Shown here: piece after piece, positions 1-32,000 of the stretch
Layout of the letters: the number at the start of each line of letters is the position of its first letter
Position numbering within the stretch: the stretch's first letter is position 1
NCBI GenBank assembly: GCA_030167145.1
Contig: CP126532.1
Coordinates: 3,000,001 to 3,032,000, forward strand
Source of the DNA: Ktedonobacterales bacterium
GTDB lineage: Bacteria; Chloroflexota; Ktedonobacteria; Ktedonobacterales; JADMIN01
Direction: 5' to 3'
Length of the DNA: 32,000 bases
Position numbers and translations under genes: made by a program
Notes under the pieces: model-generated
Database searches by the model: none
What the model was told of the DNA's origin: nothing
The model's input: the letters and a program-made list of their open reading frames with translations, nothing else

Positions 1-491
1 TAGATGCGCGTGAACACACCACAGAGTTGCTCGGCTGAGAGCTTCTGCACCGCATAAGGCGACATGGGCAAGGTTGGCATCGCTTCGTGCTTTGGCAGGG
101 TGGGCGTATCGCCATAGACCGACGACGACGAGGCGTAAACCACGCGCCGCACACCGCTCTCGCGCGCCGCCAGCAGCACATTCAGCGTGCCGTTGATGTT
201 CGTTTCGAGCGAGGCAACCGGCTCAGCAATGGAACGCGGCACCGAGGCGAGCGCCCCCTGGTGAAAGACGACCTCCGCGCCAGCGATGGCCGCGCGCACG
301 GCATCGGCATCGCGCAGATCGCCGCTCACGAACTCGACGCTGTCGCCGCTGAGATGAGCAATATTGGCCTCTTTGCCGGTGGAGAGATTATCGAAGATAC
401 GAACCGATTCGCCGCGCGTCATCAGCGCTTCGGCGATGTGCGAGCCAATGAAACCGGCTCCTCCGGTGATAACGAAACGTGCTGCCTTCAT
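1..491 (-). CDS. NAD-dependent epimerase/dehydratase (UDP-glucose 4-epimerase-like SDR), N-terminal ~163 aa; 3' end runs off the window
   Basis: Absent from the ORF track because it is open at the window edge. Manual reverse-complement translation from ATG at 491-489 gives MKAARFVITGGAGFIGSHIAEAL... It shows a Rossmann GxxGxxG (TGGAGFIG), then YASSSSVYG, then catalytic YxxxK (SPYAVQK). A GGAGG RBS lies at the complement of 496-500. Confidence 0.85.
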   Translation of the reverse strand, partial: MKAARFVITGGAGFIGSHIAEALMTRGESVRIFDNLSTGKEANIAHLSGDSVEFVSGDLRDADAVRAAIAGAEVVFHQGALASVPRSIAEPVASLETNINGTLNVLLAARESGVRRVVYASSSSVYGDTPTLPKHEAMPTLPMSPYAVQKLSAEQLCGVFTRI

Positions 492-550
492 CCAACCTCC
501 CCAAGAACCTGAGCGCATCCCGATGCGCTGCTCCTTCGCGCGCCGCGCCA

Positions 551-582
551 CGCCGCCATCTGCGTAGGGGTGTACGGCGTAC
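551..582 (+). repeat. REP-like element, family A (GTAG + GC-rich imperfect palindrome GGGTGTACGGCGTACGCCC)
   Basis: The 32-nt block cgccgccatctgcgtaggggtgtacggcgtac recurs exactly, in inverted orientation, at 1577-1608. GTAG is at 564-567, followed by a hairpin-forming palindrome. Confidence 0.7.
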
Positions 583-865
583 GCCCGCCGTATACCCGCC
601 GCGCGGCGCATGCGCGCGATTTCGCTAGTGTTATAGGCGCTAACGCCAGCAGTATACCAGCAGAGGTCGCCAGATGGGTAGGAGAGCCACGCTTTTGTAC
701 CAGCGCCGCTGCCAGATGCCGCCGCTGAGCGCGCGACCACTGTAGCCTGCAATGCGATGGCGCGCGGGAGTTGAGTATGTATTGAGTATGTATGGTCAGG
801 CAGGGGAACATTTTGAGCAGGATTGCGTTATGTTGGTAGGGATTTCTATTGAGAGGGGGTTGTTC

Positions 866-1471
866 ATGGTGTCCTTCCTTCGACGGCGGCTGTACGTCGG
901 CTTTCTTTTCGCGCTGATGGCGCTGGCTGGCTGCGGGGTGACGGCGGTGAGCGCAGCGGATTGCTCTAGCCTGGGCGGTAGTCCAGGGACGAAGACCAGC
1001 GGCCCGATAACTATCGCCACCGACCACACGACCTACGCGGCGAATGCGCCGCTGGTGGTCACGGTGACGAATACGCTCAGCACCAGCATCTACGCGCCCG
1101 ACCACGCGGCGGACTGCTCGATTCTGGCGCTGCGCAGCGTGGCGGCAGGGCAGTCTACGCCACCCAACTTCCAATACGGGTGCGCGCTCGGCATCGCCAC
1201 GCGGCTGATCGAGATCGGCGCGGGCAAGTCCTACACGGCGACGATCCATCCAGGCTATCTGCACGAGGGAACATTTGCTCCGGGGACGTATCAACTGGCG
1301 TTGGCATACTTTCCGACAAACTCGTTCAGCGACGGAAACCGCACGGTCATCTATTCGCAGACGATCACCATCTCGACCTGCGGCGCGGCGACGCCGGTCA
1401 AGCCAGGGGCGGGTAGCACCGCGCAACCCGCCAGTGGCACGCCCGTGCAGGTCAGCGCGACGAAACCATAG
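866..1471 (+). CDS. Hypothetical secreted lipoprotein
   Basis: Track ORF 752..1471. I prefer ATG 866 (purine-rich RBS GAGAGGGGG ~851-859), giving MVSFLRRRLYVGFLFALMALAGCGV: basic n-region, hydrophobic core and LAGC lipobox. No enzymatic motif recognised. Confidence 0.6.
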   Translation: MVSFLRRRLYVGFLFALMALAGCGVTAVSAADCSSLGGSPGTKTSGPITIATDHTTYAANAPLVVTVTNTLSTSIYAPDHAADCSILALRSVAAGQSTPPNFQYGCALGIATRLIEIGAGKSYTATIHPGYLHEGTFAPGTYQLALAYFPTNSFSDGNRTVIYSQTITISTCGAATPVKPGAGSTAQPASGTPVQVSATKP

Positions 1472-1576
1472 CGGTGTGCGTTCGCCTGTTTCTGGCAGCG
1501 TACTTGCTGAAAGTGTGCTGTCGTATCGTTCAGCGGGATGGCGCGTGCCGCCCGCTGGATAGGCCGCGCGGTGGGT

Positions 1577-1608
1577 GTACGCCGTACACCCCTACGCAGA
1601 TGGCGGCG
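1577..1608 (-). repeat. REP-like element, family A, inverted copy
   Basis: The reverse complement equals 551-582 over 32 nt. Similarity continues imperfectly for ~20 nt more on each side. CTAC is at 1592-1595 on the plus strand. Confidence 0.7.
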
Positions 1609-1646
1609 CGGCGCTCGCTCGCACATGCGGGGTGAGGAGGGGAGAT

Positions 1647-1805
1647 ATGTCGCGGCATCGTGTGCGGTGGTGGCATACAGCCTTGATGGGGCTGGCAGCG
1701 GTTGTGTTGATGGCGGCGCTGGCCGGATGTATGGGCGCGTCCACCACGCCCCAGCATCAATCCACGCCCATTCCGCCACAACCAGGAATGATCTGGCATC
1801 CGTAG
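1647..1805 (+). CDS. Small putative lipoprotein (52 aa)
   Basis: Lies inside track ORF 1575..1805. ATG 1647 is preceded by GAGGAGG (1634-1640). The product MSRHRVRWWHTALMGLAAVVLMAALAGCMG... has a signal peptide plus LAGC lipobox. It is short, so coding status is uncertain. Confidence 0.4.
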   Translation: MSRHRVRWWHTALMGLAAVVLMAALAGCMGASTTPQHQSTPIPPQPGMIWHP

Positions 1806-1892
1806 CTCGTTGGCTGTATTAAGCTGTGCAATGAGTGACCATCTTTGCGCGCCGCTGTGCCCACGCCTGGGCGTAGCGGCGCATCTTGTCCG

Positions 1893-3113
1893 CTAGCGGC
1901 CTTCCACCGCTGCTCTGCCCGCGTTCTGCAGGGTCGTGTCGTCGGGTGGCGCGTTGATCAGTCCTGCCCGCGCGTCGCGGAAGAGCCGTTCCAGGCGCAT
2001 CGGCTCGCGCTGGAGGCCCGCGCCGCCGGTGATGCGCAGCGCCAGATCAGTCACGCGCACCGCGTTATTCGTCGTGATGGATTTGACCAGCCCACCCTGC
2101 GCGCGCAGCACGGGACGCAACTCCGGCGTCTCTACCCAATCCGCCGCCAGTCCGTAGAGCAGCCGATGCGAAGCTAGCAGCAGCGCCTCGATCTCACCGA
2201 GCTTCTGGCGCACGGTGGGCAATTCGCCAATGGGCTTGCCGAGCGCCGTGGGGATGCGCGTCGCCGCGAAATGGACTGCCTCATCACGTGCGGCCAGCGC
2301 CACACCCGTATAGATAGCCCCCAGCGTCAACGCGCCCCATGGCAGCCCCAGCGCCGCGCGCGGATCAGGCGCGCCGACCGGGCGCACGTCCAGCAGCGCA
2401 TCCGCGCCAACCCGTGCGTCTTCGAGCACCAGATCGTCGCTGCCGCTGGCGCGGAGCGCCATCGCATCCCATGTCTTTTCGATGCGCAGCCCCAGTGCGT
2501 CGGATGGCACGAGAAAGCTGCCCAGCCGCACTGGCTCGCCTGGCTCATCCAGCGCCGCCAGCACTAGGAAGTAGCGCAGCGCGGGCGCGCCCGTCGTGTA
2601 GATCTTGCGCCCGGTGATGCGCCAGTCGCCAGCCGGATCGGGCTGGGCGGTGGTCGCGGGGACGCCGCCATGGCTGGGGCTGCCAAGCTCCGGCTCGGCC
2701 TGCGCGGCGTTGAGCATCGCGCCGTCCTCGACGATCTCGCGGCAGAGCGCGGGGAAGCGCTCCGGCCACAGTCCGCCCTCCGCCATCTGGCCGATGTTGC
2801 TCAGGTGCATGCCCAGCGCCAGCGCCGTCGAGGCGTCGCCCCAGGCCAGCCGCTCGATCACCAGCGTATGCTCCAACTCGTTCGCGCCCAGGCCGCCATA
2901 GGTCTCCGGCACGGTTAGCGCCAGCAGGCCGCTCTCGCGCAGATCGGCAATATTCTCCAACGGAAATGAGGCGTCGGCGTCGTGCGCCAGGGCGCGCGCC
3001 GCGAAGCGTTCGGCCAGCGGAGCCGCCAGCGCCAGCAAGCGTCGCTGCCGTTCGCTGCGCGGATAGCCCGCGTAGCGCTGGATGGTGTCTGGTGCGGAAT
3101 CGTGTTCGGTCAT
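1893..3113 (-). CDS. Acyl-CoA dehydrogenase family protein
   Basis: Track ORF 1893..3137. Length and layout fit the ACAD fold (N-terminal helical region with LTVPETYGGLG, middle beta domain, C-terminal helical region ...RITGGAGL...RLFRDARAG). Start ATG 3113 (MTEHDS, AGGA ~8 nt upstream) is preferred; ATG 3137 is the alternative. Confidence 0.8.
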   Translation of the reverse strand: MTEHDSAPDTIQRYAGYPRSERQRRLLALAAPLAERFAARALAHDADASFPLENIADLRESGLLALTVPETYGGLGANELEHTLVIERLAWGDASTALALGMHLSNIGQMAEGGLWPERFPALCREIVEDGAMLNAAQAEPELGSPSHGGVPATTAQPDPAGDWRITGRKIYTTGAPALRYFLVLAALDEPGEPVRLGSFLVPSDALGLRIEKTWDAMALRASGSDDLVLEDARVGADALLDVRPVGAPDPRAALGLPWGALTLGAIYTGVALAARDEAVHFAATRIPTALGKPIGELPTVRQKLGEIEALLLASHRLLYGLAADWVETPELRPVLRAQGGLVKSITTNNAVRVTDLALRITGGAGLQREPMRLERLFRDARAGLINAPPDDTTLQNAGRAAVEGR

Positions 3114-3249
3114 GCTGCGTCGTCCTGTTCCTCTCATCGTTGTTGCTCAGATTGTACCGTGGCGTGGCGGGTGTAGGACGAGCGGGGCCGTTCAACGCTT
3201 CCTCTCCACCTACCCCGTGACGACGGGTTTCGTGGCCGCACATATCATC

Positions 3250-3272
3250 GTAGGGGCGCACGCCGTGCGCCC
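3250..3272 (+). repeat. REP-like element, family A (GTAG + GGGCGCACG/CGTGCGCCC hairpin)
   Basis: gtaggggcgcacgccgtgcgccc: a GTAG tetranucleotide directly followed by a 9+9 palindrome, in the intergenic region between divergent genes. Confidence 0.6.
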
Positions 3273-3498
3273 TCTGCGCGATTGCAACCACTCGCCCTAC
3301 ATACCCAGCAGTAGCCCATCTGGGCTGTATGGATGAGATGCAGTTCTTGGGCATGCCCGGTCGTTTGCGATCCTGTGTAGCTCATGCTTTGCGACGACCG
3401 GCAGGCGATTCCTTCGCCGCGCGTCTGTCGAATATCGCGCGAACCTCTTGCATACTCGTAGCGTTGACGTGACGTTGGAACAGGGAAGTGGGGGCAAC

Positions 3499-4701
3499 AT
3501 GCGGCAGCCTGTGAACACGGATGAGCGGTCGGCACGATCTACGGCTTTCGTCACGGCGTATCATCCCGATATCCACTATGATGCGGATATGCTCGATGAA
3601 TGGGCTGCATGGAACGACGATGACGACGCACTGGACGCGGTAGCGGTAGAGGATCTCGAAACTCTCCCCATGCCCCGCGTGACACGCACGATGGATGTGT
3701 CCCCGCGTCCATCCGCGAGTGGCCGCTGGACCTCTCCGGCGCGGCGGCTGAACGCCCACGATACGACACTGGTGGAGCGCACCACACAAATCCTTGACCT
3801 GATCGAGATTGTGGATGCACGCGCCGAGTCGATGCTGCCCACCGCGCCCACCGAACGCACCCCCGTGACGCTCCTTCCGGCGGGATCGCTGGCCGCCCAG
3901 GCGCAGGCGATTGCCGGGCGCGCGCCGCGCAAACCCGCCAGCAAGGTGCGACAAGCGGCGGTCTGGCTGCTGGCGATCTCGTGTGTCGTGGCCGTGCTCA
4001 TCGCGGTGTTGCCGCTGGCCGCGCCCGCGCCGCTAAAAACGGCCTTTCAGCCGTCGCTGCCGCAACTTGTCCCCGGCGCGCAGAGCACCTCGCAGACCGA
4101 CCCAACGCAGCAGATGGGGCCATGGTCCACGGGAGTGACAGTCTCGGATACCTTGGGCTTGGGTGGCGGCGCGGCCCCTGGGGTGAAGGCCCCCGGTAGC
4201 GCGGGCATCCCCGTGACCAAGAACACCAAGCCCGCCCCCGCGCCGGTCACATCGAAACCCAAGCCACCCGCCGTCTCGCCCGCGCCACTCCAGCCGTGGC
4301 CGCCGCGTTATGCCTATATGTATGTGCCGGGGCATCCCGCATTCTCGGTCACCAGTTCCGGCGGCTTCTATTCCTGGGCCTTCGGGCAATGTACCTGGTG
4401 GGCGCAGTATAAGCGCAAGGACGAGACGCTAACCCACATGGGCAACGCCATGTACTGGACCGGCAGCGCGGCCCGGCGCGGCTACAAGACCGGCACGGTG
4501 CCAGTGCGCAACGCGACCGTGGTCTTCCAGCCGGGGGTGCAGAGCGCGGGCGGTGTCGGCCACGTGGCGCACGTCGAAGCCGTCTACCCTGGTGGCTGGT
4601 TCCTGATGTCGGAGATGAACTTCTACGTCAACGGCGGCGGCTGGGGCCGGGTAGACTACCGCTTTGCGCACGCCGGGTCAGGCGTCACCTTCATCTATTA
4701 G
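3499..4701 (+). CDS. Membrane-anchored CHAP-domain peptidoglycan amidase/peptidase
   Basis: Track ORF 3448..4701. ATG 3499 follows GGAAGTGGGGG. The protein has an acidic N-terminal region, one TM helix (AAVWLLAISCVVAVLIAVLPLAAPA), a Pro/Lys-rich linker and a C-terminal CHAP signature (catalytic Cys in FGQCTWWAQYKR, His in GHVAHVEAV). Confidence 0.8.
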   Translation: MRQPVNTDERSARSTAFVTAYHPDIHYDADMLDEWAAWNDDDDALDAVAVEDLETLPMPRVTRTMDVSPRPSASGRWTSPARRLNAHDTTLVERTTQILDLIEIVDARAESMLPTAPTERTPVTLLPAGSLAAQAQAIAGRAPRKPASKVRQAAVWLLAISCVVAVLIAVLPLAAPAPLKTAFQPSLPQLVPGAQSTSQTDPTQQMGPWSTGVTVSDTLGLGGGAAPGVKAPGSAGIPVTKNTKPAPAPVTSKPKPPAVSPAPLQPWPPRYAYMYVPGHPAFSVTSSGGFYSWAFGQCTWWAQYKRKDETLTHMGNAMYWTGSAARRGYKTGTVPVRNATVVFQPGVQSAGGVGHVAHVEAVYPGGWFLMSEMNFYVNGGGWGRVDYRFAHAGSGVTFIY

Positions 4702-4737
4702 CCGTCGCACATACAATCAGTGACTCAAGATTCCTCC

Positions 4738-4775
4738 ACGCCGCACAACGTTGTGCGGCGTTTCCTCTTGCCTTT
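4738..4775 (+). terminator. Rho-independent terminator candidate after the CHAP gene
   Basis: Perfect 24-nt palindrome acgccgcacaac/gttgtgcggcgt (4738-4761) followed by a T-rich tail tttcctcttgcctttt. Confidence 0.6.
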
Positions 4776-4787
4776 TCAATCGCCCTA

Positions 4788-4816
4788 TTGACAGCACTAT
4801 TGCTTGCATGTATGAT
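4788..4816 (+). promoter_or_regulatory. Sigma70-type promoter for the beta-propeller gene
   Basis: TTGACA (4788-4793), 17-nt spacer, TATGAT (4811-4816). It lies ~80 nt upstream of the ATG at 4898. Confidence 0.55.
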
Positions 4817-4897
4817 GGTCGTGATTGCTCGCAGTGTGACTGAAATTGAAGTGTGGCAAGCGCGAGGTTCGGTGATGGATCCGAATTATGGAGGTGG

Positions 4898-6487
4898 ATG
4901 ATGTGGCGGCTGGTGTGTGCTATTTCCATTGCGATGGCAGCGACGCTGTGTTTCGGGCTGCTCGTAGCCATACCCGCTGTTGCGGCAACGCCGAATATTC
5001 CGGTCATCTCGGTTCAGGGATACCCCGCGCCAGGCAATACACTCACCGTATCAGGCTATCGCTTCCGTGTCGGCGAAACGGTCAGCGTCAAGTATGACGC
5101 CGCTTTTGTCGCCACCGCGAAGGTCTTTCAGCGGATCACGATTCAGCAGCCGCCTTCTGGGGGTGATAGCGGCAGCTTCTCAGCCACGTTCACCGTTCCC
5201 ATCGCCACCACCACTGGCGCGCATACCGTCTCCGCCGTCGGCCAGACGAGTGGCGACACAGCGCAGACGACCATAACGGTCAAGGCCAATTGGTCGCAGT
5301 TCGGCTTTACGAGCGCGAATACCCGCTACAACTCCTATGAAACTGCGATCAACCCGTCGAATGTCGCAAACTTGGCGTTGGACTGGTCGCTCCATAACTC
5401 AAACTTGAGTAATTCTGCGAATAATAGTGCAACAGTTTCCGATGGGACACTGTACATTGCGGGAATAGGCACACTGTTCGCGCTGGATGCCACCACTGGC
5501 GCCACGAAGTGGACGGCAAGTGATTATCAAATATTTGGGCGAACACCCGCTGTGTCGCATGGCGTCGTGGTCACGTCAGGCTACGGTGTCGAGGGCTGGG
5601 ACACCGCGACGGGGCGCCTGCTCTGGATGGCCAACGAAGCGCCGATTTTTACGTATGGCGTTACTGTGGCGGACGGATTAGTATTTGTGGCGAAGGACGA
5701 CACGCTCTACGCATTTAATCTCACTGGTTGTGGGTCAATTTCTTGCAATCCTGAATGGACGTATGTTGAGACAGGTGGCTCCATCCTGGACCTGCCGGCA
5801 GTTGCAAATGGTGTGGTCTATGTGGCCGACAGCACAACACTTGGCTGGAGTGTCGCCGCGATAGATGAGCACAAGGGCACTCTATCGTGGAAAGATCCGA
5901 TTGCAACTGGATTCGGCACGAGCACGCCCGTCATTGACAATGGAGATCTGATTGTCAACACGAACAGTTCCAGCCAGGGAGGCATGCTGTATGGATTCAG
6001 TGCCTCTGGTTGTGGCGCTGCGACGTGTGCGCCCCTCTGGACCGCGCCCGATGCGTCGCAAGACTCCGATACGCCTGCGGTGGCGAACGGTGTCGTCTAT
6101 GTAGGCACACCAGACTGGCATCTGGAGGCGTTTAATGAAGCCGGTTGCGTAGCCCCGCCCTGTTCGCCGCTCTGGTCAGCATCGTTGGATGGCAAAGTTG
6201 CCGCTGCTCCCGCTGTCGCCGATGGGATTGTCTATGTGAGTGTAGATAATGATACCGCCGCCAGGGGCACTGTCTATGCCTTCCCCGCTGCTGGCTGTGG
6301 CTCGTCTACCTGCACTCCTTTGTGGAAATGGACCACCTATAACGATGCCTTCGAAGATGCGCCCATTGTGGTCAATGGCACAGTGTATATTCCAACCTAC
6401 GACGGCACTCTCTACGCCTTCCACCTCCCTGGCGCGTCAGTGCGCATCACGCCTGGGCACATAACTGGTGGTAAGGCCAGCCGCTAG
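4898..6487 (+). CDS. Secreted PQQ-like (BamB/YVTN-type) beta-propeller repeat protein with an N-terminal Ig-like segment
   Basis: Track ORF 4853..6487 (GTG). ATG-ATG at 4898/4901 follows GGAGG (4890-4894). Signal peptide MMWRLVCAISIAMAATLCFGLLVAIPAVAA. Propeller-blade motifs repeat (ANGVVYVG, GTLYAF, DGxVYV), and GC-x4-C-x-P-x-W occurs four times. Confidence 0.75.
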   Translation: MMWRLVCAISIAMAATLCFGLLVAIPAVAATPNIPVISVQGYPAPGNTLTVSGYRFRVGETVSVKYDAAFVATAKVFQRITIQQPPSGGDSGSFSATFTVPIATTTGAHTVSAVGQTSGDTAQTTITVKANWSQFGFTSANTRYNSYETAINPSNVANLALDWSLHNSNLSNSANNSATVSDGTLYIAGIGTLFALDATTGATKWTASDYQIFGRTPAVSHGVVVTSGYGVEGWDTATGRLLWMANEAPIFTYGVTVADGLVFVAKDDTLYAFNLTGCGSISCNPEWTYVETGGSILDLPAVANGVVYVADSTTLGWSVAAIDEHKGTLSWKDPIATGFGTSTPVIDNGDLIVNTNSSSQGGMLYGFSASGCGAATCAPLWTAPDASQDSDTPAVANGVVYVGTPDWHLEAFNEAGCVAPPCSPLWSASLDGKVAAAPAVADGIVYVSVDNDTAARGTVYAFPAAGCGSSTCTPLWKWTTYNDAFEDAPIVVNGTVYIPTYDGTLYAFHLPGASVRITPGHITGGKASR

Positions 6488-6514
6488 ACAAACAGCGGGT
6501 TCACTCAGTACAAT
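6485..6514 (+). promoter_or_regulatory. Candidate promoter of the gcv operon
   Basis: TAGACA (6485-6490), 18-nt spacer, TACAAT (6509-6514). A 10-bp perfect inverted repeat acaatgacgg/ccgtcattgt (6510-6519 and 6538-6547) overlaps the -10. Confidence 0.4.
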
Positions 6515-6657
6515 GACGGGTGCGTACACAATACGCTCCGTCATTGTTCGCGTATCGCACACGCGCGGCGCAGGGATGTCGCGCGGCGGCTGGTACGCGG
6601 GCCACGCGCAACGCGGCGCGCGAGCGCATGGGGCGCAGAGAGGGTGAACCCACTACG

Positions 6658-7782
6658 ATGAGCGACACACACGCGGCGGCAACGGAGCTGAAGCGCACCC
6701 CACTCTACGAGCGGCATCGCGCGTTGGGCGCGCGGCTCGTCGAGTTCGGTGGCTGGGAGATGCCCGTCCAGTATACCGGCATCATCGAAGAGCACCACGC
6801 CGTGCGACAGCGCGCGGGCCTCTTCGATGTCTGCCACATGGGCGAATTTCGCGTCGAGGGGCCGGGCGCGCTTGACTTCCTGCAATATCTCGTCCCCAAC
6901 GACGTGAGCCGCCTGGTCGAAAATCAGGCGCTCTACACCCAGATCTGCCTCCCCAACGGCGGCACACTCGACGACCTCATCATCTATCGCCTCGGCGACG
7001 AACGCTACATGACCGTCGTCAACGCCGGAACCATCGCCAAGGATTGGGACTGGTTTTCGCAGCACGCCGCTGGCCGCGACGGCCTGACGCTCACCAACGT
7101 CTCCGACGAGATGGGGCTGCTCGCGCTGCAAGGCCCGCTCGCCGGGGCGATCCTCCAGCCACTTACCGCGACCCCGCTCGATGCCATCGCCTACTACCAT
7201 TGTCAGCCGGGGAGCGTCGCGGGCATAGACTGCATCATCTCGCGCACCGGCTACACCGGCGAAGACGGCTTCGAACTCTACTGCGGCGCCGCGCAGGCGG
7301 GCGCGCTCTGGGACGCGCTGCTCGCCGCTGGACAGCCACACGGCCTGCTGCCCGCCGGGCTGGGCGCACGTGATACGCTGCGGCTCGAAGCAGGCTACTG
7401 CCTCTACGGCCACGAATTGAGCGAGAGCACCACACCGCTGGAAGCGGGCCTGGGCTGGACGGTGAAGCTCAACAAAGACGCCGACTTCATCGGCAAACAG
7501 GCGCTGGCCGACCAGAAGCGCGACGGCCTGCGGCAGAAGCTCGTCGGCGTCACCCTGCGCGAGCGCGGCGTGCCACGCGGCGGCTACGCCATCTACCTCA
7601 ACGGCGAGCGCATCGGCGAACTCACCAGCGGCACGCTCTGCCCCACGCTAGAGCGCCCCGCCGCGTTGGGCTTTGTGCCGCCCGCGCATGCCGCGCCGGG
7701 AACCGAGATTGCCATCGAGATACGCGGCAAGCTGGTCGCGGCTGAGATTGCGCCTCTACCATTCTATAAGCGCCAGAAGTGA
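6658..7782 (+). CDS. gcvT: Glycine cleavage system aminomethyltransferase (T protein)
   Basis: Track ORF 6520..7782. Internal ATG 6658 gives the classic N-terminus MSDTH...[29 protein letters not shown]. Operon context with gcvH and gcvP supports the call. Confidence 0.95.
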
Positions 7783-7849
7783 GCGCAGTCCGGGCAACGT
7801 TGAACGTGTCGTATGCAAATGAAGCGTGTAGAAGGAGCGGGGTAGCCCT

Positions 7850-8257
7850 ATGGCCAACACTGATGTGCCCGACGATCTGAAGTACGCCGATACCCACGAA
7901 TGGGTGCGCGTGCAGGGTGACGAAGCGACCATTGGCATCAGCGAATACGCCCAGGACGAGCTAGGCGATGTCGTCTATCTCGATCTGCCGTGGGATGACG
8001 CCGGGCAGCGCGAGCTACGTATTGGCGACCACTTCGGCGACATTGAATCGGTCAAGGCCACCTCTGAGCTATTCATACCCATCAGCGGCACGCTCCTGCG
8101 GGTGAACGATGCGCTCAAAGCCGCGCCGGAGCAGGTCAACAGTGACCCCTACGGCGCGGGTTGGATGCTCGTCGTCAAGCTCAGCGACCCCGCTGAACTG
8201 GCGAAACTGATGGACGCCGCCGCCTATGCCAAGTTTCTCGAATCCGAAGGCCACTAA
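7850..8257 (+). CDS. gcvH: Glycine cleavage system H protein (lipoyl carrier)
   Basis: 135 aa with the lipoyl-lysine motif IESVKATSEL. GAAGGAG RBS at ~7831-7837. Confidence 0.95.
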   Translation: MANTDVPDDLKYADTHEWVRVQGDEATIGISEYAQDELGDVVYLDLPWDDAGQRELRIGDHFGDIESVKATSELFIPISGTLLRVNDALKAAPEQVNSDPYGAGWMLVVKLSDPAELAKLMDAAAYAKFLESEGH

Positions 8258-8276
8258 CGCCTGGCTTTCCCATCGC

Positions 8277-8334
8277 GTAGGGGCGTCCGGTGGACGCCCG
8301 CCACCGAGACCGTAGGGGCGTCCGGTGGACGCCC
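8277..8334 (+). repeat. Two tandem REP-like family A hairpins (35-bp period) in the gcvH-gcvPA spacer
   Basis: gtaggggcgtccggtggacgccc occurs at 8277-8299 and again at 8312-8334. Each copy is GTAG plus an 8-bp stem GGGCGTCC/GGACGCCC with a 3-nt loop. Confidence 0.8.
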
Positions 8335-8398
8335 ATCATCACACAATGGCCGCTCGCATCACCGTTAACGACAGCATTTCGTAGAGGAAACATCGCTT

Positions 8399-9760
8399 AT
8401 GAGTTACGTCCCGAATACCGCCGCCGAGCAACAGGAGATGTTGCGCGCGGTGGGGGTAGAGACGATTGAAGATCTGCTAAAGCCAATATCGCCAGAAGTG
8501 CGCTTGCAGCGTGCGCTGGCGCTGCCCAAGGCGCTGCCCGAACCTGACCTGCGGCGGCTGATGCTGCGCATGTCCGAGGAGAACGCCGACCTCGACCACT
8601 ACGCCTCATTTCTGGGCGCGGGCAGCTATGAGCATATCATTCCCAGCGTCGTCCCCCATCTCTACAAACGCTCCGAATTCTATACCTCCTATACGCCCTA
8701 TCAGCCTGAAATCAGCCAGGGCATGCTCCAGGCAATCTACGAATTTCAGACGATGATCTGCCAGATCACCGGCATGGATGTCGCCAACGCCTCGATGTAC
8801 GACGGCTCGACCGCCGTCGTCGAGGCGGCGCTGCTGGCCGTCGGCCCTGCTGGCGTGGGCGACGTGCTGGTTTCACGCGCGCTTGATCCGCAGTATCGCG
8901 CCACGCTGCGCACCTACGCCTGGGCGCGCGGCTTCACCTACCGCGAGATCGGCCTGGAAGACGGCGCGACCTCGCTTGCCGACTTGGAAGCCGCGCTGAC
9001 GCCGCAGACCAAAGCCGTCATCATTCAGCAGCCCAACTTCTTTGGCGTCCTCGAAGATGGCCGCGCAATCGAACGGCTGACTCACAAGACCAGCGCGCTC
9101 TACGTCGTCGCCATCACCGAGCCAGCCTCACTCGGCGTCATCACCGCCCCCGGCGAGTATGGCGCGGACATCGTCGCCGGTGAAGGACAATCGCTCGGCA
9201 GCCCGCTTGGCTACGGTGGTCCGGCGCTCGGCTTCTTCGCCTCGCGCGACCAATTCGTGCGGCGGCTGCCAGGGCGGCTCGTTGGCAAGACGGTGGATGA
9301 TCGCGGCCAGGAAGGCTACGTGCTGACGCTTCAGACGCGCGAGCAGCACATCCGCCGCGAACGCGCCACCTCGAATATCTGCACCAATCAGGCGCTGCTG
9401 GCCCTCGCCACCACCATCTATCTCGCCGCGCTCGGCAAAGCAGGATTCCGCGAGTTGGGCGTGCAGTGTCTGCGCAAGGCCCACTACGCGCATGATCGCA
9501 TCGCCAGGATTGCTGGCTACCGCCCGCTCTTCACCCATCCCTATTTCGATGAATTCGCCATCGCCACGCCGCTGCCACCAGAGCAACTCAACGCCGCGCT
9601 GCGCGAGCGCGGCATCATCGGCGGCTATGACCTCTCCGCCGACTACCCTGAGCTTGGCGACGCGATGCTCTTCGCCGTCACCGAGGCCCGCACGCGCGAA
9701 GATATTGATGCGCTGGTGGAAGCCCTAGAAGAAATCGCAGGCACTGCTAATGTCAACTGA
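8399..9760 (+). CDS. gcvPA: Glycine dehydrogenase (decarboxylating) subunit 1
   Basis: 453 aa with a typical GcvPA N-terminus (YVPNT...EMLRAVGV) and length. It directly precedes and overlaps gcvPB by 11 nt. Confidence 0.95.
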
Positions 9761-11231
9761 GCAATTGATCTTCGAGCGCGGCGCGCCCGGCCGCCGCGCT
9801 GCCACCCTGCCCACCCTGGACATACCAGAGCAGCCGCTCGACTCCCTTATCCCGGCGGCGTATCTGCGCGCCGAACCAGCGCCCCTGCCAGAGGTCAGCG
9901 AGATCGAAGTGGTGCGCCACTATACCCATCTCTCGCAGCGCAATTTCGGCGTGGATCAGGGCTTCTATCCGCTCGGCTCCTGCACGATGAAATACAATCC
10001 CAAAATCAACGAAGACATGGCGTCCTTGCCCGGCTTCGCACGGCTGCATCCGCTGGAGCACGAGAGCATGACCCAGGGCGCGCTGCAACTGCTCTACGAG
10101 CTTGAACAGTATCTCGCCGAGATCTCCGGCATGCGCCGCGTGACGCTTCAGCCAGCGGCAGGCGCGCACGGCGAGATCACCGGCCTGATGATTATCAAGG
10201 CATATCACGAGAGCCGTGGCGAGGGACATCGCAACATCGTGCTGATTCCCGATGGCGCACACGGCACCAATCCGGCCAGCGCCACCCTCGCGGGCTACAC
10301 CACCGTGGAGCTACGCTCCGATGCGCGCGGCGGTGTGGATGTCGCCCATCTCGAAGAAGTGCTGGCCGCGCACGACGGCAAGATTGCCGCGCTGATGATG
10401 ACCAATCCGAACACACTGGGCCTCTTCGACGAAAACATCGTCGAGATTGCGCGGCGGGTTCACGAAGCTGGCGGCCAACTCTACTACGATGGCGCAAACT
10501 CAAACGCGATCCTGGGCATCACTCGCGCGGGCGATATGGGCTTCGATGTCGTTCACTTCAACCTGCACAAGACGTGCAGCACACCCCACGGCGGCGGCGG
10601 GCCAGGCGCCGGTCCCGTCGGCGTCGCCGAACACCTTGTGCCGTTCCTGCCGGGACCCCTCCCCGCGCAGACTGAGGATGGCTATGCGTGGGAAGACGCG
10701 GGTCCGCTCTCGATTGGCCGTGTGCGCGCGAACTGCGGCAACTTCCTCGTGCTGGTCCGCGCGTACACCTATATCCGTTTCAATGGCCCCGATGGCATGC
10801 GCCACGTCAGCGAGAGCGCCGTGCTGAACGCCAACTATGTGATGCGCGCGCTGCAAGCGGACTATGACCTGCCCTATGACCGCGAGTGCATGCACGAATT
10901 TGTCTTCTCGGCCAACCGGCAGAAGAAGCGTGGCGCAACCGCGCTAGACATTGCCAAACGGCTGCTGGACTTCGGCATTCACCCGCCGACCATCTATTTC
11001 CCGCTCGTTGTGCCAGAAGCGATGATGATCGAGCCAACCGAGACCGAGACCAGGGAAACACTCGATACCTTCATCGCGGTGATGCGCCAGATCGCCCAGG
11101 AGGCCGCTGAACGCCCTGAACTGCTGCTAGAAGCGCCGCACGATACGGTCGTCGGGCGGCTGGATCAGACGCTTGCCGCGCGCAAACCAGATCTTCGCTG
11201 GCATACGCAGCCAGTGCAGACGCTCGCCTGA
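9750..11231 (+). CDS. gcvPB: Glycine dehydrogenase (decarboxylating) subunit 2
   Basis: 493 aa with the PLP-lysine region [22 protein letters not shown], characteristic of GcvPB. Confidence 0.95.
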
Positions 11232-11701
11232 TCTGTGTAACCTGATCTGTGTAACTGGTAGCCACATATGGCCACCACCACGGGCCACGCTCCCACCTCC
11301 TGCTCGTCGCTGGCGCGCAGGGGGAATCGCTGGGAGCGTGGGATTTCCTTTGGCGCACATCTGGCAGGCACGCGCCGGATGTGATATGACGTGATGAATT
11401 GGCGCTGTGTGTCTGTCACCTCAGTTGAGATAGGGGTGGCGGATGTGCTATGGTGCGAATGTTGTTTTGAGAGAATATCGCGCTTCATGCGACTCATGTG
11501 CTTCATGCGACGCTTATTGACTGGCTCGCCACTGCATACTGGACTCGGAGGGGTATGTTTCACCGCCTGATCTGCCTCGCATGTGCGCGTCTCGTTGTTT
11601 GCCCGGTAAACCGGAGACTTTTGGTAGCTGAGTAGTTTGTTTGGAGTCCGTCTGTTCTATTCTGGAAACACTTGGGATTCTCCCCAAGGTAGGAGCATCT
11701 T

Positions 11702-12907
11702 GTGACCGACGAAATTGCCCTGTTTATTGACTTCGAGAACATCCGCTATAGCCTGATCAACGTGCAGCACCGCGAGCCCGACCCCCAGGAGTTGATCGCG
11801 TTGGCACGCCAGTTTGGCACCGTGATGGTCGCACGCGCCTACGCGGACTGGACACGCCAGCCTGAGTTCTTTAAAGGTAGCCTTACCGCCGCAATGATTG
11901 ATCGTGTGGATTGTCCCGCCAAAGTCCGTGAGCGTTTCCGCCCCAACACCTATGCCCCGGCCTTTCAGCAACCCTATAACCAGCAGTCCAATGGCTCCGA
12001 TAATGCGCTGAGCGACACGGATGAAGAGCACGACTACGCGGATCAGGATGATTCGATGCTGGATGCCGGCGAGCTGGTCAACGCAGCGGGTGACGAAACC
12101 CCCAGCGACGAGGTGATGCTCGATGGCGCGCCGCTCGACGAGGAAGACGACGGCGAGCAGTCCGAAGAGTTCGCCCCCGAAGATGAACGCCGTGGCCGCT
12201 ACGAGCAGGCGGGGTATCAGAACGGCGGCTACTATCAGCCTCAGCAGCCATCGGTCATCACCCAGAGCAGCGTTGATCTCAATATGTTGATGGACATCAT
12301 CGAAACCGTTTTCGACCGCCCCAGCATCAGTACCTACATTCTGATGAGCGGTGACCGCGATTTCACGCGCATCTGCGCTCGCATCAAGCTGCGCCTGAAT
12401 AAGCGGGTGATTGTCATCGGCGTCCCCGGCACCGTCAGCCGCGACCTGATCGCCGCCGCCGAGCGGTTCATCCCACTGGGCTATGGCAATGTTCCCGCTG
12501 CCGTCACCAGCGGCTACCAGGGCGGCTATCAAGGCGGTGGCTACCAGGCCAACTATCAGACCGGCTACCAGCAGCAGCACCAGCCGCAGCCAGCGGCATA
12601 TAGCCTGCCGCCGGTTGGCCCCGTAGAGCCAGATGAGCCAGGCTTCATCCAATTCCTCGATTACATTGATCGGCACTGGTCCTGGCGCACCATCGGCGGC
12701 GTCGCCAACTTCATCGGCGATCCCTTCAACCCGAAGAACCGCTTCCGTGGCCGCCTGACCCGCGATTCCGCGCGTGATCTGTTGCGCGCCTGCATTGATG
12801 AGAGCATCCTGCATCTCACCACGGATATGACTGGCAGCGAGAATCTGCGCCTGAACCGCCAACATCCGGCGGTGGAAGCCGTGCTGAACGAGCCGTCGCT
12901 GCGCTAG
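11702..12907 (+). CDS. NYN (LabA/DUF88-like, PIN-related) domain protein with large low-complexity insertions
   Basis: GTG start 11702 after AGGTAGGAG. NYN motifs are IALFIDFENI, SVDLNMLMDII and ILMSGDRDF...RVIVIG. An acidic ~110-aa insert covers aa ~76-186, and a G/Y/Q-rich tract covers aa 271-300. Confidence 0.7.
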   Translation: MTDEIALFIDFENIRYSLINVQHREPDPQELIALARQFGTVMVARAYADWTRQPEFFKGSLTAAMIDRVDCPAKVRERFRPNTYAPAFQQPYNQQSNGSDNALSDTDEEHDYADQDDSMLDAGELVNAAGDETPSDEVMLDGAPLDEEDDGEQSEEFAPEDERRGRYEQAGYQNGGYYQPQQPSVITQSSVDLNMLMDIIETVFDRPSISTYILMSGDRDFTRICARIKLRLNKRVIVIGVPGTVSRDLIAAAERFIPLGYGNVPAAVTSGYQGGYQGGGYQANYQTGYQQQHQPQPAAYSLPPVGPVEPDEPGFIQFLDYIDRHWSWRTIGGVANFIGDPFNPKNRFRGRLTRDSARDLLRACIDESILHLTTDMTGSENLRLNRQHPAVEAVLNEPSLR

Positions 12908-12948
12908 CCAGGCACGCGGGCGCTTCCGCGAGGAAAGGGCGGCGTGCC

Positions 12949-14139
12949 GTGCGAGACCGGCTTCGCGTGTTGGCGGTGGACATCGGCACCGGCACACAGG
13001 ACATCTTGCTCTTCGAGAGCGACCGCACCATCGAAAACTGCTTGCAGATGGTGATGCCGTCGCCTACCGTCATCGTCGCCGAGCGCATCAAGCGCGCCAC
13101 GGCGGCGCGCCGCTCAGTGTTGCTGACCGGCCGCACGATGGGCGGCGGCCCCGCCGCCTGGGCCGCCCGCGACCATGCCCAGGCGGGTTTCCCCTGCTAT
13201 GCCACACCCGACGCCGCCCGCACCCTCGACGACGACCTGGCGATGGTCGAGCGCGAGGGGCTGCGTATCGTAGACGACGCTGAGGCGCGGCGGTTGCTGG
13301 CAGCCGAGGGCGACGCGCTGACGCATATCACCCTGCGCGACTTCGATGCCGCCGCACTGCGCCGTGCGCTCGCTGCCTTCGATGTGGACCCCGATGTAGA
13401 CCTTGTGGCCGTCGCCGCCTTCGATCACGGCGCCGCCCCGCCCGGCTATAGTGACCGCCGCTTCCGCTTCGACTATATCCGCCAAGCGGTGGCTGTGCGC
13501 CCCGACCCGCTCGCCTTCGCCTACCCTGCCGAACGCCTGCCCGCCGACCTCACGCGCCTGCGTGCCGTCGCCGATGACGCAGCGCACTATAGCGACGGAC
13601 TGACTGGCGATGAGACGCTACCCCGCGTGGTGGTAATGGATACCGGCGCGGCGGCGGTGGCGGGCGCGCTGGAAGACCCGCAGGTGCGCGCGCACGACGA
13701 CAGCCTGATCGCCAACATCGGCAACTTCCACACGCTGGCCTTCCACCTGCGGCGCGGGCGCGTCCGCTCCCTCTTTGAGCATCACACCGGCCTGCTCGAC
13801 CAGCCCAAGCTCGAAGGCTATCTGCGTGCCCTCGCCGATGGCTCCCTCACCAACGAAGCCATCTTCGACGATAGTGGCCACGGCGCGCTCACCCTGGACC
13901 CGTCCGCCACGCCGACAGCAGTGGCGGCGCATGACGGCGCGCTGCCCTTCCTCGCCGTGACGGGGCCGCGCCGCGAGCTATTGCGCGGCTCGTCGCTGCG
14001 CCCCTACGAAGCCGTACCCCACGGCGACATGATGCTCGCCGGCTGCTTTGGCCTGCTCCGCGCCGTCGCCGCCCTCCACCCCGACTGCGCCGCCCCCATC
14101 GCCAGCGTGCTCGGCCCCCGCTCAACGCCTAACGTCTAG
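12949..14139 (+). CDS. ASKHA-fold-like hypothetical protein (resembles DUF1786 family by recall)
   Basis: GTG 12949 after GAGGAAAGGG. The N-terminal LAVDIGTGTQDILLF looks like an ASKHA phosphate-1 motif. The family assignment is from memory only. Confidence 0.45.
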   Translation: MRDRLRVLAVDIGTGTQDILLFESDRTIENCLQMVMPSPTVIVAERIKRATAARRSVLLTGRTMGGGPAAWAARDHAQAGFPCYATPDAARTLDDDLAMVEREGLRIVDDAEARRLLAAEGDALTHITLRDFDAAALRRALAAFDVDPDVDLVAVAAFDHGAAPPGYSDRRFRFDYIRQAVAVRPDPLAFAYPAERLPADLTRLRAVADDAAHYSDGLTGDETLPRVVVMDTGAAAVAGALEDPQVRAHDDSLIANIGNFHTLAFHLRRGRVRSLFEHHTGLLDQPKLEGYLRALADGSLTNEAIFDDSGHGALTLDPSATPTAVAAHDGALPFLAVTGPRRELLRGSSLRPYEAVPHGDMMLAGCFGLLRAVAALHPDCAAPIASVLGPRSTPNV

Positions 14140-14251
14140 CTCAGCGGGCATCCCTCCCCATATCGCTTGCGTCGCACGGTTGCGCCTGCTACAATTGCGC
14201 GGGCGTCCTGCTTGGATGCGTGATGGGCCGTAGTCAGAAAACGGGGATGGC

Positions 14252-14845
14252 ATGCCGTCGTATCTTCGCACGTTGTATCTCATCGAGGTGCTTGTACCGC
14301 CGCTGCTGATCGCGCTGGCTCTCGTGCTGACGCGCGACAAACGCACAAGCAAAGCAATCATGGTGATGTCACTGTTATCGCTGGGCGCGGGCATCGTGTA
14401 TGTGCTGCTCACGGCGCGCTCTGCATGGGGTGCCCTGCAGGACTTCTCCTCATCAGACGCGATCCCGCTCTCTGTGGCGATGTTCGTTGCTGAAAGTGTC
14501 GCAGCTATCCTGGTGCTTGCCGCATGGATTCTCTGCCTGCACGACGCCGCCCAGCATCACAAGTGGTGGTGGTTTGGCGGATTGGTGGTCTTTGCCCTTA
14601 TCACATTTGTGTTACGGGAACCAGTGCTCGTATTTACTAGCACAGAGGGTCCGTTAGGCATTTCCCCATCGCGTACCTTGATGCTCGCCAGCGTTGCTAT
14701 CGGCTTCAGCCTGCCCATTGGTACGCTGATCTATAGCCTGCGTGGCCGCCGCTATCATAGCGCGCTTCCCGATGGTGTCACGGCCTCATCGGTGCATGAT
14801 GCGAACGATGGGCTGGCGCTAGCCGATGACGACCCCATCAGCTAG
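14252..14845 (+). CDS. Hypothetical polytopic membrane protein
   Basis: 197 aa with 5-6 hydrophobic helices. Overlaps the convergent downstream gene by 8 nt. Confidence 0.6.
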   Translation: MPSYLRTLYLIEVLVPPLLIALALVLTRDKRTSKAIMVMSLLSLGAGIVYVLLTARSAWGALQDFSSSDAIPLSVAMFVAESVAAILVLAAWILCLHDAAQHHKWWWFGGLVVFALITFVLREPVLVFTSTEGPLGISPSRTLMLASVAIGFSLPIGTLIYSLRGRRYHSALPDGVTASSVHDANDGLALADDDPIS

Positions 14846-16166
14846 CAGCCGCCATACCCATGTCACCCTGCCGCGCCCGCCGCCAGCGGAGCACCATGCC
14901 CGCAAGGATCAGCAGCGCGCCCACCGCCATCAGCAGCAGGGCGATGCTGCCCTGGAGCGCGAAGGAGAGCTTGATCCCCGATCCCGGATGCTGCACGCCG
15001 AGCGAAGCAATATCGGCGTCGAACAGGAGCGTGACGCCGATCACCAGCAGCGCCCACAGCCCCAGCCAGCGGCTGGCCGTGCGCCTGATCCGTCGCCGCC
15101 ACACCGCGACCAGCGCGAACGGCGCGGTAATCAGCGCCAGCGTGGGCGCTACAAAGTCGCGCAGGTAGGCGAGATTGCCTATGAACAGACGCTGCTCGAA
15201 CGTTGGTGTCGCCCCGATGGGGAGTGGATTGACAAAGAAGGCGAGGAAGATGACATGCAGCGCATACAATCCCCCTGAGGCTGAGGCCTCGGCGCGCTGG
15301 CACTCCGCAATCGCTGAGGCGGCGGCGCCTATCAGCGGTTTCTGACAGTTTGGAACCACCGCAGGCAGCGCGAGGAAACTGACCGCCCAGAGCAGCGCGC
15401 CCAGCGTCAGCGCCGCCGCGCCAAAGACGAAGAGACGCCTGCCATATGGCGTGCGATTCTGTATCTCCACACTCCCCTCGCCGCCAGCGCTGCGTGCCGC
15501 TGTTCGTCCGCGCCAGAGCAGCACGACGGCGAGCGCCCAGCCGAGCCACGAGAGCGCCAGCCCCGCCACCAGCACATAAAAGCCCCAGGCGGGCACGGGC
15601 GGTGAGTCTAGTCCACTGCTAATGGTGATGCTGGTCCAGGTCAGCCGCTGCCACCAGGGAAGGCCAGAGAACGGTACAATCGGCTGGTGCGCGCGAATCA
15701 GCAGCAGCGTGTGGATGAATTGGGCGGCGATGGCGGTGGTGAGCGCGAGCCAGAGGGCATAGGCCACCACGACCGGCCAGCGGATGAAGGCCCGCCGCCA
15801 GGAGAAAAACACCAGCATCAGCACGATGCCGATGAGCGGGAGCGCCGCTTGCCAGAAGATATGCCACACGACGAGCGCGAACGGCGTATGCCGTAGCGCC
15901 GGCTCGTAGAGGATGTAGGCATACGCATAGCCCGGATTCTGGACGAGCATCGTCCACACCGGCACATCGGCGATTTCGCGTTCTCCGGGCACGCCGCTAT
16001 TGAACAGCGCCAGATGCTCCCACGGCAGGAAGAGCGCGACCGTCTGCATCGCCACGCCCACCAGCAGCGCCGCCACCATCACGCGCGGCAGCGACGCGCC
16101 ACGCGCGGGACCGGATGCAGGTGTATCGGCGGCAGGCGTCGTGGGTGGGGCCATGTGCTCTTCCAT
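14838..16166 (-). CDS. Hypothetical polytopic membrane protein (~12 TM)
   Basis: 442 aa, Trp/Leu/Ala-rich hydrophobic helices throughout. No motif recognised. Confidence 0.6.
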   Translation of the reverse strand: MEEHMAPPTTPAADTPASGPARGASLPRVMVAALLVGVAMQTVALFLPWEHLALFNSGVPGEREIADVPVWTMLVQNPGYAYAYILYEPALRHTPFALVVWHIFWQAALPLIGIVLMLVFFSWRRAFIRWPVVVAYALWLALTTAIAAQFIHTLLLIRAHQPIVPFSGLPWWQRLTWTSITISSGLDSPPVPAWGFYVLVAGLALSWLGWALAVVLLWRGRTAARSAGGEGSVEIQNRTPYGRRLFVFGAAALTLGALLWAVSFLALPAVVPNCQKPLIGAAASAIAECQRAEASASGGLYALHVIFLAFFVNPLPIGATPTFEQRLFIGNLAYLRDFVAPTLALITAPFALVAVWRRRIRRTASRWLGLWALLVIGVTLLFDADIASLGVQHPGSGIKLSFALQGSIALLLMAVGALLILAGMVLRWRRARQGDMGMAAAS

Positions 16167-16350
16167 TTCCGGTGTTCATCCTCACGTTGCGCTGAATACT
16201 CGTTTCCCTGTACATACGCCAGGATCGGCGCGTTGCTCACCAGATAGCTCTGCCCGATACGGAAAGCGCATGAAATATTCGCGCCCCGCCAGACGTATGA
16301 TAGAAGTTCACAAGAAGTATAGCCAAGCATGGACATTTCTATCCAAATAG

Positions 16351-16359
16351 TGCTATACT
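16351..16359 (+). promoter_or_regulatory. Extended -10 promoter of tnpA (probably leaderless mRNA)
   Basis: TGcTATACT at 16351-16359. The ATG at 16366 lies 7 nt after the -10, with no SD sequence in between. Confidence 0.45.
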
Positions 16360-16365
16360 CTTGGC

Positions 16366-16971
16366 ATGAAGTTGAGTGAGTATGCTCGCCAACACGGGAT
16401 TAGCTATAAGACGGCTTGGCGCTGGTGGAAAGCGGGCAGGTTGCCAGGCAAGCAGATGCCGTCAGGAACAGTCATCCTCTTGCCTGAACAACCCGTGGTG
16501 TCGCAATCGCCACAGGTGGCTATTTATGCCCGTGTCTCTTCGGCAGAAAATCGCCGCAACCTCGAGCCACAGGCACAGCGGGTGGCAGCGTATTGTGCCG
16601 CACGTGGGTATCAGGTGCAGCAGGTTGTGAAAGAAGTGGGATCAGGCGTCAATGATAGCCGCCCCAAATTTCTCTCGCTGCTGGCCGATACCACGGCAAC
16701 AGTGATTGTGGTGGAACACAAAGATCGGGCAACACGCTTCGGATTTCGCTATCTAGAAACCTTGTTAGCGCAACAAGGGCGACGGATGGAAGTGGTGAAT
16801 CTGGCGGAGAATGGGCAAGAGGATCTCATTGCCGATCTGGTCGCTATCGTGTATTCGTTTAGCGCGCGCCTGTATGGACAGCGACGGGCAAAGCGCAAGG
16901 CGATTGCTATTCAAACGATCTTAGAAGGTGAGGATCAGCGCGATGCAACTGGTGGAACAACATCGCATTGA
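16366..16971 (+). CDS. tnpA: IS607-family serine recombinase transposase
   Basis: N-terminal MerR-like HTH (MKLSEYARQHGISYKTAWRWWKAGRLPG) followed by a resolvase-type catalytic core (VAIYARVSSAENRRNLEPQ...). Confidence 0.9.
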   Translation: MKLSEYARQHGISYKTAWRWWKAGRLPGKQMPSGTVILLPEQPVVSQSPQVAIYARVSSAENRRNLEPQAQRVAAYCAARGYQVQQVVKEVGSGVNDSRPKFLSLLADTTATVIVVEHKDRATRFGFRYLETLLAQQGRRMEVVNLAENGQEDLIADLVAIVYSFSARLYGQRRAKRKAIAIQTILEGEDQRDATGGTTSH

Positions 16972-18160
16972 CCGCCATGATCCCCGCTTTGCGCAGATTG
17001 ACGCTGCCGCCTTTGCGAGCAAGAACCTCTATAATGCGGCACTGTATCAGATGCGTCAGCACTATATCAAGGACCATGCGGTCATTACGTACAGCGACTT
17101 GGATAAGCTGATGCAGCCCAGCACGGAATATCGGGCATTGCCCGCTAAGGTCGCGCAATGGATACTCAAGCAAGTGACGCTCGCTTGGAAAAGCTATCTT
17201 GCCGCGTGTCGTGAATGGCAAGTGCATCCCAGCAAGTTCCTGGGCCATCCCAAACTCCCAAAATATCTGGACAAGCAGGGGCGCAATCTGCTAACCTATA
17301 CCGATCAGGCGATTAGCCGGGTGAAGCTCCGTCAGGGGGTCGTGGACTTTTCGGGCCTTACCATCGCAGTCAAGACGCGGCACGATCTGCCTGCTCAAGT
17401 GCGCATCGTGCCGCATGCTACCCACTACACGGTCGAGGTGGTCTACGAACGCGCACCCGTTCCTGCTGATGTCGATCCCACAGTGATTGCTGGGATTGAT
17501 CTGGGTGTCAACAATTTGGCGACGATAACAGCAAACCAGCCCGGCTTTGTGCCGCTTCTGGTTAACGGTCGCCCGCTCAAAGCATTGAACCAGTGGTACA
17601 ACAAACGACGCGCCGATCTGCAAGCGAAGCTCCCCAAAGACCAGTTCACCTCACGACAGTTGGAGATCGTAACTGACAAGCGCAAACGACAGATCGATCA
17701 CTATCTGCATGTTGCCAGTCGGCAGATCATCGCTGTGCTGGTGCGGCACCGCATTGGCACGCTGGTCATCGGCAAGAATGACGGCTGGAAGCAGCAGGTG
17801 AACCTGGGCAAACGCACGAATCAGACCTTTGTTTTCCTGCCACATGCACGGTTCATTGACATGCTGACCTACAAGGCACAGTTAGTCGGCATCACAGTTA
17901 TCCCTACCGAAGAGAGCTACACCAGCAAATGTAGCTTTTTGGATAACGAGTCGATAGAGCATCATGATCAGTATGTGGGCAGGCGGGTCAAGCGCGGGCT
18001 ATTCGTCTCGGCAACAGGGCGCAAGGTGAATGCCGATGTCAACGGCGCCTACAACATGATTGCCAAAGTGGTCCCAAATGCGGTGTTCCGCAATGGGAGA
18101 GCGGGTGTGGTAGTTCACCCGGTAGGGCTTGCCCTGCGTAACCGAGAACATGTGGCATAA
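16943..18160 (+). CDS. tnpB: TnpB (IS605 OrfB-type RuvC-like, RNA-guided nuclease family)
   Basis: Track ORF 16928..18160; ATG 16943 (MQLVEQHRI) is probable. RuvC-I is IAGIDLGVNNLA, RuvC-III is NADVNGAYNMIA, and the central region reads YTSKCSFLD. Overlaps the tnpA 3' end. Confidence 0.9.
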   Translation: MQLVEQHRIDRHDPRFAQIDAAAFASKNLYNAALYQMRQHYIKDHAVITYSDLDKLMQPSTEYRALPAKVAQWILKQVTLAWKSYLAACREWQVHPSKFLGHPKLPKYLDKQGRNLLTYTDQAISRVKLRQGVVDFSGLTIAVKTRHDLPAQVRIVPHATHYTVEVVYERAPVPADVDPTVIAGIDLGVNNLATITANQPGFVPLLVNGRPLKALNQWYNKRRADLQAKLPKDQFTSRQLEIVTDKRKRQIDHYLHVASRQIIAVLVRHRIGTLVIGKNDGWKQQVNLGKRTNQTFVFLPHARFIDMLTYKAQLVGITVIPTEESYTSKCSFLDNESIEHHDQYVGRRVKRGLFVSATGRKVNADVNGAYNMIAKVVPNAVFRNGRAGVVVHPVGLALRNREHVA

Positions 18161-18200
18161 GGCTCCATGTTTTCAGTAACTATACACAACAGACCCGCGC
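17950..18200 (+). ncRNA. Predicted omega-RNA (reRNA) region of the TnpB element; extent not determinable here
   Basis: In characterised TnpB systems the guide RNA scaffold overlaps the tnpB 3' end and the right IS end. A hairpin plus T-run (agaacatg...catgtttt, 18145-18173) spans the stop codon. Confidence 0.3.
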
Positions 18201-18236
18201 CATATCGTGCGCGCCGTATCGCTGGAAGGATGCCCT

Positions 18237-19997
18237 ATGCCCCGCCGCCGATTCGCCATGTGGCTCTGGTCGTTGCTGTCATTGCTCGCATTGGCGCTGG
18301 TCGCGCCGCTGAGCGCAGCGCCCACGGTCCGCGCCGCGCCATCACAGCGGAGCCAGAGCGCGCCGCCCGACCTGCCAGCGGTAGACCCCAGCTACATCTA
18401 TGACCAGCTCTTCCACATGGCCACCTCGTTCCAGCGGCGCGAGTCAGGCTACGACAACAACCTCCCGGTGAACGTCAACGGCCACGACGAATTCGCCGCC
18501 TACTGGACGCAAGAGATCACCAGCGATCTCGCGGGCTTCGGCGCGACGGCGCGGCGCGATAGCTTCCCGATTCAGGGCTGGCGCGGTCGCCCCGCCACGG
18601 TCCCCGCCCTTAATGTCGAGGTCACGGTGCCCGGCCTCATCCACCCTGAGCAGGTCGTCGTCATCGGCTGCCACTATGATGGCGAAGCCTCCTCCACGCA
18701 ATCGGCCAACGACGACGCCAGCGGCTGCGCCATTGAACTGGGCGTGGCGAAGGCGATGGCGGCATACTGGCGTGCGCACCACGTCTATCCGGCGCGCACA
18801 CTGCGCTTCGTGCTCTTCGACGCCGAGGAGCAAGGGCTGTACGGCTCATTCCACTACCTCAACGACACCATCAACGGCGACACCGCCAATGTGGTGGCGA
18901 TGTTCAACGAAGAGCAGAACGGCATTGCCTATCCCTTGCGCTTCCTGGGCAAGTTGAGCAATCCGCTGCTGCCCTTCTACGTAGACCTCGCGCCGCTGAC
19001 CAGCAGCCAGCTCTACCCCAATCAGGATACGCTCGCGCCCGCGCAAAAAGCGGCGATCACCGGATTCCGCGCGCTCTCGCAGCAGTCCTATGCGGCGGTC
19101 TTCGCGCAGTTTCAGGCGCTGGGCTATGCCACGCTGGCCTATACCGACACGGCGGGCAAGGCCGTCACGCAGCCAGTCTTCGCCCCCGACGCGCTGAACA
19201 ACGTGCAACCCGAAGACGACACCCTCGGCAGCAGCGATCAGGTGCCATTCACGCTGGCCGGGCTGCCCGCCGTCACCTACGTTGGCAACTCCACCTACTA
19301 CGACCAGGATAGCCCCCCGCCGTGGTCCTATCCCTACGACCAGCCAACCGATACCATCCAGTTGATGAACACCTTCGCCAGCGGCAGTTCGGCCAAGGCC
19401 CCCGCGCTAGAGCTTGCGCTGGCGCTGCCGGGCATGCTCACCGCGTGGATGCTCAATCAGCCCGCCATCCTCGGCGCCGCGCCCGCCGATGGCAAGCCGC
19501 TGGCGGCGATCAGCGATGTCGGCCAGCTCCAGCCGGGGCAGCCCGTCGCGCTGGATGCCAACGCTTCGTTCGATCCAGCCAGCGCGGGCGCGCTGGCCTA
19601 CGCCTGGGACTTCGGCGACGGCGCGACGGCCAGCGGCGTATCCGTGACGCACACCTACGCCAGTGCGGGCACGTACACGCTCACGCTCACAGCCCGCGGC
19701 CCATCAGGCACGCGCGCGGTACGCAAAACCCTCACCGTCACCGCGCAGCCGCCAGTCTACGCCAACCCCTACGCGCAATACGCATCCAATGGCCGCCCGC
19801 CCGCGAATCCCCAAGTGACACTGCCACAGCCCAACGACACACCAGTCCCCTCATCCCCCGTCCCACACGTGACACCCGGCCCCCCTGTGTCATCTTCGGG
19901 CGTGCCGCTCTGGCTCTGGCTGGTGGGCGCGCTGGTCGTCATCGCCGCACTGTCGGCGCTGGGCCTGGCGCTGAGCGGGCGGCGCAAGCAATCATGA
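18237..19997 (+). CDS. Secreted, C-terminally anchored M28-family metallo-aminopeptidase with a PKD domain
   Basis: ATG 18237 after GGAAGGA, with a signal peptide. M28 zinc-ligand motifs are VVVIGCHYDG, NDDASGCA and FVLFDAEEQGLYGS. The PKD motif is YAWDFGDGATASGVSVTHTYASAGTYTLTLTA. The C-terminal TM helix is followed by SGRRKQS. Confidence 0.85.
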   Translation: MPRRRFAMWLWSLLSLLALALVAPLSAAPTVRAAPSQRSQSAPPDLPAVDPSYIYDQLFHMATSFQRRESGYDNNLPVNVNGHDEFAAYWTQEITSDLAGFGATARRDSFPIQGWRGRPATVPALNVEVTVPGLIHPEQVVVIGCHYDGEASSTQSANDDASGCAIELGVAKAMAAYWRAHHVYPARTLRFVLFDAEEQGLYGSFHYLNDTINGDTANVVAMFNEEQNGIAYPLRFLGKLSNPLLPFYVDLAPLTSSQLYPNQDTLAPAQKAAITGFRALSQQSYAAVFAQFQALGYATLAYTDTAGKAVTQPVFAPDALNNVQPEDDTLGSSDQVPFTLAGLPAVTYVGNSTYYDQDSPPPWSYPYDQPTDTIQLMNTFASGSSAKAPALELALALPGMLTAWMLNQPAILGAAPADGKPLAAISDVGQLQPGQPVALDANASFDPASAGALAYAWDFGDGATASGVSVTHTYASAGTYTLTLTARGPSGTRAVRKTLTVTAQPPVYANPYAQYASNGRPPANPQVTLPQPNDTPVPSSPVPHVTPGPPVSSSGVPLWLWLVGALVVIAALSALGLALSGRRKQS

Positions 19998-20373
19998 CCA
20001 CTGCATCGCACCTGCGATGACATATAAACCCCACTAAATACCACCACCAAGGAATATTGAGTGGCGCTGGTATGACGCTTGCGGGAGCCTACCCGTGCAG
20101 CGCATGGTGGGCGGCTACCACCGGCCTGAAAGCCTGGTCTCTGGCTGATCTTCAGGGGAACCGGCTGGCCTTGAGTGGGCTGATTCCACTCATGCGCGCT
20201 GCGGCCACACCGCGCGTGGCTGCTCTTCTGCGCGGAGTCCACGGCACCGGGGCAGGCGACGGCTTGCCCCATCTTCTAGCCCCATCTCCTTTCTTTGCCA
20301 TGTTCACCTTCCACACCTCTTATCACTCCCTTAATCCCTGTTTCCTATTTCATCCCCGCTCACGACTTCTTCC

Positions 20374-20382
20374 TGATATAAT
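20374..20382 (+). promoter_or_regulatory. Extended -10 promoter upstream of the sigma-factor gene
   Basis: TGaTATAAT at 20374-20382. It would give a ~210-nt leader before ATG 20600. Confidence 0.45.
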
Positions 20383-20599
20383 GGGCCGGTGGTCTCGGAC
20401 GATGTCATACATACCGCCTTCCACTTCTGGCGCATCGGATGCCCGCTCTGCCACACGCTCCACCGGCAAACCCGCACGCTTCCCGCCTTCCGCATTTGCC
20501 CCGCGCAAACGGAAAGGAGCAGCAGAAGCGCTTCGTAATTCCCGGTGAGAGCGTCCAGACGCGCACGAAGTTGGAGCAGCAATAGGGGAGACGATCCGG

Positions 20600-21469
20600 A
20601 TGGACGAGTCTGAGTCGAAGAAGGCAGGAGCGCAAACCAGGGGACGGCGCACCCGTCCCACAGATACGGCGGTGGATACCATGCCACAGGTCACGCGCAG
20701 CGCGGCCACCCTTGCCGCGCACACCGATGAGGCGCTGCCCGACCCGCGCGAGCCAGCATCGCTGGCGCGGCTACGGCAACGCACCAGCACCGGCGGCTAC
20801 ACCATCCCCGAAGCCGATCTCGTGCGCGCCATTCGCGGCTGGGGCCAGCGCGGCGAACACGCCGTGGTCCGCCAGCTCTGCGAGCTGCTCATCGAACGCT
20901 GCATGCCAGAGTTCCAGCGGCGCTCATGGGGGCTGCGTCACCGCCCCGACCTGATGGAAGACGCGATCATGGGCATGATCGAGCAGGTCTTGCGCGAGGC
21001 GCAAGACCCGACCGAAACCTTCATGACGCTCAACTTCATCCACTATCTGCGCTGCTGCGCCGCCGATAATTTCAACCGCGTCCTGCGGCAAGAGGGGCTG
21101 AGCTACCGCCGCGACGACCAGGGCCGCCCCGCGGGCAAGCCCCAGCACGTCCCGCAGGCCCTCGTTGACCGGATTGACGCGGGCGCAGAGAATAGGGATG
21201 ATGAGACAGCGCAGCCAGCGGCCATCGCCGACCCGCATGACCAACTGGATGAGCGCATGGCGGCGGTGGAGGCGCAGCGCATTTTGCTGTATCTCCCCGA
21301 TCCGCTCGACCGGCAGATTGTAATTTTGCGGGCGCTAGAGCACATGCGCTGGGACGACATCGCCAGGGCATGCGGCAAGACCGAACGCACCATGCGCCTG
21401 CGCTACGACAAAGCATTAGTGCGATTACGTGAGAGCATCGAGGCCGAGACCGCGATGGTGGCGCGCTAG
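20600..21469 (+). CDS. ECF-like sigma-70 family RNA polymerase sigma factor with an N-terminal extension
   Basis: Region-2-like segment (DLMEDAIMGMIEQVL...FMTLNFIHYLRCCAADNFNRVLRQ) and region-4 HTH (LPDPLDRQIVILRALEHMRWDDIARACGKTERTMRLRYDKALVRLRE). An ~75-aa basic/Pro-rich N-terminal extension precedes them. Confidence 0.7.
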   Translation: MDESESKKAGAQTRGRRTRPTDTAVDTMPQVTRSAATLAAHTDEALPDPREPASLARLRQRTSTGGYTIPEADLVRAIRGWGQRGEHAVVRQLCELLIERCMPEFQRRSWGLRHRPDLMEDAIMGMIEQVLREAQDPTETFMTLNFIHYLRCCAADNFNRVLRQEGLSYRRDDQGRPAGKPQHVPQALVDRIDAGAENRDDETAQPAAIADPHDQLDERMAAVEAQRILLYLPDPLDRQIVILRALEHMRWDDIARACGKTERTMRLRYDKALVRLRESIEAETAMVAR

Positions 21470-21485
21470 AAGCGGGAGAGAGCAC

Positions 21486-22184
21486 ATGACACGACAGAGC
21501 AAGACCCGACAGCAAGCTCCTCGCGCCACTAGCCGCACAGGCACTGGCGGAGGCAAGGACATGACAACAGTAATGGACGCCAAAATGGCGCTAGTGAAGG
21601 CGCGCGACCTCGGCCAGCCGGACGCGCTGGGCACAGTTCTCGGCACGTATCCCGCCTCCTACACGCCCGACCTGATCGAATTCGACGCCGGGCTGGTGGC
21701 GACCAGCGGCTACGCCAACGAAACGCCCACCCCAGAGACCGAGAGCATCGCTGCGCGGGCGCTCTCCAGGGCCTTCGCGCATATTTTCGTCGAACCGGCG
21801 ATAGCCACCGGTCCGCTCGCCGCCGCGCAAGGCGCCCTCGCCACACTGCGCGGCCTGCGCCGGGCACGCGGCCTGACACCGCGCGTGTTGGGCCAGAAGA
21901 TCGGCCTCGGCGTAGACATCATCAGCAGCCTGGAGGCCGGCATGATCCGCGTCGTCTCCATCCCCGACCGGCTGATCCGCGCGCTCAGCGACGCGCTCGG
22001 CACAACCGTCGAGCAGATGCAGAACGCCCTCGCCACCCAGCCGATGGTCGAGCCTGCCCTGCGGCGCGACCAAACGCGCGGCGGCCAGCACACCTCCGAG
22101 CAATCCGCGATGGATTTCGCCGACGCCGTGCGCGTCAGCCCAAACATGACCGACGCCGAAAAATCCACCTGGCTCGGCGAATAG
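21486..22184 (+). CDS. XRE-family HTH protein
   Basis: Track ORF 21429..22184. ATG 21486 follows GGGAGAG, 17 nt after the sigma-gene stop. HTH_3-like segment LRGLRRARGLTPRVLGQKIGLGVDIISSLEAGMI. The N-terminal ~130 aa have no recognised motif. Confidence 0.65.
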   Translation: MTRQSKTRQQAPRATSRTGTGGGKDMTTVMDAKMALVKARDLGQPDALGTVLGTYPASYTPDLIEFDAGLVATSGYANETPTPETESIAARALSRAFAHIFVEPAIATGPLAAAQGALATLRGLRRARGLTPRVLGQKIGLGVDIISSLEAGMIRVVSIPDRLIRALSDALGTTVEQMQNALATQPMVEPALRRDQTRGGQHTSEQSAMDFADAVRVSPNMTDAEKSTWLGE

Positions 22185-22236
22185 CACCGCCCCAGCCCCT
22201 CTCATTGCAAGCGGGCAGCGTCTACTGCTGAATATC

Positions 22237-22260
22237 CCCCAGCCAGTTCGCTGGCTGGGG
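22237..22260. terminator. Bidirectional terminator-like hairpin between convergent genes
   Basis: ccccagccag-ttcg-ctggctgggg: a perfect 10-bp GC-rich stem with a UUCG tetraloop. No clear U-tract on either side. Confidence 0.45.
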
Positions 22261-22264
22261 CGCA

Positions 22265-22328
22265 GTTGTAGCGCCGCCGTCCCGGCGGCTCGCGCCCACC
22301 ACATCCGTACCGCCGCCGTCCCGGCGCC
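22265..22328 (+). repeat. Two REP-like family B elements (GTAG/GTAC + GCCGCCG-TCC-CGGCGGC hairpin)
   Basis: gttgtagcgccgccgtcccggcggctc (22265-22291) is identical to 29927-29953. A second, degenerate copy gtaccgccgccgtcccggcg lies at 22307-22326. Confidence 0.8.
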
Positions 22329-22338
22329 CCCCCGCGCG

Positions 22339-25300
22339 CTACTCCTCCTCGCCCGCCGCCTCCTGCCCCATGCGATACTTGATATCGTAGTTGATGATGA
22401 AGTCGAGCTCCTCCTCCGTGAAGCCGTAGTGCCGCGCCAGCACGCGGTCTATCTCGTCTATGATGGGCTTGGAGAGACGCGGCTGGAATGTTTGGATCGT
22501 TAGCACTCCAAACTTCCCATAATTATTGGTGAGTGACTTGGAATTAGAAGCGAAGTCCTTCATTACCTGAATGCTTAGACCTTGCAGTGCTTTCGCAAGG
22601 CTTGGTCTAATCTCGTCAATAGTACATGGGAATGCCTCGATCTCGCGACGGTTTACATTACGAACATCAGAGTATGTGCAAAAGAACCAGAAGAAGAGGC
22701 TAGAGTTTAGGATTGCAAGGACAAGATCCCGATGCAACACAGAACCTAAATGGACTTCCTTGAGTTCTGAGGGTTGAAGCTTTTCGCCACGTGAGTCTGT
22801 AATCCTTGGAATGAAGTCAAGAAACTGAACGAAATACCTCAGTTTCCTTGTATAATAAACTACCGATTCCGAGTGAGGCACAAAGAAGGATCTCAGCGGC
22901 TTCTGCTTGCTGAGTCGTTCGAGAATACTTGTCTCTCTGGCAGTTGCCACTTTAGGAATAGCACTATTTACCGAGGTTCTATCATCGCTTAGCGATGCGA
23001 AAGTGATAGTCGCGAAGAGGATATCTCGCTCTTCACTGAACCACCTTCTATAGTTAGATACTTGTAGTCCTTCCCCATGTCGCACATTCCGCATCAACCA
23101 AATTGTTAGGCGCTTTTCAACACCAGTGAAAAGTTTGGATGGGCGCTCTGCGAAGCTGAGATTCCACGAAAGCCGCCCAGGATGAATCAAGCATGCTCTC
23201 AGATCATCGAAGCCATCTGTGCTAACTACTGAGACAGGTACGATCATGCCCATTGCCCCGTCATGGCTCAACAGGCCAGTAGACCGCTCCATAACAAATG
23301 AGTAAAGGTCACCGCACTTTTCTGTGAGGAACCCTTTTATCGAATACTGGTTCTGGATGTTCTTATACTCCACATACGGCGGATTCCCAATAATCACGTC
23401 GAAGCCGCCGCGCGAGTGGACGATGCCATAGAACTCGACGAACCAGTGGAAGGGCTGGTGGCTGGCGCGCCACGGCTCGAAGGCGAAGAGGTCGTTGGGG
23501 TCCACGCCGTATTCGCGCGCCAGGTAGCCGTTCAACACGGCGTTGAGGTCGTCCAGGCTGCGGCGCAGGTCGGCTTTGTCCTTGTGGGTGATCTCGCCAC
23601 CATAGGTCGTCTGCTGGTCGCGGAACTGTTTAAACTTGCTGGCGGCAATATCGGCTTTCTCGTTGATGCGCCGGAGAATCTCCTCGTCTTCTGGATAGGG
23701 CATGCGCAATTGGCCGTTGGGACCGCCGTACATCATGGCGTCGCGGACGGCATCCAGGGTGGCGAAGCCGACCAGCGTGTTGCCAGCGCGGATGTTGAAG
23801 TCAATATCGGGCAGCGGCTCCAGGTTCGCCTTGTCGTCCACCTGGGCGACGAGCTTGAGGAAGAGGCGCAGCTTGGCGATCTCGCAGGCTTCGGCCATGA
23901 TGTCTACGCCGTAGAGGTTGTTGACGATGATCGTCTTCAGGATGGCGTAGCGCGGGTTGGGGTGCTGCTTGACCGAAGCGAGAATGGCGCGGAGGTCGGG
24001 CGCGGAGCGGCTATCGCCGAGGCGGTCATAGTCGGCGACAAAGGCGCGCATGCGGTCCAGGGCGGCGGTGTAGAGCGGTTCGAGGATGGTGAGCGCCGCG
24101 AAGAGGAACGCGCCGGAGCCGCAGGTGGGGTCGAGGATGGTGATGGAGTTGAGCGCCTGCCAGAAGGCGCGCAGCAGTTCCACGCCCTCGCAGCGTTCGA
24201 TCACGTCGCGGGCGAAGCGTTCGATGTCGAGGTTGTAGGTAATCAGGTCGTTGATGCTGGTGATCTCGCCAGCGGCGAGCTTCGCGCGCAACTCGTGGCA
24301 GCGGGTGCGGCGGGCGACATACTCGCGCCAGGTTTCGGTGGGCAGCGCGTAGCTTGCGGCGGCGGGGCGGTTCCAGCCGCTGCGCTGGGCCACGTCGCCG
24401 ATGCCCGCCGCGATGTCTTCAGGGAGATCGAGGTCTACGCCCCGGCGCACGGCTTCGTAGATGTAGGCGTCGGGGTCGTCGCGCAGCAATCGCCAGACTT
24501 CGCCGTCGGGCGCGAAGGCGACCTTACATTTCTCGCGGGCGGAGTCGAAGAGGAAGGGCAGGATCGTGTTGCGGCCAATGTAGCCGGTGATATCCTCTTT
24601 GGTGTAGTACGCGCCCATCTGCTTCTGGTTGATGTATTTCTCGAAGATATAGCCCAGCACGTCGGGGTTGATCTCTTTGTCGGAATGTTTCTCGTCGTGA
24701 TGCTCGGTATCCAGATGCCAGTGGTATTCGTCGAAGAAGGCGAAGACGCGGGCGAAGGCGTCGTCGGGGATAGCGATGGCGGGGTTGGCAGCTTCGATCT
24801 GGTGGACCTCGAAAAGGCCGCCGTTGACGTAGGGGATGTCGCCGATCAGCGCGGCGAGGTCGTCGGCGCGTTCGGCGCGCGGCTGGCCGAGGCCCTCGTG
24901 GAAGAAGCGACGCAAGAATTCACGATAGAAGCGGTCGAACTGGCCGTCGCCGTGGCGCTCGCGGACCAGCTTCAGTCGGTTGGGCAGGTAGTTGGTGTCG
25001 CCGTCGAGAAAGTCCTTCTTCTGGATGAAGTAGGTGAACATCAGGCGGTTGAGCATCAGCGAGGCGTACCAGGCGCGCTGATCGTCGCTGGCGATGCCTT
25101 CGATGCGTTTGAGGAAGGCGTCATGTTCGGTCTTGAAGCGGTCGTAGAAGCGTTTGGTAGTGCGCTCCACATCGAAGGAGCCGGAGACTTTGCGAGCGAC
25201 ATCGAGAATGGTGAGGGTCTCTTCGTCGGCAATGTCTATGGCGAAGTCGCGCAACCGCTGCACGAGCGCCTCGCCAGTCTGCCCCGCGAAATAGGGCTGC

Positions 25301-25656
25301 TCGCGGACCGCGATGGGCTTACCGGGCTGGCGCTTCACCCACTGCCAGATCTGGCGCGTACGCTCACGGTCTACGAAGATGATGAGATGCTCGCGGGCGA
25401 GCTTAGTCACCTGGCTCTCGATCTGCTTGCGGGTGCTGTAATCCGGGATGCCGCCGCGCGGGTCGGGGTCGCAGAGCAGCACGGAGAAGCCGCGCTTCTG
25501 GGCGACGTGGCGCAGGATATAGGTCTCGCCGCCAGCGACGACGCTCAGCGTGTTGGCGGGAGGGTTATCCCAGCCTAGCTCTTCGATGAAGAGCGCGGTG
25601 AAAGCGAAATCTTTGAGGCAGGCACGCATGCGACTGGTAGCAACAGCAACAGCCAT
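22339..25656 (-). CDS. Large gamma-class N6-adenine DNA methyltransferase (Eco57I/TaqI-like) with an N-terminal unknown domain and a C-terminal TRD-like region
   Basis: Track ORF 22339..25827. I place the start at ATG 25656 (MAVAVATSRM..., GAAGGAG RBS 10 nt upstream), because the longer form overlaps the upstream gene by 120 nt. Motif I is ILDPTCGSGAFLF, motif IV is VIIGNPPYVEY, and the conserved tail reads RHYGFTEEELDFIINYDIKYRMG. Confidence 0.9.
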   Translation of the reverse strand: MAVAVATSRMRACLKDFAFTALFIEELGWDNPPANTLSVVAGGETYILRHVAQKRGFSVLLCDPDPRGGIPDYSTRKQIESQVTKLAREHLIIFVDRERTRQIWQWVKRQPGKPIAVREQPYFAGQTGEALVQRLRDFAIDIADEETLTILDVARKVSGSFDVERTTKRFYDRFKTEHDAFLKRIEGIASDDQRAWYASLMLNRLMFTYFIQKKDFLDGDTNYLPNRLKLVRERHGDGQFDRFYREFLRRFFHEGLGQPRAERADDLAALIGDIPYVNGGLFEVHQIEAANPAIAIPDDAFARVFAFFDEYHWHLDTEHHDEKHSDKEINPDVLGYIFEKYINQKQMGAYYTKEDITGYIGRNTILPFLFDSAREKCKVAFAPDGEVWRLLRDDPDAYIYEAVRRGVDLDLPEDIAAGIGDVAQRSGWNRPAAASYALPTETWREYVARRTRCHELRAKLAAGEITSINDLITYNLDIERFARDVIERCEGVELLRAFWQALNSITILDPTCGSGAFLFAALTILEPLYTAALDRMRAFVADYDRLGDSRSAPDLRAILASVKQHPNPRYAILKTIIVNNLYGVDIMAEACEIAKLRLFLKLVAQVDDKANLEPLPDIDFNIRAGNTLVGFATLDAVRDAMMYGGPNGQLRMPYPEDEEILRRINEKADIAASKFKQFRDQQTTYGGEITHKDKADLRRSLDDLNAVLNGYLAREYGVDPNDLFAFEPWRASHQPFHWFVEFYGIVHSRGGFDVIIGNPPYVEYKNIQNQYSIKGFLTEKCGDLYSFVMERSTGLLSHDGAMGMIVPVSVVSTDGFDDLRACLIHPGRLSWNLSFAERPSKLFTGVEKRLTIWLMRNVRHGEGLQVSNYRRWFSEERDILFATITFASLSDDRTSVNSAIPKVATARETSILERLSKQKPLRSFFVPHSESVVYYTRKLRYFVQFLDFIPRITDSRGEKLQPSELKEVHLGSVLHRDLVLAILNSSLFFWFFCTYSDVRNVNRREIEAFPCTIDEIRPSLAKALQGLSIQVMKDFASNSKSLTNNYGKFGVLTIQTFQPRLSKPIIDEIDRVLARHYGFTEEELDFIINYDIKYRMGQEAAGEEE

Positions 25657-25674
25657 GTAAATTGTACTCCTTCT

Positions 25675-25699
25675 GTAGCGCCGCCATCTCGGCGGCTCG
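25675..25699 (+). repeat. REP-like family B variant in the 49-bp helicase-MTase spacer
   Basis: gtagcgccgccatctcggcggctcg: GTAG plus a GCCGCC/GGCGGC stem. Confidence 0.7.
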
Positions 25700-25705
25700 A
25701 TGCTG

Positions 25706-28700
25706 TCACTGTGAGAAGAGGCCAAGCGAGCAGATAAGCTGCGGCTCGCGGCTTGTGGCATCGTCTTGCGTATGACAGAGGCGATCTTCGTTGCGCAGGG
25801 TGATGACCAGTTCGGCAAGTATCTCATCGCTGATACCGGCCTTGAGCTGGCGGTTGAGCGTATCTATGGCGGACTGGCGCAGCGTAAAGCGATAGATGTC
25901 CTCAATAGCGCGGGGCAGTTCTTCCGATTCCCAGAGCGTGCCCTTGATGCGCTCGTTGAAAGATTTGAGGCGCTCATAGGTGCGAAAACGCGCGCCGGAG
26001 GGGCGGCCAAGCTGGCCTCCGATGTGTTGCTCTTCAGCGGCAAGGTGGCGCATGCCAGCAAGCACCAGATCGTGGTGGGCCGGGTCGCGCGGCACCGCCG
26101 GGGTGTCGGGCGCGCACTCGGCGGCGCGGAGGATGGTAAGCTGCGATTGCGTGACGGCATTGCCCTGGCGGTTCATCCAGGCGAGGGCGTCATTGCCCTC
26201 GGCGGTACGAACGTAGACGAGCACACCTTCGGGCGCGCTGGGCGTGGGCGTGTGGGCGCGGCTGGAATAAACGACGGGCGGCAGGTCGGGGATGGTTTTC
26301 TGGAGCGATGGGTCGCGGTCAATGGCGTTCTTCCAGATCTGATAGGCCTGGGAGGTGAGGTCTATTTCGGTATCGGCGTCGCCGTCGAGGATACCAGCCT
26401 TCTCGTTGTAGATATCGAGGATCGGGCGGTCGTCGCGGTCATCTTCGAAGAACGATTCATCGGTGCCGACCACCTCAGCGTTCTCGCGCAGGCGCTGGCG
26501 CACGCGCGAGCGGAGGCGGATGATACGCTCCACGCCATCGGCGGGCAGGAACGAGAGGCAGCGAATCTCATGGGCCTGCTGGCCGATGCGGTCCACACGC
26601 CCGGCGCGCTGGATGAGGCGGATGATGGCCCAGGGCAGGTCGTAGTTGACGATGATCGCACAGTCTTGCAGGTTCTGGCCTTCGGAGAGGACATCGGTGG
26701 CGATCAGCACGCGCAATTCATCGTGTGGGGCGATGGCCTTGCCATTGCTGAGCGGGCTGAAGCGCCAGGCGAGGGCGGTGGGGTCGGCGGAGTCGCCAGT
26801 GACGCCCGCGAGCGCGGATATACCGCGCGCCTGGAGTTGCGTGGTGAGATAGCGGACGGTATCGGCGAACTGGGTGAAGATGAGCACTTTGTCGTTGGGA
26901 TAGGTTTGGGTGAGGAGCGTAGCGAGCGCGTTGAGCTTGGCATCGCGCGCAGCATCCCACGGGCCACAGGTGGCGAGCACGCTGAGCAGGGCATGAGCAT
27001 CGCGCAGCAGGTGCTCGCGCAGGTCGGCGACGAAGAGGCCGGGGCGCAGCCACTTGAAGCGCTTGCGATACTGTCTGGCATAGCCGCCATAGATCTCAGC
27101 GGCACGGCGGCGATAGTCGTCTTCGGTGCGCAGCGCGCTGGTGACGCTCGCGGACTGCTCTTCTATCTCGTCATCTTCAAGGCCAGGGAGGACGGCGTCG
27201 GCATCTTCGTCGTAGGCGCGGGTATCGAGCAATTGCGGCTCCTGCGTGCCAAGCGGGAGATCATGGCCGGTCTCGATGGCGTGCAGGTAGACGAAGTTGC
27301 GCAGGATGTGGCGCTCGATGGATTCGATAAAGGCGGGGCCACCGCTTTCGAGCCGCTTGAAGAGGTTGGTACGGCAGAAGCCCATCAGACGCTTGCCCGC
27401 ACGCGAGAGACCGGCAAGCTGTTTGGCTTCCGCCTGGGTGGGGGGCTTATCCGGCGTAGGGGCGACGTAGTTGCCGAGACCGTAGCGCGGGAGATAGAGC
27501 GCGTTCACGGCGTCTACCACGCGCCCGGAATAGAGGCGGGCGTAGGGGTCGGCGGGGTCGCCGTCGTTGATGGTAAACCTGATGGTCTGCGGGACACGCG
27601 CCGGGAAGTATGAGCGCGTGCCATCGGGGAAGGTGAGGAAGGTGCGCCCGTTGGTAGGGTCGGTCTGGGCGTAGTTTTGCTGGATGAAGCCGCGCGTGCG
27701 CCGGACCATGTAGAGGCGCATCAGGTCGCGCCAGTCATCTGCGTATTCGCTCTGCTCGAAGGCGGCGAGCGAGCGCACGGGGCACTGGTGGCGGCGAACG
27801 AACTCGGTCTCGCCAAGCTCGGCAAGTCGCTTTTCGGGGCGGATGCCAAGGTCTTGCTCTGGCGGGACGAAGAGGCGCAACTGCGCGGAGAGATCGAGAT
27901 AGGTCTTGTTATAGGGCGTGGCGGTGAGCAGAATGCAGCGACTATCGTTCTGCTCGATGTACTCGCGGATGGCTTTGTAGCGGCTGCCCTCGCGGTTGCG
28001 CAGGTTGTGGCTCTCGTCAATGAGCACGAGACGGTAGCGGCGCAGGTCTGGGAGTTGCTGCATCACCTGGCTGACGGAGAGGACTTTGGCGATGAGGCGA
28101 TAGCGGGCGACGTAATCTTCCCACATCCTGACGAGGTTCTTGGGGCAGATGATGAGGGTTTCCCAACTGTAGTCGTCCTGAAAGACGCGGGCGAGCGCGG
28201 TGGCCATGAGCGTCTTGCCGAGACCGACGACATCGCCGATAAGCACGCCCGCGCGCTTGTTGACGTGATGCGCCGCGATGCGCACGGCGGCCTGCTGGAA
28301 CTCGAAAAGCTGATTACCAAAGTCGCGGGGAACGTGGAACTGAGAGAGGCCCGCTCGCGCTTCCTGGGAGAGATGGTAGGCGATCTTGAGATAGATGCAA
28401 TAGGGTGGGAGCAGGTCTTCACGCGCCCAACTGGTATCAATGATGTCCGCCAGCTCATCCGAGATGTCGAGGCACCAGCGATCCTGCCAGCGGTCGTTGA
28501 ACCACTGCTCCAGCTTACGCGCGGCGTCGTGTTCCAAAACGTCAACATTCAACTCACCCTGCTGTTTCAGCCCGGCGAAGGTGAGATTGCTGCTGCCAAG
28601 GAAGCCAGTGATGGGGTTGTTGAGATCATCGCGGAAGAGGAGATAGAGCTTGGCATGCAGCGCGTGCCGCAGATGCAGCTTGACGATGACTTTTCTGGCG

Positions 28701-29068
28701 CGAAGTTGGGCGCTGAGGCGGCGCAATGCAGCCTCGTCGGCGTCGGTAGGGATACCATGTGTGAGTTGTTCGCGGAAATCGGCGGCAGCGCGCTTCTTGA
28801 GTTGCAGCACCTGCGCCTGGTCAACCGCAGCGCCGCCGCTCAGGCTGAGGGCTGCGCGTAGCTCATCCTGCGGTAACTGCTGCATACCAACAAGCACACG
28901 ACAGCATGCGCCCTCACCACCTGCCCAGCGTTCGACGATGGGGTCTATGGTCCGCCAGCCGCGGAGGTTGAAATAGCCGACGCAAAAGTCCGCGCGCTGA
29001 GCGGTTTCGAGTGTACCGCGCAATGTGGAAAGCAGGTCCAACTCGATGTTATCGAAGATCCTGGGCAT
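25706..29068 (-). CDS. PLD(HKD)-family nuclease domain fused to an SNF2/SF2 helicase-translocase
   Basis: 1120 aa. There is a single N-terminal HKD motif (HALHAKLYLLF ... GSSNLTFAGL). The SF2/SNF2 motifs are GDVVGLGKTLMA (I), LIDESHNLRN (II), LLTATPYNK (III), SEGQNLQD (V) and QRAGRVDRIGQ (VI). A ~250-aa C-terminal extension has no recognised motif. Confidence 0.9.
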   Translation of the reverse strand: MPRIFDNIELDLLSTLRGTLETAQRADFCVGYFNLRGWRTIDPIVERWAGGEGACCRVLVGMQQLPQDELRAALSLSGGAAVDQAQVLQLKKRAAADFREQLTHGIPTDADEAALRRLSAQLRARKVIVKLHLRHALHAKLYLLFRDDLNNPITGFLGSSNLTFAGLKQQGELNVDVLEHDAARKLEQWFNDRWQDRWCLDISDELADIIDTSWAREDLLPPYCIYLKIAYHLSQEARAGLSQFHVPRDFGNQLFEFQQAAVRIAAHHVNKRAGVLIGDVVGLGKTLMATALARVFQDDYSWETLIICPKNLVRMWEDYVARYRLIAKVLSVSQVMQQLPDLRRYRLVLIDESHNLRNREGSRYKAIREYIEQNDSRCILLTATPYNKTYLDLSAQLRLFVPPEQDLGIRPEKRLAELGETEFVRRHQCPVRSLAAFEQSEYADDWRDLMRLYMVRRTRGFIQQNYAQTDPTNGRTFLTFPDGTRSYFPARVPQTIRFTINDGDPADPYARLYSGRVVDAVNALYLPRYGLGNYVAPTPDKPPTQAEAKQLAGLSRAGKRLMGFCRTNLFKRLESGGPAFIESIERHILRNFVYLHAIETGHDLPLGTQEPQLLDTRAYDEDADAVLPGLEDDEIEEQSASVTSALRTEDDYRRRAAEIYGGYARQYRKRFKWLRPGLFVADLREHLLRDAHALLSVLATCGPWDAARDAKLNALATLLTQTYPNDKVLIFTQFADTVRYLTTQLQARGISALAGVTGDSADPTALAWRFSPLSNGKAIAPHDELRVLIATDVLSEGQNLQDCAIIVNYDLPWAIIRLIQRAGRVDRIGQQAHEIRCLSFLPADGVERIIRLRSRVRQRLRENAEVVGTDESFFEDDRDDRPILDIYNEKAGILDGDADTEIDLTSQAYQIWKNAIDRDPSLQKTIPDLPPVVYSSRAHTPTPSAPEGVLVYVRTAEGNDALAWMNRQGNAVTQSQLTILRAAECAPDTPAVPRDPAHHDLVLAGMRHLAAEEQHIGGQLGRPSGARFRTYERLKSFNERIKGTLWESEELPRAIEDIYRFTLRQSAIDTLNRQLKAGISDEILAELVITLRNEDRLCHTQDDATSREPQLICSLGLFSQ

Positions 29069-29118
29069 CGCAAGCGGCTTTCTTCAGTGTAGCAAGTGAA
29101 GCGGGAATCGCGCTGTTC

Positions 29119-29147
29119 AGTATACACGCTGACCTCTTGGCGCGCAA
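29119..29147 (-). promoter_or_regulatory. Candidate promoter for the PLD-SNF2 gene
   Basis: On the minus strand: TTGCGC (complement of 29142-29147), 17-nt spacer, TATACT (complement of 29119-29124). It lies ~50 nt upstream of ATG 29068. Confidence 0.45.
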
Positions 29148-29165
29148 TGGCTGAGCGCGCCGCGA

Positions 29166-29191
29166 GTTGTACCGCCGCCGTCCCAGCGGCT
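29166..29191 (+). repeat. REP-like family B variant (GTAC) between the DprA-like and PLD-SNF2 genes
   Basis: gttgtaccgccgccgtcccagcggct: two mismatches relative to the 27-mer at 22265 and 29927. Confidence 0.7.
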
Positions 29192-29206
29192 GGCGAGACG
29201 CCTGCG

Positions 29207-29845
29207 CTACACGACGAGTGGCCAGAGGGTTGCGACGCCTGCGGGGCGAACGGGGCGAGCGCCGAGAGCAAGAAGGCTGGCGTTGTGGTCGTCTTCAAGG
29301 GTGAAGAGCGGTTTGCCCCAGGTGACGATCTCGCTGGTGAGCGCCTCAATTTTGCCGCCGGGGGAAGCATAGGCGGCAAAAACAGCAGTGGCGAGCGCGG
29401 CGGCGAAGCGGTTGCGTGTGAGGGCGGTCGCGGCGGTGAGGCGTGGCGCATTGTCAAATGGCGAGAGGATAAGCAATCGTCCCTGCTCGATGGGTGCGCG
29501 CCAGGCAGCGGGGAGGCGCATGCGAGCGATGTCACGTGCGGGGCAGAGGATAACAGGCTGGGAGCCGCGCAGCAGCAGGCGCAGGCATTCGCGTTCCATC
29601 GGCGAGTGGAAGCCGCCAATCACGGGGATGCCAGCGTCGCGCAGAGCAATGGCGAGATCGTAGGCAGCGAGGATGATGGAACCGGGACAGCGAACAGAAC
29701 AGAGAAAGGCAAGCGAAGGCCGGAGCAGTATGGCAGGGTCGCCAATAGCAATGAGCGTGGGTAGCGTAGTGAAGGCTGACCGGACGCCCGCCGGATACAA
29801 CGGGGAATCCGGCGTGATGCGCACTTGCTGTCGCGGTGCGGTCAT
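29207..29845 (-). CDS. Stand-alone DprA/Smf-like (SLOG/Rossmann) domain protein
   Basis: 212 aa; ATG 29845 with GAGAGGAGG upstream. The layout matches the DprA Rossmann core: LAFLCSVRCPGSIILAAYDLAIALRDAGIPVIGGFHSPMERECLRLLLRG..PVILCPARDI...GRLLILSPF...RNRFAAALATAVFAAYASPGGKIEAL. It lacks the N-terminal SAM and C-terminal DML1/winged-helix domains of competence DprA. Confidence 0.65.
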   Translation of the reverse strand: MTAPRQQVRITPDSPLYPAGVRSAFTTLPTLIAIGDPAILLRPSLAFLCSVRCPGSIILAAYDLAIALRDAGIPVIGGFHSPMERECLRLLLRGSQPVILCPARDIARMRLPAAWRAPIEQGRLLILSPFDNAPRLTAATALTRNRFAAALATAVFAAYASPGGKIEALTSEIVTWGKPLFTLEDDHNASLLALGARPVRPAGVATLWPLVV

Positions 29846-29871
29846 AGTGCGAGCGGCCTCCTCTCAGCGGG

Positions 29872-29880
29872 ATTGTATCA
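29872..29880 (-). promoter_or_regulatory. Extended -10 promoter for the DprA-like gene
   Basis: The minus strand reads TGaTACAAT (complement of 29880-29872), ~27 nt upstream of ATG 29845 with the RBS in between. Confidence 0.45.
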
Positions 29881-29926
29881 TGCGGGCAGGTGCAGACGGT
29901 GGCCGGAGTCCCGCCTGCGGTACAAG

Positions 29927-29953
29927 GTTGTAGCGCCGCCGTCCCGGCGGCTC
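29927..29953 (+). repeat. REP-like family B element, identical to 22265-22291
   Basis: 27/27 identity, same orientation. It sits between the two divergent promoters. Confidence 0.8.
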
Positions 29954-29989
29954 CTGGGGCGGACCGTCCCGTCTGCCCGCCCGCTCACC

Positions 29990-30018
29990 TTGACCGTATC
30001 GAACGCATGTCCTATACT
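29990..30018 (+). promoter_or_regulatory. Near-consensus sigma70 promoter firing into a gene-less repeat region
   Basis: TTGACC (29990-29995), exactly 17-nt spacer, TATACT (30013-30018). No convincing ORF or RBS occurs for the next ~700 nt. Confidence 0.55.
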
Positions 30019-30107
30019 ACCCCTAAACCCATGCCACCACGCGCGGTGAGCCACAACACGGCGCCGCTCCCCCACCACCCGGAGGAGCGGCGTCCTTCAT
30101 TCTCCAG

Positions 30108-30657
30108 CAGAATCGGCAACTTTGCTCTCCCCTTCCCTACCTCTGCTCTCCCCTTCCCTGGTAGGGAAGGGGTTGGGGGTTAGGTCATTGCGGCGAAAAA
30201 ATGAAACAGCGGCGAAAACGGCGAAAATCGCAAAAACGAAAAATCGGCAGAATCGGCAACTGCCATCATCTGCAATTGCGAGCATCGGCCATATCGGCCA
30301 CTGGTGGGGCAGACATTCCTGTCTGCCACTCCGGCCATATCGGCCACTGCCAATCGCCTGCGAACAAGATTACCCACGGCATTCATGCCGAGAGCTTCCC
30401 TCATCATCCGCCTGCCCTTCGCACCGAATCAAAAAATCGGCAGAATCGGCAACTCTGGCAACTGCACAAATCGGCCACATCGGCCATTTCGGCAACTCTG
30501 GCAACTGCCACATACGCGAAATCGCGGCGAAAACGGCGAAAAATCTCCCCCACTTCCCGTCATATCCCGTCATTCGCCCCATCCAACCGCAAAAATCGGC
30601 CAAATCGGCAACTGCCCCTGTGCGGCCATTCCGGCCACTCCGGCCACTCCGGCCAAG
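30108..30657 (+). repeat. Non-coding mosaic array of short direct repeats built on a CGGC(A/C/G)A core with 9-bp spacing
   Basis: I counted 23 CGGC[ACG] cores by hand. Within clusters they are always 9 bp apart (for example 30245/30254, 30286/30295, 30472/30481/30490, 30623/30632/30641/30650). Longer exact modules: 23-mer aaaaatcggcagaatcggcaact at 30239 and 30432 (variants at 30108 and 30591); 20-mer tcggcaactctggcaactgc at 30446 and 30489; 19-mer gcggcgaaaacggcgaaaa at 30209 and 30524; 18-mer cggccatatcggccactg at 30286 and 30332; ccggccact in triplicate at 30631-30657. Confidence 0.85.
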
Positions 30658-30688
30658 AGATGCGGAGCCAAGGATCGCTTGGTGGCAA

Positions 30689-30697
30689 TGGTACAAT
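30689..30697 (+). promoter_or_regulatory. Extended -10 promoter proximal to the 30732 gene
   Basis: TGgTACAAT at 30689-30697, ~35 nt upstream of ATG 30732/30735. Confidence 0.4.
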
Positions 30698-30731
30698 GGA
30701 TAGAATAGGCGAAGTGCGGTCATGGGAAGGG

Positions 30732-32000
30732 ATGATGCGGGTGAACGGGGAGGACTTCTTTTCGCGGACGCCAGTGGACCTCGAAGGCGCAACCGACGCC
30801 GAAGCCGATGCCGCGCTGGGCGCGCTGCTGCATCTCTACCTGCGCGATAGCTTCGACGAGCACAAAGGCTGCTGGCCGGGCCGCGACGAACACGACACCC
30901 TGCGGCGCACCTGCCACGCCGTGGAAGTGCTGCACCGGCTGAACCTCGACGCCGACACCGCCACGATGGTCCGCGCCGGCGGCAACTGGCTCATCAATCT
31001 GCCCGTCTACGACATCCTCTCCCAGGACGACCGCGACCGGCTGCGGCTCTATCCCAGCCGCTTCAAGACACTGGCGTATCTCAAGCGCTTCGACGACGAC
31101 CTCCTGCGCCGCGACTACGCCGATCTGCTGCGCAAAGAAGTCGGCGGCATGGTGCGCGGCGTCACCGAATCGGACGTGCTCACCACCTGCATCGTGCTGG
31201 ATACGCTGGTGACGCTGGAAGAGAACGGGCAGCGCTATCAGGTCTGCTCCAACGAACGCTACGGGCGCATCATCACCGCGCTCAACCAGCAACTTCGCGG
31301 TTGGAAGCCCCCGAGCGCGCATGCCAGCGGCGCGACACGCGCACGGGCGCAATCTGTGGCCACGAGCGAGGCCAGCGCAGCGACGAGCGGCGGACGCAAG
31401 CGCCGCCCCGCGCCGCCCTGCGAAATTGACAACTGGCGCGACCTCAGCTATGTGCTGGGGCTGCTGCTGACGGCGGACCGCACCAGCATCGCGCCGAAGC
31501 AACTGGAGATCGTGACCAACGCGCTCAGCGCGCAGATCAGCGAGCGCACCCGCGCCCACTTCAGCGATCTGGCCCAGGTCCACTACACCGCGCTGCAACT
31601 GGCCGAGCACTTTCGCGGCGAAGAGACGATTCACAGCGCGATCAGCGCACTGCTCGCCGAACTGCGCGCGACCTACGCCACCCCCGACGCGACCCGCCGC
31701 TGGGACTTCTCGTATCACGCGACAGTGATGCGACTGCTGCTGACGCATCACGGCGATAGCGAACTGGCGCGGCGCGTGGTCGCGCGCTATCTGCGCGACG
31801 CCGAGCGCAGGCACGCGGTGGAGCGCGGCACGGTGGACGTGGAGCTGCGCGCGGTGATTCGCGAGCGCATCGAGATCGAGGTCGGGCATGTGATGGAGCT
31901 TTCCGGCGGCTATACCGACGACCACATCTATCGCGTGCCGTTCGTCTATGGGCATCCCGCGCCCGAACAAGATGGCGCGTGGCATCCCCGGCAAGAAGCC
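30732..32000 (+). CDS. Large hypothetical protein (helical-repeat N-terminal region; possible kinase-like domain starting at the window edge); 3' end beyond the window
   Basis: Absent from the ORF track because it has no stop in the window. Manual translation from ATG 30732 is open for all 423 codons with strong GC3 bias: MMRVNGEDFFSRTPVDLEGATDAEADAALGALLHLYLRDSFDEHKGCWPGRDEHDTLRRTCHAVEVLHRLNLD... It ends ...VGHVMELSGGYTDDHIYRVPF, which resembles the Gly-rich loop of APH/protein-kinase-like folds. The listed minus-strand ORF 30720..31994 is its antisense shadow. Confidence 0.75.
   Translation, partial: MMRVNGEDFFSRTPVDLEGATDAEADAALGALLHLYLRDSFDEHKGCWPGRDEHDTLRRTCHAVEVLHRLNLDADTATMVRAGGNWLINLPVYDILSQDDRDRLRLYPSRFKTLAYLKRFDDDLLRRDYADLLRKEVGGMVRGVTESDVLTTCIVLDTLVTLEENGQRYQVCSNERYGRIITALNQQLRGWKPPSAHASGATRARAQSVATSEASAATSGGRKRRPAPPCEIDNWRDLSYVLGLLLTADRTSIAPKQLEIVTNALSAQISERTRAHFSDLAQVHYTALQLAEHFRGEETIHSAISALLAELRATYATPDATRRWDFSYHATVMRLLLTHHGDSELARRVVARYLRDAERRHAVERGTVDVELRAVIRERIEIEVGHVMELSGGYTDDHIYRVPFVYGHPAPEQDGAWHPRQEA

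Follow-up and report, generated by a model that had tools for sequence, protein, structure and literature searches.

A widespread PLD-Snf2 and PglX-like methyltransferase gene pair that probably forms a compact restriction-modification-like defence module

BREX stops phage without obvious cleavage, and the methylase of CglI/NgoAVII is a C5 enzyme. A Snf2 helicase and a PglX-like methylase recur as a gene pair in DISARM, ARMADA and BREX type 3 (PMC12458937). In MANTIS, MtsD is a dimer that shares a single PLD active site (bioRxiv 10.64898/2026.09.23.753747), and MtsA and MtsB are both required for methylation. Here we describe a module that is widespread, yet unnamed: the pair of genes at its core has no name in any library searched, and our literature search found no cleavage, ATPase, methylation or phage-resistance assay for any member of its PLD-Snf2 family.

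The locus lies in a 32,000-nucleotide stretch of DNA from a Ktedonobacterales bacterium (contig CP126532.1, positions 3,000,001 to 3,032,000; hereafter the window). Three co-directional genes (Table 1) encode a DprA-like protein, a PLD(HKD)-Snf2 fusion (PS) and a gamma-class N6-adenine methyltransferase (MT). Translations and Pfam searches gave coordinates and motifs for all three genes as described in the first-pass annotation, and its intergenic gaps (49 bp between PS and MT, 138 bp between the DprA-like gene and PS) were correct. DrmA/B, HsdR/S, PglZ and BrxC, which it had listed as missing, were found neither in the window ORFs scanned nor in the 10 kb past the window end. We think it probable that the three genes make up a small ATP-dependent defence module of restriction-modification-like type: two of the genes are its core, and the third is often present.

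Table 1. Features of the locus (window coordinates).
Feature	Coordinates	Strand	Description	Basis
MT	22339..25656	-	1105 aa; PglX/Eco57I-type gamma-class N6-adenine DNA methyltransferase with its own specificity domain	
MT target-recognition domain (TRD), aa 835-1055	22492..23154	-	hypervariable	
MT catalytic core, aa 490-830	23167..24189	-	motif I and motif IV	
MT N-terminal domain, aa 1-165	25162..25656	-	contains FIEELGWDNP; family-specific	AF2 model, pLDDT 87.6
PS	25706..29068	-	1120 aa; PLD(HKD) nuclease and RapA-like Swi2/Snf2 motor; presumed restriction subunit	translation, Pfam
PS C-terminal region, aa 871-1120	25709..26458	-	conserved; mixed alpha/beta	
PS Swi2/Snf2 ATPase core, aa 250-870	26459..28321	-	motif I GLGKT (282-286), II DESH (351-354), III TATP (382-385), VI QRAGRVDRIGQ (820-830)	
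PS N-terminal PLD domain, aa 1-215	28424..29068	-	single HKD motif: HAKLYLLF (138-145), GSSNLTFAGL (158-167)	
DprA/Smf-like Rossmann protein	29207..29845	-	212 aa; frequent third component	

Pfam matched PS with PLDc_2 (33.9 bits, cut-off 27, covering aa 24-194), SNF2-rel_dom (50.5 bits, cut-off 24.9) and Helicase_C (56.5 bits, cut-off 23.5), and an RE_NgoFVII match spans aa 123-192; no Pfam family fell on the C-terminal region. PS is conserved over its whole length in 58 homologs, in which H138, K140, G158, S159, S160 and N161 (encoded at 28586-28657) are invariant and the Walker A/B motifs, motif III and motif VI show no variation. The top structural match of a PS model of only moderate confidence (pLDDT 70.9) was E. 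coli RapA, followed by Snf2 remodelers, as shown by Foldseek; SauUSI was not found in the top 50.

In MT, DPTCGSGAF (aa 509-517) precedes NPPY (aa 758-761), the Pfam Eco57I family matches at 2.5e-25, and neither the SAM-binding motif nor NPPY varies across 48 homologs. The ORF could extend upstream to 25827; we placed the start at 25656 because homologs begin at this Met (M in that alignment column in 83%). The nearest solved structures are BREX PglX/BrxX and M.TaqI. The C-terminus, previously noted as TRD-like, behaves like an exchangeable specificity domain. Its mean pairwise identity is 0.34, compared to 0.55-0.62 for the MT core and helical regions, and it is exchanged between near-identical systems, in which PS is 98-99% identical. 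For example, loci L073 and L074 are 99% identical in PS and 93% in the MT core, but only 28% in the TRD.

PS and MT form an obligate pair: they adjoin on the same strand at all 72 testable loci, which come from many bacterial phyla (PS before MT in 65, MT before PS in 6). Archaeal loci show the same pairing, and look-ups seeded with MT homologs found PS alongside in both cases. At compact loci, the two genes are separated by 12-49 bp or have overlapping start and stop codons. When the neighbouring ORFs of 82 loci were clustered all against all, only one further conserved family emerged, the DprA-like protein, and none of DUF1998, DUF499, DUF3780, PglZ and BrxC was conserved beside the pair in these loci or in Pfam-annotated neighbourhoods. 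The adjacency, the look-ups and the lack of any other conserved neighbour support the earlier proposal of an autonomous module. Conservation of the trio across genomes, a check suggested in the first-pass annotation, was complete for PS and MT and partial for the DprA-like gene, which joins them in about two thirds of loci. PS and MT each have more than 8000 homologs, and the module has spread horizontally, including on plasmids (34 PLSDB records). The stretch between MT and the DprA-like gene often carries further defence genes; Gabija, SIR2+HerA, TIR, HNH, PLD and Macro genes have been found in it, and toxin-antitoxin pairs are also nested in the locus.

The MT ortholog slr6050 of Synechocystis PCC 6803 (pSYSX) is 51% identical to MT end to end and adjoins a PS ortholog (54% identical). 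An asymmetric motif, GA(m6A)GGC, has been tentatively assigned to it, by elimination only. The gene is not deletable, as knockouts never segregate, an 'essentiality' observed in a PS-carrying background (PMC6105098). This is as expected if the cell is addicted to an active restriction partner, and both observations support the first-pass proposal of such a partner. As the ortholog motif is asymmetric, we expect the window MT likewise to act at asymmetric sites and to methylate one strand, which would presumably leave the DNA of its Ktedonobacterales host hemimethylated.

The best reading of PS and MT is a Type III-like ATP-dependent restriction-modification system made from PglX-like and PLD-Snf2 parts, in which PS very probably cuts DNA left unmarked by MT. 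MT would read a short asymmetric sequence and methylate one strand of host DNA. PS, as the restriction subunit, would combine a RapA-like Swi2/Snf2 dsDNA translocase with an N-terminal PLD nuclease domain that contributes one HKD half-site. As PS lacks a recognisable sequence reader, it would have to rely on MT at an unmethylated site for its recruitment or licensing. The candidate contact point is the family-specific N-terminal domain of MT, which may act as a docking domain for PS. The identity of this domain correlates with that of PS (r 0.89; partial r 0.71), of which more frequent recombination breakpoints with distance from PS may be a simple cause. Once recruited, PS would spend ATP moving along DNA and would cut where the pairing of two PLD domains makes up one complete active site, either in a standing dimer or when two enzymes converge from inverted sites; Type III, Type ISP, SauUSI and MANTIS MtsD offer precedents for such arrangements. 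We infer cleavage and translocation by PS, its contact or complex formation with MT, and any dependence of cleavage on site orientation.

The third protein belongs to the DprA/Smf superfamily, but only as a divergent member. It lacks two domains of true DprA, SAM and winged-helix, and scores under the cut-offs of Pfam DNA_processg_A (26.5 bits, cut-off 29.6) and TIGR00732 (22, cut-off 191). PADLOC PsyrA matches it at 5e-14, and its family profile reaches solved DprA structures at E about 0.01 only. The gene is present in 20 of the 32 pairs with at least 4 kb of downstream sequence and, being absent from about one third of loci, is therefore dispensable to the core. The trio of the first-pass annotation is thus found in most loci, but usually not in the arrangement seen here: the DprA-like gene normally lies at the 3' end, downstream of MT (L094 and L097 are compact PS-MT-DprA operons), whereas in the window it lies upstream of PS. 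By analogy, the protein would be an accessory, probably an ssDNA-binding safeguard or regulator of a genotoxic motor-nuclease. DprA-like ShosA counteracts a toxin via ssDNA and RecA (PMC12961424). As in PsyrA/RqlI and ShosA, a DprA/Smf-like Rossmann protein is encoded beside a genotoxic partner; unlike those, it is of about 210 aa, has neither a SAM domain nor a PRTase fusion, and is partnered by a methylase/PLD-Snf2 pair.

Could MT instead be a self-contained Type IIG/IIL enzyme, with its N-terminal domain as the nuclease and PS as a separate or auxiliary protein (e.g. a Type IV-like or back-up effector)? PADLOC model PDLC03628 (REase_MTase_IIG) aligns to MT end to end (1227 bits), and the order of N-terminal domain, helical spacer, gamma MTase and TRD mirrors MmeI-type enzymes. 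This model is REBASE-derived and labels MT alone, probably wrongly; in the PADLOC check proposed in the first-pass annotation, the PS-MT pair was not assigned to any characterised type. The N-terminal domain has an alpha-beta-beta-beta-alpha-beta... topology in the AF2 model, compatible with a degenerate PD-(D/E)xK fold, and Hagemann et al. noted weak HSDR_N similarity in slr6050 (PMC6105098), which with the PADLOC label leaves some room for a cryptic nuclease in MT. However, per-residue conservation in the homolog alignment revealed no D...(D/E)xK motif or nuclease catalytic triad in this domain, and the window MT has G42 and L61 where catalytic residues would sit. No Pfam family matched the domain, nor did Foldseek find anything in the PDB at E<1e-3; among the best 150 of 1578 clusters it is N-terminally placed, bar one multi-stretch match. 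Moreover, PS is present in 72/72 loci, tightly coupled to MT and more conserved than it, which is unexpected for an optional helper, and Synechocystis reportedly has virtually no classical restriction endonuclease activity. We consider a Type IIG/IIL enzyme unlikely.

A pair that acts without cutting, by BREX-like exclusion or as an epigenetic or transcription-related RapA-like remodeler and methylase with the PLD domain serving otherwise, seems a little less likely still. The nearest solved relatives (RapA for PS, BREX PglX for MT) and the BREX precedent of phage block point this way. Nor could cleavage by MANTIS MtsD be reconstituted in vitro (bioRxiv 10.64898/2026.09.23.753747). Against this stand the HKD catalytic residues, invariant in bacteria and archaea alike, TRD exchange as in restriction systems, horizontal spread, the nested defence genes and toxin-antitoxin pairs, and the non-deletable ortholog MTase, which argues for a lethal partner over a regulator. 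That the locus is a decayed remnant of class 1 DISARM, ARMADA or a BREX-related system (Hma/MANTIS), having lost DrmA/B, a YprA helicase or DUF499/DUF3780, is highly improbable. PS does give partial matches to DrmD (8.5e-35), BrxHII, HmaA and the MtsD-type NCBIfam model, MT to DrmMI and PglX, and a Snf2/PglX-like pair recurs in the systems named at the outset. In contrast, the partner genes occur in none of the 82 loci or annotated neighbourhoods, PS and MT are intact, full length and highly conserved, and every equivalog score is far under its cut-off.

The Type III-like reading can be set against the known systems. In SauUSI (a Type IV PLD-helicase) and NgoAVII/CglI, an SF2 ATPase likewise drives a PLD nuclease, and dimerisation completes the PLD active site. 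However, SauUSI targets modified DNA via its own TRD without a methylase partner, and the CglI/NgoAVII nuclease bears its own DNA-recognition domain. Type ISP and class 1 DISARM, with which the first-pass annotation compared the module, are good analogies, and the module belongs to neither. Type ISP (LlaGI, LlaBIII) and Type IIG/IIL (MmeI, Eco57I) enzymes also join nuclease, (motor,) gamma methylase and TRD, and Type IIG enzymes share the domain order of MT and the REBASE-derived HMM; here two polypeptides share these functions, a PLD domain takes the place of the Mrr or PD-(D/E)xK nuclease, and the MT N-terminal domain is without catalytic residues. Class 1 DISARM (DrmA, DrmB, DrmC, DrmD, DrmMI) has the same Snf2 helicase, PLD nuclease and PglX-like adenine methylase domains, but its core of DrmA and DrmB (DUF1998) is absent everywhere in PS-MT loci, PLD is fused to the Snf2 protein in PS, and PS scores 131.5 against the DrmD equivalog cut-off of 610.

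MANTIS (Gao_RL, Type-2 BREX-related; MtsA-D) has an effector that likewise fuses an N-terminal HKD/PLD nuclease to an SF2 ATPase, and asymmetric sites marked by an N6-adenine methylase. PS-MT differs in being without the DUF499 AAA+ ATPase (MtsA) and the DUF3780 protein (MtsB), in having a group gamma methylase with its own TRD where MtsC is group alpha, and in that PS reaches 137 bits with the MtsD-type NCBIfam model, whose cut-off is 1100 bits. Unlike the beta-class Mod of Type III systems (Mod and Res, e.g. EcoP15I), MT belongs to the gamma class, is of PglX/Eco57I type and has a large N-terminal extension; the motor is Swi2/Snf2 (RapA-like) rather than a Res-type helicase, and the nuclease is an N-terminal PLD/HKD domain rather than a C-terminal PD-(D/E)xK. 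In common with Type III, there are two genes, the methyltransferase holds the specificity domain, the SF2 ATPase-nuclease would depend on the methyltransferase, and asymmetric sites with one-strand methylation are expected from the ortholog.

The three genes lie on the minus strand as the first-pass annotation had described them, with intergenic gaps of 49 and 138 bp: a PLD(HKD)-Snf2 fusion that is the presumed restriction subunit (PS), a gamma-class N6-adenine methyltransferase (MT), and a DprA/Smf-like Rossmann protein (DprA-like). An alternative, longer MT reading frame extends to 25827; homologs in the alignment begin at the Met of 25656. The source of the window is a Ktedonobacterales MAG with a contig of 5.07 Mb. 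None of DrmA/B, HsdR/S, PglZ and BrxC had been noticed in the window; this was confirmed, and neither these nor DUF499 and DUF3780 occur in the window or within 10 kb past its end. A promoter and terminator scan of 21900-30800 returned nothing exceeding shuffled expectation.

Features of the module and its surroundings (window positions, except where a related PS-MT locus is named by its L number)
Feature	Position or locus	Strand	Description
PS	25706-29068	(-)	1120 aa; HAKLYLLF, GSSNLTFAGL, then GLGKT, DESH, TATP, QRAGRVDRIGQ (translation)
MT	22339-25656	(-)	1105 aa; DPTCGSGAF (509-517) precedes NPPY (758-761) (translation); Pfam Eco57I 2.5e-25
DprA-like	29207-29845	(-)	212 aa; divergent DprA/Smf-like member
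Slot cargo	L089, L091, L092, L035, L015, L046, L053, L084		between MT and DprA-like gene
Nested small genes	L095 10487-11120; L091 12403-13007; L092 12441-12833; L096 7500-7940		between PS and MT
Glycine-cleavage T/P subunits	6520-11231	(+)	
NYN-domain protein	11702-12907	(+)	
Serine resolvase	16366-16971	(+)	
TnpB/OrfB_IS605	16928-18160	(+)	Cas12f-like TNB domain
M28 peptidase	18207-19997	(+)	with PKD
75-aa gene	30180-30407	(-)	
ORF	30720-31994	(-)	shadow of the + strand gene for the 890-aa protein
890-aa protein	~30732 to past 32000; L001 5665-8337	(+)	kinase-like APH and TCAD9 domains

PS joins one HKD/PLD motif to a full SNF2 motor, as had been claimed. PLDc_2 (33.9 bits, cut-off 27), SNF2-rel_dom (50.5, cut-off 24.9) and Helicase_C (56.5, cut-off 23.5) all scored above their Pfam cut-offs, placing PS in both the PLD/HKD and the Swi2/Snf2 families; the Pfam ResIII match was only partial and spanned motif II. 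Across 58 sequences PS was conserved end to end (mean column identity 73%), its last 250 residues included. H138, K140, G158, S159, S160, N161 and all the ATPase motifs were invariant, and each chain carried a single HKD motif. With one HKD per PS chain, two PLD domains must pair to build the active site, as is established for Nuc and BfiI. Such pairing has been directly observed in the MtsD dimer (bioRxiv 10.64898/2026.09.23.753747).

The closest fold to PS was E. coli RapA (5e-11, Foldseek), followed by the eukaryotic Snf2 remodelers CSB, Chd1 and SRCAP. As Snf2/RapA proteins dominate the fold matches, a SauUSI-like architecture is unsupported, and SauUSI was absent from the top 50. The best PADLOC match, 'C3a139 HKD+Snf2', denotes a candidate accessory cluster of type III CRISPR systems (PMC6546367); we rejected it as the family of PS because it covers PS only partly. 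The other PADLOC matches (DrmD, BrxHII, a PLD-helicase model, DpdE and HmaA) were all partial. Among 50,697 phage records there was no match to PS.

The order of motif I before motif IV and the TRD-like C-terminus, both noticed earlier, were borne out in MT, which belongs to the gamma class (Eco57I/PglX type) by motif order, Pfam Eco57I match and a hypervariable C-terminal region. Its closest solved relatives by sequence were BREX PglX/BrxX (8c45) and M.TaqI (family profile). The conservation profile had five parts: an N-domain (aa 1-165, mean pairwise identity 0.41), a highly conserved helical region (170-480, 0.62), the catalytic core (490-830, 0.55), the hypervariable region (835-1055, 0.34) and a conserved tail (0.68). 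Between two Prevotella/Segatella loci (L073 and L074), PS and the N-domain were each 99% identical and the MT core 93%, and the hypervariable region only 28%. We take the hypervariable region to be a specificity domain.

The model of the N-domain was confident (pLDDT 87.6), with the order alpha-alpha, three strands, alpha, three strands, alpha-alpha. Its Foldseek matches in the PDB (SAS-6 head, PUR-alpha, Hjc and the SPARDA nuclease) were all insignificant (TM <=0.35), a profile search of PDB sequences returned chance antibody matches only, and no Pfam family matched even at E up to 5. A search of 1.84 billion representatives gave 1578 N-domain clusters. In the best 150 of these, the domain was N-terminal in all but one multi-stretch match, and its host proteins were either ~1040-1190 aa long or short; we take the short ones for truncated genes on short contigs. 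L27, G28, W29, W104, W106 and R118 were invariant in the homolog alignment and do not make up a nuclease set; neither a conserved D...(D/E)xK nor any other set of catalytic residues occurred in aa 1-165. Given neither a nuclease set nor a fold or Pfam match in the N-domain, MT looks, from its sequence, to be shaped like a Type IIG enzyme but to lack a working nuclease.

PS and MT each had more than 8000 homologs, a lower bound. The best 120 PS homologs were full length, 67-78% identical and came from bacteria and archaea; the best 120 for MT were 53-62% identical. A survey with one genome per species yielded 80 loci from many phyla. MT, including its N-domain, lay beside PS on the same strand in all 72 testable loci (PS to MT in 65, MT to PS in 6), and both look-ups seeded with MT homologs found PS. 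When all neighbouring ORFs were clustered, the DprA-like family was the one further recurrent neighbour, and after removal of shadow ORFs no other occurred in more than 4 loci. The DprA-like gene was present in 20 of the 32 pairs for which 4 kb or more lay downstream. PS homologs were also present on 34 plasmids.

Two comparisons of loci (L014 with L018, L009 with L045) had PS 87-92% identical across distant phyla and the adjoining MT core only 40-59% identical. Near-identical PS beside a divergent MT core implies that the two proteins have been reshuffled between lineages, and quite different MTs can accompany PS (L014/L018). The identity of MT parts followed that of PS in a gradient, with r of 0.89 for the N-domain, 0.76 for the helical region, 0.67 for the core, 0.20 for the TRD and 0.06 for the tail; the partial r between N-domain and PS was 0.71. 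Co-evolution of the N-domain with PS would fit this gradient, and breakpoints accumulating with distance from PS would fit it equally. Because a steady decay along MT is also expected from recombination alone, we downgraded the co-evolution reading.

DprA-like did not reach the level of a DprA equivalog (TIGR00732 22 against 191; Pfam DNA_processg_A 26.5 against 29.6). It comprises the Rossmann part only, the SAM and winged-helix domains of DprA being missing, and its family profile reached DprA structures only at E ~0.01; PADLOC PsyrA matched at 5e-14. The gene was always co-directional with the module and normally at its 3' end, and compact PS-MT-DprA operons were found in a Methanosarcinales archaeon and on a 3.5-Mb bacterial contig. 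Its upstream position in the window is a minority arrangement, seen likewise in one related locus (L022). Of its nearest precedents, RqlI/PsyrA is reported to restrain a RecQ-like helicase (PMC4670107), and ShosA neutralises a toxin via ssDNA and RecA binding (PMC12961424). On these precedents, our working guess, held with low confidence, is that DprA-like may be a safeguard or regulator. Directly upstream of and co-directional with its gene in the window is the 75-aa gene, called on the source contig; it had no Pfam or PADLOC match, and related loci do not conserve it.

The slot between MT and the DprA-like gene held 0-3 unrelated genes. Its contents were Gabija, SIR2+HerA, Schlafen/AlbA_2-HATPase (AlbA_2/HATPase_c_4) and TIR genes and, further, MTaX1+HNH, HNH, PLD, Macro and RhuM genes. 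Small toxin-antitoxin-like genes sometimes lay between PS and MT, including VapBC (pSYSX), DUF433/DUF5615, a 23S_rRNA_IVP protein and DUF29. This pattern of cargo and nested genes is typical of defence loci, with the module apparently serving as a frame in which such cargo is embedded. In a Poribacteria locus (L093 12639-16592), MT has a Schlafen-like AlbA_2 domain fused at its C-terminus, the whole protein being 1317 aa; AlbA_2 is a separate gene adjoining the DprA-like gene in two other loci (L089 and L094).

Elsewhere in the window, the serine resolvase gene overlaps the TnpB gene, and the two form an IS607-type element ~4 kb from the module. The divergently transcribed 890-aa protein had no PADLOC match; its TCAD9 domain is known from nucleotide-dependent conflict systems. 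The ORF opposite, rejected as a shadow, is outside the module. NYN-domain, glycine-cleavage and M28 peptidase genes were also seen, and as the remainder of the window is mainly housekeeping, there is no dense defence island.

An ortholog pair is present on plasmid pSYSX of Synechocystis PCC 6803 (locus L095), in the order PS ortholog (WP_011153866.1, pSYSX 43696-47151, 54% identical), VapBC pair and 1100-aa methylase. The methylase, slr6050, shares 51% identity with MT from residue 14 onwards. Arguing by elimination and with REBASE, Hagemann et al. (PMC6105098) attributed the asymmetric motif GA(m6A)GGC to slr6050 (M.Ssp6803IV). They termed the gene essential, its knockout never having segregated, and do not mention the adjoining helicase gene. 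That slr6050 could not be lost is the outcome expected if a cognate restriction partner were active. Beside this pair (L095 14924-17453; pSYSX 51619-54240) are genes for a ThiF adenylyltransferase, an E2/UBC protein, a multiubiquitin and a DUF6527 protein, a cluster that resembles bacterial ubiquitin-like defence clusters.

The best-supported reading of the data above treats PS and MT as an ATP-dependent restriction-modification system of a Type III-like kind, in which MT would recognise and methylate an asymmetric site; at unmethylated sites it would recruit or license PS, which would translocate and would cut when two PLD domains are paired. Here we infer the PS-MT contact, translocation, cleavage, the dependence on site orientation and the role of DprA-like. 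The earlier view of a compact, autonomous module of an MTase/TRD subunit and a PLD-SNF2 subunit is supported. A broader proposal, to which we give slightly less than even chances, is that PS and MT, with or without DprA-like, constitute a distinct, unnamed class of ATP-dependent restriction-modification, widespread in bacteria and archaea, that jointly has three properties. A PglX-type methylase would directly license a PLD-Snf2 motor-nuclease without the AAA+ loaders or YprA helicases on which MANTIS, DISARM and ARMADA depend; a minimal DprA-like protein would link restriction to single-strand-DNA/RecA handling, as self-protection or as a sensor; and the operon would be a conserved docking frame receiving other defence systems. 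In the full-text literature, for which coverage was incomplete, we found no description of a two-gene system of PLD-Snf2 and Eco57I/PglX-like proteins.

Each core protein has thousands of homologs in bacteria and archaea, yet current tools register only an isolated "Type IIG" methylase and an unnamed "helicase-related protein". Defence censuses therefore probably miscount a common system. Among those that pair an Snf2 helicase with a PglX-like methylase (BREX type 3, DISARM and ARMADA), it would be the simplest known, and as such would bear on how methylation status reaches the effector in them. The unexplained "essential" slr6050 beside a PS ortholog makes Synechocystis PCC 6803 a tractable genetic model, and the swappable specificity domain and single-HKD motor-nuclease are of interest for enzyme engineering.

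How does the module compare with known systems? The REBASE-derived Type IIG model in PADLOC (PDLC03628 REase_MTase_IIG) matched MT with 1227 bits over 11-1099 of its 1105 aa, but the endonuclease domain that Type IIG enzymes have in the same chain is not apparent in MT, as judged from sequence and fold alone. Its 'Type IIG' label was probably assigned in error, through overall similarity. Type ISP enzymes combine an Mrr-type nuclease, SF2 motor, methylase and TRD in a single chain, whereas the module has two chains and a PLD nuclease. The obligate PS-MT pair has the two-gene layout of Type III systems (specificity methylase plus SF2 ATPase-nuclease); in place of their beta-class Mod, and Res with a C-terminal PD-(D/E)xK, it has a gamma-class methylase, an N-terminal PLD and an Snf2 motor.

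The class 1 DISARM helicase DrmA and DrmB (DUF1998) were also absent from all related loci, and the module stayed below the equivalogs of that system (DISARM_DrmD 131.5 bits against 610; partial PADLOC matches to DrmMI, 2.9e-24). The MANTIS/Gao_RL system, related to Type-2 BREX, is defined by a DUF499 AAA+ protein (MtsA) and a DUF3780 protein (MtsB) (PMC12839542 and the MANTIS preprint), which were in no PS-MT locus examined; its methylase MtsC is of group alpha, whereas MT is of group gamma, and the MtsD-type model NF042964 matched PS with 137 bits against a cut-off of 1100, in the C-terminal lobe only. For BREX, PglZ and BrxC were absent beside the module and BREX_1_MTaseX scored 71 bits against a cut-off of 500. 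ARMADA has a YprA-like helicase (ArmC) beside an Snf2 helicase and a PglX-like methylase (PMC12458937), whereas no third helicase is conserved beside PS-MT. The pair of Snf2 helicase and PglX-like methylase is nevertheless common to the module, class 1 DISARM, ARMADA and BREX type 3. The module is therefore best filed as ATP-dependent, restriction-modification-like defence outside DISARM, MANTIS, BREX, Type ISP and Type IIG, and would work like Type III systems, Type ISP enzymes and the MtsC/MtsD half of MANTIS.

What the first reader, a model, noticed from the sequence alone, without database searches (positions are those of the whole stretch)
22495..23400. Sharp low-GC cassette inside the methyltransferase gene, covering NPPY through the TRD
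Seen: within one continuous ORF, base composition drops from roughly 62-65% GC (23401 onward and 22339-22490) to roughly 35-53% per 60-nt line (about 45% overall by eye) between ~22495 and ~23400. The upstream junction falls at the codons for FDVIIGNPPY. The downstream junction falls just before the conserved tail ...IDEIDRVLARHYGFTEEELDFIINYDIKY.
Established: in Type IIG/ISP/TaqI-like gamma MTases the region after motif IV carries the target recognition domain. TRD shuffling is a known route to new specificities.
Inference: a TRD cassette from a lower-GC donor replaced the resident one by recombination at conserved flanks, recently enough not to have ameliorated. That would imply active specificity turnover, typical of a system under phage selection.
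Basis: partly seen in the sequence, partly recalled or inferred. Interest (0 to 1): 0.65.

Follow-up and report, generated by a model that had tools for sequence, protein, structure and literature searches.

The report
Swapped low-GC specificity cassette in methyltransferase
A 0.9-kb piece of a DNA-methyltransferase gene, the part expected to choose the DNA target site, has foreign low-GC codon usage and different relatives from the rest of the gene, so it was swapped in by recombination, which turns out to be routine across this widespread two-gene defence family.

Summary
In the gene at 22339-25656 (-), GC3 falls from 0.86 to 0.48 across codons 812-1113 (window 23394-22489), then returns to 0.90 in the last 49 codons. 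Four-fold-site GC is 0.91, 0.41 and 0.94. This is the lowest-GC 906-nt stretch in the 32-kb window.

The block is a mosaic. The closest backbones (74% aa identity) share only 28-31% identity in the block. The closest blocks (64%) sit on 53-56% backbones, in 44-52% GC hosts. Both switches map onto the codons for DVIIGNPPY and SKPIIDEID.

Two metagenome contigs are identical over 7.6 kb up to NPPY yet carry unrelated blocks. Seven further backbone-matched pairs show the same unrelated blocks, five of them checked at the DNA level.

The block covers the catalytic fold after motif IV plus a TaqI/PglX-like recognition domain. The partner gene, a PLD-SNF2 helicase-nuclease, is present in 94 of 105 related loci.

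One caveat. The block has lower GC3 than its backbone in 57 of 58 family genes, as a sharp-edged step averaging -0.19. Low GC alone therefore does not date the event or identify a single low-GC donor.

This is TRD-cassette exchange, a known kind of event, well documented here in an uncharacterised family.

The parts
22339..25656 (-). Methyltransferase gene (1105 aa plus stop). It is a gamma-class N6-adenine MTase of the Eco57I / PglX-like type. The maximal ORF runs to 25827, but its first 57 codons have atypical GC3 and overlap the 3' end of the upstream gene.
   Evidence: Pfam Eco57I scores 89.8 bits against a cut-off of 25.3, plus MmeI_Mtase. PADLOC PDLC03628 matches full-length at 1227 bits. 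The database protein P0001 is 1105 aa.
23395..25656 (-). Constant backbone. It comprises an N-terminal alpha/beta domain, a helical region, and the first half of the MTase fold (motif I, ILDPTCGSGAFLF) up to the strand that ends in motif IV. Its codon usage is host-like.
   Evidence: GC3 0.857, four-fold-site GC 0.906. It is 74% aa identical to P0002/P0003.
23374..23400 (-). Upstream switch zone, the codons for D-V-I-I-G-N-P-P-Y (motif IV). The sequence follows the high-GC backbone relatives up to GAC GTG. From ATT ATT GGG AAT CCG CCG TAT it follows the low-GC cassette relatives.
   Evidence: Per-codon listing. Three-way nucleotide alignment of the window with L001 and with L003/L016/L017.
22489..23394 (-). 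Low-GC cassette of 302 codons. It contains the rest of the catalytic Rossmann fold (beta5 to beta7) plus a mixed alpha/beta target-recognition domain of about 190 aa.
   Evidence: GC 0.457, GC3 0.48, four-fold-site GC 0.414. Identity to the backbone relatives drops to 0.1-0.4 exactly here. The structure model has block-mean pLDDT of about 77-96, apart from one low loop near residue 845. Foldseek matches PglX, MmeI and M.TaqI.
22462..22491 (-). Downstream switch zone, the codons T-F-Q-P-R-L-S-K-P-I. The cassette-type motif TFQPRL gives way to backbone-like TCC AAG CCC ATC ATA GAC...
22342..22488 (-). Conserved C-terminal tail (...KPIIDEIDRVLARHYGFTEEELDFIINYDIKYRMG...), predicted as two long helices. 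Its codon usage is host-like again. It serves as the downstream homology anchor.
   Evidence: GC3 0.90, four-fold-site GC 0.944. It is about 80-90% aa identical in all 119 homologues. Helices span 1059-1096. Between L001 and L002 it is a 100% identical island between unrelated sequences.
25706..29068 (-). Partner gene: a 1120-aa protein with an N-terminal PLD/HKD nuclease domain followed by an SNF2-family helicase. It is the presumed restriction motor-nuclease. It ends 49 nt upstream of the MTase start.
   Evidence: Pfam PLDc_2, SNF2-rel_dom and Helicase_C. The best PADLOC hit is 'C3a139 HKD+Snf2'. A homologue lies on the same strand in 94 of 105 related loci.

Best explanation
The gene encodes the methyltransferase and specificity subunit of a conserved two-gene, restriction-modification-like system: a PLD-SNF2 helicase-nuclease followed by an Eco57I/PglX-like N6-adenine MTase. 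The host is an uncultured, roughly 63% GC Chloroflexota, probably Ktedonobacterales-like.

The segment from the motif IV codons (IIGNPPY) to the start of the conserved C-terminal tail is a self-contained exchange unit. It holds the second half of the catalytic fold plus the target-recognition domain. In this genome that unit has a different ancestry from the rest of the gene. It was brought in by recombination from an allele that had been evolving in low- to mid-GC DNA. The backbone, tail and partner gene are fully adapted to the host's composition.

The two flanking blocks are the only parts that are conserved between alleles. They act as homology anchors, and later recombination with resident alleles probably keeps them host-like right up to the edge of the cassette.

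By analogy with Type I HsdS, Type III Mod, MmeI-type and BREX PglX enzymes, swapping the unit should change the DNA motif that is methylated. If the MTase also targets the nuclease partner, it should change the motif that is restricted as well.

Shown here: the compositional step, the mosaic ancestry, the switch points, the family-wide exchange and the fold. Inferred: the change of specificity, the direction and date of the transfer, and the role of the partner gene.
For: 1. GC3 and four-fold-site GC step down at 23394 and back up at about 22489. The backbone, tail and partner gene match housekeeping genes.

2. Identity to the closest backbones, P0002/P0003, is 0.8-0.9 up to the NPPY block. 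It falls to 0.1-0.4 across the cassette and returns to 0.9 in the tail. The closest cassettes (P0004, P0010-13, 63-64%) have only 53-56% identical backbones.

3. The window's cassette clusters at 50% identity or more with L003, L016 and L017. Those hosts are 44-52% GC and their cassette GC3 is 0.39-0.46. L003 is compositionally uniform (GC3 0.46 throughout).

4. The nucleotide switch points lie inside the DVIIGNPPY and SKPIIDEID codons.

5. Natural swaps exist. L001 and L002 have 1 mismatch in 7.6 kb, then 24 SNPs in the 630 nt before NPPY, then unrelated cassettes (22% aa identity). They are 100% identical again across the tail. Seven more pairs have 85-97% identical backbones and cassettes only 23-34% identical (L004/L005/L007/L022, L059/L077, L043/L056). 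DNA identity profiles were run on five of them. In four it collapses within about 30-60 nt of NPPY; in L043/L056 the collapse is less sharp. In all five it recovers at the tail.

6. The family-average delta-GC3 profile is a step with edges at the same two places, and it does not depend on amino-acid conservation.

7. The AlphaFold model (pLDDT 84) matches BrxX/PglX, DrdV, CamA, LlaBIII, MmeI and M.TaqI. The cassette covers beta5-7 plus the TRD.

8. An identical sequence occurs in an independent Logan assembly.
Against: No donor or near-identical cassette was found. The best cassette relative is 64% aa identical with saturated four-fold sites (0.71 different), so direction, source and date are unknown.

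The cassette is AT-shifted in 57 of 58 family genes, including low-GC hosts (mean difference 0.11, n = 10). The fitted line is C3 = 0.64*N3 + 0.04, which never crosses the diagonal. Some standing force besides recent import may therefore keep the module AT-rich.

Homology between a 65% GC and a 45% GC allele at the NPPY codons is only about 8-11 nt. A single-step homologous exchange is mechanistically awkward, so a multi-step history has to be assumed.

No methylation data exist, so the specificity change is by analogy only.
Confidence: 0.8

Rival explanations
1. The low GC is a standing, locally maintained property of the module and not a mark of recent foreign origin. The cassette may have been resident in this lineage for a long time. 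Its synonymous sites would stay AT-shifted for one of three reasons: the hypervariable block cannot take part in homologous recombination with other alleles, so it gets no GC-biased gene conversion; linked diversifying selection weakens selection on codon usage; or some direct selection favours AT-richness there. This rival is compatible with cassette exchange. It disputes only 'recent' and 'low-GC donor'.
For: Cassette GC3 is below backbone GC3 in 57 of 58 genes (mean -0.19, Wilcoxon p = 4e-11), and also in low-GC hosts (mean -0.11, n = 10). The regression never crosses the diagonal. Five further genes on viral contigs show the same. L005 and L007 share one cassette type, have diverged by about 0.23-0.32 at four-fold sites, and both still show a gap of about 0.25-0.29.
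Against: The deficit is a flat step with sharp edges and is independent of amino-acid conservation. Variable stretches of the backbone (conservation 0.26-0.35) dip only 0.04-0.07. Well-conserved parts of the cassette (conservation 0.44-0.48) dip 0.18-0.19. The window's gap (0.37) is the third largest of 58, about twice the family mean. Its cassette GC3 matches that of its cassette relatives, not what the regression predicts for its host. About 0.15 substitutions per site per lineage in L005/L007 is too little to expect much amelioration anyway.
Confidence: 0.25
2. Metagenome assembly chimera: the low-GC block comes from another organism's homologue and was mis-joined at conserved motifs.
For: The window comes from a metagenome contig (JGI 3300045419, 5.07 Mb). 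Conserved motifs flank the block.
Against: It would take two mis-joins that restore frame and host sequence on both sides. The nucleotide identity shared across the junctions is only about 8-11 nt, far below assembly k-mers. An independent Logan assembly of run SRR22113990 gives a 100% identical 4.4-kb sequence across both junctions. The same architecture is seen in dozens of unrelated assemblies, including MAGs and a complete chromosome.
Confidence: 0.02
3. Programmed phase variation: a shufflon or inverting system that exchanges the expressed cassette with silent copies nearby.
For: Specificity genes of Type I systems often do this. A serine recombinase gene lies at 16366-16971.
Against: There are no silent cassette copies, no copies of the NPPY or tail blocks, and no meaningful inverted repeats in 19000-30000. 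The best inverted-repeat arms are 18-31 nt at 72-94% identity and are scattered. The recombinase belongs to an IS607-like element with TnpB, 4 kb away. The cassette's composition shows a different history, not a local duplicate.
Confidence: 0.02
4. Amino-acid composition artefact: the recognition domain simply uses more AT-rich codons because of its residues (K, N, I, Y, F).
For: GC at codon positions 1+2 is slightly lower in cassettes (family mean difference 0.038). GARP residues fall from 29.8% to 21.2% in the window's cassette.
Against: The drop is largest at synonymous sites. Four-fold-site GC goes from 0.906 to 0.414, and 17 of 18 amino acids individually switch towards A/T-ending codons. 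FYMINK content barely changes (25.0% vs 27.2%).
Confidence: 0.01

Closest known systems
Allelic exchange of the variable DNA-recognition region in Type III mod genes (Haemophilus and Neisseria; Bayliss et al. 2006, PMC1557822)
   Same: Conserved MTase flanks surround a hypervariable region proposed to be the TRD. Alleles are mosaic, with recombination break-points next to the variable region. Exchange occurs within and between species. Composition is used as a sign of transfer.
   Different: That is a beta-class Mod with a central TRD. Here it is a gamma-class enzyme in which the exchanged unit runs from motif IV through the rest of the catalytic fold and the C-terminal TRD. There is no repeat-tract phase variation. 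The hosts span several phyla. The family-wide synonymous AT shift of the module was not looked for in that paper beyond a term search.
TRD 'domain movement' and swapping in Type I hsdS and other H. pylori MTases (Furuta et al. 2011, PMC3077401; 2014, PMC3983042)
   Same: Specificity changes by moving whole recognition modules through recombination at conserved flanking sequences (papers listed; mechanism from their abstracts and my own knowledge).
   Different: Those cases involve a separate S subunit with two TRDs, and movement within a gene or between loci of one species. Here a single TRD is fused to the MTase and exchange is between alleles of very different base composition.
BREX PglX/BrxX, MmeI-family Type IIL/IIG and Type ISP (LlaGI/LlaBIII) enzymes
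   Same: These are the best structural matches over the whole chain: 9ewz, 8c45, 7lo5, 5hr4, 4xqk. All share an N-terminal domain, a helical spacer, a gamma-class NPPY MTase and a TaqI-like TRD. In these families the TRD sets a short asymmetric motif and can be re-engineered (PglX: PMC11341690, listed).
   Different: Sequence similarity is marginal: PDB phmmer E = 0.0025, and NCBIfam BREX-1 PglX scores 71 bits against a 500 cut-off. No BREX genes are nearby. The motor-nuclease is a separate PLD-SNF2 protein, not fused as in Type ISP and not absent as in MmeI.
BREX-related 'Type-2 BR' systems with an HKD-Swi2/Snf2 effector, and MANTIS/Gao_RL (PMC12839542; bioRxiv 10.64898/2026.09.23.753747)
   Same: An N6-adenine MTase is paired with an HKD/PLD-SNF2 helicase-nuclease as the presumed restriction effector.
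   Different: Those systems need a DUF499/AAA+ ATPase, a DUF1156-type MTase with the TRD nested inside the core, and DUF3780 or MtsB. None of these is present here. This MTase is Eco57I/MmeI-type with a C-terminal TRD, and the locus is a two-gene unit.

Membership tests
Gamma-class N6-adenine DNA methyltransferase, Eco57I type (Pfam PF07669) | Pfam Eco57I domain above the gathering score | tested here: met
   89.8 bits against a cut-off of 25.3, residues 636-892 of the long ORF. MmeI_Mtase scores 36.2 against 27.
Gamma-class N6-adenine DNA methyltransferase, Eco57I type (Pfam PF07669) | SAM-binding motif I upstream of catalytic motif IV (NPPY), with the TRD after the catalytic domain | tested here: met
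   ILDPTCGSGAFLF lies about 250 residues before GNPPY, and both are invariant in 59 homologues. The model matches M.TaqI, MmeI and PglX, with the TRD C-terminal.
Stand-alone Type IIG / IIL restriction-modification enzyme (MmeI-like) | Full-length match to a profile built from annotated Type IIG enzymes | tested here: met
   PADLOC PDLC03628 'REase_MTase_IIG', 1227 bits, residues 68-1156 against 9-1097 of 1100. The name is an annotation, not a tested activity.
Stand-alone Type IIG / IIL restriction-modification enzyme (MmeI-like) | Active PD-(D/E)XK nuclease in the same polypeptide, acting without a partner | tested here: inconclusive
   No nuclease domain was found by Pfam or NCBIfam in the N-terminal 500 aa. 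A PLD-SNF2 partner gene is present in 94 of 105 loci, which argues against a stand-alone enzyme. Catalytic residues were not examined.
BREX (PglX) | PglX family score, and neighbouring brxA/B/C, pglZ and brxL genes | tested here: not met
   NCBIfam BREX_1_MTaseX scores 71 bits against a 500 cut-off. The neighbours are a PLD-SNF2 gene, a DprA-like gene and HTH genes, with no PglZ or BrxC.
DISARM class 1 (DrmMI with DrmD, DrmA, DrmB, DrmC) | DrmD and DrmMI at family score, and DrmA/DrmB (DUF1998) in the locus | tested here: not met
   NCBIfam DrmD scores 131 bits against a 610 cut-off. The PADLOC DrmMI hit is partial at 83 bits. No DrmA- or DrmB-like genes are in the window.
Mosaic MTase alleles evolving by TRD-cassette exchange | Conserved flanks around a hypervariable module | tested here: met
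   Across 1653 pairs, mean pairwise aa identity is 57% for the backbone and 30% for the cassette; in the 119-homologue set the tail is about 80% identical to the query. There are 36 cassette clusters at 50% identity among 58 genes.
Mosaic MTase alleles evolving by TRD-cassette exchange | Near-identical backbones carrying unrelated modules, with break-points at the module edges | tested here: met
   L001/L002 (backbone 99.7-100%, cassette 12-22%) and seven more pairs. In the pairs profiled, DNA identity collapses at NPPY and resumes at the tail. In the window itself.
Mosaic MTase alleles evolving by TRD-cassette exchange | Different modules give different methylated motifs | not testable with these tools
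   Needs methylome data or biochemistry.
Phase-variable inverting specificity locus (shufflon) | Silent cassettes, inverted repeats and a dedicated recombinase next to the gene | tested here: not met
   No such repeats or copies occur in 19000-30000. The only recombinase belongs to an IS607-like element.

The most novel reading that the evidence does not exclude
The recognition cassettes of this family may form a pool of gene segments shared across phyla and permanently out of compositional equilibrium. They would be exchanged faster than they can ameliorate, and/or be shielded from the GC-raising force that acts on the rest of the gene, for example GC-biased gene conversion, because they have no homologous partner to recombine with. 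The sharp, uniform step of about -0.19 in GC3 at the two homology anchors, seen in 57 of 58 genes from hosts of 33-68% GC, would then be a general, measurable signature of segments that can only move as a whole. That signature could be used to find exchange modules in other defence genes and to test what maintains GC content in bacteria.
Probability: 0.3. Interest if true: 0.7.

Novelty: new member of a known kind. Interest (0 to 1): 0.5.

Why it matters
It gives a clean case of specificity-module exchange, resolved to the nucleotide. The family is abundant (over 8000 homologues) and, as far as I could find, has not been studied experimentally. It is a PLD-SNF2 helicase-nuclease paired with a PglX-like methyltransferase.

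The exchange unit is defined precisely, from motif IV to the C-terminal two-helix tail. That tells experimenters where to cut when building chimeras with new specificities.

The family-wide synonymous AT shift of the module, with edges at the homology anchors, warns against using GC dips as a clock for recent transfer. It is also a possible natural experiment on what maintains GC content in bacterial genes.

Tried and rejected
- A cassette-only protein search against 5.8 billion proteins found nothing closer than about 57-64% identity, so no donor could be named.
- The genome-contig scan did not find the window's genome or any close relative. It returned only 12 distant loci at 43-56% identity.
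- The sequence search of the PDB gave only marginal PglX hits, so a structure prediction was needed.
- Repeats and inverted repeats were searched for silent cassettes or a shufflon. None were found.
- Assembly chimera was considered and rejected.
- Amino-acid composition was considered as the cause of the dip and rejected by the four-fold-site analysis.
- BREX, DISARM, Type-2 BR and MANTIS memberships were considered and rejected on family scores and missing partner genes.
- Reverse mosaics, meaning the same cassette on very different backbones, were looked for. Only modest cases turned up (cassette 63-66% vs backbone 52-56%), and there were no near-identical cassettes on divergent backbones in this sample.
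- Comparing synonymous divergence in L005/L007 to test amelioration was uninformative, because too little divergence has accumulated.
Full report
**1. The observation**

The ORF lies on the minus strand at 22339..25827. Its first 57 codons have atypical GC3 and overlap the end of the upstream gene. The protein on record (P0001, 1105 aa) starts at 25656.

GC in 150-nt windows is 0.43-0.52 between about 22475 and 23400, and 0.58-0.74 on either side. A two-breakpoint likelihood scan of third-position GC places the low segment at codons 812-1113, window 23394..22489. GC3 is 0.48 inside and 0.87 outside, with LLR 82 and Fisher p = 1.5e-37.

At four-fold degenerate sites the values are 0.906 (N part), 0.414 (block) and 0.944 (tail), p = 3e-30. 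Seventeen of 18 amino acids individually switch to A/T-ending codons. So this is a synonymous-site effect and not a residue-composition effect.

The block is the lowest-GC 906-nt segment in the 32-kb window (0.457). The next lowest is 0.53, at an IS607-like element. The backbone (GC3 0.857), the tail (0.898) and the partner gene (0.781) match housekeeping genes in the window, which range from 0.77 to 0.85.

**2. What the gene and its neighbourhood are**

Pfam finds an Eco57I methylase domain (89.8 bits) and an MmeI_Mtase domain. PADLOC's REase_MTase_IIG model PDLC03628 matches end to end at 1227 bits.

The gene immediately upstream on the same strand (25706..29068) encodes a 1120-aa PLD/HKD nuclease fused to an SNF2 helicase. 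A homologue of that partner lies on the same strand in 94 of 105 related loci. At least nine of the eleven loci without one have little or no upstream sequence. The unit is therefore a conserved two-gene system.

It fails the family scores and lacks the partner genes for BREX, DISARM, the Type-2 BR systems and MANTIS.

An AlphaFold model built on 59 homologues has pLDDT 84 and pTM 0.79. Its best matches in the PDB are BrxX/PglX over the whole chain, then DrdV, CamA, LlaBIII, MmeI and M.TaqI. In the model the strand ending in GNPPY is residues 752-757. The block (755-1056) contains the remaining strands of the catalytic fold, up to about residue 872, followed by a mixed alpha/beta recognition domain. 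The tail (1057-1105) contains two long helices at 1059-1096.

The host is an uncultured bacterium, on a 5.07-Mb contig from a JGI metagenome. Its GcvPB is 81-86% identical to proteins of Ktedonobacterales MAGs.

**3. The block has a different ancestry from the rest of the gene**

Among the 119 best homologues, the backbone is closest to P0002/P0003 at 74% identity, and their blocks are only 28-31% identical to this one. The block is closest to P0004 and P0010-13 at 63-64%, and their backbones are 53-56% identical. The tail is about 80-90% identical in all of them.

In 30-residue windows, identity to P0002/P0003 is 0.87-0.93 just before the NPPY block, 0.50 in the window containing it, and 0.10-0.40 across the block. 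It returns to 0.9 in the tail. Identity to P0004/P0010 does the reverse.

At the nucleotide level the window follows L001 (57 of 60 nt) up to GGC TTC GAC GTG. It then reads ATT ATT GGG AAT CCG CCG TAT GTG GAG TAT AAG AAC, like L003 and L017. It switches back within TCC AAG CCC ATC ATA GAC.

The window's cassette type (50% identity or more) is otherwise found in L003, L016 and L017. Those hosts are 44-52% GC and their cassette GC3 is 0.39-0.46. L003 is compositionally uniform at GC3 0.46.

**4. Exchange of this unit is routine in the family**

P0002 and P0003 come from two metagenome samples and lie in the same genomic context. Their DNA has one mismatch in the first 7.6 kb, then 24 SNPs in the 630 nt before NPPY, then no similarity beyond the codon after NPPY. 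Identity returns to 100% from the IIDEIDRVLA codons to 20 nt past the stop codon. The SNP zone is the expected footprint of a recombination tract imported from a slightly diverged allele.

Seven further pairs have 85-97% identical backbones and cassettes only 23-34% identical. DNA identity profiles were run on five of them (L004 with L007, L005 and L022; L007/L022; L059/L077; L043/L056). In four, identity collapses within about 30-60 nt of NPPY. In L043/L056 the collapse is less sharp. In all five it recovers at the tail.

Fifty-eight genes hold 36 cassette clusters at 50% identity.

**5. A caveat that changes the reading**

The cassette has lower GC3 than its own backbone in 57 of 58 family genes for which DNA was available. 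The mean difference is 0.19 (Wilcoxon p = 4e-11), while tail and backbone do not differ. The fit is C3 = 0.64*N3 + 0.04. The shift persists in low-GC hosts (mean 0.11, n = 10). The window's gap of 0.37 is the third largest. Five more genes on IMG/VR contigs show the same.

Averaged over the family, delta-GC3 along the protein is a step. It is about 0 (+/-0.05, with a few blocks up to about +/-0.1) in the backbone, and -0.13 to -0.22 from the NPPY block to about residue 1060. It is -0.03 in the tail. The step does not depend on amino-acid conservation.

Low GC is therefore a standing feature of the module. It supports a separate history for the block, but it cannot date the event in this genome or prove a single low-GC donor.

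Three candidate causes remain, and I could not separate them:

- turnover faster than amelioration, from an AT-richer mobile pool;
- absence of GC-biased gene conversion in a segment that has no homologous partner;
- linked diversifying selection that weakens selection on codon usage.

**6. Mechanism proposed**

Shown: the unit from motif IV to the tail is exchanged as a whole, and the two conserved blocks are where homology between alleles begins and ends.

Inferred: the cassette entered this lineage from an allele resident in lower-GC DNA. Shared identity at the NPPY codons between high-GC and low-GC alleles is only about 8-11 nt. So the entry was either by short-homology recombination, or with longer foreign flanks that later recombination with resident alleles replaced up to the edge of homology. 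That second route would also explain the sharp edges seen family-wide.

Inferred by analogy with HsdS, Mod, MmeI and PglX: the swap changes the motif methylated and, through the MTase, the motif targeted by the PLD-SNF2 partner.

**7. Rivals**

- Assembly chimera is excluded by an identical independent assembly and by the family-wide pattern.
- A shufflon is excluded by the absence of silent copies and inverted repeats.
- Amino-acid composition is excluded by the four-fold-site analysis.
- Long residence with locally maintained low GC remains possible, at about 0.25, for the 'recent' part of the claim only.

**8. Novelty**

TRD exchange at conserved flanks is well known for Type III mod (PMC1557822) and for Type I hsdS and other MTases (PMC3077401 and PMC3983042). 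This is a new, well-resolved member of that kind, in a two-gene family for which I found no experimental study. The family-wide synonymous AT step is an additional observation. I did not find it described, though my literature search was limited.

Noticed in passing
window 22268-22290, 22307-22329, 25675-25697, 29169-29191, 29930-29952 (all on the + strand): A 23-31-nt GC-rich repeat, GTAGCGCCGCCGTCCCGGCGGCT, occurs five times, against 0 expected by chance. It forms a 6-7-bp hairpin with a GGGAC loop on the coding strand. It is found only in the intergenic gaps of the minus-strand gene cluster: twice just after the MTase stop, once 19 nt before the MTase start, and once upstream of each of the helicase and DprA-like genes. 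It is absent from the other 24 kb of the window and from all related loci. It could be a host REP-like element or a shared regulatory or processing site.
   Followed up: partly
L001 9166-9306 vs L002 9358-9498: The conserved tail plus 20 nt past the stop codon is a 100% identical island between L001 and L002. The sequence differs completely on both sides: the cassette upstream and the downstream context. Either the locus edge is also variable, or two separate events occurred.
   Followed up: partly
window 16366-18160: An IS607-like element: a serine recombinase (Resolvase domain, 16366-16971) overlapping a TnpB/OrfB_IS605 gene (16928-18160). Its GC is 0.55 and GC3 0.55-0.65, making it the second lowest-GC region of the window.
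   Followed up: no
window 29207-29845 (-); L002 12717-13370: A DprA-like gene (Pfam DNA_processg_A below cut-off; PADLOC PsyrA, E = 5e-14) lies just upstream of the PLD-SNF2 gene. A DprA-like gene also lies near the system in L002. It may be a second defence or toxin-antitoxin module, or an accessory gene.
   Followed up: no
window 20600-22184 (+): Two regulator-like genes run convergent with the MTase: a sigma-70 region-4 protein (20600-21469) and an HTH_31/XRE protein (21429/21573-22184). Any role as a controller of the system was not examined.
   Followed up: no
window 25657-25827: The maximal ORF extends 57 codons upstream of the likely start. That stretch has GC3 of 0.5-0.7 and overlaps the end of the helicase gene and one copy of the hairpin repeat, so it is probably non-coding.
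   Followed up: partly
L098-L107 (IMG/VR contigs): Ten contigs classified as viral carry family members. All five with an intact gene show the same cassette GC3 deficit. Whether these are prophage-borne copies, and so a possible mobile reservoir of cassettes, was not examined.
   Followed up: partly
L039 (Ga0209573_1001197): The most extreme case in the family. Backbone GC3 is 0.74 and cassette GC3 0.20, in a locus with 62% GC flanks.
   Followed up: no
window 4853-6487 (+): A PQQ/beta-propeller gene has GC 0.57 and GC3 0.62. That is clearly below the neighbouring glycine-cleavage genes (GC3 0.77-0.82), so this may be another compositionally atypical gene.
   Followed up: no

Follow-up and report, generated by a model that had tools for sequence, protein, structure and literature searches.

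A phased array of CGGC units between two genes

A gap of 0.7 kb between a DprA-like gene and an APH/TCAD9 gene houses an array of short repeats at positions 30108–30657 of the window (the whole 32-kb stretch of DNA analysed), and the question it raises is what so regular a stretch, with so little sign of coding for a protein, might do. The region 30100–30665 holds 24 CGGC cores (21 of them matching CGGC[A/C/G]A), a density of 42 per kb compared with 13 per kb across the remaining window. Twelve of the intervals between successive cores measure exactly 9 bp and all the others at least 17 bp, the cores being arranged as singles, doublets, one triplet and one quadruplet. When the region was submitted to 1000 dinucleotide-preserving shuffles, the mean number of cores was 6.5 (maximum 15) and that of nine-spaced pairs 0.07 (maximum 2); the rigid 9-bp spacing reported in the original prediction is therefore far above that of the shuffled sequences. 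The 32 kb contain 20 nine-spaced CGGC pairs, 12 of which fall inside the array. The claim that nothing comparable occurs elsewhere was borne out both for the window and for the extra 8 kb of locus L001. The longer repeats that had been described, namely four duplicated modules of 18–23 nt lying 43–315 bp apart and a tandem triple of ccggccact, were all present:

30239 and 30432: exact 23-mer duplicate, 193 bp apart
30446 and 30489: exact 20-mer duplicate, 43 bp apart
30209 and 30524: exact 19-mer duplicate, 315 bp apart
30286 and 30332: exact 18-mer duplicate, 46 bp apart
30623–30655: tandem repeat, period 9, 3.7 copies, 95% matches (Tandem Repeats Finder)

The GAAAA units at 30191–30243 and 30525–30543 keep the array's 9-bp register, in agreement with the phasing of ∼9 bp attributed to the A-tracts. 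The proposal of a curved-DNA region gained no support, on the reasoning that units phased at 9 bp do not keep step with a helical repeat of 10.5 bp. Neither does the region resemble a classical contingency locus since, though unit copy number varies, slippage would find no ORF or promoter spacer to affect.

The array is one of a multi-copy family

The window region belongs to a family of non-coding elements, each ∼0.6–0.8 kb long, that is multi-copy and restricted to one lineage. The 5.07-Mb contig of the source Ktedonobacterales metagenome-assembled genome (MAG) bears no fewer than six arrays, the gene contexts of which are unrelated: four underlie annotated ORFs (OJF49_000795, _001179, _004109 and _004802), the fifth lies at locus L014 and the sixth is that of the window. 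The mutual mapping of these six reaches module level at most. Related arrays were found on two soil metagenome contigs (L012 and L013), and a divergent, more distant one (L004) in a Chloroflexia MAG. The family is apparently undescribed. No match to Rfam 15 was obtained for the whole window at the gathering score, and nothing usable for the two elements with the type 1 leader (see below) at E values up to 10; in the literature, the module sequences had no match, and there was no relevant paper on Ktedonobacter and either repeats or BldC.

An exact 20-mer scan of 185,579 genomes rendered seven matches, five of which were coincidences in coding sequence (three in an Lgt-like IGRIGN motif and two in other ORFs, translated by eye); the remaining two were the true array of L004 and an array fragment within a gene (L009). 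The latter was also the only match to the exact 23-mer in the JGI metagenomes, a collection that lacks the source contig. Viral contig scans with modules B and C, and a blastn search of the array against phages, gave no matches. When P0001, an ORF of an array, was compared with 1.84 billion representative proteins, two further ORFs only were found, arrays in other frames being missed, and a two-frame peptide profile recovered P0003 only.

All arrays share one vocabulary, composed of the doublets A (AATCGGCAGAATCGGCAACTG), B (CGGCGAAAA repeated) and C (ATCGGCCATATCGGCCACTG), a C-rich decamer (within module P, below) and three small hairpins (H, D and E). The units have the form [N-A-N-W-H]CGGC, fall into three main classes (A, B and C) and occur in runs from doublet to quadruplet. 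Over the arrays, 56 of the 121 core intervals equal 9, one equals 8 and none equals 10; the clusters contain two (34 cases), three (5) or four units (4), placed head-to-tail on one strand. The modules keep throughout to the strand of the leader, and all blastn matches between paralogues are plus/plus. While module sequences are near-constant, module number and order turn over fast: unit copy number differs among paralogues and orthologues, and the orthologous arrays of L013 and L015 are rearranged with respect to each other, their adjoining flanks being 93.5% identical. That module A is kept as an identical 18–23-mer across different organisms, though the L013 and L015 arrays are rearranged, points to selection on the modules.

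The number and contexts of the arrays bear directly on a role tied to the locus. The original prediction had considered an iteron or centromere, or a set of operator sites for the XRE or sigma-like proteins encoded next to it, to which a degenerate CRISPR may be added; direct repeats in an intergenic gap beside a defence-type gene module would suit any of these. They are already contradicted by the existence of at least six dispersed chromosomal copies in unrelated contexts, and must be considered the least probable of all the explanations weighed. No rep or par genes lie near any of the arrays, the window ORFs scanned include no rep, par or cas genes, and the array body matches neither phage nor plasmid. 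The units are of 9 nt, and the sequences between them recur among arrays; the absence of unique spacers and of cas genes, together with the shortness of the units, upholds the view that the array is not CRISPR-like. The only cas-related protein in the window is an IS607-type TnpB encoded 12 kb from the array, and a search for the source of the nonamers in IS607 ends revealed no similarity. The original prediction had itself held that a dispersed repeat with no locus specificity would speak against it, and such dispersal is what the at least six arrays in unrelated contexts display. A protein-binding DNA array is a live rival, but for a genome-wide factor and not for the adjacent genes.

Organization of the element

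Elements open with a promoter-like leader wherever the 5′-end is available (a second array in L012 has no leader), most close with hairpin module E, and several directly precede the extended −10 of the next gene. The parts of the window element are, from 5′ to 3′:

29990–30018, plus strand: sigma-70-like leader promoter (TTGACC, 17-nt spacer, TATACT), consensus match
30056–30100, plus strand: leader hairpin (arms 30062–30073 and 30081–30092, C-rich loop), then TCCTTCATT; inverted repeat I4
30107–30124, plus strand: truncated module A (GCAGAATCGGCAACTTTG); direct-repeat family D4
30120–30185, unstranded: separate hairpin element, CCCCTTCCCT...GGTAGGGAAGGGG, then TTGGGGGTTAGG; repeats I3 and D7
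30187–30238, plus strand: B-type units (CGGCGAAAA singly, as a tandem pair, then degenerate A-rich 9-mers)
30239–30264, plus strand: module A doublet (AAAAATCGGCAGAATCGGCAACTGCC), the exact 23-mer recurring at 30432
30284–30349, plus strand: C doublet, hairpin H (30308–30327, GGCAGACATTCCTGTCTGCC), C doublet
30368–30395, plus strand: module D, made of GATTACCC, a 5-bp hairpin with a UUCA loop (CGGCATTCATGCCG) and then AGAGC
30432–30510, plus strand: A doublet and TGGCAACTG, then a triplet (CGGCCACAT CGGCCATTT CGGCAACTC) and TGGCAACTG
30521–30585, plus strand: B doublet, then C-rich module P (TCCCGTCA twice, period 10)
30590–30616, plus strand: A/C hybrid doublet (AAAAATCGGCCAAATCGGCAACTGCC)
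30623–30668, plus strand: quadruplet of C-type units (CGGCCATTC, CGGCCACTC twice, CGGCCAAGA) with tail GGCCAAGAGATGCGG
30689–30697, plus strand: extended −10-like motif TGGTACAAT, read from the sequence, just 5′ of the APH + TCAD9 gene

The leader promoter is the sole promoter-like site across 29600–31000; it matches the consensus at 10 of 12 positions and stands at the 5′ edge of the element, 0.3 such sites being expected per 1.4 kb. The hairpin that follows has a predicted RNA folding energy of −26.3 kcal/mol (z-score −6.2). The same leader, promoter and 11-bp hairpin included, precedes the paralogous array of L014, 346 kb from the window, in which TTGCCT-17-TATACT occupies the homologous position and is the only sigma-70-like site there. 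The two leaders are 77% identical over 132 nt and share an identical 20-mer (TCGAACGCATGTCCTATACT); the same 11 hairpin pairs are kept, and the loop differs. This leader, in which sigma-70-like −35 and −10 hexamers are joined to a stable hairpin with a C-rich loop, was designated type 1. L013 and L015 have a leader of a second type, which carries TGCTACACT.

Downstream of the leader, the truncated module A is broken off by the hairpin element lying directly 3′ of it. This element is unrelated to the repeat family in which it sits and is missing from the other arrays compared; ∼40 nt of it are 90–92% identical to two Calothrix plasmids, and this unrelated hairpin (30148–30190) was the sole match in a blastn search of plasmids with the array. 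Logan contig L002 terminates within it, at position 30177. Another hairpin, truly REP-like and different from the array units, is present nearby (22264–29956).

The rest of the body is built from modules found in the other arrays. The 19-mer GCGGCGAAAACGGCGAAAA of the B-type stretch recurs at 30524 and in L012–L015, and the 18-mer core of module A is identical in L012 (four copies), L013 (three), L014 (two), L015 and L004. Folding of module A as GGCAG/CUGCC around a 9-nt loop was considered and dropped, the closing CTGC(C) being present in only ∼5 of 12 copies inspected by eye. The order C-H is found again in L012, L013 and L015, and that of B followed by P in L012, L013, L014 and L015, while the collinear block formed by the A doublet and triplet, B-P and the A/C hybrid is 82% identical over 193 nt to L014 10196–10376. 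The hairpin H variants of L012 and L013 still pair via G-U, on the plus strand only. Module D has six copies over five arrays, with 86% of cells paired and two pairs in which both partners have changed, although six sequences make this weak evidence. The tail of the quadruplet resembles by eye the 3′ module E (GGCCGAGATCGC), which closes the L013, L014 and L015 arrays and is present in L012 too. The nonamer TGGTACAAT also terminates the L012 array, L004 having TGGTATGCT at the equivalent position. The APH + TCAD9 gene starts at 30732, in agreement with the JGI gene call.

The arrays do not encode a protein

The region had been described as stop-poor and as implausibly coding. The first claim holds for the plus strand, where the three frames of the window array contain 3 stops compared with 9.5 expected, but not for the minus strand, which is normal. 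The second can be taken further, coding being excluded by three kinds of evidence: module A is read in three frames inside a single ORF (P0001); P0002 and P0007, which are orthologous ORFs, share 30% of their residues in an alignment with 25% gaps, next to flanks of 93.5% identity; and no Pfam family matches any array ORF. It could still be argued that ribosomes cross the stop-poor plus strand in any frame, producing low-complexity peptides or shielding the transcript from Rho. TAA and TGA are indeed the most depleted plus-strand trinucleotides (2 vs 19.7 expected and 6 vs 22.1, respectively), five arrays contain 0–4 stops where 8.5–10.5 would be expected, with the minus strand normal, and the depletion extends to non-repeated segments (10 vs 20.8). 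In addition, the leaders of L013 and L015 contain TAAGGAG with a GTG or ATG 10–11 nt further on. However, type 1 leaders share neither a start codon nor a ribosome-binding site, and the sample is biased towards open frames, since four of the six arrays were found via called ORFs; L004, found by its DNA, has no such depletion. With the frame, orthologue and Pfam evidence also against it, a translated leader is very improbable.

Mosaic repeat or functional element

An ancestral segment might also have been copied around the chromosome as a selfish or neutral mosaic repeat (of the cyanobacterial STRR, pneumococcal BOX or enterobacterial BIME kind) and have kept changing as copies slipped, recombined unequally or underwent gene conversion; if it acted as a promoter or terminator, this would be incidental. 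The family is indeed multi-copy, intergenic and confined to one lineage; module number and order shift quickly between orthologous loci, and units of 9, 10 and 15 nt have undergone tandem expansion. Unrelated short tandem repeats occur nearby in the same genome (L014 9540–9660), an array-like fragment is tolerated within a coding linker (L009), and conservation of the leader does not exceed that of the body (77% vs 82%). Against this, exact 18–23-mers persist despite a flank divergence of 6.5%, at which a neutral 23-mer was calculated to remain unchanged only ∼21% of the time. An incidental origin also accounts poorly for the near-consensus promoter at the 5′ edge and for the defined 5′- and 3′-ends of the element. 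Terminal inverted repeats, target duplications and an associated transposase were not seen, and no lone module lies outside the arrays in ∼80 kb of the genome. A mosaic repeat of this kind appears distinctly unlikely.

A family of repeat-rich RNAs as the favoured reading

Judged from sequence, the element is probably made into RNA, and the explanation that we tentatively favour, at a little under an even chance, is that the arrays give rise to a family of non-coding RNAs, rich in repeats and each transcribed independently, that present many copies of a binding motif. Among the four roles originally proposed, an RNA transcribed from the 29990–30018 promoter is the best fit, the promoter and hairpin being conserved 346 kb away and the units co-oriented. 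It is favoured because a lone sigma-70-like site stands at the homologous place in two paralogues, followed by a conserved leader hairpin; because the modules are co-oriented and end in a conserved 3′ hairpin module; because the L013/L015 array lies between two convergent genes, and hence has no gene to serve; and because the composition is skewed (C 31–37% vs G 20–24%, with A exceeding T), hairpin D has two compensatory pair changes, and both D and H have G-U-compatible variants on the plus strand.

Transcription from the element's own promoter would yield a C- and A-rich, G-poor and weakly structured RNA, showing ∼20 copies of (A/U)UCGGC(A/C)A in a fixed 9-nt register, which could act as a multivalent platform or sponge for a putative RNA-binding factor. 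By analogy with CsrB/RsmZ and CrcZ, the genomic copies, sharing one promoter type, would answer the same signal. The transcript of the window array would begin near 30025 and extend to ∼30670, either stopping before the APH/TCAD9 gene or reading into it.

Several observations count against an RNA, among them the leaderless array of L012, the lack of an Rfam match and the failure to find a terminator-like site in the window array region. In predicted folds, the CGGC cores have an unpaired probability of 0.22–0.33, compared with 0.44–0.48 overall, which does not favour single-stranded display. The covariation is based on 4–6 sequences, 16 of 500 shuffles reached the observed pairing, and two A–C mismatches were present. 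A register of exactly 9 units is met more typically where proteins bind duplex DNA than in flexible RNA, and tandem duplication by itself yields such a register.

The main rival to the RNA reading holds that the nonamer runs are operators of a small winged-helix protein that forms head-to-tail oligomers on direct repeats of 9 bp, as do BldC, Xis and further recombination directionality factors; the roughly 120 or more sites in the arrays of the genome would form nucleoprotein filaments, by which the factor is titrated or the promoters at both array ends are controlled. In BldC, one protomer occupies one 9-bp direct repeat, with consensus AATTXXXX(C) and optimum CAATTCGGACAATTCGGACA, two repeats being present at whiI and four at smeA-sffA (PMC5859096). 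Head-to-tail 9-bp direct repeats in runs of at least two, by which a BldC-type operator is defined (PMC5859096), are found in the arrays too: clusters have two, three or four units, and the spacing is 9 bp in 56 of 121 intervals, 8 once and 10 never. In the unit N-A-N-W-H-C-G-G-C, position 9 is always C, and the 5′ part is A/T-rich in a genome of 63% GC, although rarely AATT; promoter-like motifs adjoin the arrays at both ends. This explanation, however, leaves unaccounted for the leader hairpin, modules P, H, D and E, the conserved 3′ module, the strict co-orientation with the leader and the array between convergent genes. Indirect readout as described for BldC is loose, whereas classes A, B and C are discrete and strongly conserved, and known BldC sites are single clusters, as opposed to 10–12 clusters over 500 bp. 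No BldC-like ORF was found in ∼80 kb of the source genome, the best match being the helix-turn-helix of IS607 TnpA (E = 0.26). Overall, a docking array of this sort is unlikely, though it deserves to be weighed. Other protein sites compared by eye were set aside: the GG-to-GC offset is 10 rather than the 12 of sigma-54 promoters, and AdpA and DnaA boxes do not fit, only some units matching TGGCSNGWWY.

Ktedonobacteria are little-studied mycelial, spore-forming Chloroflexota. Should the arrays function as RNAs or as landing pads for a protein, they would point to a hidden global regulator in these bacteria, for the finding of which modules A, B and C provide defined probes. The exact 9-unit register is a rare and testable parallel to DNA binding by BldC beyond Actinobacteria. 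In terms of annotation, at least six 'hypothetical proteins' of the source MAG (OJF49_000795, _001179, _004109, _004802 and two JGI gene calls) are artefacts of stop-poor arrays read as genes.

Comparison with known systems

CsrB/CsrC, RsmX/Y/Z and CrcZ/CrcY are encoded by paralogous genes in each genome with a promoter type in common, and are RNAs of hundreds of nucleotides bearing many copies of a short motif that is conserved while its number and the intervening sequence vary. The arrays too are paralogous and contain a repeated short motif in variable number, the RNA being here only predicted. They differ in that the motif is (A/U)UCGGC(A/C)A in 9-nt doublets rather than GGA in hairpin loops or A-rich CA motifs, and in that the host belongs to another phylum; neither the GGA loops of CsrB/RsmZ nor an Rfam match was found, at the gathering score or at E values up to 10. 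The best sub-threshold Rfam match was 6C RNA (RF01066, from Actinobacteria), the model of which touches the same leader position in both paralogues and has a C-rich hairpin loop in common with them. The scores are 23 and 20 bits (E = 1.5 and 4.1), well short of the gathering score of 47, and there is one hairpin instead of two; this would seem to be a resemblance only.

REP consists of palindromes lying in either orientation, BOX elements keep a fixed A-Bn-C order, and STRR units are of 7 nt and several sequence classes. With pneumococcal BOX, the BIME/REP sequences of E. coli and the STRR heptamers of cyanobacteria, the arrays share lineage specificity, intergenic location, multiple copies and a few module types in variable number; what those lack is a promoter-hairpin leader and fixed 9-nt doublets. 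The array units are direct and in one orientation, in contrast to the ∼35-nt imperfect palindromes of alternating orientation that define REP/BIME. With CRISPR the arrays share a promoter leader at one end, a single direction and fast turnover. Their repeats, however, are degenerate, of 9–23 nt and several classes, as opposed to near-identical ones of ∼23–50 nt separated by unique spacers, and intervening sequences such as H, D and P recur in other arrays; the window ORFs scanned include no cas genes.

The BldC operators of Streptomyces (PMC5859096; PDB 6AMA and 6AMK) resemble the arrays in their 9-bp head-to-tail repeats in runs of two or four, their A/T-rich part and their conserved C:G, and the optimum BldC unit AATTCGGAC has TCGG in common with the array units. 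BldC sites are short, single, located at promoters and loose in their sequence needs, whereas the arrays comprise 10–12 clusters of three classes, interleaved with hairpins over 500 bp and present in at least six copies. Both kinds of likeness meet in a broader proposal, speculative and somewhat doubtful as a whole: the Ktedonobacterales arrays might be co-regulated, own-promoter genes for 0.6–0.8-kb RNAs of phased CGGC doublets, and these RNAs, or the arrays as duplex DNA, a multivalent genome-wide sink for a nucleic-acid-binding protein that oligomerises head-to-tail. This would be a previously unrecognised system whose logic resembles that of Csr/Rsm, or of a BldC regulon expanded into decoys, built from new parts.

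The array in the window and its surroundings

Most of an 886-bp gap between divergent genes is occupied by the array. The source contig is JGI 3300045419 Ga0494333_323, in whose record every window position is shifted by + 3,000,000. The features of the locus are:

22339-29845, minus strand: operon left of the array (type IIG methyltransferase-like, HKD-SNF2 helicase and DprA/PsyrA-like proteins)
29207-29845, minus strand: DprA/PsyrA-like protein of that operon
29990-30018: sigma-70-like site TTGACC-17-TATACT, directed into the array, the sole such site in 29600-31000
30062-30092: 11-bp hairpin with a C-rich loop, 3′ of the promoter-like site
30120-30185: separate hairpin element (CCCCTTCCCT...GGTAGGGAAGGGG, then TTGGGGGTTAGG) that breaks up the array's first module
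30689-30697: TGGTACAAT, an extended -10-like motif
30732 onwards: APH + TCAD9 protein of 890 aa, right of the array (full length at 6442-9114 of L001, the locus with an extra 8 kb)

The restriction-methyltransferase-like protein matched PADLOC REase_MTase_IIG with 1227 bits; the protein right of the array has an APH kinase-like domain and TCAD9, which is known from ternary conflict systems and was matched with 32.7 bits, under the Pfam cut-off of 40. The first two ORFs of this defence-type trio overlap at 25706-25827. A REP-like hairpin repeat, GTAGCGCCGCCGTCCCGGCGGCT, lies at both ends of the operon and in both its intergenic gaps (22264-22294, 22303-22333, 25671-25701, 29165-29195 and 29926-29956; five copies, one orientation), and is found neither in L014, the locus of a paralogous array, nor in L015, that of another array of the same genome. 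The 30120-30185 element was not found in the other arrays, but ∼40 nt of it match two plasmids of the cyanobacterium Calothrix at 90-92% identity. L002, a short-read contig of the source organism, starts exactly at window position 22265 and stops at 30177, inside this element. An IS607-type unit at 16366-18160 encodes a serine recombinase, whose N-terminus carries a MerR-like helix-turn-helix, and a TnpB with OrfB_IS605 and Cas12f1-like TNB domains; the nonamer motif was not seen in its flanks.

The array itself is real and statistically solid. About 23 CGGC cores at a rigid 9-bp spacing had been predicted; 24 were counted in 30100-30665, followed by [A/C/G]A in 21, and 12 successive intervals were of exactly 9 bp, all remaining ones being of at least 17 bp. 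When this segment was shuffled 1000 times preserving dinucleotides, cores averaged 6.5 (maximum 15) and nine-spaced pairs 0.07 (maximum 2). The four exact duplicated modules were recovered at the expected spacings (23 nt, 193 bp apart; 20 nt, 43 bp; 19 nt, 315 bp; 18 nt, 46 bp), and the tandem nonamer proposed near 30631-30657 was delimited by Tandem Repeats Finder at 30623-30655 (3.7 copies, 95% matches). As the original prediction had it, no comparable run was seen in the rest of the window, nor was one in the following 8 kb.

A multi-copy family with a shared anatomy

Scanning sequence collections with exact module words returned mostly chance matches within genes and one true array, L004, in a Chloroflexia MAG. 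Another Ktedonobacterales MAG has two module-A doublets at 5600-5700 of L009 (also in L010 and L011), with a stretch of 24 nt that matches the window exactly; they are in frame within the N-terminal linker of an ORF that, read from its translation, is 2-oxoglutarate dehydrogenase E1-like. Since gene callers take stop-poor arrays for ORFs, protein collections were searched with array translations. This yielded ORFs on two soil contigs (L012 and L013) and, from the source contig, OJF49_000795, _001179, _004109 and _004802 (OJF49_ being the NCBI locus tags of the source Ktedonobacterales MAG) and the JGI call P0005. OJF49_004802 is L015, which was compared as array DNA, as was L014 (at 2.684 Mb of the record, at a distance of 346 kb from the window). 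The other three OJF49_ ORFs, compared as protein, matched the arrays compared as DNA only at module level, with 30-68% identity, and were therefore taken as separate loci. Judged from these matches, the source genome (a 5.07-Mb contig) carries at least six arrays. The arrays form a multi-copy element family; no matching Rfam family or paper was found, and apparently none describes it.

All arrays are built from one module set, always on one strand:

Module A: AAAAATCGGCAGAATCGGCAACTG
Module B: (G)CGGCGAAAA, 2-4 copies
Module C: ATCGGCCAyATCGGCCACTG and longer runs
Module P: TCCCGTCA, period 10
Module H: hairpin GGCAGACA-UUCY-UGUCUGCC
Module D: GATTACCC, followed by a hairpin (5-bp stem, UUCA loop)
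Module E: hairpin CGGCCA-UUYA-UGGCCG, then AGA

The unit is [N-A-N-W-H]CGGC, the last of a run usually being CGGC[A/C]ACTG. Among the 121 intervals between successive cores in six arrays, 56 were of exactly 9 bp, one of 8 and none of 10; cores stood alone in 30 cases and in clusters of two (34), three (5) or four (4). Module orders such as B-P, C-H and C-D-A recur. Between the window and L014, a collinear block of 193 nt is 82% identical and a leader of 132 nt 77%, with all matches plus/plus; in L014 the leader carries TTGCCT-17-TATACT at the homologous position, again as the sole promoter-like site, and its hairpin has an unchanged stem. L013 and L015 have a leader of a second type (CTGACCGTATTCGACC ... 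TGCTACACT), and the arrays of L013, L014 and L015 end with module E. Other short tandem repeats (9-mer GACAATAAC, ∼5 copies; 11-mer TATCCATCATG, four) lie at 9540-9660 of L014, 350 bp upstream of its array.

Coding capacity and genomic context

That coding is implausible was borne out. No array ORF matched a Pfam family; in P0001, an ORF called across an array, module A is read as NRQNRQL, IGRIGN and KSAESAT, i.e. in all three frames; and at the orthologous L013 and L015 loci, which have 93.5% identity over 586 nt of flanking sequence, the array ORFs are 30% identical with 25% gaps and the array bodies are similar module by module only. A protein-coding array was ruled out on these grounds. 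TAA (2 versus 19.7 expected) and TGA (6 versus 22.1) are the two most depleted plus-strand trinucleotides, and five arrays (window, L012-L015) have 0-4 stops where 8.5-10.5 are expected, with depletion in all three frames of the plus strand but none on the minus strand. Depletion holds in non-repeated array segments (10 versus 20.8). Four of the five arrays came to light as ORF calls, a route that favours open frames. Of the arrays found independently of ORF calls, the window is depleted (3 versus 9.5) and L004 is not (6 versus 7.2). This partly confounded depletion leaves a small share of probability to translation-related readings; a translated leader is considered very improbable.

Array contexts argue against a locus-specific role. 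Different genes follow the arrays: APH/TCAD9 (window), a zinc-ribbon Ser/Thr kinase (L014), an ABC ATPase (L004) and, read from translation, a hydantoinase-like ORF (L012). In L015/L013, a Vgb-lyase-like and a YtxH-like gene converge on the array, which is bounded by their 3′ ends and stops at the terminator hairpin of the YtxH-like gene. The proposed binding site for the adjacent XRE/sigma regulators found no support, those genes being missing from the other array loci; nor did an iteron or centromere, with no rep or par genes near the arrays and no phage or plasmid relatives found. The absence of cas genes agrees with the earlier view that the array is not CRISPR-like. An iteron, centromere, neighbour operator or CRISPR is thus the least credible reading of all.

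Possible nature of the arrays

We tentatively favour, at somewhat under even chances, a group of repeat-rich non-coding RNAs, each transcribed independently. Each array would be transcribed from its leader's promoter-like site through to the 3′ hairpin module, and the RNAs may serve as multivalent binding platforms. Consistent with a transcript are the promoter-plus-hairpin leader at one end and the hairpin module at the other, the strict co-orientation of >120 units with the leader, the L015/L013 array standing alone between convergent genes, and the strand asymmetry (C 31-37%, G 20-24%, A > T). The small hairpins are predicted to be stable as RNA, with pairing-compatible variants: hairpin D shows double changes (C-G to U-A, A-U to C-G) and G-U variants, and for hairpin H of L012 and L013 pairing is preserved solely via G-U on the array strand. 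This hairpin evidence is thin: over six sequences, the observed pairing was reached by 16 of 500 shuffles. Against display on RNA, the cores are not exposed in the predicted folding.

A DNA docking array for a BldC-like protein is possible but rather unlikely. In Streptomyces, each BldC protomer occupies one direct repeat of 9 bp, for which the consensus is AATTXXXX(C) and the optimum CAATTCGGACAATTCGGACA; whiI has two such repeats and smeA-sffA has four (PMC5859096). The arrays resemble these sites in their exact head-to-tail 9-bp register, runs of 2-4, A/T-rich 5′ part of the unit and invariant C at position 9. However, no BldC-family gene was found in ∼80 kb of the source genome, and docking leaves the leader, hairpins, P module and polarity unaccounted for. 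A selfish or neutral mosaic repeat is unlikely, given the defined array ends and the 18-23-mers that are kept almost perfectly in different organisms.

Among known systems, the Rfam 6C RNA model hit the leader hairpins far below threshold (23 bits at window 30045-30098 and 20 bits at L014 10036-10091, versus 47), a mere resemblance between hairpins with C-rich loops. The known kinds to which the array family is akin are motif-array RNAs and mosaic interspersed repeats.
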